Assembly: GCA_032250585.1 (NCBI GenBank) | Contig: JAVVFH010000002.1 | Location: 1-40,396 of the forward strand | Direction: 5' to 3' | Origin: Lysobacterales bacterium | GTDB lineage: Bacteria; Pseudomonadota; Gammaproteobacteria; Xanthomonadales; SZUA-36 | Length of the DNA: 40,396 bases | Shown here: positions 1 through 40,396 of the stretch, piece after piece | How the letters are laid out: every line of letters starts with the position of its first letter | Position numbering within the stretch: position 1 is the stretch's first letter | Translations under genes and position numbers: made by a program | The notes under the pieces: generated by a model | What the model was told of the DNA's origin: nothing | What the model saw: the letters and a program-made list of their open reading frames with translations, nothing else | The model's database searches: none

Positions 1-1
1 C

Positions 2-2257
2 GGCGCGACCGACACCTCGGCGCTCGGCTCGCTGGCGCCCAACGTCAACGTGTCCAGCGAAACCCAGCGCGATTCGGTGTTCATCACCATTCGCGGCGTG
101 TCCGGCACCGACATCCGCAACGAGGCCGACCCGACCACCGCATTCCACGTCGACGGTGCCTATGTCACCCGACTGTCCGGCGCTGGCGCGTACTTCTACG
201 ACCTGGACCGGGTCGAAGTGCTGCGCGGCCCGCAAGGCACCCTGTACGGGCGCAACACGACTTCCGGAGCCGTCAACATCATTTCCAGGCGCCCGACCGA
301 CGAACGCGAAGTGTCGGGCAAGGTCAGCGTCGGTTCGGATTCGCTCGTGTCCTTCGAGGGCGTCGGCAATGCCCCACTCATAGACGGGGTGCTGGCCGGC
401 CGCCTTGCCGTCAAGTGGAAGGACCGGGACGGCTATCGCAACAACGACCCCGCGGCGGACGGTGACGACGACGAGCATTGGGGCCTGCGGGGCTCACTCC
501 TCTATACGCCCAATGACGATGTGTCGTTCCTGCTCGTCGGCGACTATTTCGAACAGAACGGCATAGGCACTTCGATGGCCGCCATCCCCTTCGAGACACC
601 GGTCGAGCCAAGCGGATCGGCATTCCAGTTCCCGTTCGCCCAGGATCCACAGAATTTTCCACTCAACATCGATCAGCAGACCGACAACTTCGACTGGGGC
701 ATCAAAGGCGAACTCACCTGGGACCTGCCTTTCGATGCCACGCTGACCTACCTCAGCGCCTACCGCGAACACCAACGGTCCAACATTGCCGATCGAGACG
801 GCACCGACCAGGTCCCGGCCGTCGCCGACCTGTGCCGCTTCGCGCCGCCGCCGCTGCGGCCGGCTTGCCTCAATCCGCAAGACGGGCCAGGAATGGGTAA
901 TTTCGCTGTCACCGACTGGGAATCCACGGCCATCACTCAGGAAGTGCGCCTTGCGTCGAACAGCCCCGAAAGCCTGTGGGAATGGCTCGGCGGCCTGTAT
1001 TACTTTTACGAGACCCAGGACGTCGCGTTCGACGCGGTGGTCGAAGGCCTGCGTGGCACGGGCTTCATCGCTCCCGTGCTCGGTATGCCGCCGCCGGTGC
1101 TGTTCAGTTCGCCGGCAACCCGTGTCAATCGCTTCGACGACCAGACCGATGAATCGGTCGCCACTTTTGGCCAGCTCTCGCGCCGATTTGGGGCGCGCGA
1201 ACAATTTCGCCTGACGGGCGGTTTCCGCTACACCTATGAGGAAAAAGACCTGGGCAATTCCTTTGTCGGGTTCACGCTCAATCCGCTCACGGCACCCTCG
1301 ACCGGCTTTACCGATGCCGACGTCGTTCCCAATCCGACCGGGTTTCCCACCTGCAGCAACGAAGCAGTGACGGTGTTTCGGTGCCTGATCCAGGACAATC
1401 GCGACTCCTGGACCGAGTGGACATGGAAGGCCGGTATCGACTGGCGGTCGCCTAATGACTGGCTGTATTACTACTCCGCCACCAAAGGGTTCCGCTCCGG
1501 TGGCTTCGACAATACCGGTAACAAGTTCGACCCGGAAGAGATTCTTTCCCATGAAATCGGCATGAAGGGCAAGCTGTGGGACGGACGGGCGCAGATGGAC
1601 CTCACGGCGTTTTACTACGACTTCACCGACCAGCAGGTCAACCAGGTTGAAAGCGCCCAGATCGTCACCCGCAACGCGGGCTCGTCCACGCTGTGGGGCG
1701 TGGAGCTTACGGCCAACTTCCTGCCGACCGATAACAGCCGCGTCGACCTGACCGCCAGTTACCTGAATACGGAGTTCGACGAATTCGTGACCGCGGACCC
1801 ACAACTCTCAGGCCCCGCACTCGCGACCAATCCCGACAAGATCGTCGATCTTTCCGGCCGCGATTTCGCCAAGGCGCCGGAATTTTCCTTGAACCTCGGT
1901 GTGGAACCTTACATCTTCCGCTTCGGCAGCGGCGCGACACTGACCCCGCGGGTGAACTTCCACTATGAGAGCGAGTTCAAGCTGCTCGTGTTCGAGAATC
2001 CACAGAATTTCCAGGACGATTTCACCCGCACCGACTTCCGGTTGACCTATGCATCGGCGGACGGCAGGTGGTCGCTGGAAGCCTGGGTCAGAAACATCGA
2101 GGATGACGACGTGCTCGCGGCGCAGTTCACCACGCCCAACAACCTGCTGCCCAAGCCCAACCAATTCGGCGCGCCGCCCGGACCAGCGCAGGAACTGCTG
2201 CTCGGCAGTTATGCGCCGCCAAGGACCTACGGCCTGACGTTCCGGATCTCCTACTGA
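2..2257 (+). CDS. TonB-dependent outer-membrane receptor, 5'-truncated by the window edge
   Basis: The frame is open from nt 2 (GATDTSALGSLAPNVNVSSETQ...), so the N-terminus lies outside the window. It has the plug/barrel junction motif DRVEVLRGPQGTLYGRNTTSGAVNIISRRP. A long barrel ends ...YGLTFRISY with a terminal aromatic residue. Confidence 0.85.
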   Translation, partial: GATDTSALGSLAPNVNVSSETQRDSVFITIRGVSGTDIRNEADPTTAFHVDGAYVTRLSGAGAYFYDLDRVEVLRGPQGTLYGRNTTSGAVNIISRRPTDEREVSGKVSVGSDSLVSFEGVGNAPLIDGVLAGRLAVKWKDRDGYRNNDPAADGDDDEHWGLRGSLLYTPNDDVSFLLVGDYFEQNGIGTSMAAIPFETPVEPSGSAFQFPFAQDPQNFPLNIDQQTDNFDWGIKGELTWDLPFDATLTYLSAYREHQRSNIADRDGTDQVPAVADLCRFAPPPLRPACLNPQDGPGMGNFAVTDWESTAITQEVRLASNSPESLWEWLGGLYYFYETQDVAFDAVVEGLRGTGFIAPVLGMPPPVLFSSPATRVNRFDDQTDESVATFGQLSRRFGAREQFRLTGGFRYTYEEKDLGNSFVGFTLNPLTAPSTGFTDADVVPNPTGFPTCSNEAVTVFRCLIQDNRDSWTEWTWKAGIDWRSPNDWLYYYSATKGFRSGGFDNTGNKFDPEEILSHEIGMKGKLWDGRAQMDLTAFYYDFTDQQVNQVESAQIVTRNAGSSTLWGVELTANFLPTDNSRVDLTASYLNTEFDEFVTADPQLSGPALATNPDKIVDLSGRDFAKAPEFSLNLGVEPYIFRFGSGATLTPRVNFHYESEFKLLVFENPQNFQDDFTRTDFRLTYASADGRWSLEAWVRNIEDDDVLAAQFTTPNNLLPKPNQFGAPPGPAQELLLGSYAPPRTYGLTFRISY

Positions 2258-2300
2258 TCCCGAGCGCCAGCAGATGGTTGAATGAACCGCTTTCGAGTGG

Positions 2301-2323
2301 CGCGGCGGAAATCGCCGCGTTTT
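2301..2323 (+). terminator. Rho-independent terminator candidate after the receptor gene
   Basis: Perfect 7-bp GC stem cgcggcg / cgccgcg with the 5-nt loop gaaat, followed by tttt. It lies 44 nt after the stop at 2257. Confidence 0.5.
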
Positions 2324-2405
2324 CGAAGTGGTCGTCGCCTGCCGCGACGCTGGCGCGAGCGCCGGCAGGAAAAATGTCTGGCGTTGAATCGATGCCCGGA
2401 TACCG

Positions 2406-4337
2406 ATGACCCGCAATAAGCCTGAAACGAACGACCTGCGCACAGCGGTTGGATCGCTGCTCGATGGCCGCATGTCACGCCGCAGCCTGCTGGCGCGGCT
2501 GATCGGCGCCGGGATTGCGGCCCCGGCCGCCAGCGCGGTTCTGGCCGGCATTTTGCCGCAGACGGCTGGCGCCGGTGACGAGACCGTGCACGGCCTCACC
2601 GGTGGCGAACTCACGGTCGAATTCCTGCGCCGGTGGCGCGTACCTTACGTCTTCGGGCTCGGCGGCTCGGAGGAGGTCGGGTTTCTGGACGCGCTGGTGG
2701 GGCGGGAGGATCTGCATTACGTGTTGGCACTGCACGAAGGCTCGGTGCTGTCGATGGCAGACGGTTATGCCCGCGCCACCGGCCGGCCGGCATTCGTCAA
2801 CCTGCATTCGGTCGTCGGCGCGAGCTACGCATTGGGGCCGATGGTCAACGCGTTCCACGACCGCACACCGCTGGTCGTGACCGTGGGACGGCAGTCGACC
2901 CAGCTGCGCGGCGCGAATGCTTTTCTCGAGTCAGTCAACCTGCACATGCTGCCACGCGACTATACGCGCTGGACCTGGGATGTGCTGACGGCCGCCAGCA
3001 TACCGGAAACACTGCGCCGCGCCGTTCTGCTCGCGCGCATCCCCCCGGGCGGGCCGACCTTCGTGACCGTGTCGAAAGACCTGTGGGAACAACCGGTCGC
3101 AGAGTCGGTGATCGTGCCGCCGGAACGCTCGCCGGTGGACGTCGAAATCCGGCCGGATGAGGGCACCATCGAGTCGCTGGTCGAACTGCTGCTCGCGGCG
3201 CGGAATCCCGTCATCATCGCCGGGCGCGAGATTGCCGCGCACGGCGCCACCACGGAACTGGTGGAAATTGCCGAACTGCTCGGTGCGACGGTCGCCGGCG
3301 ACGTGCCCGCGAGTCACAGCCCGGCGGGGTTCCCGACCACTCACGCCCAGTACGGTGGCCTGTTGACGCTCGACCCCGAATTACCACAGCAGTACGACCT
3401 GCTTTGGTCGGCCGGCGGAACGATGTTCACCCTTTTCGATCGAGCCAGCGCACCACCGCTCCCGGCCGGTGTCACGCTCGTCCATTCAAGCATTGAGGCC
3501 GGTCAGATCGGACGCAATTACCCGGTCGACCTGGCGGTCACCGGCCATGCCAGAACCACGCTGGCTCGAGTGCGGGACGCGCTGCTCGCTCAGGGCGTTG
3601 CGCCGGCCGCTGTTGCAGAGCGTCGCGAGCGCGCCGGACGCCGACACGCAGCGCGGCACAAGCGGCTCGAAACCCTCGTCAAAGATCATTGGGATGACGA
3701 CCCCATCTCGCCCGAGCGATTCGCGGTGGAACTGGATCGCCAGCTGGCGCCGGAGGCCCATATCGTTTCGGAGCTCGCGACCTCCGATCTGTTTCTGTGG
3801 CGGCACATCAATTTCCTGCAGGCCGGGCGGGGCCGCCGGCACTTCACGTCGGCCGGCGGCTGCCTGGGATGGGGGCTGGGTGCAGCGATCGGGGTCAAGA
3901 TCGCAGAGCCGCAACGCGAAGTGGCGCTGCTGGTTGGCGACGGCAGCATGCAGTTCGGCATTCAGGCCCTGTGGAGCGCCTCACGTTATGAAGTGCCGGT
4001 CGCGATCTTTGTCTGGAACAACCAGGCTTACCAGGCCAACCGCAACGCCCTGCACCGCTACAGAGGCCGCTCGGCGGCGAGCGGACAGTACATCGGCTGC
4101 TATTTGGGGGCGCCCGAGATCGATAACGTTCAGATTGCCCGGGGTTACGGCGTCGAGGCGGAACGGATCACCCGGCCGGAAGACCTCCGGGCGGGCATCG
4201 CACGCTGCCTGAGTGCGGTTGGCGAGGGTCGGCCCTGCCTGCTGGACGTGGCGATTCAGCCGCGCCTCGGCGGCGCGCAATCCACCTGGTACGACGCGTT
4301 CTCGATCGCCCGCCTGCAGGCGGGCGAAGCCGTCTGA
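2406..4337 (+). CDS. Thiamine-diphosphate-dependent enzyme (acetolactate synthase / benzoylformate decarboxylase-like) with a Tat signal peptide; likelier start at 2472
   Basis: ThDP-binding motif GDGSMQF...WNN fits GDG-X24-NN. The N-terminal GGSEEVGFLDAL region carries the cofactor-activating Glu. The size fits a three-domain enzyme. The internal Met at 2472 starts MSRRSLLARLIGAGIAAPAASAVLAGILPQTAGA: an SRRxLL twin-arginine motif, a hydrophobic core and an AGA cleavage site. Confidence 0.85.
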   Translation: MTRNKPETNDLRTAVGSLLDGRMSRRSLLARLIGAGIAAPAASAVLAGILPQTAGAGDETVHGLTGGELTVEFLRRWRVPYVFGLGGSEEVGFLDALVGREDLHYVLALHEGSVLSMADGYARATGRPAFVNLHSVVGASYALGPMVNAFHDRTPLVVTVGRQSTQLRGANAFLESVNLHMLPRDYTRWTWDVLTAASIPETLRRAVLLARIPPGGPTFVTVSKDLWEQPVAESVIVPPERSPVDVEIRPDEGTIESLVELLLAARNPVIIAGREIAAHGATTELVEIAELLGATVAGDVPASHSPAGFPTTHAQYGGLLTLDPELPQQYDLLWSAGGTMFTLFDRASAPPLPAGVTLVHSSIEAGQIGRNYPVDLAVTGHARTTLARVRDALLAQGVAPAAVAERRERAGRRHAARHKRLETLVKDHWDDDPISPERFAVELDRQLAPEAHIVSELATSDLFLWRHINFLQAGRGRRHFTSAGGCLGWGLGAAIGVKIAEPQREVALLVGDGSMQFGIQALWSASRYEVPVAIFVWNNQAYQANRNALHRYRGRSAASGQYIGCYLGAPEIDNVQIARGYGVEAERITRPEDLRAGIARCLSAVGEGRPCLLDVAIQPRLGGAQSTWYDAFSIARLQAGEAV

Positions 4338-4407
4338 GCCTGCCGGGAACCGAGCACGGTGAGCGGCCGTGGGTCGCCTTCAGCGCCCACGCTTTACGCA
4401 TCGGGTC

Positions 4408-5643
<1,236 letters not shown>

Positions 5644-5646
5644 TCA

Positions 5647-5675
5647 CTTATAGGTACCGCACACCAGGGGGTCAA
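5647..5675 (-). promoter_or_regulatory. Sigma-70-like promoter candidate for pobA
   Basis: The minus strand reads TTGACC-N17-TATAAG. The -10 element lies about 58 nt upstream of the pobA ATG, inside the 190-nt intergenic region. Confidence 0.35.
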
Positions 5676-5779
5676 ATCAAAAGATTGGCAAAGGCCATTC
5701 AATCCGTGAATAGGCCGGGGACAGCGGCCACCCCGCTCCGACGATTTCAACCCGGATCAGTGTTGAGTCTGACAGGCCG

Positions 5780-6997
5780 TTAGCGCGCGTGGTATCCCAC
5801 AGACTCCGCCAATACCTCGAGCAGCGCCACGTACTCCGCCTGAATCCGGGTCGGTTTCCAGTTCATCCGGGTCGTCAGGCCGATACCCCGGCAGGTGCCG
5901 GGAAGGTTTTTGCGCAGTACCGCCAGTCGGCCGGTTTGGACCTCGAATTCCACCTGGCTGGCCGACAGCAGGGCCGCGCGATCGGTTCGCAGCAGCAGGC
6001 CACGGGTTGCCACCAGTGAGCTGCACTCGATGATGTGTGTGGGTTCGTTCACGCCTTGCGCCGCAAAGAAGTCAGCCATATGGTCGCGCGCCGGCGTTCC
6101 GGAGCGCGGCATAACCCATTCGAGCCGGGCCAAAGCGCCCGCACCCGGTGCCCTGGCCCCGAGCAACGGGTGCCCGGCCCGTACCACGATGGAAAGCGGC
6201 TCCTCGAAAAGCAGTTGTTGACGTACATCTCCGGTTGGTCCCGGGCTGCGTAACGCACCCACGATCAGGTCGACCTGTCCCATGCGCAACTCCTGCAGCA
6301 GTTCCGCGTAGGGTCCATCCACGATGCGGACCTGCAAATCCGGGTGTCGTGCCAGAATGCGGCTGACGGACTCGGGCACCAAGCCGGCACGCGCCAGAGG
6401 CAGGCTGGCGATACGCAGTTCCCCGCTTACCTTGCCGCGCAACGCGTTGATTTCATCCAATCCCAGCCGAATTTCATAGAAGGCCAGGTTGGCGCAACGC
6501 GCGAGGTCCCGTGCCTCTCGTGTCGGCACCGCGCCCTGGGCAGTAGCCCTGAATAGCGGCCGGCCCAGCACGGTTTCGAGGTCCCGTGCGGCTCGGTGAA
6601 CACTGGGTTGTGACAGGCCCAGGACACGGGCTGCCAAACTGAAGCCACCCTGCTGGACTACTTCAACCATAGCCCTCAACTGGGTTGACGTGACCGTTCG
6701 GTACAGCGCCTCTGCGGATCGTGCACCACCACGCCCCGGCATCGCCCGCAACGCTGGCCTGAGTGCGGCAAATGCCCGCTCGATGCGATTGATGAACAGC
6801 CGACCGGCGGCGGTCGGAAACATCCCGGTGGCCCGCCGTTCGAAGAGTTTGGAATCAAGCTCAGCCTCCAGGCGCCGCACCGCCATGGTCAACGCCGACT
6901 GGGAGCGGTGCACACGATTGGCTGCCTGGCTGATGCTGCCCGTTCTCGATATCTCGAGCAGTGCGTAAAGGTGCTGAAAATTAAGCTTTATTGTCAT
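5780..6997 (-). CDS. LysR-type transcriptional regulator with duplicated N-terminal HTH domain (LigR-like position)
   Basis: Start taken at MTIKLNFQHLYALLEISRTGSISQAANRVHRSQSALTMAVRRLE (first LysR HTH). A second HTH follows: TSTQLRAMVEVVQQGGFSLAARVLGLSQPSVHRAARDLETVLGRPLF. Then comes a LysR substrate-binding domain (GELRIASLP...). The gene is divergent from ligK. Confidence 0.88.
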   Translation of the reverse strand: MTIKLNFQHLYALLEISRTGSISQAANRVHRSQSALTMAVRRLEAELDSKLFERRATGMFPTAAGRLFINRIERAFAALRPALRAMPGRGGARSAEALYRTVTSTQLRAMVEVVQQGGFSLAARVLGLSQPSVHRAARDLETVLGRPLFRATAQGAVPTREARDLARCANLAFYEIRLGLDEINALRGKVSGELRIASLPLARAGLVPESVSRILARHPDLQVRIVDGPYAELLQELRMGQVDLIVGALRSPGPTGDVRQQLLFEEPLSIVVRAGHPLLGARAPGAGALARLEWVMPRSGTPARDHMADFFAAQGVNEPTHIIECSSLVATRGLLLRTDRAALLSASQVEFEVQTGRLAVLRKNLPGTCRGIGLTTRMNWKPTRIQAEYVALLEVLAESVGYHAR

Positions 6998-7024
6998 CCC
7001 TGGAGTGCGAGTACCGACGTCTCT

Positions 7025-7041
7025 ATAGAATATTTCAATAT
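7025..7041. promoter_or_regulatory. LysR-type T-N11-A dyad (ATA-N11-TAT) in the regulator/ligK divergent control region
   Basis: atagaatatttcaatat sits in a locally AT-rich patch of a GC-rich genome, about 28 nt from the regulator start and about 80-97 nt upstream of the ligK start. A second ATT-N9-AAT dyad lies at 7088-7102. Confidence 0.35.
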
Positions 7042-7121
7042 CAGTTTGCGCCTTTCGAATCCCCGCTGCCAACCGCTTTGACGGATAATTACAACCGTGA
7101 ATCTCAACAGGAGGTATACGC

Positions 7122-7811
7122 GTGGGCACGGTTCGGACCGGAATCCAGCGAGTCGCGCTGAATCTCGCTGACAAGCTCGGCGCTCATGGCGTCGCCACCG
7201 TGCATGAGGCCCAGGGCCGTAAAGGCCTGATGGCGCCCTACATGCGCCCGATTTACCGTCCGGCGAAAATTGCCGGCAATGCAGTGACCTGCGAAGTGGC
7301 GCCCGGCGATAACTGGATGATCCACGTCGCCGCAGAACAATGCCAGCCCGGCGATGTGCTCGTCGTCGCACCGACCAGCGCCTGTGAGGACGGTTACTTC
7401 GGTGATCTGCTTGCAAGCTCGCTGATCGCAAGGGGCGTGCGCGGGCTGATCATCGACGCCGGGGTCCGCGATATCGCGACCCTGACGGAAATGCAGTTTC
7501 CGGTCTGGTCGAAATGCGTGCACGCCCAGGGTACGGTGAAGGAAACACTGGGTAACGTAAACCTGCCGCTGCTGTGTGCCGGAGCGCTGGTGCATCCGGG
7601 CGACGTGGTCGTGGCCGACGATGATGGAGTCGTTGTCGTGCCACGCCGGGAAGCGCAATCCGTGCTCGAAAAAGCCGCCGCGCGCGAAACCAGCGAGCGC
7701 GCCCGCCGGGAACAGTTCGAGCGCGGCGAACTCGGCCTGGATGTCTACGGCATGCGCGAACGCCTGAAGGAAAAGGGACTCCGCTACCTCGACAGCGCCC
7801 CGGAGGACTGA
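7122..7811 (+). CDS. ligK: 4-carboxy-4-hydroxy-2-oxoadipate aldolase / oxaloacetate decarboxylase (RraA-like fold)
   Basis: GTG start 7 nt after AGGAGG (7109-7114). The motifs ...[15 protein letters not shown]..., ...[10 protein letters not shown]..., ...[10 protein letters not shown]..., ...DAGVRD...MQFPVWSK...[10 protein letters not shown]... and ...[14 protein letters not shown] closely match LigK/GalC as I recall them. Confidence 0.9.
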
Positions 7812-7815
7812 ACAC

Positions 7816-8907
7816 ATGCAAACGGCGATCCCGGCCGTCCTGATGCGGGGCGGCACTTCACGTGGACTTTTCTTTCACCACGACGATCTTCCGGCCGACC
7901 GGGCGGTTCGGGACCGGGTGCTGATCGCCTGCATGGGTTCCCCCGACGCACGCCAGATCGACGGCGTCGGCGGCGGCCACCCCCTGACGAGCAAGGTCGC
8001 CGTGATCAGCAAATCTAACGATCGCAATGCGGACGTCGACTACCTGTTTTTACAGGTCCGGGTCGATCAGGCGGAAGTGAGCGACGGGCAGAACTGCGGC
8101 AACATTCTGGCCGGCGTCGGCCCTTTCGCGATCGAAGAGCAGCTGCTGCCGGCGAGCGATGGAAGCACCGACGTCAGAATCCGGATGGTCAATACCGATG
8201 GCCTCGCCATCGCCCGCGTGCAGACGCCCGCAGGCCGTGTCCGCTACGGCGGCGACGCGCGGATCGATGGTGTGCCGGGCACCGCAGCGCCGGTGCTGCT
8301 GGACTTTCCGGATGTCGCCGGGTCGAGCTGCGGCGCGCTGCTGCCCACCGGCACCCCGCTGGACCACATCGAAGGGGTCGCCGTGACCTGCATCGACAAC
8401 GGCATGCCGGTGGTTCTGCTGCGTGCCGCCGACCTGGGCAAGACCGGTTACGAAACGCCCGCCGAACTCGAAGCGGACGATGCACTGCTGCGGCGTCTCG
8501 AGACGATCCGGCGGGTGGCCGGGGCGCGGATGAACCTCGGCGAGACCGGCGCCAGGACGGTGCCGAAGATGTGCCTGATCGCCGCACCACAGGGCGGTGG
8601 CACGCTGATGACGCGGACTTTTATTCCCCACCGGGTGCATGAGGCCATCGGCGTGCTCGGCGCCGTCAGCGTAGCGACCGCCTGCGTGGTGCCGGGGTCG
8701 GTGGCGGACGGCATGGCCCGGCTGGACCGGAGTACCGGCTCAAGACGGCTGGACATCGAGCATCCGTCAGGCCGCTTCACGGTGGATATCGAAGTCGAAG
8801 TGAATGGCCGGGAGGTCGAGGTTCGGCGCGCGGCGCTGTTGCGCACGGCGCGCAAACTGATGCAGGGCTCCGTGTTCGTTCCGCGCGAACTGTGGGCAGG
8901 CTGGTGA
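7816..8907 (+). CDS. ligU: PrpF-family 4-oxalomesaconate tautomerase / isomerase
   Basis: N-terminus IPAVLMRGGTSRGLFFH and ...TSKVAVIS... are typical of the PrpF/GalD/LigU family. The gene sits immediately after ligK, as in known protocatechuate 4,5-cleavage clusters. Confidence 0.82.
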   Translation: MQTAIPAVLMRGGTSRGLFFHHDDLPADRAVRDRVLIACMGSPDARQIDGVGGGHPLTSKVAVISKSNDRNADVDYLFLQVRVDQAEVSDGQNCGNILAGVGPFAIEEQLLPASDGSTDVRIRMVNTDGLAIARVQTPAGRVRYGGDARIDGVPGTAAPVLLDFPDVAGSSCGALLPTGTPLDHIEGVAVTCIDNGMPVVLLRAADLGKTGYETPAELEADDALLRRLETIRRVAGARMNLGETGARTVPKMCLIAAPQGGGTLMTRTFIPHRVHEAIGVLGAVSVATACVVPGSVADGMARLDRSTGSRRLDIEHPSGRFTVDIEVEVNGREVEVRRAALLRTARKLMQGSVFVPRELWAGW

Positions 8908-9794
8908 ATCCCGTCCGACGGATCGCCCTGCTTGGATTTGGCGAGGTCGGCCAGCGGCTCGCCTGCGATCTGCGCCACCGAACGAACGCAAACCTGTTCG
9001 CCTATGACCCCAAATTTGAAGCCCCAGGCAGCACGCCCAAACGGGCGCTGGGCCGGCTCGCCTTTGTGCGGGCGACCGACACGGCCCGCGACGCGGCAGC
9101 CGGCAGCGACCTCATCATCTCGGCCGTAACCGCCGCGGAGGCCGTGGCGGCGGCCCGTTCGGTGGTCGGCACGCTGAACGGCGATGCCTGTTTCCTCGAT
9201 CTCAATTCGATAGCCCCGACCACCCGTGAGCTGGCCTCCTCCGTCATCGAGGGCGCCGGAGGCTGCTACGTGGAAGCTGCGGTCATGTCCGCGATTGACC
9301 CGCGCGGCATCGAGTCGCCGATGCTGCTCGGCGGTCGCTTTGCCGAATCCCGTCTCGATTTCCTGCAAAGCCTCGGTTTCACGGGCGCGAGCTTCTGTTC
9401 CGGCCAGCTCGGCCAGGCCTCCGCAACCAAGATGTGCCGCAGCATCCTGGTAAAGGGTCTTGAAGCGCTGCTCACCGAAGCGTTGCTCACCGCGCGCCAC
9501 TTCGATGTCGGAGAGGCCGTGCTCGACTCTCTCCAGGACCTGCTTCCCGCTGAAGACTGGCCGGGCCGGGCGAAATACATGATCGCGCGCAGCGTGGAGC
9601 ACGGTATCCGTCGCGCGGAAGAAATGCGGGAAGTGGTGCGCACCGTCAGCGCCGCGGGCATCGAACCACTGATGAGCCGGGCTTGCACGGAGCGACAATC
9701 GTGGGCGGCTTCGTTTCCCAGCGCCCTCGACCAGGCCAGCCTAGACGCGATGCTCGACGACATCTCCCAACAACTCGGTCAGGAAGCACGATGA
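8904..9794 (+). CDS. NAD(P)-binding oxidoreductase (6-phosphogluconate-dehydrogenase-like N-domain, DUF1932-like C-domain)
   Basis: Rossmann motif RIALLGFGEVGQ lies near the N-terminus. The GTG at 8904 overlaps the ligU stop (GTGA). The ORF-track start at 8892 is an alternative GTG. Confidence 0.7.
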   Translation: MNPVRRIALLGFGEVGQRLACDLRHRTNANLFAYDPKFEAPGSTPKRALGRLAFVRATDTARDAAAGSDLIISAVTAAEAVAAARSVVGTLNGDACFLDLNSIAPTTRELASSVIEGAGGCYVEAAVMSAIDPRGIESPMLLGGRFAESRLDFLQSLGFTGASFCSGQLGQASATKMCRSILVKGLEALLTEALLTARHFDVGEAVLDSLQDLLPAEDWPGRAKYMIARSVEHGIRRAEEMREVVRTVSAAGIEPLMSRACTERQSWAASFPSALDQASLDAMLDDISQQLGQEAR

Positions 9795-9816
9795 TTTCAA
9801 CCGGTGAGGAAACGCG

Positions 9817-10842
9817 ATGCTGATCATCGATTGCCACGGTCACTACACCACGGCTCCTGAGCCGCACCAGGTGTTTCGCGAGCAGCAGCTCAGGCACTTC
9901 AGGGATCCTTCCGCTCCGCCGCCGAAGCCGGCCGCGATCAGCGACGACGAGATCAGGGCAACGATCGAGGCCAACCAGCTCAGGCTGCAACGCGAGCGCG
10001 GCGCCGACCTGACTCTCTTTTCGCCGCGCGCGTCGGCCATGGCGCACCACCTGGGGGACGCCGCAGTCTCGCAGGCCTGGTCGCGGGCCTGCAACGACTT
10101 GATTGCACGGGTGGTGGAACTGTATCCGGAGAATTTCGTCGGTGTCTGCCAGCTGCCGCAGTCACCCGGCGTGCCGATCGAGCATTCGATCGCCGAACTG
10201 GAGCGCTGCGTCGTCGACCTGGGCTTCGTCGGGTGTAACCTGAATCCCGACCCGTCCGGCGGACACTGGAACAGCAAGCCGCTCATCGACCGCTCGTGGT
10301 ACCCCTTCTTCGAGAAGCTGGTGGAGCTGGACGTGCCGGCGATGGTCCACGTTTCCAGTTGCTGCAACGAGAACTTTCACGCGACCGGTGCACATTACAT
10401 CAACGCCGACACGACCGCGTTCATGCAATTCATCCAGGGCGACCTGTTCGGCGACTTCCCGAATCTCCGCTTCGTGATTCCGCACGGCGGCGGTGCGGTC
10501 CCGTACCACTGGGGCCGCTATCGCGGCCTGGCCGACATGCTCAATCGCCCGCCGCTGCATGAGCATGTGATGAAGAACGTGTTCTTCGACACCTGCGTCT
10601 ACCACCAGCCAGGCATTGACCTGCTGTTCGAGGTCATCGCCATCGACAACATCCTGTTCGGCTCGGAGATGGTCGGCGCGGTCCGGGGCATCGATTCCGA
10701 AACCGGGCATTATTTCGACGACACGCGACGGTACATCGATGCGCTCGACCTCGACAACGAATCTCGCCGAAAAGTCTACGAGGGCAATGTACGGCGCGTA
10801 TACCCGCGCCTGGACAAGGCGCTGAGCGAGCGGGGGCTCTGA
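9817..10842 (+). CDS. ligJ: 4-oxalomesaconate hydratase (amidohydrolase_2)
   Basis: MLIIDCHGHYTTAP... N-terminus, 341 aa, amidohydrolase metal ligands (HxH, later H/D). This matches LigJ in size and N-terminus. A GAGGAA RBS precedes the ATG. Confidence 0.88.
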   Translation: MLIIDCHGHYTTAPEPHQVFREQQLRHFRDPSAPPPKPAAISDDEIRATIEANQLRLQRERGADLTLFSPRASAMAHHLGDAAVSQAWSRACNDLIARVVELYPENFVGVCQLPQSPGVPIEHSIAELERCVVDLGFVGCNLNPDPSGGHWNSKPLIDRSWYPFFEKLVELDVPAMVHVSSCCNENFHATGAHYINADTTAFMQFIQGDLFGDFPNLRFVIPHGGGAVPYHWGRYRGLADMLNRPPLHEHVMKNVFFDTCVYHQPGIDLLFEVIAIDNILFGSEMVGAVRGIDSETGHYFDDTRRYIDALDLDNESRRKVYEGNVRRVYPRLDKALSERGL

Positions 10843-10868
10843 TCGCGTTGGCAACCGGGACTTTTATC

Positions 10869-11753
10869 ATGGACCCCGGCTGGCGGTGCTTCGATCCAAA
10901 GCCGTCAAAGCCGGTATACGCTCCGCCGCCCGGCGCAGTCGACGCACACTGCCATGTGTTCGGACCCGCCGCCCAATTCCCCTACGGACCCAAGCGCAGG
11001 TACACGCCCTGCGATGCGCCCAAGGAAAAGCTCTGGCAACTGCGCGACTTCCTGGGCTTCGAGCGCAATGTGCTCGTGCAGGCCACCTGCCACGGAACCG
11101 ACAACCGCGCGCTGGTCGATGCCCTGCGCGATGCCGGTGGCCGGGCGCGGGGCGTCGCCACCGTCGCGCCGGATGTCGCCGACGAAGAGCTGGAGGCGCT
11201 CCACGAGGCCGGTGTCCGCGCCATCCGCTTCAACTTCGTACGGCGGCTGGCCGACTGGCAGGAACCCCTCAAGCTAAGGCCGCTGATCGAGCGGCTGGCG
11301 CCAATGGGCTGGCACGTCGTGATCTACTTCGAGGCGGCCGATCTGCCCGACCTCTACGGCTTCATCGCGGAACTCCCGGTCGTGGTCGTCGTCGATCACA
11401 TGGGCCGCCCGGATGTCACCCGCGATGTCGATGGGCCGGATTTTGGGCTGTTCCAGCGTCTGCTCCACGAACACGGCCACGTCTGGACCAAAGTCAGCTG
11501 CCCCGAACGGCTGTCGGCCAGCGGCCCACCGGGGTATGACGACGTGCTGCCGTTTTCGCGCCGGCTGGTGGAACGGTTTCCCGACCGGGTTTTGTGGGGA
11601 ACCGACTGGCCGCACCCGAACATGAAGAGCCACATGCCGGACGACGGCAAGCTGGTCGACATGATTCCGCGAATTGCGCCGCATCCCTTGCAGCAGCGGA
11701 AACTTCTCGTGGACAACCCGATGCGGCTCTACTGGAACACGACAGGAGGCTGA
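10869..11753 (+). CDS. ligI: 2-pyrone-4,6-dicarboxylate lactonase (amidohydrolase_2)
   Basis: ...PPPGAVDAHCHVFGP...FPY...Y.P.DAPKE.L..L...LG..R.VLVQATCHGTDN... and ...WGTDWPHPN are LigI hallmarks. The ATG at 10869 is preferred over the TTG at 10848. Confidence 0.88.
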   Translation: MDPGWRCFDPKPSKPVYAPPPGAVDAHCHVFGPAAQFPYGPKRRYTPCDAPKEKLWQLRDFLGFERNVLVQATCHGTDNRALVDALRDAGGRARGVATVAPDVADEELEALHEAGVRAIRFNFVRRLADWQEPLKLRPLIERLAPMGWHVVIYFEAADLPDLYGFIAELPVVVVVDHMGRPDVTRDVDGPDFGLFQRLLHEHGHVWTKVSCPERLSASGPPGYDDVLPFSRRLVERFPDRVLWGTDWPHPNMKSHMPDDGKLVDMIPRIAPHPLQQRKLLVDNPMRLYWNTTGG

Positions 11754-11755
11754 CC

Positions 11756-12986
<1,231 letters not shown>

Positions 12987-13014
12987 AATACAAGCGATAG
13001 GAGGTGCTCTTTAC

Positions 13015-13965
13015 ATGAACGTCATACTCGCAGGCGCCGGCGCGTTCGGCATGAAACACCTGGATGCCATCGACAAGATCGATGGCGTTGCGGTCACCGC
13101 CGTGGTCGGCAGGCAACTCGAGCCCACCCGCGACGTCGCGGACAAGTACGGCATCAAGGATGCGTTCACGGATCTCGGGGAGGCATTGGAAAAAAACGCT
13201 GCGGAAGCCGTGATCCTGTGCACGCCGACGCAGCTGCACGCGGAACAGGCCATCCAGTGTCTGCGCGCGGGCCGGCATGTCGAAGTCGAGATTCCACTTG
13301 CGGATTCATTGCAGGACGCGCAGGCGGTGCTGGAGGTGCAACAAAACACAGGCCTGGTGTGCATGGCCGGACACACGCGCCGTTTCAACCCTTCGCACCA
13401 GTGGGTGCACCGGCGCATCCGGGCAGGCGAGCTGGCGATCCAGCAGATGGACGTGCAAACCTATTTCTTCCGCCGCAGCAACACCAACGCGCTGGGCCAG
13501 CCGCGCTCATGGACCGACCACCTGCTGTGGCATCACGCCGCCCACACGGTGGACCTGTTCCAGTACCAGACCGGCGACAAGGTCATCCAGGCCAACGCCG
13601 TCCAGGGGCCGATGCATCCCGAGCTCGGCATCGCCATGGACATGTCGATCCAGCTCAAGACCACAGGTGGCGCGATCCTGACGCTGTCGCTGTCATTCAA
13701 CAACGACGGCCCGCTCGGCACCTTCTTTCGTTACATCTGCGACAATGGCACCTACATCGCGCGCTACGACGACCTGATCGACGGTCGCGATCAGCCGATC
13801 GACGTGTCCAAAGTCGATGTGTCGATGAATGGCATCGAACTGCAGGACCGGGAGTTTTTTGCCGCGATCACCGAGGACCGCGAGCCCAACGCGTCGGCAG
13901 CGCAGGTCTTGCCTTGCTACGAAGTACTGCACCAGCTCGAGGAAAAGCTGGCCGCCCAGTCCTGA
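13015..13965 (+). CDS. ligC: 4-carboxy-2-hydroxymuconate-6-semialdehyde dehydrogenase (Gfo/Idh/MocA family)
   Basis: ATG at 13015 follows AGGAGG (12999-13004). N-terminus MNVILAGAGAFGMKHLDAI... is a Rossmann motif, and ...CEIPLA-like EVEIPLADS is present. The position after ligAB fits ligC. Confidence 0.85.
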   Translation: MNVILAGAGAFGMKHLDAIDKIDGVAVTAVVGRQLEPTRDVADKYGIKDAFTDLGEALEKNAAEAVILCTPTQLHAEQAIQCLRAGRHVEVEIPLADSLQDAQAVLEVQQNTGLVCMAGHTRRFNPSHQWVHRRIRAGELAIQQMDVQTYFFRRSNTNALGQPRSWTDHLLWHHAAHTVDLFQYQTGDKVIQANAVQGPMHPELGIAMDMSIQLKTTGGAILTLSLSFNNDGPLGTFFRYICDNGTYIARYDDLIDGRDQPIDVSKVDVSMNGIELQDREFFAAITEDREPNASAAQVLPCYEVLHQLEEKLAAQS

Positions 13966-13969
13966 GCCG

Positions 13970-14217
13970 ATGACCCTGGGGGTTCGCCGCATCGGAGATT
14001 TCGAGGCGCCGGCAATCGGGCTGGGGTGCATGAACCTGTCGCATGCCTACGGAACGCCGCCTTCTGTCGAGAGCGCCGAGCGTTTGCTGCTTCGCGCGCT
14101 GGATTTGGCATCACGCACTTCGACTCGGCGGCACTGTACGGATTCGGACGCAACGAGGAACTGCTCGGCCGTTTACAGGCTGGCTTCGGTTCGATCGCCG
14201 AAGAGGTCGCAGTCTGA
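13970..14217 (+). pseudogene. Aldo/keto reductase remnant (frameshifted and 3'-truncated)
   Basis: The first frame gives MTLGVRRIGDFEAPAIGLGCMNLSHAYGTPPSVESAERLLLRALDL, a typical AKR N-terminus. The conserved continuation GITHFDSAALYGFGRNEELLGR appears only in a second reading frame from about 14100 and stops at 14217. No further AKR sequence follows. Confidence 0.6.
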
Positions 14218-14394
14218 CGGAGCGCTGGTCGAGCCTCGCGGCGGAGCAGATGCGCAACCCGCTGCTGCAGGCCACTTGCCGCTTGAGACCGGATGGCGTA
14301 AAAGAAGGACGGGATAAGGTTGCAATGTTCAAGCTGCTTTGTATCGAACTGTCGACAAGTCATTCTGGGCCCAGCGCCCAACGGATAAACGCAA

Positions 14395-16131
14395 ATGAAA
14401 CCCCGCACACTGGATTTTGATTTTCTGCGCAGCCAGGTGGTCGGCGCCGACGCCACCGTCAGCACGCCGTTTGGCGACCGCCTGATGGTCTACGCCGACT
14501 ACACGGCCTCGGGCCGCTGCCTGGGCCTGATCGAGCGCTACATCCAGAACCTGCAGCGCATCTACGCCAACACACACACCGAGGATGACATCAGCGGGCG
14601 CTCGATGAGTCACCTGCTGGAACAGGCCGAGTCGTCGATCAAGCGTTCCGTCAATGCCGGGCCCGATGGGCGCATCGTCTGCATCGGCACCGGCGCGACG
14701 GGCGCCATCGACAAGCTGCAGCAGATCATCGGCATCGCCCTGCCGCCCGCAACCCGCTCCAACCTGACGCGAATGATGCAAGAGGCGCTGGGCGCCGAGG
14801 CCCATGCGCAGTTCACCGAGTACCTGCGCCAGCGCCAGCCGGTGGTCTTCGTCGGGCCGTACGAGCACCATTCCAACGAGATTTCCTGGCGCGCGAATCT
14901 GGCCACCGTGGTCGAGGTCAGGCTGAGTGCTGACGGCAGCATTGACCTGGATCACCTCGAGGCCCTGCTGCAGGACCCCGCCTACCGGGACCGGGTGCGC
15001 ATCGGCTCTTTCTCGGCCGCCTCCAACGTGACCGGGCGGCTCACCCCCACCCACCGCATCGCCGCGCTGCTGCACCGCCACGGCGCTCTGGCCTGCTTCG
15101 ACTACGCGGCCAGCGCGCCCTACGTGAAGATCGACATGAACCCGCTGGCAGATCAATGGGATGGCGACGCCTCGCTGGACGCGGTGTTCATCTCGCCGCA
15201 CAAGTTTCTCGGCGGGCCGGGCGCCAGCGGGGTGCTGGTGTTCAACAAGCGACTCTACCACCCCGAACTGCCGCCGACCGTCAGTGCCGGCGGCACGGTC
15301 GACTACGTCGGCCCCGACAGCGCGGACTTCATCGTCGACATCGAAGAGCGCGAAAAAGCCGGCACGCCGGGGGTGCTGCAGACCCTGAAGGCGGGCCTGG
15401 CCTTTCAACTCAAGGACCGCATCGGCGTGGAAGCCATCGAACGGCGCGAGCGGGAACTGCTGAACAAGACCTTCGAGCGCTGGCGTAGCAACCCCAACAT
15501 CGAAATTCTCGGCAACCCCGATCCGGAACAGCGCATCGCCATCGTGTCCTTCAATCTCAAGGACCACCGCGGACGCTACCTGCATCCGAAGTTCGTGACC
15601 AGCCTGCTGAACGACCTGTTCGGCATCCAGTCGCGCGCCGGCTGCTCCTGCGCGGGACCTTACGGCCACCGACTGCTGAATATCGACCACGACACCTCCG
15701 AACGTTACCGCGAGTGGATCCGTAAGGGCTATTGCGGCATCAAGCCCGGCTGGTGCCGGATCAGCCTGCATTACGTGATGGACGATTTGGAGGCCGATTT
15801 CATCCTCGATGCGATCGATTTTGTGGCCGAACATGGTTACCGCTTTTTGCCGCTGTACAATTTCGACGTGCACACGGGCGCCTGGCAGCACAAGTACGAC
15901 GAAGTGGCGCTGGAAGGCTTTTCGCTGGAAGCCGCGCTGGAATGCTCCGGTTATCACTCGCGCGGGCTGACCGACAGCGAGCGGGAACTGCTCTATCGTT
16001 CCTTTCTGGTCGAGGCCGAGCGCCTGGCCGGGCAGCTGGGGTGCGAGCAGGCGCCGGAGGAACACCGCCTGGACGAGGAGCTTGAGGAGCTCAAATTCTT
16101 CTCGGTTCCCAAGGCCAGCATGGCGCGGTGA
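14395..16131 (+). CDS. Class-V aminotransferase-fold PLP-dependent enzyme (cysteine desulfurase / NifS-like superfamily, long form)
   Basis: YADYTASGR...IYANTHTE N-terminal motifs. SPHKFLGGPGASGVL carries the putative PLP lysine. A C-terminal region of about 150 aa contains CSCAGPYGH. Specific function is unknown. Confidence 0.78.
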   Translation: MKPRTLDFDFLRSQVVGADATVSTPFGDRLMVYADYTASGRCLGLIERYIQNLQRIYANTHTEDDISGRSMSHLLEQAESSIKRSVNAGPDGRIVCIGTGATGAIDKLQQIIGIALPPATRSNLTRMMQEALGAEAHAQFTEYLRQRQPVVFVGPYEHHSNEISWRANLATVVEVRLSADGSIDLDHLEALLQDPAYRDRVRIGSFSAASNVTGRLTPTHRIAALLHRHGALACFDYAASAPYVKIDMNPLADQWDGDASLDAVFISPHKFLGGPGASGVLVFNKRLYHPELPPTVSAGGTVDYVGPDSADFIVDIEEREKAGTPGVLQTLKAGLAFQLKDRIGVEAIERRERELLNKTFERWRSNPNIEILGNPDPEQRIAIVSFNLKDHRGRYLHPKFVTSLLNDLFGIQSRAGCSCAGPYGHRLLNIDHDTSERYREWIRKGYCGIKPGWCRISLHYVMDDLEADFILDAIDFVAEHGYRFLPLYNFDVHTGAWQHKYDEVALEGFSLEAALECSGYHSRGLTDSERELLYRSFLVEAERLAGQLGCEQAPEEHRLDEELEELKFFSVPKASMAR

Positions 16132-16387
16132 AAGACAGCGAATCGGGCCCCTTCACCGCAGGCGCTCGAGGAAGTCCTGTGCCGGCGCGAAGTCGCCAAC
16201 CGGGTCGACGTCGCGGAACGTTCGCCCATGCGGCTGATCACGCAACCCGGTTCAGCCGGGACACTGCTGAGGAATACTTAAAACGTATATGATGAAGGCT
16301 GTCAGCAGCCGGAAGCCCTTATGCATCGCAGCCAACTCGCCGGATTCATCATCGATTGCCGGACCGAAGAGCTCGACACCGGAACCG

Positions 16388-17119
16388 ATGACATCGAAGC
16401 CCAGCGAGCTGATTTCAGGGAGCGGGCCAATCGCTGGGAATGAGACCATTCCGCGACTGGAACTGCGTTCGGTCTCCAAGTCTTTCCATGACGGCGAGAG
16501 CGATCTGCAGGTCTTGCGCGATATCGACCTGACCCTGAACGCCGGCGACAGCACCGCGTTGCTGGGCGCCAGCGGCTGCGGCAAAAGCACGCTGCTGCAA
16601 ATCGCCGCCGGACTGGAGACGCCGGACTGCGGCGAGGTTCGGGTGCTCGGCAAGCCGTTGCCGTCGATGGGCGAGCGCGAATTGGCCCTACTCAGGCGCC
16701 GTCAACTCGGCTTCGTGTTTCAGCAATTCAACCTGCTGCCGGGCCTCAACGTGCGCGACAACGTATTGTTCCAGCGGCGACTGAACCGCTTGCCGGACGA
16801 AGACGAGTGGATCCGCGAACTGAACTCCGCGCTCGAACTCCAGCCCCTGCTCGAGCGGCCAGTCGAGGTGCTGTCAGGCGGGCAACAGCAGCGAGTCGCC
16901 ATCGCGCGCGCCCTCGCGCACCGACCTGAACTGCTGTTCGCCGACGAACCTACCGGCAACCTGCACGACAGCTTGAGTCGGCAGATCATGAGTTTGCTGG
17001 CACGACTGGTCGAAGAATCCGGCTGCGCCCTGCTGCTGGTGACCCACAATCACGAAATGGCGTCATTTGCGCAGCGCCGCATGAGGCTGGAACAGGCCGT
17101 ACTGCATGCGCTGGACTAG
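16388..17119 (+). CDS. ABC transporter ATP-binding protein (MacB/LolD/AttE-like)
   Basis: Walker [10 protein letters not shown], signature [15 protein letters not shown], Walker [10 protein letters not shown]-loop VTHN. The start is uncertain: the Met at 16388 is chosen, and the ORF track starts at 16289. Confidence 0.85.
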
Positions 17120-17120
17120 T

Positions 17121-17280
17121 CCGAACATTGCACGAGTCGGACCCCGCGCTCTTGCCAGGCTTTGGAATCGTAACCGGGATATGAAGTTTCAAGGAAACAT
17201 TCAAAAAGCGGAATTTGTCCCCGAGCCAAGTCCCGGCGTGCCGGGATCAGCCAGGGCCGGGATGCTGGTGCAATGTTCGG
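17121..17280. repeat. 160-bp element bounded by perfect 13-bp terminal inverted repeats (MITE-like or structured intergenic insert)
   Basis: ccgaacattgcac (17121-17133) is the exact reverse complement of gtgcaatgttcgg (17268-17280). The element starts 2 nt after the ATPase stop and ends 24 nt before the permease GTG. Its interior is relatively AT-rich. Confidence 0.5.
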
Positions 17281-17304
17281 GCTAAACGGGCCCGGGAACT
17301 GACG

Positions 17305-19794
17305 GTGCTGCGGCGCGCCTTGATCAGCCATTACCATCGGCACCCGGTGCAGGCGCTGTTCCTGCTGACCGGGATCGTCGTCGCCAATGTGCTGCTGGTC
17401 GGCACCCTGCTGATCAACGCCCAGGCCCGCGCCAGTTACGAGCAGGGCGAGAGCCTGCTGCGGTCGGGGCCGCTCGGACAGGTCCGGCACATCGATTCCG
17501 ACCGGACTTTCGACGAACGCCACTACCTGCGACTGCGGCTGCAGGGTTTCGACATGCTGGCACCCGTTCTACGACGGATGGTCTTCGGTGCCGACGGCGA
17601 AGCGCTGGAACTGGTCGGCATCGACCTGTTTGCGATGCCGCGGCCCCGGAATGGGGACGACCGCGAGGAGGAGCAACAGGGCAGGGTCTCCGGGCCTGGC
17701 TTTGCGGGCTTTGCCTTCCCGCCCTACCAGCTTTGGGCCGCCCCGGCCCGCCTGGAGCAACTCGGCTGGCAGCCCGGACAGCGACCGCCGTTGAGCACCG
17801 GCGAGACCCTGCCGCCGGCGACGCCGGTGGCCAATGAAGAATTGGGCCATCGCCTGCTGATCGACATCGGCGCACTGCAAGCGCTGACCGACAGCGCCGG
17901 CGAACTGTCTTCGATGCTGGTCTTCGCGGCACCGCCCGAGCGAATCGCAGCCCTGCGCGCCGCGCTGCCGTCCGAACTGGTCTATGTCGCCGGCACGCAG
18001 GTGCCCGATCCGGCCGAACTGACGCGCAGCTTCCACCTGAACCTGGCCGCCATGGGCCTGCTGGCTTTCGTGGTTGGGGTATTTTTGATCTACAACGCGC
18101 TGGCCTTCAGCTACACCGACCGCCGCGAACTGATTCGCAAGCTGCAGCTTTCCGGCGTCACCCGCCGCGAACTGGCCGCCGCGCTGCTGCTGGAACTGTC
18201 GGTTTTCCTGGCGGCGGGCAGCCTGCTGGGCTTTTGGTTGGGCGCCCAAATGGCGGCCTGGCTGCTGCCCGGCGTCGGCCAGACACTGGCCCAGCTGTAT
18301 GGTGTCTACATCGCTTATCCGGACGGACTGGTGCCGTCGGGCTTCCTGTTGCCTTTGCTGATGACCGCGATTGCGGCCGTTCTGTGCGTTCTTTTTCCGC
18401 TGCGCCAGGCCCTGAATACACCCTTGCTGCAGCGCTGGCAGGCGGCCTGGGAGCGACGGTTGGCGGCTCGCCGCGACCGTTTGATGCTGGCAGCCGGACT
18501 CGCCTTGCTGACGGCGGCCGCGGCGTTGGGAATTTCCGCAGAGAGCCTGTGGCCGGCGCTGGCGGGCATGGCCGCGCTGCTGGTCGGCGCCGTCCTGTGC
18601 CTGCCCACGGTGCTGCGGGGACTGCTGCAAATTCTTGAGCACCTGATACCGCCGCACCGGGTACGCCTGGCCTGGCTGATCGCGGACAGCCGCTGGCTGA
18701 TCGGCCCGGCTGCGCTGGCCCTGATGGCGCTGACCCTGGCGCTGGTCGCCAACAGCGGGCTGAACACGATGATCGGCAGTTTTCGCCAGGCCACGGACGA
18801 CTGGCTCGACCAGCGTCTGGCCGCGCAACTTTACCTGCGCGGGGATCTTCAGCTTCCGGGCCTTGATGAATGGCTTCAGCAGCAGGACCCACGGCTGCGC
18901 GCGGTCGAGCGTTACCGGACCCGGCTCAATCGGGAAGCGCCGGCCAGGCGTGCCGCGGCCGTGGAAGTGGTGAGCCTGCAGCCGGGCGGCCGTTTTCTGG
19001 AAGGTGTCGGGCTGATTCGCGAAGCCGCCGGGGCAGGGCCGCGTTTCACCGCCGGCGAGGGCGTCTATGTAAGCGAACGTGCCTGGCGGCTGGACGGATG
19101 GGCATTGGGCGACACGGTGCCCTTGTGTGGGGAAAAGCCCGACCTGCCCGTACTCGGGGTGTATCACGATTACGGTAATCCGGTATCCCAATGGATGGTC
19201 AGCCAAACCCTGTTCCAGCACTGCTGGCCTGGTCAGAGACCGATCGGCAGGGCCATTCACGGTCCCGATGAGCTGGATTGGTATGCGATCGAAGTGGGTC
19301 TGCGGACGCATTTTTCCCTGGCAGCGGACCAACTGATCGATCAGGCGGAACTGAAACAGGCGGGGCTGGCCGTATTCGACCGTACCTTCATCGTCATCCA
19401 GGCACTGAACGCGCTGACCTTGCTGGTGGCCGGCATCGGCATCTTCTGCGCGGTCAGCGCGATCCACCACCACCGTGTCGGCCAGCAGGCCCTGCTCGCC
19501 AGTCTCGGCATGACCCGGCGTGAGCGTGGTTCCTTGCTGCTACTGCAGTGGGGCTTGCTTGGTCTGCTGTGCATGGTGATGGTCTGGCCGTTCGGCACCG
19601 TTCTGGCCGGCTACCTGGCCGGTATCGTCACGCCACTGGCCTTCGGCTGGAGTTTTCCGCTGCGCCTGCAGTGGTCGCACTACCTGGTGCTGGCCGGCCT
19701 TGCCGCGGCCTGCCTGGTGCTTGCCGTGGCACTGCCTTCCCTGCGCCTGCTGCGAACTTCGCCCGCTGCGATGATGCGCGAGCAGGCGCTGTGA
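17305..19794 (+). CDS. ABC transporter permease with two FtsX-type domains (AttF/AttG-like, YbbP-like)
   Basis: About 830 aa with two blocks of transmembrane helices separated by large loops. N-terminus (V)LRRALISHYHRHPVQALFLLTGIVVANVLL is typical of FtsX-family permeases. The GTG at 17305 is preferred over the TTG at 17215. Confidence 0.82.
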   Translation: MLRRALISHYHRHPVQALFLLTGIVVANVLLVGTLLINAQARASYEQGESLLRSGPLGQVRHIDSDRTFDERHYLRLRLQGFDMLAPVLRRMVFGADGEALELVGIDLFAMPRPRNGDDREEEQQGRVSGPGFAGFAFPPYQLWAAPARLEQLGWQPGQRPPLSTGETLPPATPVANEELGHRLLIDIGALQALTDSAGELSSMLVFAAPPERIAALRAALPSELVYVAGTQVPDPAELTRSFHLNLAAMGLLAFVVGVFLIYNALAFSYTDRRELIRKLQLSGVTRRELAAALLLELSVFLAAGSLLGFWLGAQMAAWLLPGVGQTLAQLYGVYIAYPDGLVPSGFLLPLLMTAIAAVLCVLFPLRQALNTPLLQRWQAAWERRLAARRDRLMLAAGLALLTAAAALGISAESLWPALAGMAALLVGAVLCLPTVLRGLLQILEHLIPPHRVRLAWLIADSRWLIGPAALALMALTLALVANSGLNTMIGSFRQATDDWLDQRLAAQLYLRGDLQLPGLDEWLQQQDPRLRAVERYRTRLNREAPARRAAAVEVVSLQPGGRFLEGVGLIREAAGAGPRFTAGEGVYVSERAWRLDGWALGDTVPLCGEKPDLPVLGVYHDYGNPVSQWMVSQTLFQHCWPGQRPIGRAIHGPDELDWYAIEVGLRTHFSLAADQLIDQAELKQAGLAVFDRTFIVIQALNALTLLVAGIGIFCAVSAIHHHRVGQQALLASLGMTRRERGSLLLLQWGLLGLLCMVMVWPFGTVLAGYLAGIVTPLAFGWSFPLRLQWSHYLVLAGLAAACLVLAVALPSLRLLRTSPAAMMREQAL

Positions 19795-20921
19795 GTTCAC
19801 TGGGCACTCCACGTGCTGCCGCTGTCATCGGGACGATGACAGCCGTGCTGCTCGGCGCCTGCGAGCCCACGCCGGCCCCCGGCGAGCCCGGCGGTCTCGC
19901 GGTACTCGCCCAGAGCGCCGAAGGATTTGCGCAAGCGCAGCCCGACGACGCGCTGCAATTTCCCCGCGACCACGGTTCGCACCCGGACTATCGCATCGAG
20001 TGGTGGTATGTGACCGCCAACCTTGAGGACGACGAAGGGCGACCTTACGGCGCGCAGTGGACGCTGTTCCGTTTTGCCGTGCAGCCGCCCGGAAGCTGGG
20101 AGCCGGAAAGCCCGTGGCAAAGCGAACAGGTATTCATGGCGCACATGGCCATCACGACCCCGGCGGAACACTTCGCTTTTCAACGTTATGCGCGCGGCGG
20201 CGACCACCGGGGAATCGCGCAGGCGGGCGTGACGGCCAGGCCCTTCGCCGCTTGGCTGGATGACTGGTCGCTGCGCAGCAGCGAGGGAAACTGGCTGCCG
20301 CTCGAGCTTCGCGCCGCCCAGAACGGCTTTGGTCTGCGCCTGCGCCTGGAAAGCGATCGGCCCCCGTTGCTGCAGGGCGAGGCCGGATTTTCACAAAAAC
20401 ATCCGGACGGCGGCGGCTCCTGGTATTACAGCCAGCCGTTCCTGAAGGCGCGCGGCGAACTGCGCATCGACGGTCAACCGGTACCGGTCCGCGGCCAGGC
20501 CTGGCTGGACCGCGAGTGGAGCAGCCAGTTCCTGCAATCCGATCAGGCCGGCTGGGACTGGTTCGCGCTGCACCTGGAAAGCGGCGAGAAACTGATGCTG
20601 TTTCGCCTGCGCGCACGCGACGGCGGCGCCGACTTCCGCCACGGCGTGCTGATCGGACCCGACGGCAGCCGACAAACCCTGGAGCCATCGCGTATTGGCC
20701 TGCAACCGCTGCACGAAACGGCTGTCGCGGGACGCTCACTGCCTTTGCACTGGCGCATCGATCTCCCTGAAATTGGACGCTCACTGGAGGTCGAGGCCCT
20801 GCATCCGGCGCAGTGGCTCGACGTGGATTTCCCCTACTGGGAGGGTGTAGTTAGCGTCAGCGGCGAATCGCCCGGCAGCCGCGGGCGCGGCTACCTCGAA
20901 TTGACGGGTTTCTCCCCTTAA
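19791..20921 (+). CDS. AttH-like lipoprotein (CrtC/hydroxyneurosporene-synthase-like plus lipocalin-like domains)
   Basis: The GTG at 19791 overlaps the permease stop (GTGA). Lipobox LLGAC is present. DHGSHPDYRIEWWYVTANL and QAWLDREWS are characteristic of the AttH family, which accompanies AttEFG-type ABC systems. Confidence 0.78.
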   Translation: MSSLGTPRAAAVIGTMTAVLLGACEPTPAPGEPGGLAVLAQSAEGFAQAQPDDALQFPRDHGSHPDYRIEWWYVTANLEDDEGRPYGAQWTLFRFAVQPPGSWEPESPWQSEQVFMAHMAITTPAEHFAFQRYARGGDHRGIAQAGVTARPFAAWLDDWSLRSSEGNWLPLELRAAQNGFGLRLRLESDRPPLLQGEAGFSQKHPDGGGSWYYSQPFLKARGELRIDGQPVPVRGQAWLDREWSSQFLQSDQAGWDWFALHLESGEKLMLFRLRARDGGADFRHGVLIGPDGSRQTLEPSRIGLQPLHETAVAGRSLPLHWRIDLPEIGRSLEVEALHPAQWLDVDFPYWEGVVSVSGESPGSRGRGYLELTGFSP

Positions 20922-20947
20922 GACTGCCTTAAGGTTTGTCCCTTAAG
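20917..20947. promoter_or_regulatory. Three CTTAAG palindromes within 31 nt at the attH-like / hemolysin-like gene junction
   Basis: ccCTTAAGactgcCTTAAGgtttgtccCTTAAGctg. The middle copy is the 8-bp palindrome ccttaagg. This is an AT-core hexamer clustered in a GC-rich genome, and it overlaps the stop codon at 20919-20921. Confidence 0.25.
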
Positions 20948-20983
20948 CTGGCGGCAACTTATGGCTTTGCGCCGGATGGCCCC

Positions 20984-21745
20984 ATGTCTTACCCAAACAG
21001 GAAATCCCTCGCTCCTTCGATCAGCAACGACGGTCTCGAGGCAAAGGCGTTGCTGCAGCTCACCCGCATACTGAAGCCCGCCCCGGTTTTCGCCGCGCAT
21101 GCACAAAGCAGCCCGGAGCGAACGCACGCCGAGCAATACATCGCGGCCCGCTTCCACGCGGCGCATGGCGCCGATATCCGCGATTTCATGCCCGTCCTGC
21201 TCACCATGCGCTGTCACGGACGCACCACAGCCGCCACCGGCATCCGGGCCGCGGCGCAGCAGCCGCTGTTCCTTGAACAGTACCTCCCCGGTCCGATCGA
21301 GCAGGTGCTGGGTGACATGACCGGCGAAACGATTCAGCGCACGAACATCGCCGAGATCGGCAACCTGGCCGCCACCCAGAGCGGTTCCAGCTACCTGCTG
21401 TTCATCGTGCTGAGCGCCATTCTCGAGCAGGCCCGCTTCGACTGGGTCGTTTTCACCGCCACGCCCCGGGTCCGAAAGATGTTGGGCCGTCTGGGATTAA
21501 GGGTGCATGTCCTGTGTGCAGCCGACCCCGCTTGCCTGACCCGGTCGGCGGCAGCCGAATGGGGCCGCTACTACGCCAGCGGACCGCAAGTGTTGGCCGG
21601 CCGGGTAGGCGACGCGATGGACGTATTGAGCCAGCGCCGACCATACGCCAGCCTGCTGTCCCTGTTTCGTGGTCCCATCGGTGAGATGGCGAAAACCGTC
21701 AGGCGGGACAGCTCCCGGAATGGAAGCCATGTTCTCGCCGCGTGA
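20984..21745 (+). CDS. Thermostable-hemolysin (delta-VPH)-family protein, probable GNAT-like acyltransferase
   Basis: ERTHAEQYIAARFHAAHGADIRDFMPVLL..., ...LFLEQYL..PIEQVL......R..IAEIGNLAA... and ...WVVFTAT..V...L.RLGL match my recollection of the T_hemolysin family. The ATG at 20984 is chosen; the TTG at 20936 is possible. Confidence 0.7.
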   Translation: MSYPNRKSLAPSISNDGLEAKALLQLTRILKPAPVFAAHAQSSPERTHAEQYIAARFHAAHGADIRDFMPVLLTMRCHGRTTAATGIRAAAQQPLFLEQYLPGPIEQVLGDMTGETIQRTNIAEIGNLAATQSGSSYLLFIVLSAILEQARFDWVVFTATPRVRKMLGRLGLRVHVLCAADPACLTRSAAAEWGRYYASGPQVLAGRVGDAMDVLSQRRPYASLLSLFRGPIGEMAKTVRRDSSRNGSHVLAA

Positions 21746-23246
21746 TCGCGCCTTTTCTGCGCGTGCTGATGCCGCTGACCCAATCGCGGTCAGCGGCACA
21801 GCCCAGGCCTGGACACGCTCGCGGCTGACGGAACGCTGCAGCGCCCTGGCTGAACGGCTGACGGCTCTGGATCTGCAAGTCGTGGCGCTGCACATGGACA
21901 ACCGGCCAGAGTGGATCGTCATCGACATGGCCTGCCAGGCTGCGTCCGTCTGCCTGGTGCCGCTACCCGGTTTTTTTTCGCCGGCACAGCTGCGGCATAT
22001 CCTGAACACCGTTCCGATCGACGGGGTGCTGACCGAACAGCCTGAAATGCTCTCACCCCTTTGCGCCGACCGCCTGCGCCCCGGAATGGATCTGCCGTTG
22101 GGTGGGAGCACCCTGCTGCGACTGAAGCGGGTCCGAAACACTCAGGTGCTGCCCGCCGGCACCGGAAAAATCACCTTCACTTCCGGTTCGACCGGACGGC
22201 CCAAAGGCGTCTGTCTCAGCAACGGGCAACTGCAGGCACAGGCCGCGGCGCTGGCCGCCGCGGTGGGTCTCGAGCAGCCCCGGCATCTCTGCCTGCTGCC
22301 ACTGAGCACCCTGCTGGAGAACGTCGCCGGCGTCTACGCGCCGCTGTTGTCCGGCGGCGAAGTGGTGGTGCCCACCCTGGCGGAAATCGGTTTTTATGGC
22401 AGCTCGTCACTGGATACCGGACTGTTCCTCGAACAGATCAGCCAGCAGCAGCCCAACAGCATTCTCCTGACACCGCAGCTGCTGCAAATCCTCGTGTCCG
22501 CAGCCGGCAATGGCTGGCAGCCGCCGGCCTCACTGGTCTTCGCCGCGGTGGGCGGCGCGAAGGTGCCGGTCGCCTTGCTACAAAGGGCCCGGGCCCTGGG
22601 CATCCCGGCTTTCGAAGGTTACGGGCTTTCGGAATGCGCCTCAGTGGTCAGCCTGAACCGGCCCGGCCGCGACCGGCCCGGCAGCTGTGGCCAGCCGCTG
22701 GCTCAGCTGGGAATCACCGTCGACGACGGGGAAATCCGCGTGGCCGGCAATGCCATGCTCGGCTATGCCGGCGAGCCGGAGAGCTGGGGACAGGACCAGA
22801 TTGCGACCGGCGACCTCGGCTACCTGGACAACGAGGGGTTCCTGTACATCAACGGTCGCAAAAAAAACCTGTTGATCACCAGCTTCGGGCGAAACATTGC
22901 TCCGGAGTGGGTCGAAAGCGAAGCGCTCGCCAGTGGTGTTCTGGCCGAATGCGTGGTGGTCGGTGACGCGAGGCCGTTCTGCATCGCCCTGCTGTCGCCG
23001 CGCAACCCGGCCGCAGCAGACGAGACCATCCAAAGCGCGATCGACGACAGCAACGCGCGCCTGCCGGACTACGCCCACATCAGGCGCTGGCACCGCCTCG
23101 TGCAGCCGCTGGCCGACAGCAGCGAACTGATCACCGAAAACGGCCGTCCTAAACGCCATGCCATCATCACGCGCTACCAGAGCGTGATCGATGCCCTCTA
23201 CGCAGGCGATACCTGCGCCGCCAAACCTTACGCGAGAACCGCATGA
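21720..23246 (+). CDS. AMP-dependent synthetase/ligase (acyl-CoA or acyl-adenylate forming)
   Basis: Adenylation core motifs TFTSGSTGRPKGV, EGYGLSECAS, TGDLGYLDNEGFLYINGRKKNLL and a C-terminal NGRPKR. The start overlaps the end of the upstream gene. Confidence 0.85.
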   Translation: MEAMFSPRDRAFSARADAADPIAVSGTAQAWTRSRLTERCSALAERLTALDLQVVALHMDNRPEWIVIDMACQAASVCLVPLPGFFSPAQLRHILNTVPIDGVLTEQPEMLSPLCADRLRPGMDLPLGGSTLLRLKRVRNTQVLPAGTGKITFTSGSTGRPKGVCLSNGQLQAQAAALAAAVGLEQPRHLCLLPLSTLLENVAGVYAPLLSGGEVVVPTLAEIGFYGSSSLDTGLFLEQISQQQPNSILLTPQLLQILVSAAGNGWQPPASLVFAAVGGAKVPVALLQRARALGIPAFEGYGLSECASVVSLNRPGRDRPGSCGQPLAQLGITVDDGEIRVAGNAMLGYAGEPESWGQDQIATGDLGYLDNEGFLYINGRKKNLLITSFGRNIAPEWVESEALASGVLAECVVVGDARPFCIALLSPRNPAAADETIQSAIDDSNARLPDYAHIRRWHRLVQPLADSSELITENGRPKRHAIITRYQSVIDALYAGDTCAAKPYARTA

Positions 23247-23914
23247 GTTTCTTCCCGACGTTACAGAACGAAACCGAAACCGCCCGTGGTGAACTTTTGA
23301 CCGTGCCACTCATCCAACGGGCCCTGGCCGGACGCATCACCCGATCCGAATACGCGGCCTTCCTGGCCCAGGCCTATCACCACGTGCGGCACACCGTGCC
23401 GCTGCTGATGGCAGTCGGCAGCCGGCTGCCTGATTCCTGCGGCTGGCTGCGGGTCGCGGTTGCCGAATACATCGCGGAAGAGATCGGTCACGAAGAGTGG
23501 ATCCTCAATGACATCACGGCCTGCGGGTTCGACGCCGAAGCGGTGCGCCGCAGCAGGCCCGCGATCCCGACCGAGTTGATGGTCGCTTATGCCTATGACC
23601 TCATCGATCGCGTCAATCCGCTCGGTTTCTTCGGCATGGTACACGTGCTGGAAGGAACCTCCGTCGCCATCGCCGATAACGCGGCCCGTTCGATCGGGGA
23701 AAGTCTGTCGCTGCCCGAAAACGCGTTCACCTACCTTTACTCTCACGGCACGCTCGACATCGAACACCTGAAGTTCTTCGAAGATTTAATGAACCGGATC
23801 GAAGGACCGGCAGACCAGGCGCAGATCATCCACTCAGCCCGCGTGTTCTACGGCCTCTACGGCGATATTTTCCGATCGCTGGACGGCACCACAGCCCCGG
23901 CGCTGGCGGCCTGA
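23243..23914 (+). CDS. Heme-oxygenase-like (TenA/PqqC/CADD-like) iron-containing redox enzyme, candidate diiron oxidase
   Basis: All-helical 223-aa protein with carboxylate/His clusters AEYIAEEIGHEEW, MVHVLEGTS and YSHGTLDIEHLKFFEDL. ATGA start/stop overlap with the ligase gene. Confidence 0.7.
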   Translation: MSFFPTLQNETETARGELLTVPLIQRALAGRITRSEYAAFLAQAYHHVRHTVPLLMAVGSRLPDSCGWLRVAVAEYIAEEIGHEEWILNDITACGFDAEAVRRSRPAIPTELMVAYAYDLIDRVNPLGFFGMVHVLEGTSVAIADNAARSIGESLSLPENAFTYLYSHGTLDIEHLKFFEDLMNRIEGPADQAQIIHSARVFYGLYGDIFRSLDGTTAPALAA

Positions 23915-24696
23915 TGGACTGCAGAGGCAAACAGGTTCTGCTGGCCGGGGCCAGCGGCGGCATCGGGCAGGCGATCGCGCTGGAACTGGACCGCGCCGGC
24001 GCCCTGCTGACCCTGGTCGGGCGCAGCGAAGACAAGCTGGTTGCCCTGTGCCGCCAACTCGAGGGACCCCAACAGCTGATCGCCGCCAACCTCGACGACC
24101 CCACGCAGCGCGACCGGGTCGTGCGGCATTGCGAGCAAAACGGCCTGGATATCCTGATCAATGCCGTCGGCGTCATGGACTTTCGGCTGTTCGATGCGCA
24201 GGCGCCCGTCGAGATCGAGCGCATGGTCAGGACCAACCTGTTGACCCCCATGCTGCTGTGCCAGCGACTGCTGCCCATGCTGCGACAGCGCGACGAAGCG
24301 GTCATCGTCAACATCGGCTCCATTTTCGGCAGCATCGGGCATCCCGGTTTCGCCGCCTATTGCGCCAGCAAGTTCGGCCTGCGGGGTTTTACCGAGGCAT
24401 TGCAGCGAGAACTGCACGACAGCAGCGTGCGCGTTTCTTATCTTGCACCCCGTGCCACCCGCACGGATCTGAACACGGCCGCGGTCACGGCCCTCAACGA
24501 AGCGCTAGGCAACGCAACCGATACGCCGGAACAGGTGGCCGCTGCAGTGCTCAGGATGCTCGTTCAGAAAAGCCGACAACGCTACATCGGCTGGCCGGAA
24601 AACCTGTTCGTTCGCCTGAACGGTCTGTTCCCGAACCTCGTCCATAACGCGCTGGTGCGCAAAATGCATATCATCCGGTCGCATGCCGAAACCTGA
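23914..24696 (+). CDS. Short-chain dehydrogenase/reductase
   Basis: Cofactor motif LLAGASGGIGQA, NAVG, and the catalytic S...YCASK triad. TGATG overlap with the upstream gene. Confidence 0.88.
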   Translation: MDCRGKQVLLAGASGGIGQAIALELDRAGALLTLVGRSEDKLVALCRQLEGPQQLIAANLDDPTQRDRVVRHCEQNGLDILINAVGVMDFRLFDAQAPVEIERMVRTNLLTPMLLCQRLLPMLRQRDEAVIVNIGSIFGSIGHPGFAAYCASKFGLRGFTEALQRELHDSSVRVSYLAPRATRTDLNTAAVTALNEALGNATDTPEQVAAAVLRMLVQKSRQRYIGWPENLFVRLNGLFPNLVHNALVRKMHIIRSHAET

Positions 24697-24712
24697 ATTG
24701 GAGACTCTGTCC

Positions 24713-25360
24713 ATGAAAAATGCTTTATCGATTGTTTTTGTTCTGATCCTTTGCCTGGGCACCAGCCAGGCGGTTACAGCCGGCGACGACGAAATCCTGC
24801 GGCTGCAGCAACGCTGGGCCGAGGTAAACTATCAACTGGAAGGCAAGACACGCCTGACGGCATTCGAGGAACTGGTCCGCGAGGCCGACCAACTGACCGC
24901 CAGCAAGCCCGACTTCGCAGCCGCCTACATCTGGAGCGGCATCATCAAATCTTCCTTCGCCGGCGCCCGGGGCGGTCTCGGCGCGATGAAGCTGGCCAAG
25001 GCCGCGCGCACCGACCTGGAGCGCGCCATGGAAATCGATGCAGACGCGCTGCAGGGCTCCGCCTATACCAGCCTCGGCACGCTGTACTACAAGGTGCCCG
25101 GCTGGCCAGTGGGCTTCGGCGACGAGCGCAAGGCAGAGGAGCTGTTGCGCACGGCACTCACTCTGAACCCGGACGGCATTGACCCGAATTATTTCTATGG
25201 GGACTTTCTGCTGGATCAGAAGCGCTACGAAGAGGCCGAAAAAGCCCTGCTCAAGGCGCAACAGTCGCCGGCCCGGCCCGATCGCCCGCTGGCCGATGCC
25301 GGCAGACAGGAAGAGATCGAAGTGGCATTATTGAAGGTCCGAAAGAAACTTCGCAAATGA
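24713..25360 (+). CDS. Secreted TPR-like helical-repeat protein
   Basis: The ATG at 24713 is preceded by a GGAGA RBS. Signal peptide MKNALSIVFVLILCLGTSQAVTA. The helical repeats are rich in A/L/E/Y (AAYIWSGII, GSAYTSLGTLYYK, NYFYGDFLLDQKRYEEAEKALLKA). Confidence 0.62.
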   Translation: MKNALSIVFVLILCLGTSQAVTAGDDEILRLQQRWAEVNYQLEGKTRLTAFEELVREADQLTASKPDFAAAYIWSGIIKSSFAGARGGLGAMKLAKAARTDLERAMEIDADALQGSAYTSLGTLYYKVPGWPVGFGDERKAEELLRTALTLNPDGIDPNYFYGDFLLDQKRYEEAEKALLKAQQSPARPDRPLADAGRQEEIEVALLKVRKKLRK

Positions 25361-25378
25361 GGTCCGGAACCACACCGC

Positions 25379-26038
25379 ATGCTGATATTGCTGGTCGAAG
25401 ATGACCGTTCGATAGCCCGGGCCCTCGAGCGGGCGCTGCGCAAGCAGGGCTATAGCGTCAATACGGTCGGCGGCGGCCAGGCGGCCCTGTTGGCGATCGA
25501 AACCGAACTGCCGGATCTTGCCATTCTCGACCTCGGCCTGCCTGACATGGACGGCCTGGAGGTGCTTAGGCAGGTCCGCAAGCGCAATGTGAATCTGCCG
25601 ATCCTGCTGCTGACCGCTCGCGCCGGCCTCGATGACAAGGTAGCCGGTCTCGACAGCGGCGCCGACGACTACCTGGCGAAACCTTTCGAGATGAACGAAC
25701 TGTTCGCCCGTCTGCGCGTCATGGAACGACGCCAGACCACTGCGCGGACCGCAATGATCACGATCGGCGCGGTGACCCTGGACATCAACCGCAACCGTGT
25801 CGCGGTCGACGGCGCAGTGATGGAGCTGTCGCGTCGCGAGTTCATGTTGCTCAAGAACCTGATGGAGAACGCCGGCCGCGTACAGACGCGCAACACGCTC
25901 GAAAGTCGGCTGTATGGCTGGGGCGAGGAGGTCTCCAGCAATGCGCTGGAGGTGCATATCCATCATTTGCGCCGCAAACTCGGCGCCGATTTTATCAAGA
26001 CCGTGCGGGGCGTCGGCTACAGGATCGAGAACGCGTGA
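25379..26038 (+). CDS. OmpR/PhoB-family response regulator (QseB/BasR-like)
   Basis: Receiver domain MLILLVEDD...LAILDLGLPDMDG...LLLTA. Winged-helix C-terminus LEVHIHHLRRKLG...IKTVRGVGYRIE. Confidence 0.92.
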   Translation: MLILLVEDDRSIARALERALRKQGYSVNTVGGGQAALLAIETELPDLAILDLGLPDMDGLEVLRQVRKRNVNLPILLLTARAGLDDKVAGLDSGADDYLAKPFEMNELFARLRVMERRQTTARTAMITIGAVTLDINRNRVAVDGAVMELSRREFMLLKNLMENAGRVQTRNTLESRLYGWGEEVSSNALEVHIHHLRRKLGADFIKTVRGVGYRIENA

Positions 26039-27705
26039 ATTCGATCCGGGTGTTTCTGGTCACCGTCATCCTGGCCACCATCGCGCTGTTCTACTTTGTA
26101 GCGGCGCTGCGCGGCTACCAGTCCAGCATGCAGGAAGCTGAGCGCCTGTTCGACAAGCAGCTGCTGGACACGGCCCGCCTGATCGCCAGCCTGCACGCGG
26201 AGCAGGCAAACAACGAGCTCGGCCACGACGCCGGCATGGCGTTTCAGGTCTGGCAGGGCGAACGACTGCTGGCTTTCTCGCGCAATGCCCCCACCACCGC
26301 CATCGCGCCGCACAGGTCCGGCTTCGGTTTCGCCAACTTCGCAGGCTATCGATGGCGCACGACCGCTTATTTCGATGCGGCGAACGGCGACTGGATTCTG
26401 GTCGCCGATCGCACCGATCTGCGTTCCGCCCTGGCCGAGAACGTCATTCTCGAATCGCTGTTGCCGACGCTGATCGGACTGCCGGTAGTCGGCCTGCTGA
26501 TCTGGCTGATCGTGACCGGGGGCTTGCGGCCCCTGCGGATGCTGGCGAAGGAGTTGGCCAGCAAGCAGCCGGACGATTTGACGCCGTTGGCCACCAAGAC
26601 ACCCAAGCGGGAACTGGAGCAGATCGTGGTTTCCTGCAATGGCCTGCTGCAAAGGCTGGAAACCTCGCTGTTGCGCGAAAAACAATTCGCCTCAGACGCC
26701 GCGCACGAACTCAGAACGCCGATCAGTGCGCTCAAGGTGCAGTTGTACAACCTGTCGCGGGAAGGCATGGCCGAGCCGCATTTGCTGAGTGAACTCGAGC
26801 AGACGGTGCACCGCCTAAAGCATAGCGTCGAGCAGATTTTGGATCTCTACCGCAGTTCGCCGGACCAGTTCAACGCCACATTCGAAGCACTGGATCTGAG
26901 CGCCCTGGCGCGCGACGTTCTCGCTGGAGAGTGCACCGCCTTCGATCGCAAGCAGCAACAGCTCGAATTCCGGGGCCAGCCCTGCACGATTGCCGGCGAC
27001 CGGTTTGCCTTGACGACCCTGCTGCGTAATCTGCTCAGCAATGCCAACAAGTACACACCGCGCGGCGGGCAGGTCCTGGTGACGGTCGGACAGAAAGACG
27101 ACATCGTGCGCTTGACCGTCGAAGATTCGGGGCCGGGCATCCCGGCTGAGCAGGGCGACCTGATTTTCGAGCGCTTTTTCCGGATTGGCCAGGACCGGCA
27201 CGAATCGGGTGAGACAGGCTGCGGGCTCGGCCTGGCCATCGTCAAGCGGCTGGTGGACCTGCACCGGGGCCACATATCGATCGCCCCTTCGCGTTTTGCG
27301 TCAGGTACGGCGTTCCAGGTCGACTTGCCGCGGCTCCGGCGCCAGGCGGCGGGCGGGACAACGGCCCCCGTTTCGAAATTGGCCTCGAAATCAACTTCGC
27401 TGCTGATTTTACTGCTGAGTGCAACCCCTTTACAGGCAGGACCGCCCATAGTCGAGATCGAAATCCGCGACCACCTGTTCTTTCCGCCCGAGGTGGTGAT
27501 CCCGGCGAACACCAAGGTCAAACTGCTGATCAAGAATCTCGACCCGACCCCCGAGGAATTCGAAAGTTACGAACTGAACCGCGAGAAGGTCATCAGCGGC
27601 AACAGTCAAACCGTCATCTTCATCGGCCCGTTGCCCGCCGGCGAGTATCCGTTCTTCGGCGAATTCTATCCAAAGACCGCCCAGGGCAAGGTCCGGGTCG
27701 AGTAA
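26035..27705 (+). CDS. Sensor histidine kinase (QseC/BasS-like) whose ORF continues in frame into a signal-anchor plus cupredoxin-like domain
   Basis: The GTG at 26035 overlaps the regulator stop (GTGA). Two TM helices flank a periplasmic domain. H-box AAHELRTPISAL, N-box LLSNANKYTP, G-boxes EDSGPGIP and GCGLGLAIV are present. There is no stop codon after the ATPase domain, and 109 further codons follow (see next feature). Confidence 0.85.
   Translation: MNSIRVFLVTVILATIALFYFVAALRGYQSSMQEAERLFDKQLLDTARLIASLHAEQANNELGHDAGMAFQVWQGERLLAFSRNAPTTAIAPHRSGFGFANFAGYRWRTTAYFDAANGDWILVADRTDLRSALAENVILESLLPTLIGLPVVGLLIWLIVTGGLRPLRMLAKELASKQPDDLTPLATKTPKRELEQIVVSCNGLLQRLETSLLREKQFASDAAHELRTPISALKVQLYNLSREGMAEPHLLSELEQTVHRLKHSVEQILDLYRSSPDQFNATFEALDLSALARDVLAGECTAFDRKQQQLEFRGQPCTIAGDRFALTTLLRNLLSNANKYTPRGGQVLVTVGQKDDIVRLTVEDSGPGIPAEQGDLIFERFFRIGQDRHESGETGCGLGLAIVKRLVDLHRGHISIAPSRFASGTAFQVDLPRLRRQAAGGTTAPVSKLASKSTSLLILLLSATPLQAGPPIVEIEIRDHLFFPPEVVIPANTKVKLLIKNLDPTPEEFESYELNREKVISGNSQTVIFIGPLPAGEYPFFGEFYPKTAQGKVRVE
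27379..27705 (+). other. Cupredoxin-like (FtrB/EfeO-N-like) periplasmic domain with its own signal-peptide-like segment; either the C-terminal domain of the kinase or a nested gene starting at TTG 27379
   Basis: (L/M)ASKSTSLLILLLSATPLQA is followed by PPIVEIEIRDHLFFPPEVVIPANTKVKLLIKNLDPTPEEFESYELNREKVISGNSQTVIFIGPLPAGEYPFFGEFYPKTAQGKVRVE. This resembles the roughly 110-aa cupredoxin proteins normally encoded next to FTR1 permeases. It has no Cys, hence no type-1 Cu site. Confidence 0.6.
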
Positions 27706-27724
27706 GGCGCGCGGGAGTCAAGAG

Positions 27725-28522
27725 ATGCTGCTGATGTCCGTTATCCTGATCCTGCAGGAAACCCTCGAGGCCGCCATGCTGGTCAGTATCCTGGCCGCCG
27801 TCACGCTGCAGGCAGGGCGCCACCTGAGTTGGCTGCCGTGGGGCTTCGCCGGCGGCTGCATCATGGCCTTCGTGTATGCAGCCAACATTCAACGGATCTC
27901 CGAATGGTTCGACTTCGTTGGACAGGAACTGACCAACGCGGCCTTGCAAGCCACGATCGCGGCGGCCATTGTGCTGCTGGCCTGGCGGATATCCCGCATC
28001 TACGCGACCGGCGATGCGGCAGCAGTCGCGCCAGGCCGCCACGGTTCGATGTTCCAGGTCCTTTGCGCCTTGATCATCGGCCTGGCGGTAACCCGGGAAG
28101 GCTCGGAGATCCTCGTGTACCTCGGCGGCTTCCTGGCACAGAGCGACAAGAGCCAGGCCGTGCTGACCGGCAGCGCCATCGGCTTCGGCATCGGCCTCAG
28201 CGTGGGCCTGCTCCTGTTCCATGGCCTGCTGGCGCTGGGCGACAAGCGCTGGATTCCGTTCGCGCTGCTCGGGCTGTTCTGCGGCAATATGCTGGCGCAA
28301 TCGGCCCTCCAACTGACGCAGGCAGACTGGCTGCAGCCGGGCCCAACCCTCTGGGACAGTTCCGCCTGGCTGTCGGAGCACTCGGTCATCGGGCGCTTGC
28401 TATACGCCCTGTTGGGCTACGAAGCCAACCCATCGACGGCCCAGGTCATCGGCTACCTGACCGGGGCCGCGGCCGTGCTGGCTGCCGCCCTGGCGCCGAC
28501 CCGATCCGTGGCCAAGGCGTGA
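27725..28522 (+). CDS. FTR1-family high-affinity iron permease
   Basis: Polytopic membrane protein with one canonical REGSE motif (AVTREGSEILVYLGG). The first-helix motif is degenerate, QETLE instead of RExxE. Confidence 0.82.
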   Translation: MLLMSVILILQETLEAAMLVSILAAVTLQAGRHLSWLPWGFAGGCIMAFVYAANIQRISEWFDFVGQELTNAALQATIAAAIVLLAWRISRIYATGDAAAVAPGRHGSMFQVLCALIIGLAVTREGSEILVYLGGFLAQSDKSQAVLTGSAIGFGIGLSVGLLLFHGLLALGDKRWIPFALLGLFCGNMLAQSALQLTQADWLQPGPTLWDSSAWLSEHSVIGRLLYALLGYEANPSTAQVIGYLTGAAAVLAAALAPTRSVAKA

Positions 28523-28533
28523 CCACGACCATC

Positions 28534-29262
28534 ATGAAGCAGATCGTGCTGGGCTCTGCCCGCGCGGCAGCTCTTCTGGTGTTGCTGACTGCAGCACCCG
28601 CCCCAACGCCGGCGGACGGGGTCATCATCGACAAGGTTTACCATCCCTATGTGCAGCCCCTGGAAAAAGAACTGGAATGGCGCGCGATCCATCAGGATGA
28701 GCAACGAGGCCGCCCGGACAACCTGCAGCTGTATCGCCTCGCTTACGGTCAGTCGCTGGGTGAGCGATGGTTTGCCGAGCTCTACCTCGTGGGCAGCAAC
28801 TCCGACGAGGGTCGTTTCGATATCGAAGCCTACGAAATTGAGGCGCAAAGGCAGCTGACCGAGCAGGGCGAGTACTGGGCCGACTGGGGCGTGCTGTTTG
28901 AGCTCGAGAAGGAGGCCGACCTGGACGCCTGGGAGTTTTCGACCGGCCTGCTCGCCGAGAAGGAATGGGGCCGCTGGAGCGGCACCGCGAACCTATTCCT
29001 GGAGTATGAGTGGGGCTCGGACATCGCTGATGAAGCAGAGACCCGCCTGGGTCTGCAGGCCCGCTATCGACACTCGCCGGGCTTCGAACCCGCTGTCGAA
29101 ATCTACAGCGGGGAAGACACGCACGGCATCGGCCCGGCCGTACTGGGCCAGCTGCCGCTCGGCCACAGGCGTCAAATCAGATGGGAAGCAGGCGTCATTT
29201 TCGGCGTCGGAAGCAAAAGCCCGGACACCACGCTGCGCTTCCTGTTGGAGTTCGAATTTTAA
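28534..29262 (+). CDS. Outer-membrane beta-barrel protein (unknown family)
   Basis: Signal peptide MKQIVLGSARAAALLVLLTAAPAPTPA. Alternating amphipathic strands with many aromatic residues. C-terminus ...TLRFLLEFEF ends in Phe. An alternative GTG start at 28519 overlaps the FTR1 stop (GTGA). Confidence 0.62.
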   Translation: MKQIVLGSARAAALLVLLTAAPAPTPADGVIIDKVYHPYVQPLEKELEWRAIHQDEQRGRPDNLQLYRLAYGQSLGERWFAELYLVGSNSDEGRFDIEAYEIEAQRQLTEQGEYWADWGVLFELEKEADLDAWEFSTGLLAEKEWGRWSGTANLFLEYEWGSDIADEAETRLGLQARYRHSPGFEPAVEIYSGEDTHGIGPAVLGQLPLGHRRQIRWEAGVIFGVGSKSPDTTLRFLLEFEF

Positions 29263-29340
29263 CCCACATCGTGGGCCAACAGGTTTTCGGCCGGGTGACC
29301 GCCACGCGCATGCGGTTTTTGCGCCTGCTGCCTGCGGGCA

Positions 29341-29778
29341 TCAACCGCAGCCTTCGAAACCCTCGGAATCCATCCTGGCCTCGTAAGGAGCGGCTACTTC
29401 GCCGCCGGGCGTGAGGGTGGGCTTCACGCTGTCCCAGTCCTCGGGATCCAACTGCACCATCCAGGCGGTGTAGGGGTCCTCGTTGGCCTTGCCGGGATGG
29501 GCGACCAGGTCCTCGTTGACCGCGACCACCTCGCCGCCGGCCGCGGACTTGGCGGGGCCGACCCATTTGCCCGATTCGACGGTAGCGCAGGACTTGCCCG
29601 GCCGGACCTTGCGCCCAACTTTCTTGGGCGTGAAGGCGACCAGCTGGCCGGCCATCGCCGTGGCGACGGCCGTCATGCCAATCCGGACGGTACCGTCACC
29701 GACCTCGGTGAACCAAATGTGGTTGTCGACATCGTAAAGCAAGTCGTCCGGTAGAGTACATCCGCGAACCGTTGGCAT
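29341..29778 (-). CDS. lbpA: Lipoate-binding protein of the sHdr system (GcvH-like)
   Basis: GcvH fold signature ...YDVDNHIWF..., ...GMTAVA...G.LV... and the lipoyl-lysine context ATVESGKWVGP. A GGAGG RBS lies 8 nt upstream of the ATG. The gene is adjacent to the hdr genes. Confidence 0.85.
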   Translation of the reverse strand: MPTVRGCTLPDDLLYDVDNHIWFTEVGDGTVRIGMTAVATAMAGQLVAFTPKKVGRKVRPGKSCATVESGKWVGPAKSAAGGEVVAVNEDLVAHPGKANEDPYTAWMVQLDPEDWDSVKPTLTPGGEVAAPYEARMDSEGFEGCG

Positions 29779-29807
29779 TTCAGAACCTCCCGAGTTTGTT
29801 CCATGAA

Positions 29808-29889
29808 ACGGGGTCAGAGTACGTTTTCCCGACGGGCCATCTCAAGCCGTTCGGGAGTCAGGGAAATGGTACTCTGACCCCGTTTTTTT
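29808..29889. repeat. 76-nt palindromic element (perfect 15-bp arms) followed by a T7 run; terminator-like on the plus strand, intercistronic stem-loop on the minus strand
   Basis: acggggtcagagtac (29808-29822) pairs with gtactctgaccccgt (29869-29883). The 46-nt interior can pair further (ttttccc/gggaaa, gac/gtc). ttttttt follows, with its first T being the last base of the right arm. The element lies 30 nt upstream of the lbpA start codon on the minus strand. Confidence 0.55.
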
Positions 29890-30309
29890 GTCCGAGTCAA
29901 CCCTTTCCCGAACGGGTCTTGACGCGCAACAGAACTCGCCGAGCTGCGCGCTTTCCATTTTGCCGCTGACGAACAGGTAAAGGTGCCTGGCGACCAGCGC
30001 CATCATGCGCGCACGCGACGCGCTTTCCTCATGATCCGGCTGCAGCGTGAGCAGATTGTAATGCCAGGCCAGCTCACGGCAGGTTTCGCGGCAGGCGTTG
30101 AAGCTGGGCTCCTTGTCCGCCCCCTGGCGGTGCAGGGCGAGCAGGCGAAAACCCTCGCGCTCCCGGTGAGTCGGCTGATGACCCCGCGCGCTCACCCAGT
30201 GTTCCAGAACCTCCTCACCCAGCGCCAGCAGTTCCTCCGCGTCAGTAGCGGTGCCCGACGCTGCACAAAGCGCATCCAGGCGCACGCCAATCGCCGCGAG
30301 TGTCCTCAC
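29842..30309 (-). CDS. Hypothetical 155-aa Cys-rich helical protein, translationally coupled to hdrB2
   Basis: The GTG at 30309 overlaps the hdrB2 stop (GTGA). Product is VRTLAAIGVRLDALCAASG...FNACRETCRELAWHYNLL...GEFCCASRP... with five Cys, including a CxxxC and a CC. The last roughly 15 codons are encoded by the palindromic element, so the C-terminus is uncertain. Confidence 0.45.
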   Translation of the reverse strand: MRTLAAIGVRLDALCAASGTATDAEELLALGEEVLEHWVSARGHQPTHREREGFRLLALHRQGADKEPSFNACRETCRELAWHYNLLTLQPDHEESASRARMMALVARHLYLFVSGKMESAQLGEFCCASRPVRERVDSDKKTGSEYHFPDSRTA

Positions 30310-31253
30310 GCCAGGCCCTTTTTCTTCATCAGGCCGAAGGAGTCGGACACGTTTTCGTGCAGCCCGACTTTCTTCGGTTTGAGGCCCATCGCCATGCCCA
30401 ACAGCTGCGTGAAATAGACGATCTTGACACGGGTTTTCAGGCCCAGGGTTTTCTCCGCACGGATCTGGTGCATTTCCAGGCCGCTGTGGCAGGTCGGGCA
30501 CTCGGTGGCAATTACCTCGGCGCCGGCCGCTTCGGCAGCCTGCAGGATGTTGGCAACCAGCCGGGTCGACGTGTCGCTGTCTGAAAGCGTATGCGCGCCG
30601 CCGCAACAGGCGGTCTTCAGCGGGAAGTCCACGTTTTCGGCGCCGGCCGCCGCCAGCAGGTCGTCCATGAAATGGGGCTTTGATGTCGATTCGCTACCCG
30701 CGCCCTGGTCTTTCTCCGGAAAGATATGCCGCGGCCGGGTGTACATGCAGCCATAGTAGTTGGCGATCTTCATGCCCTGCAGGGAGTTTTTAACCCGCTC
30801 TTTCAGGCCTTCCTCGCCAATGGTCTGCTTGACCCAGTCCAGTGCGTGGATGGTTTCCACCTGGCCGGCCCGGTAGCCGTCGTGGCCCGCTTTCTTCGAC
30901 AGGCGGTCGACGACTTCGCGCGAATCGGGATCGTTCGCCAGGTCGTACTCGGCTTTCTTGAGGTTGTGGTAGCAGCCGTTGCACGGCGCCATGACGACGT
31001 CCATCTTCATTTTGTTGGCGGCGATCGACATCACCCGCGAAGACAGGTAAGTCTGCAGCTTGGGGTCGATATTCTTCACTTCCATCGCGCCGCAGCAGTT
31101 CCAGTTTTCCACTTCCTTGAGCCTTAAACCCAGTGCTTTGCCCAGTGCCTTGGTGGAGCGGTTATAGGCGTGGCCGCTGCCCTCCAGCGCACAGCCGGGA
31201 TAGTAGGCGACTTCCTGGTACCTGGATTTCAGGTCGGTTTTTTTAACGGGCAT
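30306..31253 (-). CDS. hdrB2: Heterodisulfide-reductase-like subunit B2 (CCG domains)
   Basis: The ATG at 31253 is preceded by AGGAGG. MPVKKTDLKSRYQEVAYYPGCALEGSG..., NWNCCGA and KTACCGGAH are CCG-domain motifs. It overlaps the hdrC2 stop by 11 nt. Confidence 0.88.
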   Translation of the reverse strand: MPVKKTDLKSRYQEVAYYPGCALEGSGHAYNRSTKALGKALGLRLKEVENWNCCGAMEVKNIDPKLQTYLSSRVMSIAANKMKMDVVMAPCNGCYHNLKKAEYDLANDPDSREVVDRLSKKAGHDGYRAGQVETIHALDWVKQTIGEEGLKERVKNSLQGMKIANYYGCMYTRPRHIFPEKDQGAGSESTSKPHFMDDLLAAAGAENVDFPLKTACCGGAHTLSDSDTSTRLVANILQAAEAAGAEVIATECPTCHSGLEMHQIRAEKTLGLKTRVKIVYFTQLLGMAMGLKPKKVGLHENVSDSFGLMKKKGLA

Positions 31254-32016
31254 CCTGGATTTCCTCCTGTGCGGAACGGACAAGTTCGTCCAGCCCCAGC
31301 GCCTTGCGGTGTTGCGCTTCGCGCTGCTTCGCGTATTCGGTCATGGCCTCGCGGGCCCCGGCCCAGCCCCGGATGCGCGGCCGGACCACATTGGCCAGGC
31401 CCATGCGGGTCATCAATCCGAGCGGCAGGTGACGCAGCAGGCCCCTGGCCATGTCCAGCAGCCAGGGTTGCAGCAGGGCCTGGCCGCTGCGCTGGAGGAA
31501 CTTGCGAATGGTGCGGCCATCTTCGATCTTGCCGGTCTCGAACACCTGCTCGCTGAAGACCTCATCGAAAATCATCGAATGCGACTTCGGCGTGTGGCCT
31601 TTGAGTTCCAACCAGTGCGCGGTGGCCTTCATCACGCCTTCCGGAAACACGTCGCGGGGACAGGCGTAAGTGCACTTGTTGCAGGACACGCACTGCCAGA
31701 TGATGTCCTTGTCGCGCAACAGTTCTGACTCCATGCCCATGCGGATCAGATAAATCCAGTAGCGCGGGTTGAAGTCCTCGTTGAGCGCGTGCACTGTGCA
31801 GGAATTGGTGCAGGAGCCGCATTGCCAGCAACGATGGATGTTCTCGCCACCCGGCAGCGCGGAAATCTCCTCCTCGATGGCCTCGTTGTAGTCGGTCACC
31901 ACGCGGCTCTCGATGAAAGTGCTCCAGTGACCGGAGACGTCCACGCCCTCGACTTCGAGGTGCTCGTGGACCTTCAGGTTCTCGGGGCGGATCAGTGATT
32001 TTTCATGTATCGGCAT
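31243..32016 (-). CDS. hdrC2: Heterodisulfide-reductase-like subunit C2 (two 4Fe-4S motifs)
   Basis: CWQCGSCTNSC and CVSCNKCTYACP ferredoxin-type cluster motifs. Its position is between hyp and hdrB2. Confidence 0.88.
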   Translation of the reverse strand: MPIHEKSLIRPENLKVHEHLEVEGVDVSGHWSTFIESRVVTDYNEAIEEEISALPGGENIHRCWQCGSCTNSCTVHALNEDFNPRYWIYLIRMGMESELLRDKDIIWQCVSCNKCTYACPRDVFPEGVMKATAHWLELKGHTPKSHSMIFDEVFSEQVFETGKIEDGRTIRKFLQRSGQALLQPWLLDMARGLLRHLPLGLMTRMGLANVVRPRIRGWAGAREAMTEYAKQREAQHRKALGLDELVRSAQEEIQDAR

Positions 32017-32075
32017 CGATCAATCCCGTTTTTCCATGCGGCGGCCGGCGGCAAGGGTTTTGTCGGGCATCGGGT

Positions 32076-32975
32076 TCATTCGCTACGGCGCGCGCGGGTC
32101 CCATCATCCCGCAGTTCCGAATCGTCGATGACGTAGGCTTCGCCATCGATCGATTTGAGGCGCGTGCGGCCGCTGCCCGCGCGCACGCCGTCCAGGCCCA
32201 GCAGACGGCGGGTGTGTTCCATCGGGTCGTCGGGCGCCGAGAAATCCGCGCGCAGGTAGGCGCCGCCCTGGGCGGAGATGTAATCCGCGTAGACCTTGGC
32301 GCAGAGCAGGTCCACGTACCAGGGCACGTCGCGAAACACGCCGTTGTCGGTCAGAAACTGGCTGAGTTCCTCGCGCAGCATCAGGTAGGTCGCGAAGTCG
32401 TCGGCCACCGGAATGGTGATGTTATCGACCTCGTCGCCGAACCAGATTTCGCGGATCACACCGGTATTGGCCTTTTCGTCCCAGACCCAACGGGTCATCA
32501 GCGGGTAGCGTTCGGGGTCCACGCCGTGCAGGATTTCTGCCGCCAGGTCTCTTACCCAGCGGTGCTTGCGGTCCTGCGGGAAGCGCGCACAGAATGCGGC
32601 GACACGCTGGTCCGTAGTCGTCGTGTCGCGGATGCCGTCGAGCAGCAGGCTGATCGCGGCGGTCATCTCACCGTAGGCGGGCTGTTCCAGCCAGGGCCCG
32701 ACCCGGCGGCGAACGCTGGCCATGAAGGCGCAGAGATTCTTGAAGGTATCCAGCGGCAGGTCACCTGGATGACCCGCGTCCAGGGCTTGCTGAAACATCT
32801 GGTTTTTCAGTTTCAGCGCATCCGTCCAGGCCTCCACACCCCCCTGCAGGTCGGTGCCCTGGATCAGCGTCTCGAAGGCGCGCTTCAGGATCGGCCCGCT
32901 GAGGTCCAGGCGCGGGCGCTCCAGTTCACGGCGACGCGCCGCTTGCAGGGACCGGGAAGCGAAGATGCCAGCCAA
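32076..32975 (-). CDS. Conserved hypothetical protein of sHdr operons (Hyp)
   Basis: A 299-aa soluble protein located exactly between hdrA and hdrC2, as in the canonical hdrC1B1A-hyp-hdrC2B2 order. I see no recognisable cofactor motif. Confidence 0.78.
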   Translation of the reverse strand: MAGIFASRSLQAARRRELERPRLDLSGPILKRAFETLIQGTDLQGGVEAWTDALKLKNQMFQQALDAGHPGDLPLDTFKNLCAFMASVRRRVGPWLEQPAYGEMTAAISLLLDGIRDTTTTDQRVAAFCARFPQDRKHRWVRDLAAEILHGVDPERYPLMTRWVWDEKANTGVIREIWFGDEVDNITIPVADDFATYLMLREELSQFLTDNGVFRDVPWYVDLLCAKVYADYISAQGGAYLRADFSAPDDPMEHTRRLLGLDGVRAGSGRTRLKSIDGEAYVIDDSELRDDGTRARRSE

Positions 32976-32979
32976 GGCG

Positions 32980-34029
32980 CTAACCGACCAGTCGGGCCGA
33001 CAACTGGCGCTGCTCGAGCGCCGCCATCGCCGCCGCCTTGGCCTGAGCGATCGAGTCGTCGATGGTTTCCGGCCCCGTTGCCGAGCCGGCGACGAAAACG
33101 CCTGTGCGGTTGGTCAGGCCGGTGGCCAGGTAACTGTTCGCCTTGTCGAGGTAGCCGTGCACCTCGAGGTCGACGCCGAAAATCTCCGAAATCTGCTTGT
33201 TGTCGCGATTCGGATCCATGCCGATGGCATGAACCACCAGGTCGAAAGGAATCGTGATCGGGCGCTTGACCAGCGTGTCTTCGCCCTTGACGATCAGTTT
33301 CTCGCCGTCCGAGGTGACTTCTGCGATGCGCGCCTTGATGTACTTGACCTTGAACTCTTCCTGGCTCTTCCAGTAATACTTGGTCTCGTACAGTCCGAAG
33401 GTCCGGATGTCCATGTAGTAAATGTAAACATGGCAGTCGGGCAGTTCCTCGCGGATTTCCATCGCCAGGTTCGCAGACACCGTACAGCAGATTTTCGAGC
33501 ACCATTCACGGCCTATCTGCCGGTCGCGCGAACCCACGCAGAGCAGGATCGCAACCCGTGTGGGTTTGCGCCCGTCCGAGGGACAGCGCACGCCCTGGCC
33601 TGAAGAGATCATCTGCTCGACCTGCGAAGTCGTCACCACGTCCGGATAGGTGCCGAAACCCCATTCCGGCTTGTTGGCCGAATCGAAATGCGTGAAGCCG
33701 GTGCACAGGACCGCTGCTGAAACCTCCACGGCATCGCCGCTGGAGAGCCTGGCGGTGAAGGCGCCGACCTCGCCGTCGAAGGAGGACACCATGGTGGAGG
33801 TGCGAACATCCACCCGTTCGTGCTGCTCGACGCGCTCGACCATCGAGCCGATGGCATCTTTTGCCCATTCGCCCGAGGGCACCAGCTTGGCGTAGCCCTT
33901 GAGGATCGGCGCACCGCCCAGCCGGCCCTCTTTTTCCACCAGGATGCACGGCTGCCCGAAAGCCGCCAGCGAGTGGGCTGCGGCCAGCCCTGCCGGTCCG
34001 CCGCCTACGATCAAGATTGGTTTCGACAT
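32980..34029 (-). CDS. hdrA: Heterodisulfide-reductase-like subunit A (FAD flavoprotein, short sHdrA type)
   Basis: MSKPILIVGGGPAGLAAAHSLA dinucleotide-binding motif. The length of about 349 aa is typical of bacterial sHdrA. C-terminal GVFVAGSATGP motif. Confidence 0.9.
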   Translation of the reverse strand: MSKPILIVGGGPAGLAAAHSLAAFGQPCILVEKEGRLGGAPILKGYAKLVPSGEWAKDAIGSMVERVEQHERVDVRTSTMVSSFDGEVGAFTARLSSGDAVEVSAAVLCTGFTHFDSANKPEWGFGTYPDVVTTSQVEQMISSGQGVRCPSDGRKPTRVAILLCVGSRDRQIGREWCSKICCTVSANLAMEIREELPDCHVYIYYMDIRTFGLYETKYYWKSQEEFKVKYIKARIAEVTSDGEKLIVKGEDTLVKRPITIPFDLVVHAIGMDPNRDNKQISEIFGVDLEVHGYLDKANSYLATGLTNRTGVFVAGSATGPETIDDSIAQAKAAAMAALEQRQLSARLVG

Positions 34030-34044
34030 CGTCGTGTTACCCGA

Positions 34045-35391
34045 TCAGCCCTGTTCAATTTTCTGAAAGCCCGGTCCCGAGGTAATTGCGAGACGGGGAT
34101 CGTAGAGGCTTTCGAAGCGGCCGGCTTCCACCTCCTTGAGATAGGCTTCGAATTCCGCCTTGGCGGCCTGCCAGTCGATGCCCATTTTATCCATCAGCGT
34201 CTCGGTGGCCGAGGCATGCCAATGGGACTGCACGATCTTGTAGGGGTGGGCGCCGCAGGCCAAAGCCGCGAACTGCACGTCGGCGAGTATCGGCAGGCTG
34301 TAGTCCTTGCCGGCCGCCTTGCCGATCCACTGGTTCTTGTCCAGCGTGGTGATGCAGCCGGTGTCGTGGCCGATCATCACATCGGCCTGCGCCTCCTCGA
34401 CGGCCACCTTGATCTTGCGGTCGATGGCGAAGGAGCGCGTGAACTCGCGCTCGGAAATGATGTGGCGGAAACCGAAGCCGCAGCAGTCGTACCAGGTGGA
34501 GTAATCGATCACCTGCGCGCCCAGCGATTCCATGATGCCGGTCGAGACGGCCAAGCGGTTGCCACCGAGGATGTCGTCGTCGTAAATCGCGTCCTGGGGC
34601 ACCATCTTGTAGACGTGGCAGGCCGGGTGGATGGTTGCGCGGATGTGGCTGGCGTCGATGGTCTGGCGCCGTGCGATATCCTCGCGCATCATGTGCGCCC
34701 ATTCCGAGTAATGCACGACTTCTTCGGGGATCAGCAACTTGTCGTCGACCAGCCGGCCCAGCTTGGCGAGGATTTTTTTCACCTTTTCGCGCAATTCCGC
34801 CGAATGGATCAGGTAGGCGCGAACTTCTTTGTAATTACCGAATGATGTACCGCAATGCACCAGCGGATAGAAGTAGCCGTCCGGCAAGCCCTGAGCGCGC
34901 GCCGACACGTAGGCCTGGTGGAAATTGCGCAGGAACACGGCCGCCAGGCTGACGATGTTGCCGATCCCGGAACCGTGGTAGTTCCAGGCCGTGCAGGAGG
35001 TCTGGTCGGTTTCGTCCAGGTACTTGATGTGCAGTTCATTCATCAGCCACAGCAGTGACGCCGGATAGCCCGGTATATTGCCGCACTGCCCGCAGGACTT
35101 GTGGTGCCAGAGCTGGGTGGTGGGTACTTTTTTGTCCCAGCCGTAAAGCGTCTTGGCCATTCGCGGCTGGTGCTGCTCGCCAACCCGGTGCACGACGATC
35201 TCGCCGTCTTTCTCGAGCTCCCACATGGCGTCGCGCACGTCCTCCACGCGGTCCTTGTTGGTTTCCATGGAGCGTTTGTCGATAACCTGCTCGACCCAGG
35301 CGGTGGCGGTGCGCGCCTCCTGGGGGCTCAGGTTGGCGTCGCGCCACTCGGGGCCGTGGCCGGTAAAGCGTTCGCCGTTTCCGTTCGTCAT
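34045..35391 (-). CDS. hdrB1: Heterodisulfide-reductase-like subunit B1 (CCG domains)
   Basis: A 448-aa protein with HKSCGQCGN, WYDCCGFGFRH and HDTGCITTL motifs. A GGAGAG RBS precedes the ATG. Confidence 0.9.
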   Translation of the reverse strand: MTNGNGERFTGHGPEWRDANLSPQEARTATAWVEQVIDKRSMETNKDRVEDVRDAMWELEKDGEIVVHRVGEQHQPRMAKTLYGWDKKVPTTQLWHHKSCGQCGNIPGYPASLLWLMNELHIKYLDETDQTSCTAWNYHGSGIGNIVSLAAVFLRNFHQAYVSARAQGLPDGYFYPLVHCGTSFGNYKEVRAYLIHSAELREKVKKILAKLGRLVDDKLLIPEEVVHYSEWAHMMREDIARRQTIDASHIRATIHPACHVYKMVPQDAIYDDDILGGNRLAVSTGIMESLGAQVIDYSTWYDCCGFGFRHIISEREFTRSFAIDRKIKVAVEEAQADVMIGHDTGCITTLDKNQWIGKAAGKDYSLPILADVQFAALACGAHPYKIVQSHWHASATETLMDKMGIDWQAAKAEFEAYLKEVEAGRFESLYDPRLAITSGPGFQKIEQG

Positions 35392-35442
35392 TTGCTTCTC
35401 TCCAGATTCTGCTTCATGAGCGCAGCTCCCACATCACATCGC

Positions 35443-36192
35443 TCAATCATCGTCTTCCTGCTCGTCCTCCCAGTCCTCGAGGTCTTCGCGCTTTTCGTCC
35501 ATGATGTCGAGAATCACGTCGTAAAGGTTTTCATCGACCGTTTCGAGCTGATCGAGCACGCCGGTTTCTTCCCAGATCGTGTACAGCTCCACGGAGGTGG
35601 TCAGGTTCACTTCCCAGGCCGTCTTGGTGGTGTTGAGCGTCGGCATCGGGATGGCCTTGCGCAGGACTTCCAGCGGCGCGTCGACCTTGGAGATGTTCGG
35701 CCCCCAATCGGGAAAGCCCTCGGCGTTGATCATGTCCGGCGACAGCTGGTTGCCGGTCGAGATCAACTTGAGCATCACGCGGCTGAACGGGCGCAGCACG
35801 TTCTTGGCCGATTCCATGCCGTGCTTGATGGCTGCCTCGCGCATCAGCATAACCAGCCCGCCGGGTGAATTGTCGAAGGGACAGCGTGCCGCGCAGGTGT
35901 AGCACTGGGCACAGGCCCAGATCTTTTCCTGCATGGCGTCGTAGATGCCTTCGAGATTCTCCGTCCACAGCAGCTGGACGATTTCGCGCGGGCTGAAATC
36001 GTAATAGTGGGCTGCCGGGCAGGTCGCGGTGCAGATGCCGCAGTTGAGGCAGCCGTTGAGTTCGTGGTCGAAGCGGATGTCGGCCTGGATGTCCTGGAAG
36101 ATCTCTTCCATTTTCTCCCGTCCGACCGCGGGACTGTCCGAGACCGGGTCTCCGATGTGCTGCTGTATTCTGGTCGTGTGCGCGTGCGCCAT
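35443..36192 (-). CDS. hdrC1: Heterodisulfide-reductase-like subunit C1 (two 4Fe-4S motifs)
   Basis: CLNCGICTATCP and CAQCYTCAARCP motifs. Acidic C-terminal tail EDLEDWEDEQEDDD. Confidence 0.9.
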   Translation of the reverse strand: MAHAHTTRIQQHIGDPVSDSPAVGREKMEEIFQDIQADIRFDHELNGCLNCGICTATCPAAHYYDFSPREIVQLLWTENLEGIYDAMQEKIWACAQCYTCAARCPFDNSPGGLVMLMREAAIKHGMESAKNVLRPFSRVMLKLISTGNQLSPDMINAEGFPDWGPNISKVDAPLEVLRKAIPMPTLNTTKTAWEVNLTTSVELYTIWEETGVLDQLETVDENLYDVILDIMDEKREDLEDWEDEQEDDD

Positions 36193-36246
36193 AATACTCC
36201 CGGCGGCGGGCCGGCTTACCCGCCGAGCTGGTTCGTGTCTAAACCG

Positions 36247-36624
36247 TCAATAGGTCAAAATCCTGCAGTCTTCTTCCATAACCTGCTCGATCAAATGTGC
36301 TCCGCCGACAATGCCTTCGCATTCCGGTATGAGTTCGTCCCTGCTCATGTCGAACAGTTCAAGGTTGGGCGAGCAGCAATAGAATTTTGCGCCGGCCTCA
36401 TGAGCGTCCTTGATGAAATCGTAAACCGACTTGGGCGATCCTTCCTTGACGAACAATTTTTCGGCGACACCCTTGCGCATCAGGCGCCCGGCAGTCGCCG
36501 TGCAGATGACATCGACTTCGTACTCCATGGCCGCCGCGACCGTAGCCTGGAAAATAGGCGCACCGAGCTCCTCGCCATTGCGCGGGTCGGTGTTCGCCAT
36601 CACGATGATCAGTTTATCTGCCAT
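36247..36624 (-). CDS. dsrE3: DsrE-family sulfurtransferase (DsrE3-like)
   Basis: A 125-aa protein, MADKLIIVMANTDP..., with the DsrE/DsrF-like fold signature and Cys residues in KFYCCSPN. It lies immediately upstream of hdrC1, as in sHdr loci. Confidence 0.75.
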   Translation of the reverse strand: MADKLIIVMANTDPRNGEELGAPIFQATVAAAMEYEVDVICTATAGRLMRKGVAEKLFVKEGSPKSVYDFIKDAHEAGAKFYCCSPNLELFDMSRDELIPECEGIVGGAHLIEQVMEEDCRILTY

Positions 36625-36653
36625 GACTAAGCCTTCATATTCGTGGGTTGGTC

Positions 36654-36683
36654 ATATTACGATACTCTAATTTAAACATACAA
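36654..36683 (-). promoter_or_regulatory. Candidate sigma-70 promoter for dsrE3-hdr within an AT-rich 100-bp gap
   Basis: The minus strand reads TTGTAT-N18-TAATAT about 30 nt upstream of the dsrE3 ATG. The direct repeat TCATATT (36635-36641 and 36652-36658) overlaps or follows the -10 element. Confidence 0.25.
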
Positions 36684-36722
36684 CAATATACCAGTGTCCG
36701 CTGTTCTTCGGTCACAGCTCGT

Positions 36723-37454
36723 TCAGGGCGCGTCAACCCATTTCAGCGAAATTCGACGATTTATCTGCATCAGCCCGGTCATCTTGATGATACCGGTCAT
36801 GATTGGCACCAAAGCGTCCTCGATTTCGCGTGCCATCTGGCGCATTTTCTGCAAGCCGGCGGCTGGATCGTCGGGCGCTTCCTCGAACTCCATGACCAGA
36901 TCCTCGGCCATCGCCGACTTGAAGCCAGGGTGGCCACAAAACCCCAGCGCGTTGCTGGCGACCTGGAACACGGCGGGCCGTTCCTGGACGTCCACGGCCA
37001 GAATCCGTGCAACCGGCGGCGGTAGCGGCCGATCACGCATGTAGACAATATGCGGAAATCGTTCCGGCAGGAAACCCGCCAGGGCATCGTCTGCGAGGCG
37101 CCGCGCGTAAGCGACTTCGAACGCAAGCGGGCCGGCGGCCGACCCACCGCCCGCCGCGATCGCCAGGATCTGCGCGCCCAGCCCGATGCCCATCACGGGT
37201 TTGCCCACGTCCAGCATCGCACGGGTCAGGGCGACCTCCTGTTGCAGGGTCGGCAGGTCGCGGCCGCCGGCACTGCCCCAGGGGCCACCGCCGAGCAGCA
37301 CCAGGCCGTCGCAGGCGTCGCCCGGCCGCGGAATGCCGCCCTGTTCGGTAAATGGACGAAAATAACGAAATCGAATGCGGCGGCCTTCCAGGTGATCTTC
37401 CATCAGGCCGAGATAATCGGCCGAGCTGTGCTGAATGACGTTGAGCAGGTTCAT
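36723..37454 (-). CDS. Class-I glutamine-amidotransferase-like protein lacking the catalytic Cys and Glu
   Basis: GATase1 fold order (LVLLGGGPW...GKPVMGIGLGAQILA...GHPGF). The nucleophile elbow reads GIGLG instead of GICLG. The His-Pro-Glu motif reads HPG. ATGA overlap with the upstream ligase gene. Confidence 0.72.
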   Translation of the reverse strand: MNLLNVIQHSSADYLGLMEDHLEGRRIRFRYFRPFTEQGGIPRPGDACDGLVLLGGGPWGSAGGRDLPTLQQEVALTRAMLDVGKPVMGIGLGAQILAIAAGGGSAAGPLAFEVAYARRLADDALAGFLPERFPHIVYMRDRPLPPPVARILAVDVQERPAVFQVASNALGFCGHPGFKSAMAEDLVMEFEEAPDDPAAGLQKMRQMAREIEDALVPIMTGIIKMTGLMQINRRISLKWVDAP

Positions 37455-38587
37455 GGCTCATGCACCGCGTTTTCGAGTGAGGCCAGGAAATCCTCGGGCC
37501 GCACGGACAGGGCTTCCACCGGTGAGTCATCGAAAAAGGCACGCACCGTGGAGGCCAGGTCGTCGAGGTAAACGCCGCGCAACCGCGACTCGAGGTCATA
37601 GACCACGCGCGGTGGCGTGATGAAGAAGTCGCCGGTGATCAGGGCGGCGCGCACGCGGTTCTGCGCAGGGCCCTCGAGCCGCAGATAGGAGGTGATCGTT
37701 CCGCCGGGCCCGCTGTGGCTGCCACGCAGGTCGCCGCGAGCGGACGGTGGCACCCCGATCTCGGCGACAAATTCGTCGCTGCCGACTTCTTCGCGGAAGA
37801 TTTCGTCGGCGCGCAGACGCTCCGCATCGCTGAGTTCACCGGGCCGCATGATGAAACCAAGGCGCTCGGAGAGAGCGGCCAGCAGGCTTTGCTGAATAGC
37901 CGGCAGGGACGGAGTCCGCTCGCCCAGCAACTCGCGCAGGGTCACGACGCGCCGGGCGGCCGAGTCGAGTTCGCGCCGGGCGAGTTTGGCCTGCGGCACG
38001 CGCAGCGCAGAGGCCATCTCCTGCGCGTCCATGTCCACCAGCACTGTGCCCTGGTAGAACAGCGTCCCGCCATCGAAGAAACCGCCGGTGCCACTGATCT
38101 TGCGGCCATCGACCTCGATGTCGTTGCGCGGCCGGTAGCGGGCATCGACGCCCAGCCGGCTGATACCGTCGGCCACCGCCTCGCAAAGTTCACGCGCGAC
38201 GTCGGCGAGCGCCCCAACGGCCAGCGTATCGCGATGCAGGGCCAGCTCCCAGCCCAGTTGGCCCGAATCAAGAAAAATGGCACCGCCACCGGTAATTCGC
38301 CGAGCGAGGCCGATGCCGTTTTCACGGCAGTAATCGAGGTTGACTTCCTCGGCCAGCGCCTGGTGGCGCCCGATCAGCGCGGTGGGCGGGAAACGCAGAA
38401 AACGCAGCGTATCGGGGGCCTCGCCCGCGTGGTGCGCCTCTACGATGGCCTGCCCAAGGGCGATGTTCAGCCGGCCCTCGAGGACGCCGCTATCGACCAC
38501 CCGGAATATTTTTGCGTCACTCACATGGGCTCCGGGAGCTGCGCTCGCAGGCGGCCGGCAAGCGCCCGCTGCCCCGTCGGCGATCAC
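37451..38587 (-). CDS. Lipoate-protein ligase (LplA-type with fused C-terminal domain, sLpl(AB)-like)
   Basis: RRITGGGAIFLD and VDGRKISGTGG lipoyl-AMP-binding motifs. About 378 aa. The ATG at 38587 overlaps the upstream radical-SAM stop (ATGA). Confidence 0.85.
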   Translation of the reverse strand: MIADGAAGACRPPASAAPGAHVSDAKIFRVVDSGVLEGRLNIALGQAIVEAHHAGEAPDTLRFLRFPPTALIGRHQALAEEVNLDYCRENGIGLARRITGGGAIFLDSGQLGWELALHRDTLAVGALADVARELCEAVADGISRLGVDARYRPRNDIEVDGRKISGTGGFFDGGTLFYQGTVLVDMDAQEMASALRVPQAKLARRELDSAARRVVTLRELLGERTPSLPAIQQSLLAALSERLGFIMRPGELSDAERLRADEIFREEVGSDEFVAEIGVPPSARGDLRGSHSGPGGTITSYLRLEGPAQNRVRAALITGDFFITPPRVVYDLESRLRGVYLDDLASTVRAFFDDSPVEALSVRPEDFLASLENAVHEP

Positions 38588-39843
38588 ACAAGGCGGTGCA
38601 AAATGGCCAGCTGTTTGCGGATCTTGCGGATGTCCTTGCCTTCCGGCTGGAACGGAAAGCTGGCGATGTCGCTGGGCGGCGAATCGCCGTAGGGCCGGTC
38701 GCAGGCCGAGATGTCTTCCCGAACCTTGCCCGGGCAGCCGGAAGTGCGAAACGGCAGGCCGCTGTCGATGATCCCGTCGAGTTCACCTGCGGGCAGGCCG
38801 AAATCCACTACTCGCCCGCGATCGTCGAACTTCATCTGGTCCACGCGCGCCCCGCAGTAGTCGATCAGATAACGCCCCAGTTGCACGCGCCGCCACTGGT
38901 CCCGAGGGGTCGCAGGCAGGTGATCCATCAGCGAGCCGCTCTCGGGAAAAAAGCAGAACATGTGGCTGTGCCCACCCAGCTCGACGATTTTCTGCACCAA
39001 CTGCAGCACATCGTGCTCGGTCTCGCCCATGCCGCAGATGAGATGGGCCCCGAACTTCTCCGGGCCAAAAATATCCCGCGCGTCCAGCAGCACCTGCCAG
39101 TATTTCGACCACTTGTGCGGCGACTGCACGCCCTTGCCGCGTGTGCGGTCAAAAATCGCGGGCGTGGCCGCGTCCAGCGCCACCGTGAAAATATCCGCTC
39201 CCAGATCTTTGAGCAACTGCACGTCCGGGCGCTGCATGGTGGTCGGATTGGACAGGATGGAAACCGGGATGGTGTCCGGATCGATGCGCTCGGTCCACTG
39301 GCGCAGCACGGCGACCGTATCGTCGTCGGAGCGGGGATGGGTGATCATCGAGATGCACATGCGGTGGAATGGGGTATTCTCGCCGTCCGACGCCACCTTG
39401 TCGACGATCGCTTCCATCGGCACGGCGGGCCAGTCGACCCGGATGAAATTACGATCGGCGTAATCGCGCTCCGCTTCGCGGTGCCGCGCCAGACCGCAGT
39501 AAGCGCAGTTCGCCCGACAGCCCTCGGGATAGGTCAGCAGCAGGTTCAGACAGCGCGTGCAGGAACAGCGGTACATTCGGCCCTGCTGCAGGCCCAGCGT
39601 GATGGCGGCCGCCGTCGACATCTGCACGTACTCGGGCGAACGCATGTGTGGCGTGAGAATGTTGTAGTCCGGACGGTACAGGCCCTGTGCCGGAACGTCC
39701 CGGGACTTGACCCGCCCGCCGTTGCGCAATTCTTTCGGTGTTTTGCCGGGCGCGCGTGGCGCCATCGCCTCGAAAGGATTGAAGTCGAGTCCGTCCGGAC
39801 CCCGGTCGGCAGGCTGTGTCCCTTCGGTTTTCACGCAACTCAT
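38584..39843 (-). CDS. Radical SAM protein, LipS1/LipS2-type lipoyl synthase component
   Basis: CRANCAYCGLAR is a CX3CX2C motif. It has a BioB/LipA-like TIM-barrel length with additional Cys (CSCTRC) upstream. Its genomic context is the lipoate ligase and lbpA. Confidence 0.82.
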   Translation of the reverse strand: MSCVKTEGTQPADRGPDGLDFNPFEAMAPRAPGKTPKELRNGGRVKSRDVPAQGLYRPDYNILTPHMRSPEYVQMSTAAAITLGLQQGRMYRCSCTRCLNLLLTYPEGCRANCAYCGLARHREAERDYADRNFIRVDWPAVPMEAIVDKVASDGENTPFHRMCISMITHPRSDDDTVAVLRQWTERIDPDTIPVSILSNPTTMQRPDVQLLKDLGADIFTVALDAATPAIFDRTRGKGVQSPHKWSKYWQVLLDARDIFGPEKFGAHLICGMGETEHDVLQLVQKIVELGGHSHMFCFFPESGSLMDHLPATPRDQWRRVQLGRYLIDYCGARVDQMKFDDRGRVVDFGLPAGELDGIIDSGLPFRTSGCPGKVREDISACDRPYGDSPPSDIASFPFQPEGKDIRKIRKQLAILHRLV

Positions 39844-39864
39844 TGGTCTCTCCTTCGGCCCGGA

Positions 39865-40396
39865 TCAGGCGGCGCAGCTGCTGCTGGCCAGCGTGGCGAT
39901 ATGCTCGCCGAGCTTGATGGAACAGCAGGCATGCGCCTGGTGAAAGGGGCGGCCGGTCATGCCCGCGACCGCCACGGCGCCGTCGGCGGGAAACGCGATG
40001 CCGTCCAGGCCGGCCATCACGGCGTAGGCATCGATAATGCGCTTGTGCATGCCGGGCGGGCGGGCGCAGCCCAACAGCAACTGACGATCCGGCAGGCGCC
40101 GGCGCGCTTCCAGGAAGATGCGACCGACGTCCGCGGTGGATGGCGTCGCGAAGGTTCCCGGCTTAGCGTAGAAGGGCATGATCACGACCAGCACCAGCGC
40201 CCTGGTATCGTAGCGGCTGAGGATGTCCAAAGCGTTCTCCTCGCCGAGAATCCGGCCATAATGCAGGCCAATCACGATGTGCGGCGAGATCTGCATGGAG
40301 GTCGCGCACAGGGCGGCGACGGTTGCCTCGAAGTCGGCGACCGGGCGGTCGAGATGATAGACCTCGCGGATCGTTTCCTCAGCGCCGATGATGTCC
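39865..40396 (-). CDS. Second radical SAM-family protein (C-terminal part only; 5' end beyond the window)
   Basis: The frame is open to the window edge (...DIIGAEETIREVYHLDRPVADFEATVAALCATSMQISPHIVIGLHYG...). This resembles a BioB/LipA-like C-terminal half. It lies 21 nt upstream of the other radical-SAM gene. Confidence 0.7.
   Translation of the reverse strand, partial: DIIGAEETIREVYHLDRPVADFEATVAALCATSMQISPHIVIGLHYGRILGEENALDILSRYDTRALVLVVIMPFYAKPGTFATPSTADVGRIFLEARRRLPDRQLLLGCARPPGMHKRIIDAYAVMAGLDGIAFPADGAVAVAGMTGRPFHQAHACCSIKLGEHIATLASSSCAA

Follow-up and report, generated by a model that had tools for sequence, protein, structure and literature searches.

The "thermostable hemolysin" (T_hemolysin) family takes in delta-VPH and dth, cloned as hemolysis-conferring genes (Fallarino 2002, as cited in PMC12208996), and in Pseudoalteromonas the cluster considered here has already been termed a "potential virulence cluster" (Gobet et al., PMC6262041). 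In V. cholerae, a mutant of VCA1110, the ligase gene beside dth, showed altered elongation of a fed C13 fatty acid (PMC12208996). Characterized TatT proteins, common among marine bacteria, have long-chain fatty acids or sterols as ligands (PMC11713862), while heme-oxygenase-like diiron oxidases (HDOs), several characterized examples of which are N-oxygenases, carry a three-His/three-carboxylate motif (PMC13108848). The DNA box recognized by the regulator PmrA has also been defined (PMC3973317, PMC10570014). Full-text searching of the literature found no characterized pathway or product for the cluster, in line with an earlier sequence-only reading, and an uncharacterized small-molecule lipid pathway therefore stays the right class of explanation.

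The DNA analyzed here (the window) is a stretch of 40,396 nucleotides from a Lysobacterales bacterium, in which a ten-gene operon probably makes a fatty-acyl compound beside an iron transporter. The reading that we favor, tentatively and at slightly less than an even chance, is that this operon, with its PmrA-type promoter, is a mobile module that responds to metals, handles iron and makes an envelope lipid, the product being an amphiphilic N-acyl lipid.

Extent and distribution of the operon

The sequence-only reading described an orphan operon of five genes. These plus-strand genes, their overlaps and the motifs quoted for them are all found in the open reading frames and translations, but the unit extends past position 25360 to comprise ten genes (20917-29262), and it is no orphan, since loci with the same gene order number more than 50 and come from Gamma-, Beta- and Alphaproteobacteria. 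The five genes form the front, probably biosynthetic, half of this widespread operon; behind the TPR gene, co-oriented and closely spaced or overlapping, come the genes of a two-component system and then those for iron transport. All features given below are on the plus strand. The ATG of the ligase gene lies 26 nt within the end of the T_hemolysin gene, an overlap also called in homologues; an ATGA overlap (23243-23246) marks the junction of ligase and HDO, and a TGATG overlap (23912-23916) that of HDO and short-chain dehydrogenase/reductase (SDR).

Comparison of gene neighborhoods confirmed that the five genes travel together across proteobacterial loci, with the order T_hemolysin-ligase-HDO-SDR-(TPR) intact in every locus with enough sequence. 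The response regulator and histidine kinase come next in most loci, followed in most Gammaproteobacteria by the cupredoxin, FTR1 permease and a hypothetical protein; an InaA-like LPS kinase and a methyltransferase are optional additions at some loci. Cassette loci often sit on plasmids or chromids, and Citrobacter and Vibrio plasmids carry the five-gene core on its own. The cassette is mobile and spans three proteobacterial classes; most of its hosts are free-living bacteria of the sea or soil, or environmental genomes from uncultured organisms. Three features that the sequence-only reading omitted narrow the likely biology: a PmrA-type promoter, the relation of the TPR protein to TatT and BstC, and an iron and LPS context.

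The putative biosynthetic enzymes

Profile searches placed the five proteins in the T_hemolysin, AMP-binding, Haem_oxygenas_2, adh_short and TPR families, all above curated cut-offs. The first gene encodes the 253-aa T_hemolysin protein (20984..21745; PF12261, 185 bits against a cut-off of 27). While the mechanical open reading frame covers 20936-21745, ATG 20984 is the likely start, as it agrees with a 253-aa database gene call and falls downstream of the predicted promoter. An AlphaFold2 model (pLDDT 91.8) retrieved LasI, TofI, MesI, FeeM, EsaI, BjaI and RpaI as its top Foldseek matches, supporting the GNAT/LuxI/FeeM-like fold named in the sequence-only reading, although the similarity is moderate (TM 0.45-0.67, identity 10-15%) and no acyltransferase model in Pfam, Autoind_synth included, was matched. 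Going by the model, this "thermostable hemolysin" looks like a LuxI/FeeM-like GNAT acyltransferase and not a toxin. It may form an N-acyl compound by transferring an acyl group to an amine acceptor of amino-acid type.

The acyl group would be supplied by the second protein, a 508-aa AMP-forming acyl/aryl ligase of the ANL superfamily (21720..23246; PF00501, PF23562), which matches the AMP-binding profile PF00501 with 161 bits, above the curated cut-off. All NCBIfam equivalogs score below cut-off, with MenE among the best matches, and the closest relatives in the PDB are MenE and fatty-acyl/feruloyl-CoA synthetases. It most likely activates a carboxylic acid in the form of a medium- or long-chain fatty acid, though its substrate could be other than a fatty acid. 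Microbulbifer has a single 722-aa protein that joins T_hemolysin to ligase, and a natural 678-aa protein fuses ligase and HDO; together with the conserved overlap, we count these fusions as functional coupling.

The HDO (23243..23914, 223 aa; PF14518 Haem_oxygenas_2, 113 bits against a cut-off of 28.9) shows the highest conservation in the cluster, with 53-72% identity. The six-ligand diiron site suggested by the sequence-only reading is borne out by a three-His/three-carboxylate motif: the putative ligands E80, H83, E137, H168, D172 and H175 are invariant in 43 homologues and align with those of PDB 3DDE and the diiron enzyme MboA. The structural model (pLDDT 88) has a TM score of 0.87 to 3DDE, 0.83 to CADD and about 0.75 to UndA. 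With O2 this enzyme might tailor a carboxylate-bearing intermediate by hydroxylation, desaturation or decarboxylation. The classical SDR oxidoreductase (23914..24696, 260 aa; PF00106 adh_short, 143 bits; NF006565 SDR equivalog, 332 bits against a cut-off of 238), closest in the PDB to FabG-type reductases, could adjust a hydroxyl or keto group. The previously suggested order of activation, transfer, oxidation and reduction is plausible, but the ligase-HDO fusion permits another.

The last protein of the core is a secreted TPR protein (24713..25360) of the TatT/BstC lipid-binding superfamily. Its ATG at 24713 follows a GGAGA and a 16-nt gap, and its signal peptide is MKNALSIVFVLILCLGTSQA; the longest open reading frame begins at 24683, an alternative start. 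It matches TPR_19 (29.8 bits against a cut-off of 25) and BstC, both in NCBIfam (8e-10) and in the PDB (7T1S, 2e-6; also 8G53), and its homologue in Novosphingobium carries a TatT-family annotation. We propose that it ferries the lipid, or an incoming fatty acid, through the periplasm.

A predicted PmrA-type promoter and an operon-encoded two-component system

The operon is preceded by a PmrA-type box, CTTAAGACTGCCTTAAG (20917..20933), formed by two CTTAAG hexamers 5 nt apart in the place of the -35 element, with a probable -10 hexamer, TAAGCT (20944..20949), 10 nt past it. A third CTTAAG, at 20942-20947, is overlapped by the probable -10 hexamer, and the stop codon (20919-20921) of the AttH-like upstream gene falls within the first hexamer of the box. 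CTTAAG-N5-CTTAAG occurs just once in the 40-kb window, where 0.18 matches are expected. Of 62 loci, 39 have a perfect box no more than 300 nt ahead of the T_hemolysin gene, as against nine perfect boxes elsewhere in 1.08 Mb. Relaxing the match to at least 11 of 12 positions raises this to 49 loci (4% for shuffles), the other 13 including Chromatiales-like loci, several Burkholderiales MAGs, Pantoea and Novosphingobium. A box-anchored alignment of 43 upstream regions gave the consensus CTTAAG.tT.cCTTAAg.tT..Ctc..TA..cT, with TAnnnT at fixed spacing. The same box also occurs upstream of ArnC-like/DedA/ArnT-like genes on an Alteromonas plasmid and of a YejM-like gene in Dasania. At loci L062 and L063 the cassette has the box although no two-component system adjoins. 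The promoter is predicted to be PmrA-type and activator-dependent, responding to metal or envelope stress.

A candidate activator is encoded by the operon itself in the form of a PmrA/QseB-like response regulator of the OmpR family (25379..26038), whose top NCBIfam match is PmrA (231 bits), with QseB next. In K. pneumoniae PmrA the DNA contacts are T187, N188, V192 and H195; the regulator described here has S187, N188, V192 and H195, and so appears to retain these residues with one substitution. The partner sensor kinase (26035..27705) combines the Pfam domains 2CSK_N, HisKA and HATPase with an in-frame C-terminal cupredoxin domain, a hydrophobic segment being present at residues 455-473; this fusion is shared with one other locus (L060), the cupredoxin being a separate gene in most relatives. 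Regulator and kinase both score below the PmrA/PmrB equivalog cut-offs. The regulator, paired with this kinase, would bind the CTTAAG-N5-CTTAAG box, and we propose that the operon is thereby self-inducing. By analogy with PmrB, the sensor probably detects Fe(III) in the periplasm, a different metal or stress on the envelope; the NCBIfam matches of the kinase are QseC, heavy-metal and PmrB-like sensors, and with QseC the best of them a signal other than Fe(III) is possible.

The iron-transport genes and the possibility of a metallophore

Following the kinase gene is an FTR1/EfeU-family iron permease (27725..28522; PF03239, 51 bits; EfeU, 69 bits, under the cut-off) with the motifs QETLE (residue 11) and REGSE (residue 124). 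The final gene (28534..29262), kept downstream of FTR1 in most gammaproteobacterial loci, encodes a 242-aa protein with a signal peptide and the C-terminal sequence LRFLLEFEF; it had no family matches in Pfam, NCBIfam or the PDB and is probably a small outer-membrane β-barrel. Cupredoxin, permease and small outer-membrane protein together would move iron. A PmrA-type system that answers to excess iron would not be expected to come with an iron importer, which counts against the favored reading.

Iron-related neighbors recur across the loci and come from unrelated families: FTR1/cupredoxin at many loci, VIT proteins, an ECF sigma/FecR/TonB receptor set, a siderophore receptor with PepSY, and a ferric reductase. 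This recurrence raises the prospect, unlikely in our estimate yet the best of the alternatives, that the cassette makes a lipid metallophore, an amphiphilic iron- or copper-binding molecule such as an N-acyl hydroxamate arising from acyl transfer and HDO-catalyzed N-oxygenation, which would be released to the periplasm or outer membrane and feed the cupredoxin and FTR1 or TonB-dependent receptors. The known N-oxygenases among HDOs and the presence of DfoC, a GNAT-fold siderophore acyltransferase, among the fold matches of the T_hemolysin protein agree with this; DfoC, however, is outranked by LuxI and FeeM. Moreover, FTR1 systems take up free iron and not chelates, VIT proteins are iron exporters, no Fur box was found before the operon, and across the loci no conserved exporter and no consistently linked TonB receptor was found. 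The missing Fur box and exporter weigh against the favored lipid module as well. The PmrA-type control and the LPS-gene neighbors instead indicate an envelope response.

Signaling, scavenging and hemolysis as alternatives

The resemblance to N-acyl-homoserine lactone (AHL) synthases, CoA-dependent ones among them, also suggests a self-inducing lipid signal: the LuxI-like T_hemolysin protein, fed by its own CoA ligase, would make an N-acyl signal, tailored by HDO and SDR, which the TatT-like protein presents to the QseC-like kinase, so that the regulator switches on the operon and closes an agr-like positive loop with iron uptake as output. Genes for synthesis, kinase and regulator do share an operon that is headed by the box of that regulator, and QseC is the top profile match of the kinase. 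Fatty-acid methyl-ester signal systems include a methyltransferase, and one is found at some of our loci. Yet plasmid-borne core cassettes retain the box without an adjoining kinase or regulator; a host PmrA-type regulator responding to a generic signal would therefore suffice. Considering also that the same box precedes LPS-related genes and that an Autoind_synth match is absent, we regard such a signal as rather improbable.

A slimmer chance still attaches to fatty-acid scavenging, in which exogenous long-chain fatty acids would be captured by the TatT-like protein, trapped inside the cell by the ligase through vectorial acylation and converted or detoxified by the remaining enzymes, without a dedicated secreted product. 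Fatty-acid binding by TatT proteins and the VCA1110 phenotype speak for it, but it leaves unexplained the ligase-fused, tightly coupled LuxI/FeeM-like acyltransferase, the very highly conserved diiron oxidase and the PmrA-type control, and no β-oxidation genes linked to the cassette were found. The literal annotation, a secreted protein hemolysin in the kind of virulence locus suggested for Pseudoalteromonas and Vibrio, is very hard to credit despite the cloned hemolysis-conferring genes and the "virulence cluster" term, as the T_hemolysin sequence has no signal peptide, is modeled as a compact GNAT-type enzyme fold (pLDDT 92) best matched by AHL and N-acyl-amino-acid synthases, is translationally coupled and sometimes fused to an adenylating ligase, and occurs mainly in free-living environmental hosts. 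If the operon does make an amphiphilic N-acyl lipid, the heat-stable hemolysis reported for the family would stem from that lipid product.

Gene order and conservation of the cassette

Five co-oriented plus-strand ORFs lie in the window where the sequence-only reading had placed them: a T_hemolysin-family gene (20984-21745), a ligase gene (21720-23246), a gene for a 223-aa heme-oxygenase-like diiron oxidase/oxygenase candidate (HDO; 23243-23914), an SDR gene (23914-24696) and a TPR-protein gene (24713-25360). Their junctions are likewise as it described, with the ligase ATG (21720) 26 nt within the first gene, an ATGA overlap at 23243-23246, a TGATG overlap at 23912-23916 and a GGAGA element with a 16-nt gap upstream of the ATG at 24713, which opens a signal peptide; in profile searches all five of the families that it anticipated score above the curated thresholds. 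For the first gene the most likely start is ATG 20984, not the mechanically chosen TTG 20936, since the former agrees with a 253-aa database gene call and with the position of the predicted promoter.

We compared gene neighborhoods from metagenomes and genomes, a one-genome-per-species scan (49 loci), and plasmid and chromid records. A tblastn matrix revealed that every locus with sufficient sequence keeps the order T_hemolysin-ligase-HDO-SDR-(TPR), and genes for an OmpR-family regulator and a sensor kinase come next in most loci. In most Gammaproteobacteria the two-component genes are followed by those for a cupredoxin, an FTR1 permease and a conserved ~240-aa secreted protein, a continuation seen in Zhongshania, Methylophaga, Dasania, Halieaceae, Microbulbifer, Pseudoalteromonas and Lysobacterales MAGs. 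All of these elements, from the regulator to the secreted protein, are present in 25379-29262 of the window. The earlier description of an 'orphan five-gene operon' thus has to be given up, as the order is kept across many loci and the unit here runs on through 25379-29262. The idea that the five genes form a unit holds in part: Citrobacter freundii and Vibrio parahaemolyticus have plasmids that carry the core by itself, which makes it a real sub-module, but it is not the whole unit in the window.

The cassette occurs commonly among marine Gammaproteobacteria and is also found on Citrobacter, Vibrio, Pantoea and Aeromonas plasmids; at megablast sensitivity no copy of the Citrobacter cassette was found in E. 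coli complete genomes. Its flanking genes vary from genus to genus, which would fit a mobile unit. When 1,122 flanking ORFs from ~55 loci were clustered, no other gene family except two-component systems was common to several genera. Gobet et al. termed the copy of the cluster on a P. carrageenovora plasmid a 'potential virulence cluster', with no function assigned, and recorded the cluster in 24 genomes of Pseudoalteromonas as well as in Vibrio alginolyticus and Nautella (PMC6262041). In V. cholerae, the ligase adjoining dth has been named DthC (PMC12208996).

A predicted PmrA-type promoter upstream of the cassette

The main new result of this analysis is a predicted PmrA-type promoter in front of the cassette. 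A CTTAAG-N5-CTTAAG box at 20917-20933, 51 nt upstream of ATG 20984, is the single occurrence of the pattern YTTAAK-N5-YTTAAK in the 40-kb window (expected 0.18). Fur control was rejected: in 61 of 62 loci, shuffled sequences matched the 19-mer Fur box as well as did the best site upstream of the first gene. Of the 62 homologous loci, 39 have a perfect PmrA-type box in the 300 nt that precede the T_hemolysin gene, against 9 other perfect boxes in 1.08 Mb; a box agreeing at 11 or more of the 12 positions is present in 49 of the 62, versus 4% of shuffles. In a box-anchored alignment of 43 upstream regions, a TAnnnT hexamer follows the box at a distance of exactly 10 nt, and the window likewise has a predicted -10 hexamer 10 nt after it, an arrangement that corresponds to the layout of PmrA target promoters. 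PmrA-dependent promoters have two hexamers with a 5-nt spacer, the box standing in place of the -35 element (PMC3973317, PMC10570014). A sigma-70 consensus scan of the plus strand from 20700 to 29500 found no promoter, as expected if the promoter is activator-dependent, and no convincing internal terminator was found over the same stretch. A third CTTAAG (20942-20947), 14 nt past the second, overlaps the predicted -10 hexamer TAAGCT.

The regulator (25379-26038) has its best match in PmrA, followed by QseB. Regulator and kinase both fall short of equivalog level (230.9 versus 330 bits for PmrA, 183.5 versus 314 for PmrB), with similar scores for QseB and QseC, and visual inspection of the periplasmic domain of the kinase revealed no clear ExxE motif. 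The regulator carries S187, N188, V192 and H195 at the positions where PmrA of K. pneumoniae contacts DNA through T187, N188, V192 and H195 (PMC10570014). The likeness to the PmrAB (BasRS) systems of Salmonella, E. coli and Klebsiella includes the box with its spacer, the replacement of the -35 element and the retention of the DNA-contact residues.

The box also lies upstream of cassettes on two plasmids that have no adjacent two-component system (L062 and L063), in whose hosts a resident PmrA-type regulator would be sufficient. Two of the 9 other perfect boxes are informative: one precedes an ArnC-like GT2, DedA and ArnT-like GT39 gene set on the A. macleodii plasmid pBGP9 (locus L069, ~3356), and one a YejM/PbgA-like sulfatase-family gene in Dasania marina (locus L004, ~7899). 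Boxes in front of such genes are a further likeness to the PmrAB regulon and suggest a wider PmrA-like regulon in marine Gammaproteobacteria. In contrast to that regulon, the cassette enzymes are unrelated to the Arn, EptA and Alm proteins, and the operon includes an iron permease. PmrA-type regulation is best known from polymyxin resistance in enteric bacteria. A further parallel is offered by CarRS/VprAB-AlmEFG, the lipid A glycine system of V. cholerae, which is under PmrAB-like control and pairs an adenylating enzyme with an acyltransferase, as the cassette probably does.

The T_hemolysin protein and its ligase

The first protein matches PF12261 with 185.2 bits (cut-off 27) over 170 of 174 profile positions; this family comprises ~2,243 clusters at 50% identity among 1.84 billion representatives. 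PF12261 was the sole Pfam match at E <=0.01, with neither Autoind_synth nor a related family recovered, and the profile found no match among PDB sequences. In a Foldseek search, a structure model built with 66 homologues (pLDDT 91.8) gave as top matches LasI (1RO5, 1.8e-7), TofI, MesI, FeeM, EsaI, BjaI and RpaI, and its target-normalised TM values to AHL synthases and FeeM are 0.55-0.67. The model shares the fold of the LuxI/FeeM enzymes, small GNAT-fold proteins that move a fatty or aryl acyl group off a thioester and onto an amine derived from an amino acid. The T_hemolysin protein has no signal peptide; its gene is translationally coupled to that of the ligase through a conserved 26-nt overlap, and the two are fused into a 722-aa protein in Microbulbifer sediminum. 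Given the fold matches, the absence of a signal peptide and the coupling or fusion to the ligase, we read the modeled protein as a probable acyltransferase supplied by the ligase. The CoA-dependent enzymes BjaI, RpaI and MesI need a separate CoA ligase, and the gene pairing and fusion suggest the same here. The T_hemolysin protein differs from the FeeM/LuxI enzymes in that identity is only 10-15%, with no Pfam match to those families, in its greater length (253 aa, through extra helices) and in that, unlike in LuxI systems, no LuxR-type receptor is linked to the cassette.

The ligase matches PF00501 (161.5 bits) and PF23562, and its translation contains the core ANL motifs TSGSTGRPKG, GYGLSE and GRKKN. 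All 25 listed models of named equivalogs, such as those of the MenE and FadD types, scored below their cut-offs, the best being MenE with 137 versus 330 bits. Apparent ligase-SDR 'fusions' in Burkholderiales MAGs were set aside as open-frame artefacts of high G+C.

The candidate diiron oxidase and the SDR

The HDO matches PF14518 with 112.7 bits (cut-off 28.9), and its structure model (pLDDT 88) has the helical heme-oxygenase-like fold, with TM values of 0.87 to 3DDE, 0.83 to CADD and 0.74-0.77 to UndA. The putative metal ligands E80, H83, E137, H168, D172 and H175 are invariant in 43 homologues and align with equivalents in 3DDE and in the structurally characterised diiron enzyme MboA; the stretches that bear them have the lowest pLDDT in the model (72-82). 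A three-His/three-carboxylate (3H/3C) motif of this kind defines most HDOs, and in characterised 3H/3C members the substrate carboxylate or amino acid is bound at Fe1 (PMC13108848). The protein shares with UndA, BesC, MboA, AetD and CADD the seven-helix fold and the E-x-x-H ... E ... H-x3-D-x2-H ligand set. By sequence, the functionally unassigned 3DDE (Sden_3740) is a true relative (E 6e-19), whereas UndA is undetectable, identity to solved members is at most 24%, and the score against the CADD family of pABA synthases (TIGR04305) is 22.1 bits versus a cut-off of 200.

The HDO is the most conserved protein of the cluster and belongs to a very large clade, at least 7,998 of the 8,000 candidates scored being significant. 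In Novosphingobium it is fused to the ligase; we found no characterised HDO that is fused to a ligase or encoded together with an acyltransferase, a ligase, an SDR and a TatT-like carrier. DtpC, an HDO-like desiccation factor of Acinetobacter, was considered and rejected as occurring in an unrelated context. The SDR matches adh_short and, with 332.1 bits versus a cut-off of 238, belongs at equivalog level to NF006565 (PRK09072); its translation has the glycine-rich (GASGGIG) and YxxxK (YCASK) motifs.

Both the HDO (23900-23914) and the T_hemolysin protein (21731-21745) end in LAA, which resembles the end of the ssrA tag recognised by ClpXP. The HDO ends in -AA in 22 of 58 loci and the T_hemolysin protein in -AA, -SA or -VA in 15 of 61, with no such bias in the ligase (0/59) or the SDR (0/57). 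These C-termini could place the two proteins under proteolytic control.

The TPR protein

The last protein of the core matches TPR_19 above the curated threshold, and one homologue bears the RefSeq name 'TatT component family'. Among solved proteins it matches best the sterol carrier BstC (7T1S, 2e-6), through a local match that covers the G-x-L-Y-x-K-x-P-x-W-P-x-G-x-G-D stretch, followed by 8G53 (8e-4) and, weakly, Es_TatT (8G52, 0.33); against the BstC equivalog it scores 38.5 bits, far under the cut-off of 350. Proteins of the TatT superfamily bind long-chain fatty acids or sterols, and one quarter of them occur outside TRAP systems (PMC11713862). Like BstC, the TPR protein is encoded in a probable lipid-biosynthesis operon and not with a TRAP transporter. 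It differs from TatT and BstC in being shorter (~215 aa) and in having no clear lipoprotein box: the signal peptide MKNALSIVFVLILCLGTSQA contains a Cys, with the canonical L-[AS]-[GA]-C box absent, and cleavage after SQA or VTA is equally possible.

The kinase-cupredoxin, the iron permease and variable neighbors

The sensor kinase gene (26035-27705) reads without a stop into a cupredoxin domain, giving a protein of 556 aa, as in L060, the nearest relative (553 aa). In most relatives the cupredoxin is encoded by a separate gene, which in Dasania follows immediately upon the stop, without a change of frame. Residues 455-473 of the joined protein are hydrophobic; they could cross the membrane a third time or act as the signal peptide for a cupredoxin with an internal start (TTG 27379). 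The FTR1 permease (27725-28522) has one canonical REXXE motif (REGSE at 124), the Arg being replaced in QETLE at 11, and the 242-aa protein (28534-29262) has no relative in Pfam, NCBIfam or the PDB. The combination of an FTR1-family permease bearing REXXE-type motifs with a periplasmic cupredoxin-type partner recalls FtrABCD and EfeUOB. However, only the cupredoxin, FTR1 and the 242-aa protein were found here, the last in place of P19/FtrA, the polyferredoxin FtrD and EfeO/EfeB, and the fusion of the cupredoxin to the kinase in this lineage also departs from those systems.

Iron genes of unrelated families recur beside the cassette. FTR1 and cupredoxin are present at many loci, VIT exporters in Variovorax and Pantoea, an ECF sigma/FecR/TonB receptor set in Novosphingobium, a siderophore receptor and PepSY protein in Alteromonas and a ferric reductase in a Rhodocyclaceae genome. 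Other genes found nearby encode flavodoxin, cytochrome b and HiPIP. In some loci genes for a SAM methyltransferase and an InaA-like LPS kinase are inserted between those of the ligase and the HDO (8555-10022 in loci L058/L059; also locus L010), and in Novosphingobium a methyltransferase gene follows the TPR gene. These insertions suggest a possible lineage-specific methylation or phosphorylation of the product.

Proposed function and competing explanations

Every component of the cassette comes from a known superfamily, and there are precedents for PmrA-type envelope regulation, for HDO chemistry and for TatT carriers, each taken singly. A full-text search of the published literature found no assigned product for the cassette, and no description of the combination, of a T_hemolysin reaction, of this HDO clade or of the promoter link. 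The analysis shows the families, folds, motif, synteny, fusions and promoter, whereas substrates, step order, product, signal and role are inferred; the evidence best fits a self-activating module under PmrA-type control, which would make and carry an N-acyl lipid and co-express an iron permease. The ligase would activate an acyl group and the LuxI/FeeM-like acyltransferase would then transfer it, giving an amphiphilic N-acyl lipid; the HDO could tailor this lipid in an O2-dependent reaction and the SDR adjust its redox state. The TatT/BstC-like protein would carry the lipid in the periplasm, and the iron permease system would be co-expressed with the lipid genes. Given the binding of a carboxylate or amino acid at Fe1 in characterised relatives and the HDO-ligase fusion, the oxidase may instead act before activation rather than after transfer.

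Among the alternatives to this reading, fatty-acid scavenging stands as a rival. The view that the product is a lipid metallophore draws on the iron-gene neighbors; against it, neither a Fur box nor a linked receptor or exporter was found. An agr-like, self-inducing lipid signal would account for the AHL-synthase fold and the autoregulated layout, but box-bearing cassettes that have no kinase weaken this reading. That the T_hemolysin protein is literally a protein toxin, as its name implies, is unlikely in view of the enzyme-like GNAT fold of its model, the ligase fusion and the missing signal peptide.

A more specific version of the N-acyl lipid proposal, to which we assign a rather low probability, holds that the T_hemolysin family is a previously unrecognised class of N-acyl synthases. 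Together with the ligase, HDO and SDR it would make a new lipid. This could be an AHL-like autoinducer that reaches the adjacent QseC/PmrB-like kinase via the TatT-like carrier and is sensed there, or else an iron-binding lipid anchored in the membrane, from which the cupredoxin and FTR1 would receive iron. Either way, the Vibrio 'delta-VPH/Dth hemolysins' would, if this is true, be lipid products and not protein toxins. Lipid surfactants, rhamnolipids and lipoamino acids among them, typically show heat-stable haemolysis, and activity of this type would explain the 'hemolysin' name of the family.

If correct, the proposed module would provide the first function for a haemolysin-named family of ~2,200 clusters at 50% identity, for one of the most conserved and abundant unassigned HDO clades and for a TatT-type lipid carrier outside TRAP transporters, and would extend PmrA-type metal/envelope regulation to a mobile cassette. 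The question is directly testable, given the promoter box, the fusions that occur in nature and the availability of hosts in culture, namely Dasania marina, Zhongshania, Pseudoalteromonas, Alteromonas and Citrobacter freundii FDAARGOS_73.

Adjoining genes

Upstream of the cassette, 16289-20921 encodes a LolD/MacB-like ABC ATPase, an 859-aa FtsX-type permease and an AttH/CrtC-lipocalin protein, the stop codon of which (20919-20921) falls inside the first hexamer of the PmrA-type box. This trio was considered as an exporter and rejected: it recurs only in L060, where a cytochrome gene lies in between, and ABC matches at other loci are generic, placing it outside the conserved unit. On the minus strand, 29341-34029 codes for GcvH-like lipoate-carrier, CCG-domain, 4Fe-4S dicluster and FAD/pyridine-nucleotide-disulfide oxidoreductase proteins, which together constitute a heterodisulfide-reductase-like set. 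It is also present in L060 and suggests that the host might be a sulfur-oxidising gammaproteobacterium.

Follow-up and report, generated by a model that had tools for sequence, protein, structure and literature searches.

We determined that, in a 40,396-nucleotide stretch of a Lysobacterales genome (contig JAVVFH010000002.1; hereafter the window), a sensor histidine kinase and an FtrB-type cupredoxin are encoded by one stop-free open reading frame of 556 amino acids (26035–27705; this and all features below lie on the + strand), which runs from the kinase through a linker and a signal-peptide-like segment into the cupredoxin domain. Judged by comparison of the sequences of related loci, this is a genuine gene fusion, inherited in frame, and not an assembly artefact; it is shared with a small clade of relatives that are likewise uncultured. 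On balance, its product is probably a real polyprotein, in which the old signal peptide of the cupredoxin would serve as a third membrane pass and be cut by signal peptidase I after Ala468. Each component (a PmrB-like kinase, an FtrB-like cupredoxin, an FTR1 permease) is familiar, whereas their joining is new, and we found no description in the literature of a histidine kinase carrying a Cupredoxin_1 domain.

The operon at the window consists of a response regulator, the kinase–cupredoxin fusion, FTR1 and a secreted protein of 242 amino acids, in this order. The stop codon of the OmpR/PhoB-type response regulator (25379–26038, 219 amino acids; Pfam Response_reg and Trans_reg_C) overlaps the kinase start (GTGA), and this gene keeps its position across all related loci, fused or separate. 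At the other end, the stop codon of the fused ORF (27703–27705) is separated by 19 nt from the ATG (27725) of an FTR1/EfeU-family iron permease (27725–28522, 265 amino acids; Pfam FTR1, E 1.3e-13), whose gene lies directly 3' of the cupredoxin in all loci compared, again whether fused or separate. The secreted protein, as read from its translation, has 242 amino acids when counted from an ATG (28534–29262; an alternative GTG lies at 28519), ends in ...LEFEF and matches no Pfam or NCBIfam family; a gene of 232–242 amino acids occupies this position in all fused loci, and we consider its product a candidate for the outer-membrane barrel of the module.

As the initial annotation had stated, the kinase reads in frame into the cupredoxin, and four Pfam domains (2CSK_N, HisKA, HATPase_c and Cupredoxin_1) lie in the single frame of this ORF. 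The periplasmic sensor 2CSK_N (residues 18–136) is situated between TM1 (residues 6–24, 26050–26106; Kyte–Doolittle 19-residue mean 2.64) and TM2 (residues 142–160, 26458–26514; mean 2.48), and the cytoplasmic transmitter (26680–27333) comprises HisKA (residues 216–274; 37 bits versus a cut-off of 26.9 bits) and HATPase_c (residues 321–433; E 3.5e-26, 92 bits versus a cut-off of 26.4 bits). The translation contains the H-box (SDAAHELRTP) and the complete set of ATPase N, G1, F and G2 boxes (NLLSNANKYTP, DSGPGI, FERFFR and GCGLGL), and with the adjoining regulator these identify the kinase half as a two-component sensor kinase of the HisKA class. Its NCBIfam scores are far below the equivalog cut-offs for both QseC (194.5 versus 475 bits) and PmrB (183.5 versus 314 bits), and the kinase half is therefore not an orthologue of either.

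The HATPase_c domain ends near residue 433, and no stop codon follows its final ...GTAFQVDLPRL (ending at nt 27333–27336); the junction continues with the linker RRQAAGGTTAPVSKLASKSTS, then LLILLLSATPLQA, then GPPIVEIEIRDH. The basic linker (residues 434–454, RLRRQAAGGTTAPVSKLASKS; 27334–27396) extends for about 21 residues before the hydrophobic stretch, rather than the 17 first proposed, and represents the kinase tail together with what was once the n-region of the signal peptide. An AlphaFold2 model of poor quality (eight-sequence alignment, mean pLDDT 47) has no regular structure at residues 436–453, and QAAGGTTAPVSK is an example of a peptide from the linker. The signal-peptide-like segment that follows has 14 residues (455–468, SLLILLLSATPLQA; 27397–27438), ends in an AxA-type site and is both shorter and less hydrophobic (Kyte–Doolittle mean 1.5) than TM1 and TM2. 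The mature FtrB-type (Cup-II) cupredoxin domain (residues 469–556, 27439–27702) comprises 88 residues; the initial figure of roughly 90 thus needed a small correction.

The assignment of the cupredoxin half relies on Cupredoxin_1 (PF13473; residues 456–553, E 1.9e-25, 89–94 bits versus a 27-bit cut-off) and on a match to Brucella abortus FtrB (PDB 8VUK; E 6.8e-17 over 78 residues). The putative Fe2+/3+ ligands of Brucella FtrB, E84, E86 and E93 (PMC11966278), are kept in the window as EFE...E in PEEFESYELNREK, aligned to EFESLELRKE, and these residues are invariant in all eight fused sequences. Conversely, the Cu2+ ligands D118 and H121, which are needed for the ferroxidase activity of Brucella FtrB (PMC11966278), are replaced by Gly and Tyr, respectively (FFGEFYP versus FFDDFHP), the position of D118 often being Gly in Cluster III cupredoxins (PMC11966278). 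The domain in the window contains no Cys. With the iron ligands kept and the copper ligands lost, it resembles a binder more than an oxidase.

The same fusion was found in seven other protein clusters (90% identity; 553–562 amino acids), the kinases of which are 61–82% identical to that of the window, and as the search behind these clusters returned long proteins only, their in-frame property is partly due to ascertainment. The clusters stem from independent Illumina-type assemblies (Logan, ENA, NCBI, JGI and MGnify), and several of them occur twice, on contigs that come from separate runs or samples. All fused loci share the operon of regulator, fusion, FTR1 and a secreted protein of about 240 amino acids. 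The lengths of their junctions (240, 243, 246, 252 and 270 nt) differ by multiples of three, the junction indels inside the close clade measure 3, 6 and 6 nt, and in three other fused loci the junction has 252 nt, exactly as in the window. Recurrence of the frame in seven other clusters from independent assemblies is thus more than chance. Furthermore, we determined that dN/dS, measured at a dS of 0.3–0.7 within the window clade (0.24–1.4 over all pairs), is 0.02–0.06 for the cupredoxin and 0.12–0.27 for the kinase, so that both halves are under purifying selection, while the linker (0.4–1.2) evolves fast but never leaves the frame or acquires a stop. That independent and diverged genomes share this frame, with purifying selection acting on both parts, points to a stable fusion, in agreement with the option of a genuine fusion that had been raised initially.

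The fusion is rare. Two separate genes are kept in 22 of 23 family genomes (fused in the remaining one) and in 79 of 80 further species representatives. There are about 5,800 clusters of separate small cupredoxins, and of the 150 top-ranking representatives of clusters at 50% identity, none was a kinase with Cupredoxin_1. Consistent with what had been assumed at the outset, the cupredoxin is, in nearly all relatives, secreted as a protein in its own right, with about 110 amino acids, and its gene lies directly upstream of that of the permease. The separate kinase and cupredoxin genes mostly overlap at their start and stop codons (8 of 14 individually inspected junctions are of the ATGA type); in the closest separate relatives (G017, G045 and G044), the junctions are atypical. 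Among the 80 species representatives, for which frames were called by tblastn, the cupredoxin lies in frame +2 relative to the kinase in 35, in frame +1 in 30 and in the same frame behind a stop in 14, and is fused in one. The sole same-frame, stop-free locus among the species representatives, L121, was rejected as an independent fusion: its kinase is itself frameshifted (nt ~3340–3390), and a strong SD sequence (GGGAGGG, −10.8 kcal/mol) and a GTG are kept before the signal peptide. The apparent fusion of L121 is probably an artefact. An 'APP' mature N-terminus was likewise discarded as a marker of fused forms, being also present in the separate G060, P0160, P0161 and P0174.

By inspection and hydropathy, and judged by the -3/-1 rule and h-region length, the internal segment has the features of a cleavable Sec-type signal peptide, with a basic n-region, a short h-region (about 7–15 residues are usual) and small or aliphatic residues at -3 and -1. 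In the window, K/R residues precede an h-region of LLILLL(SAT), and the putative site is L-Q-A followed by G. Throughout the window clade, the h-region has 11–14 residues that include Ser, Thr or Pro (Kyte–Doolittle mean 1.5–1.9), compared with means of 2.3–3.0 for TM1 and TM2; the hydrophobic segments of P0006 and P0007 are longer (18–19 residues, mean about 1.8–2.0), and could serve as stable anchors. Ala at -1 (Ala468) is invariant in all eight fused sequences, -3 is Ala or Leu (Leu in the window), and this cleavage-type motif also ends the signal peptides of separate orthologues. We therefore predict a third membrane pass and regard the position after Ala468 as a candidate signal peptidase I site. 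The invariant Ala adjoins a conserved mature N-terminus (A/G-P-P), and there may be another reason for its conservation. Twin-arginine export of the cupredoxin was rejected because no RR motif adjoins the h-region, and export as a lipoprotein because there is no lipobox Cys.

We propose that the polyprotein arose from an ancestor in which the kinase and cupredoxin genes would have been translationally coupled neighbours, typically with an ATGA overlap, and that a small indel or the loss of a stop at this labile junction may have brought the cupredoxin into the kinase frame. To the extent that sequence can show it, the ribosome now makes one 556-residue chain comprising TM1, 2CSK_N, TM2, HisKA and the ATPase, the basic linker, the segment that was formerly a Sec signal peptide and the FtrB-like domain. 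The former signal peptide would re-engage SecYEG as an N-in/C-out third pass, an orientation consistent with the positive charges before the segment and the acidic mature residues behind it, and the 88-residue iron-binding domain without a copper site would thereby be exported to the periplasm. Judging from the short h-region, the invariant Ala at -1 and a -3 residue that is either Ala or Leu, cleavage by signal peptidase I after Ala468 is most likely; the cut would free a normal, soluble FtrB-like partner for FTR1, and the kinase would retain a membrane stub at its C-terminus. Lacking its own start codon, the cupredoxin would be made strictly one-to-one with the kinase. Cleavage by signal peptidase I had not been among the options initially considered, and the retained signal-peptide features make it likely relative to permanent tethering.

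It is possible, though we have our doubts, that the chain instead stays intact as a three-pass kinase, with the segment as a stable third TM helix and the FtrB-derived iron-binding domain as a second periplasmic input domain of the kinase dimer or as a dock for FTR1; such a domain might, tentatively, inform the transmitter directly of how much iron is available or which state FTR1 is in, or keep the kinase beside the transporter. The conserved fused frame and the selection on both halves are compatible with this arrangement, as are the topology, the binder-like rather than oxidase-like ligand pattern, the TM-like segments of P0006 and P0007, and the cupredoxin gene content, there being no independent copy in the fused loci and a single copy, the fused one, in the window genome. 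However, cleavable signal peptides typically have short, weakly hydrophobic h-regions such as those of the window clade, the -3/-1 motif has stayed the same while the linker evolves in a nearly neutral manner, and close relatives switch between fused and separate genes, which would be easier if the products were the same in both states. Nested translation, in which the fusion would be a by-product and the functional cupredoxin would be made as a secreted pre-protein from an internal start, seems to us quite unlikely. The TTG at 27379–27381 (codon 449) that had been put forward for this role does exist, translation from it would yield a plausible signal peptide (MASKSTSLLILLLSATPLQA), in P0004 a TTG is displaced from this position by one codon, and in other fused loci GTG or TTG codons occur, most of them within the h-region. 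None of these codons is conserved, though, and at P0002 the stretch from the kinase domain to the mature domain lacks ATG, GTG and TTG altogether; anti-SD pairing upstream of the TTG (−1.7 kcal/mol) is at the level of the ORF background (mean −2.06). Moreover, termination–reinitiation coupling is impossible as the fused ORF has no stop, and selection that holds the linker in frame would be needless if an internal start sufficed. The TTG is thus probably unused.

The remaining alternatives concern the fusion itself. It is very improbable that sequencing or assembly, through an indel of one base or the loss of a stop, for example, has hidden two truly separate genes. The window genome is a fragmented MAG (430 contigs, 87% complete), the L121 case is probably of just this origin, and we found no public sequencing run containing the window (a 1.4-kb query gave 0, and a 471-nt query gave word shares of 6–8%, which represent conserved parts of relatives). 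On the other hand, the fused frame recurs in eight diverged loci, the products of independent assemblies and assemblers, three of these loci sharing the junction length of the window, and the alternative frames near the window junction offer neither a start codon nor a kinase-like tail. We find it hardly credible that the locus is decaying after a neutral or mildly harmful accident that inactivated the cupredoxin, the kinase or both: although the rarity of the fusion would fit, the low dN/dS of both halves holds over dS values up to 0.7 and beyond, all catalytic boxes and iron ligands are intact, and so are the FTR1 and candidate barrel genes 3' of the fusion in every fused locus.

If the preferred reading of a cleaved polyprotein is correct, the fused ORF would be a case of a polyprotein that occurs naturally in bacteria and is processed by signal peptidase, translationally coupled neighbours could merge and split again without cost, and annotators should be warned that such ORFs represent two proteins, one of which would be missed. 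If the chain is uncleaved, it would represent a new sensor architecture, in which the accessory domain of an iron transporter is physically tied to the transporter's own regulator; the regulator would directly sense how loaded its own transporter is, a use of a transporter accessory as co-sensor that is undescribed for histidine kinases. Either way, the clade provides a natural fused-versus-split comparison for the function and stoichiometry of FtrB and FTR1.

The kinase half shares with two-TM kinases of the QseC/PmrB (BasS) type the order TM1, 2CSK_N, TM2, (HAMP), HisKA and HATPase_c as well as an OmpR-type regulator encoded upstream. PmrB senses Fe3+, which fits the iron-uptake operon in which the PmrB-like kinase of the window is found. 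No kinase of this type is known to cross the membrane a third time and to end in a periplasmic domain. The cupredoxin half resembles FtrB of the Brucella FtrABCD system in its fold family, its iron ligands and the location of its gene directly upstream of an FTR1-family permease, but differs in being C-terminal on a histidine kinase and lacking its own start codon. The window locus is not an FtrABCD four-component system: FtrA/P19 (PF10634) has no match in the 87%-complete genome, an FtrD-like gene is absent from the locus, and in place of FtrA and FtrD the module contains a two-component system and the 242-amino-acid candidate outer-membrane protein. In EfeUOB, too, a cupredoxin of the same Pfam family serves an FTR1-family permease, although the permease of the window scores below the NCBIfam EfeU cut-off (69 versus 255 bits). 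EfeO, in which an N-terminal cupredoxin domain is fused to an M75 domain, is a precedent for a cupredoxin joined to another protein; unlike in the window, the partner is periplasmic, the signal peptide is N-terminal and there is no kinase. Finally, Thony-Meyer, James and Hennecke reportedly described in 1991 the FbcH polyprotein of Bradyrhizobium japonicum, which gives rise to cytochromes b and c1. Its proteins are unrelated to those of the window (subunits of a respiratory complex versus a regulator and a transporter accessory), and its cleavage was demonstrated, whereas we infer that of the window product; however, in FbcH as in the window, one ORF combines a membrane protein with a periplasmic one, for which most bacteria have separate genes, and, as we propose for the fusion, an internal signal peptide acts as both export signal and signal-peptidase site.

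The fused frame occupies positions 26035..27705 of the plus strand, where both the ORF listing and our reading of the window give one ORF of 556 codons in which Pfam places 2CSK_N (residues 18–136), HisKA (216–274), HATPase_c (321–433) and Cupredoxin_1 (PF13473; 456–553, 89 bits against a cut-off of 27 bits), all in the same frame. After the kinase ends at ...GTAFQVDLPRL, the chain continues through RRQAAGGTTAPVSKLASKSTS, LLILLLSATPLQA and GPPIVEIEIRDH... to a stop codon at 27703–27705, confirming the initial annotation of a stop-free passage from kinase to cupredoxin. An OmpR-type regulator (Pfam) lies upstream, overlapping the kinase start, and the FTR1/EfeU-family permease (Pfam FTR1; NCBIfam EfeU below its cut-off) follows 3' of the fusion with its ATG at 27725 (+). 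The translated gene downstream of FTR1 (28534–29262, alternative GTG 28519) encodes a secreted protein of 242 aa that matched no Pfam or NCBIfam family and ends in ...LEFEF. All examined loci, fused or separate, have a gene of 232–242 aa behind FTR1, and the protein is a candidate outer-membrane barrel of a minimal cupredoxin–FTR1 module. The genes preceding the regulator (window 20936–25360) encode a T_hemolysin-like acyltransferase, an AMP-ligase, a haem-oxygenase-like protein, an SDR and a TPR protein, and their order before regulator and fusion is unchanged in diverged contigs (L022, L025, L029). The window is contig 222 of a MAG of 430 contigs that is 87% complete.

The assumption that this cupredoxin is normally encoded by a gene of its own was upheld by family and wider censuses. 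Kinase and cupredoxin are separate ORFs in six orthologous loci from the same family or order, five of which have a 4-nt start/stop overlap; in the closest, that of genome G017 (69% kinase identity), the junction reads TAA-T-ATG. Within the family, which includes Elongatibacter sediminis (assigned by NCBI to Wenzhouxiangellaceae), a search of 94 species representatives with the mature cupredoxin domain found the gene in 23, and only in the window's genome is it surrounded by a long open frame (689 codons, versus 117–199 elsewhere). Furthermore, among the best 80 loci from all species representatives, the cupredoxin lies in frame +2 relative to the kinase in 35, in frame +1 in 30, and in the same frame behind a stop in 14. 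Separate cupredoxins of 59–189 aa form about 5,800 clusters (E <= 1e-20), and among the top 150 representatives of clusters at 50% identity, not one reaches past kinase residue 446. Separate genes are therefore the norm. The kinase–cupredoxin–FTR1 order itself is common across Gammaproteobacteria (Porticoccus, Methylophaga, Microbulbifer, Elongatibacter and others; loci L044–L123), and in the 14 same-frame loci only a stop and a short spacer intervene, so that one stop-to-sense change would join the genes.

Only one of the 80 loci, L121 of a distant relative (3001–4711, 45% identity), has the same frame without a stop. We did not count it as a second fusion, as its kinase is frameshifted near nt 3340–3390 and a strong SD (GGGAGGG) with a GTG precedes the signal peptide; its fused frame is probably either an assembly indel artefact or a very recent event or stop loss. 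Two other irregular loci were seen: in L037 (G094:C7) the orthologous kinase looks disrupted, with a 280-aa N-terminal ORF left and the remainder in the cupredoxin's open frame (possibly a pseudogene or an assembly error), and in P0008, on a 413-kb ENA contig, one ORF of 320 aa runs from the C-terminal portion of an FTR1 permease into a cupredoxin, in reversed gene order, and has a tail (...GKGRSRSSSGR) that appears frameshifted.

Searching a collection of 5.8 billion proteins with the C-terminal 121 residues, and demanding kinase-sized proteins, we found seven further fused clusters (P0001–P0007; 553–562 aa, one partial) from Logan, ENA, NCBI, JGI and MGnify. The contigs of all seven share the order regulator, fusion, FTR1 and a gene of about 240 aa, and P0001, P0004 and P0005 each recur on a second contig from another run or sample. 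In kinase sequence, P0001–P0005 are 79–82% identical to the window, P0006 68% and P0007 61%. The junction DNA lacks a stop in all fused loci, although frame conservation among P0001–P0007 is partly due to ascertainment, since the search returned long proteins only. Junctions measure 240, 243, 246, 252 or 270 nt, the window's 252 nt recurring in three other fused loci, and indels within the close clade are of 3, 6 and 6 nt. As eight independent assemblies agree, an indel artefact is not a credible cause of the fused frame, and we are highly confident that the fused translation is real. We found no description of a kinase–cupredoxin fusion in the literature searched; the arrangement is a new combination of known parts, rare yet conserved within one uncultured gammaproteobacterial clade.

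By Nei–Gojobori estimates, dN/dS is 0.02–0.06 for the cupredoxin domain within the window's clade (where dS is 0.3–0.7) and about 0.10 against P0006 and P0007; it is 0.12–0.27 for the kinase, which has a complete set of catalytic boxes, and 0.4–1.2 for the linker and hydrophobic segment. These patterns indicate that both halves of the fused protein work. Together with the eight fused loci and their stop-free junctions, this selection supports the genuine fusion that the initial annotation had offered as one possibility. Its alternative, nested translation from the TTG at 27379 (+; codon 449), fared poorly when all in-frame ATG, GTG and TTG codons between kinase and mature domain were scanned: the TTG has an approximate counterpart in P0004 only, the sole candidates in P0001, P0003 and P0005 are a GTG or TTG at the start of or within the h-region, and P0002 has no such codon at all. 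Predicted anti-SD pairing in the 15 nt upstream of the TTG (-1.7 kcal/mol) is at background (mean -2.06 when every in-frame position of the kinase ORF is scored), compared with -6.9 for the window's FTR1 start and -5.5 to -10 for several separate orthologues. As there is no stop codon, termination–reinitiation coupling is impossible; with neither route available, the sequences imply that the cupredoxin of this clade can only be made within the kinase chain.

The ORF would thus give one translation product, whose former signal peptide would act as a third membrane pass (N-in/C-out) exporting the cupredoxin; five basic residues lie in the 21 positions before the segment, and the mature N-terminus is net acidic. 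Signal-peptide features are retained in the fused protein. The chain may then remain intact, permanently tethering an iron-binding domain as a second sensor input or link to FTR1, for which P0006 and P0007 in particular, with hydrophobic segments of 18–19 residues, would be suited; for the window's clade, however, the h-region is short (11–14 residues), its 19-residue Kyte–Doolittle mean (1.5–1.9) is below that of TM1/TM2 (2.3–3.0), and the -3/-1 motif is kept while the surrounding linker evolves almost freely. All eight fused sequences have alanine at -1 and either Ala or Leu at -3, a motif they share with separate orthologues. For these reasons we judge tethering the less likely outcome and lean modestly towards a polyprotein that signal peptidase I probably still cleaves. 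If so, the fusion would be nearly neutral, in keeping with its patchy distribution.

In a maximum-likelihood tree of 22 kinases, a single supported clade (96/94) holds every fused kinase and also those of two genomes with separate genes, G017 and G045. P0007 branches at its base, and the order among P0006, G017, G045 and the window's group (99/98) is left as a polytomy. On this tree the fused state requires two or three changes, and an AU test does not reject a monophyletic fused group (p = 0.094). Two findings mark the junction as labile in this subclade. The separate relatives nearest to the fused group, three in number, depart from the usual ATGA overlap in frame +2, one having TAA-T-ATG in frame +1 and the others overlaps of 17 nt and 8 nt; and there are separate cupredoxins 88–91% identical to the window's. 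Either an old fusion was later split once or twice, or there were two or three independent origins; both imply a low cost of fusing.

The cupredoxin domain (27439–27702) matches Brucella FtrB (8VUK) at E 6.8e-17. E84, E86 and E93, which are putative iron ligands in FtrB, are conserved (EFESYELNRE in the window, EFESLELRKE in FtrB), whereas the window has Gly and Tyr in place of the FtrB copper ligands D118 and H121; D118 is also lost in one of the FtrB paper's own clusters (PMC11966278). The domain contains no Cys and therefore no type-1 copper site, and no P19/FtrA was found in the window's genome, an 87%-complete MAG. Together these features make the domain look less like a copper oxidase than like an iron-binding protein, and it may bind iron but have no copper ferroxidase activity. 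As for the proposed cleavage, the fused chain resembles the FbcH cytochrome b-c1 polyprotein, which, with engineered leader-peptidase constructs, provides a precedent for such processing.
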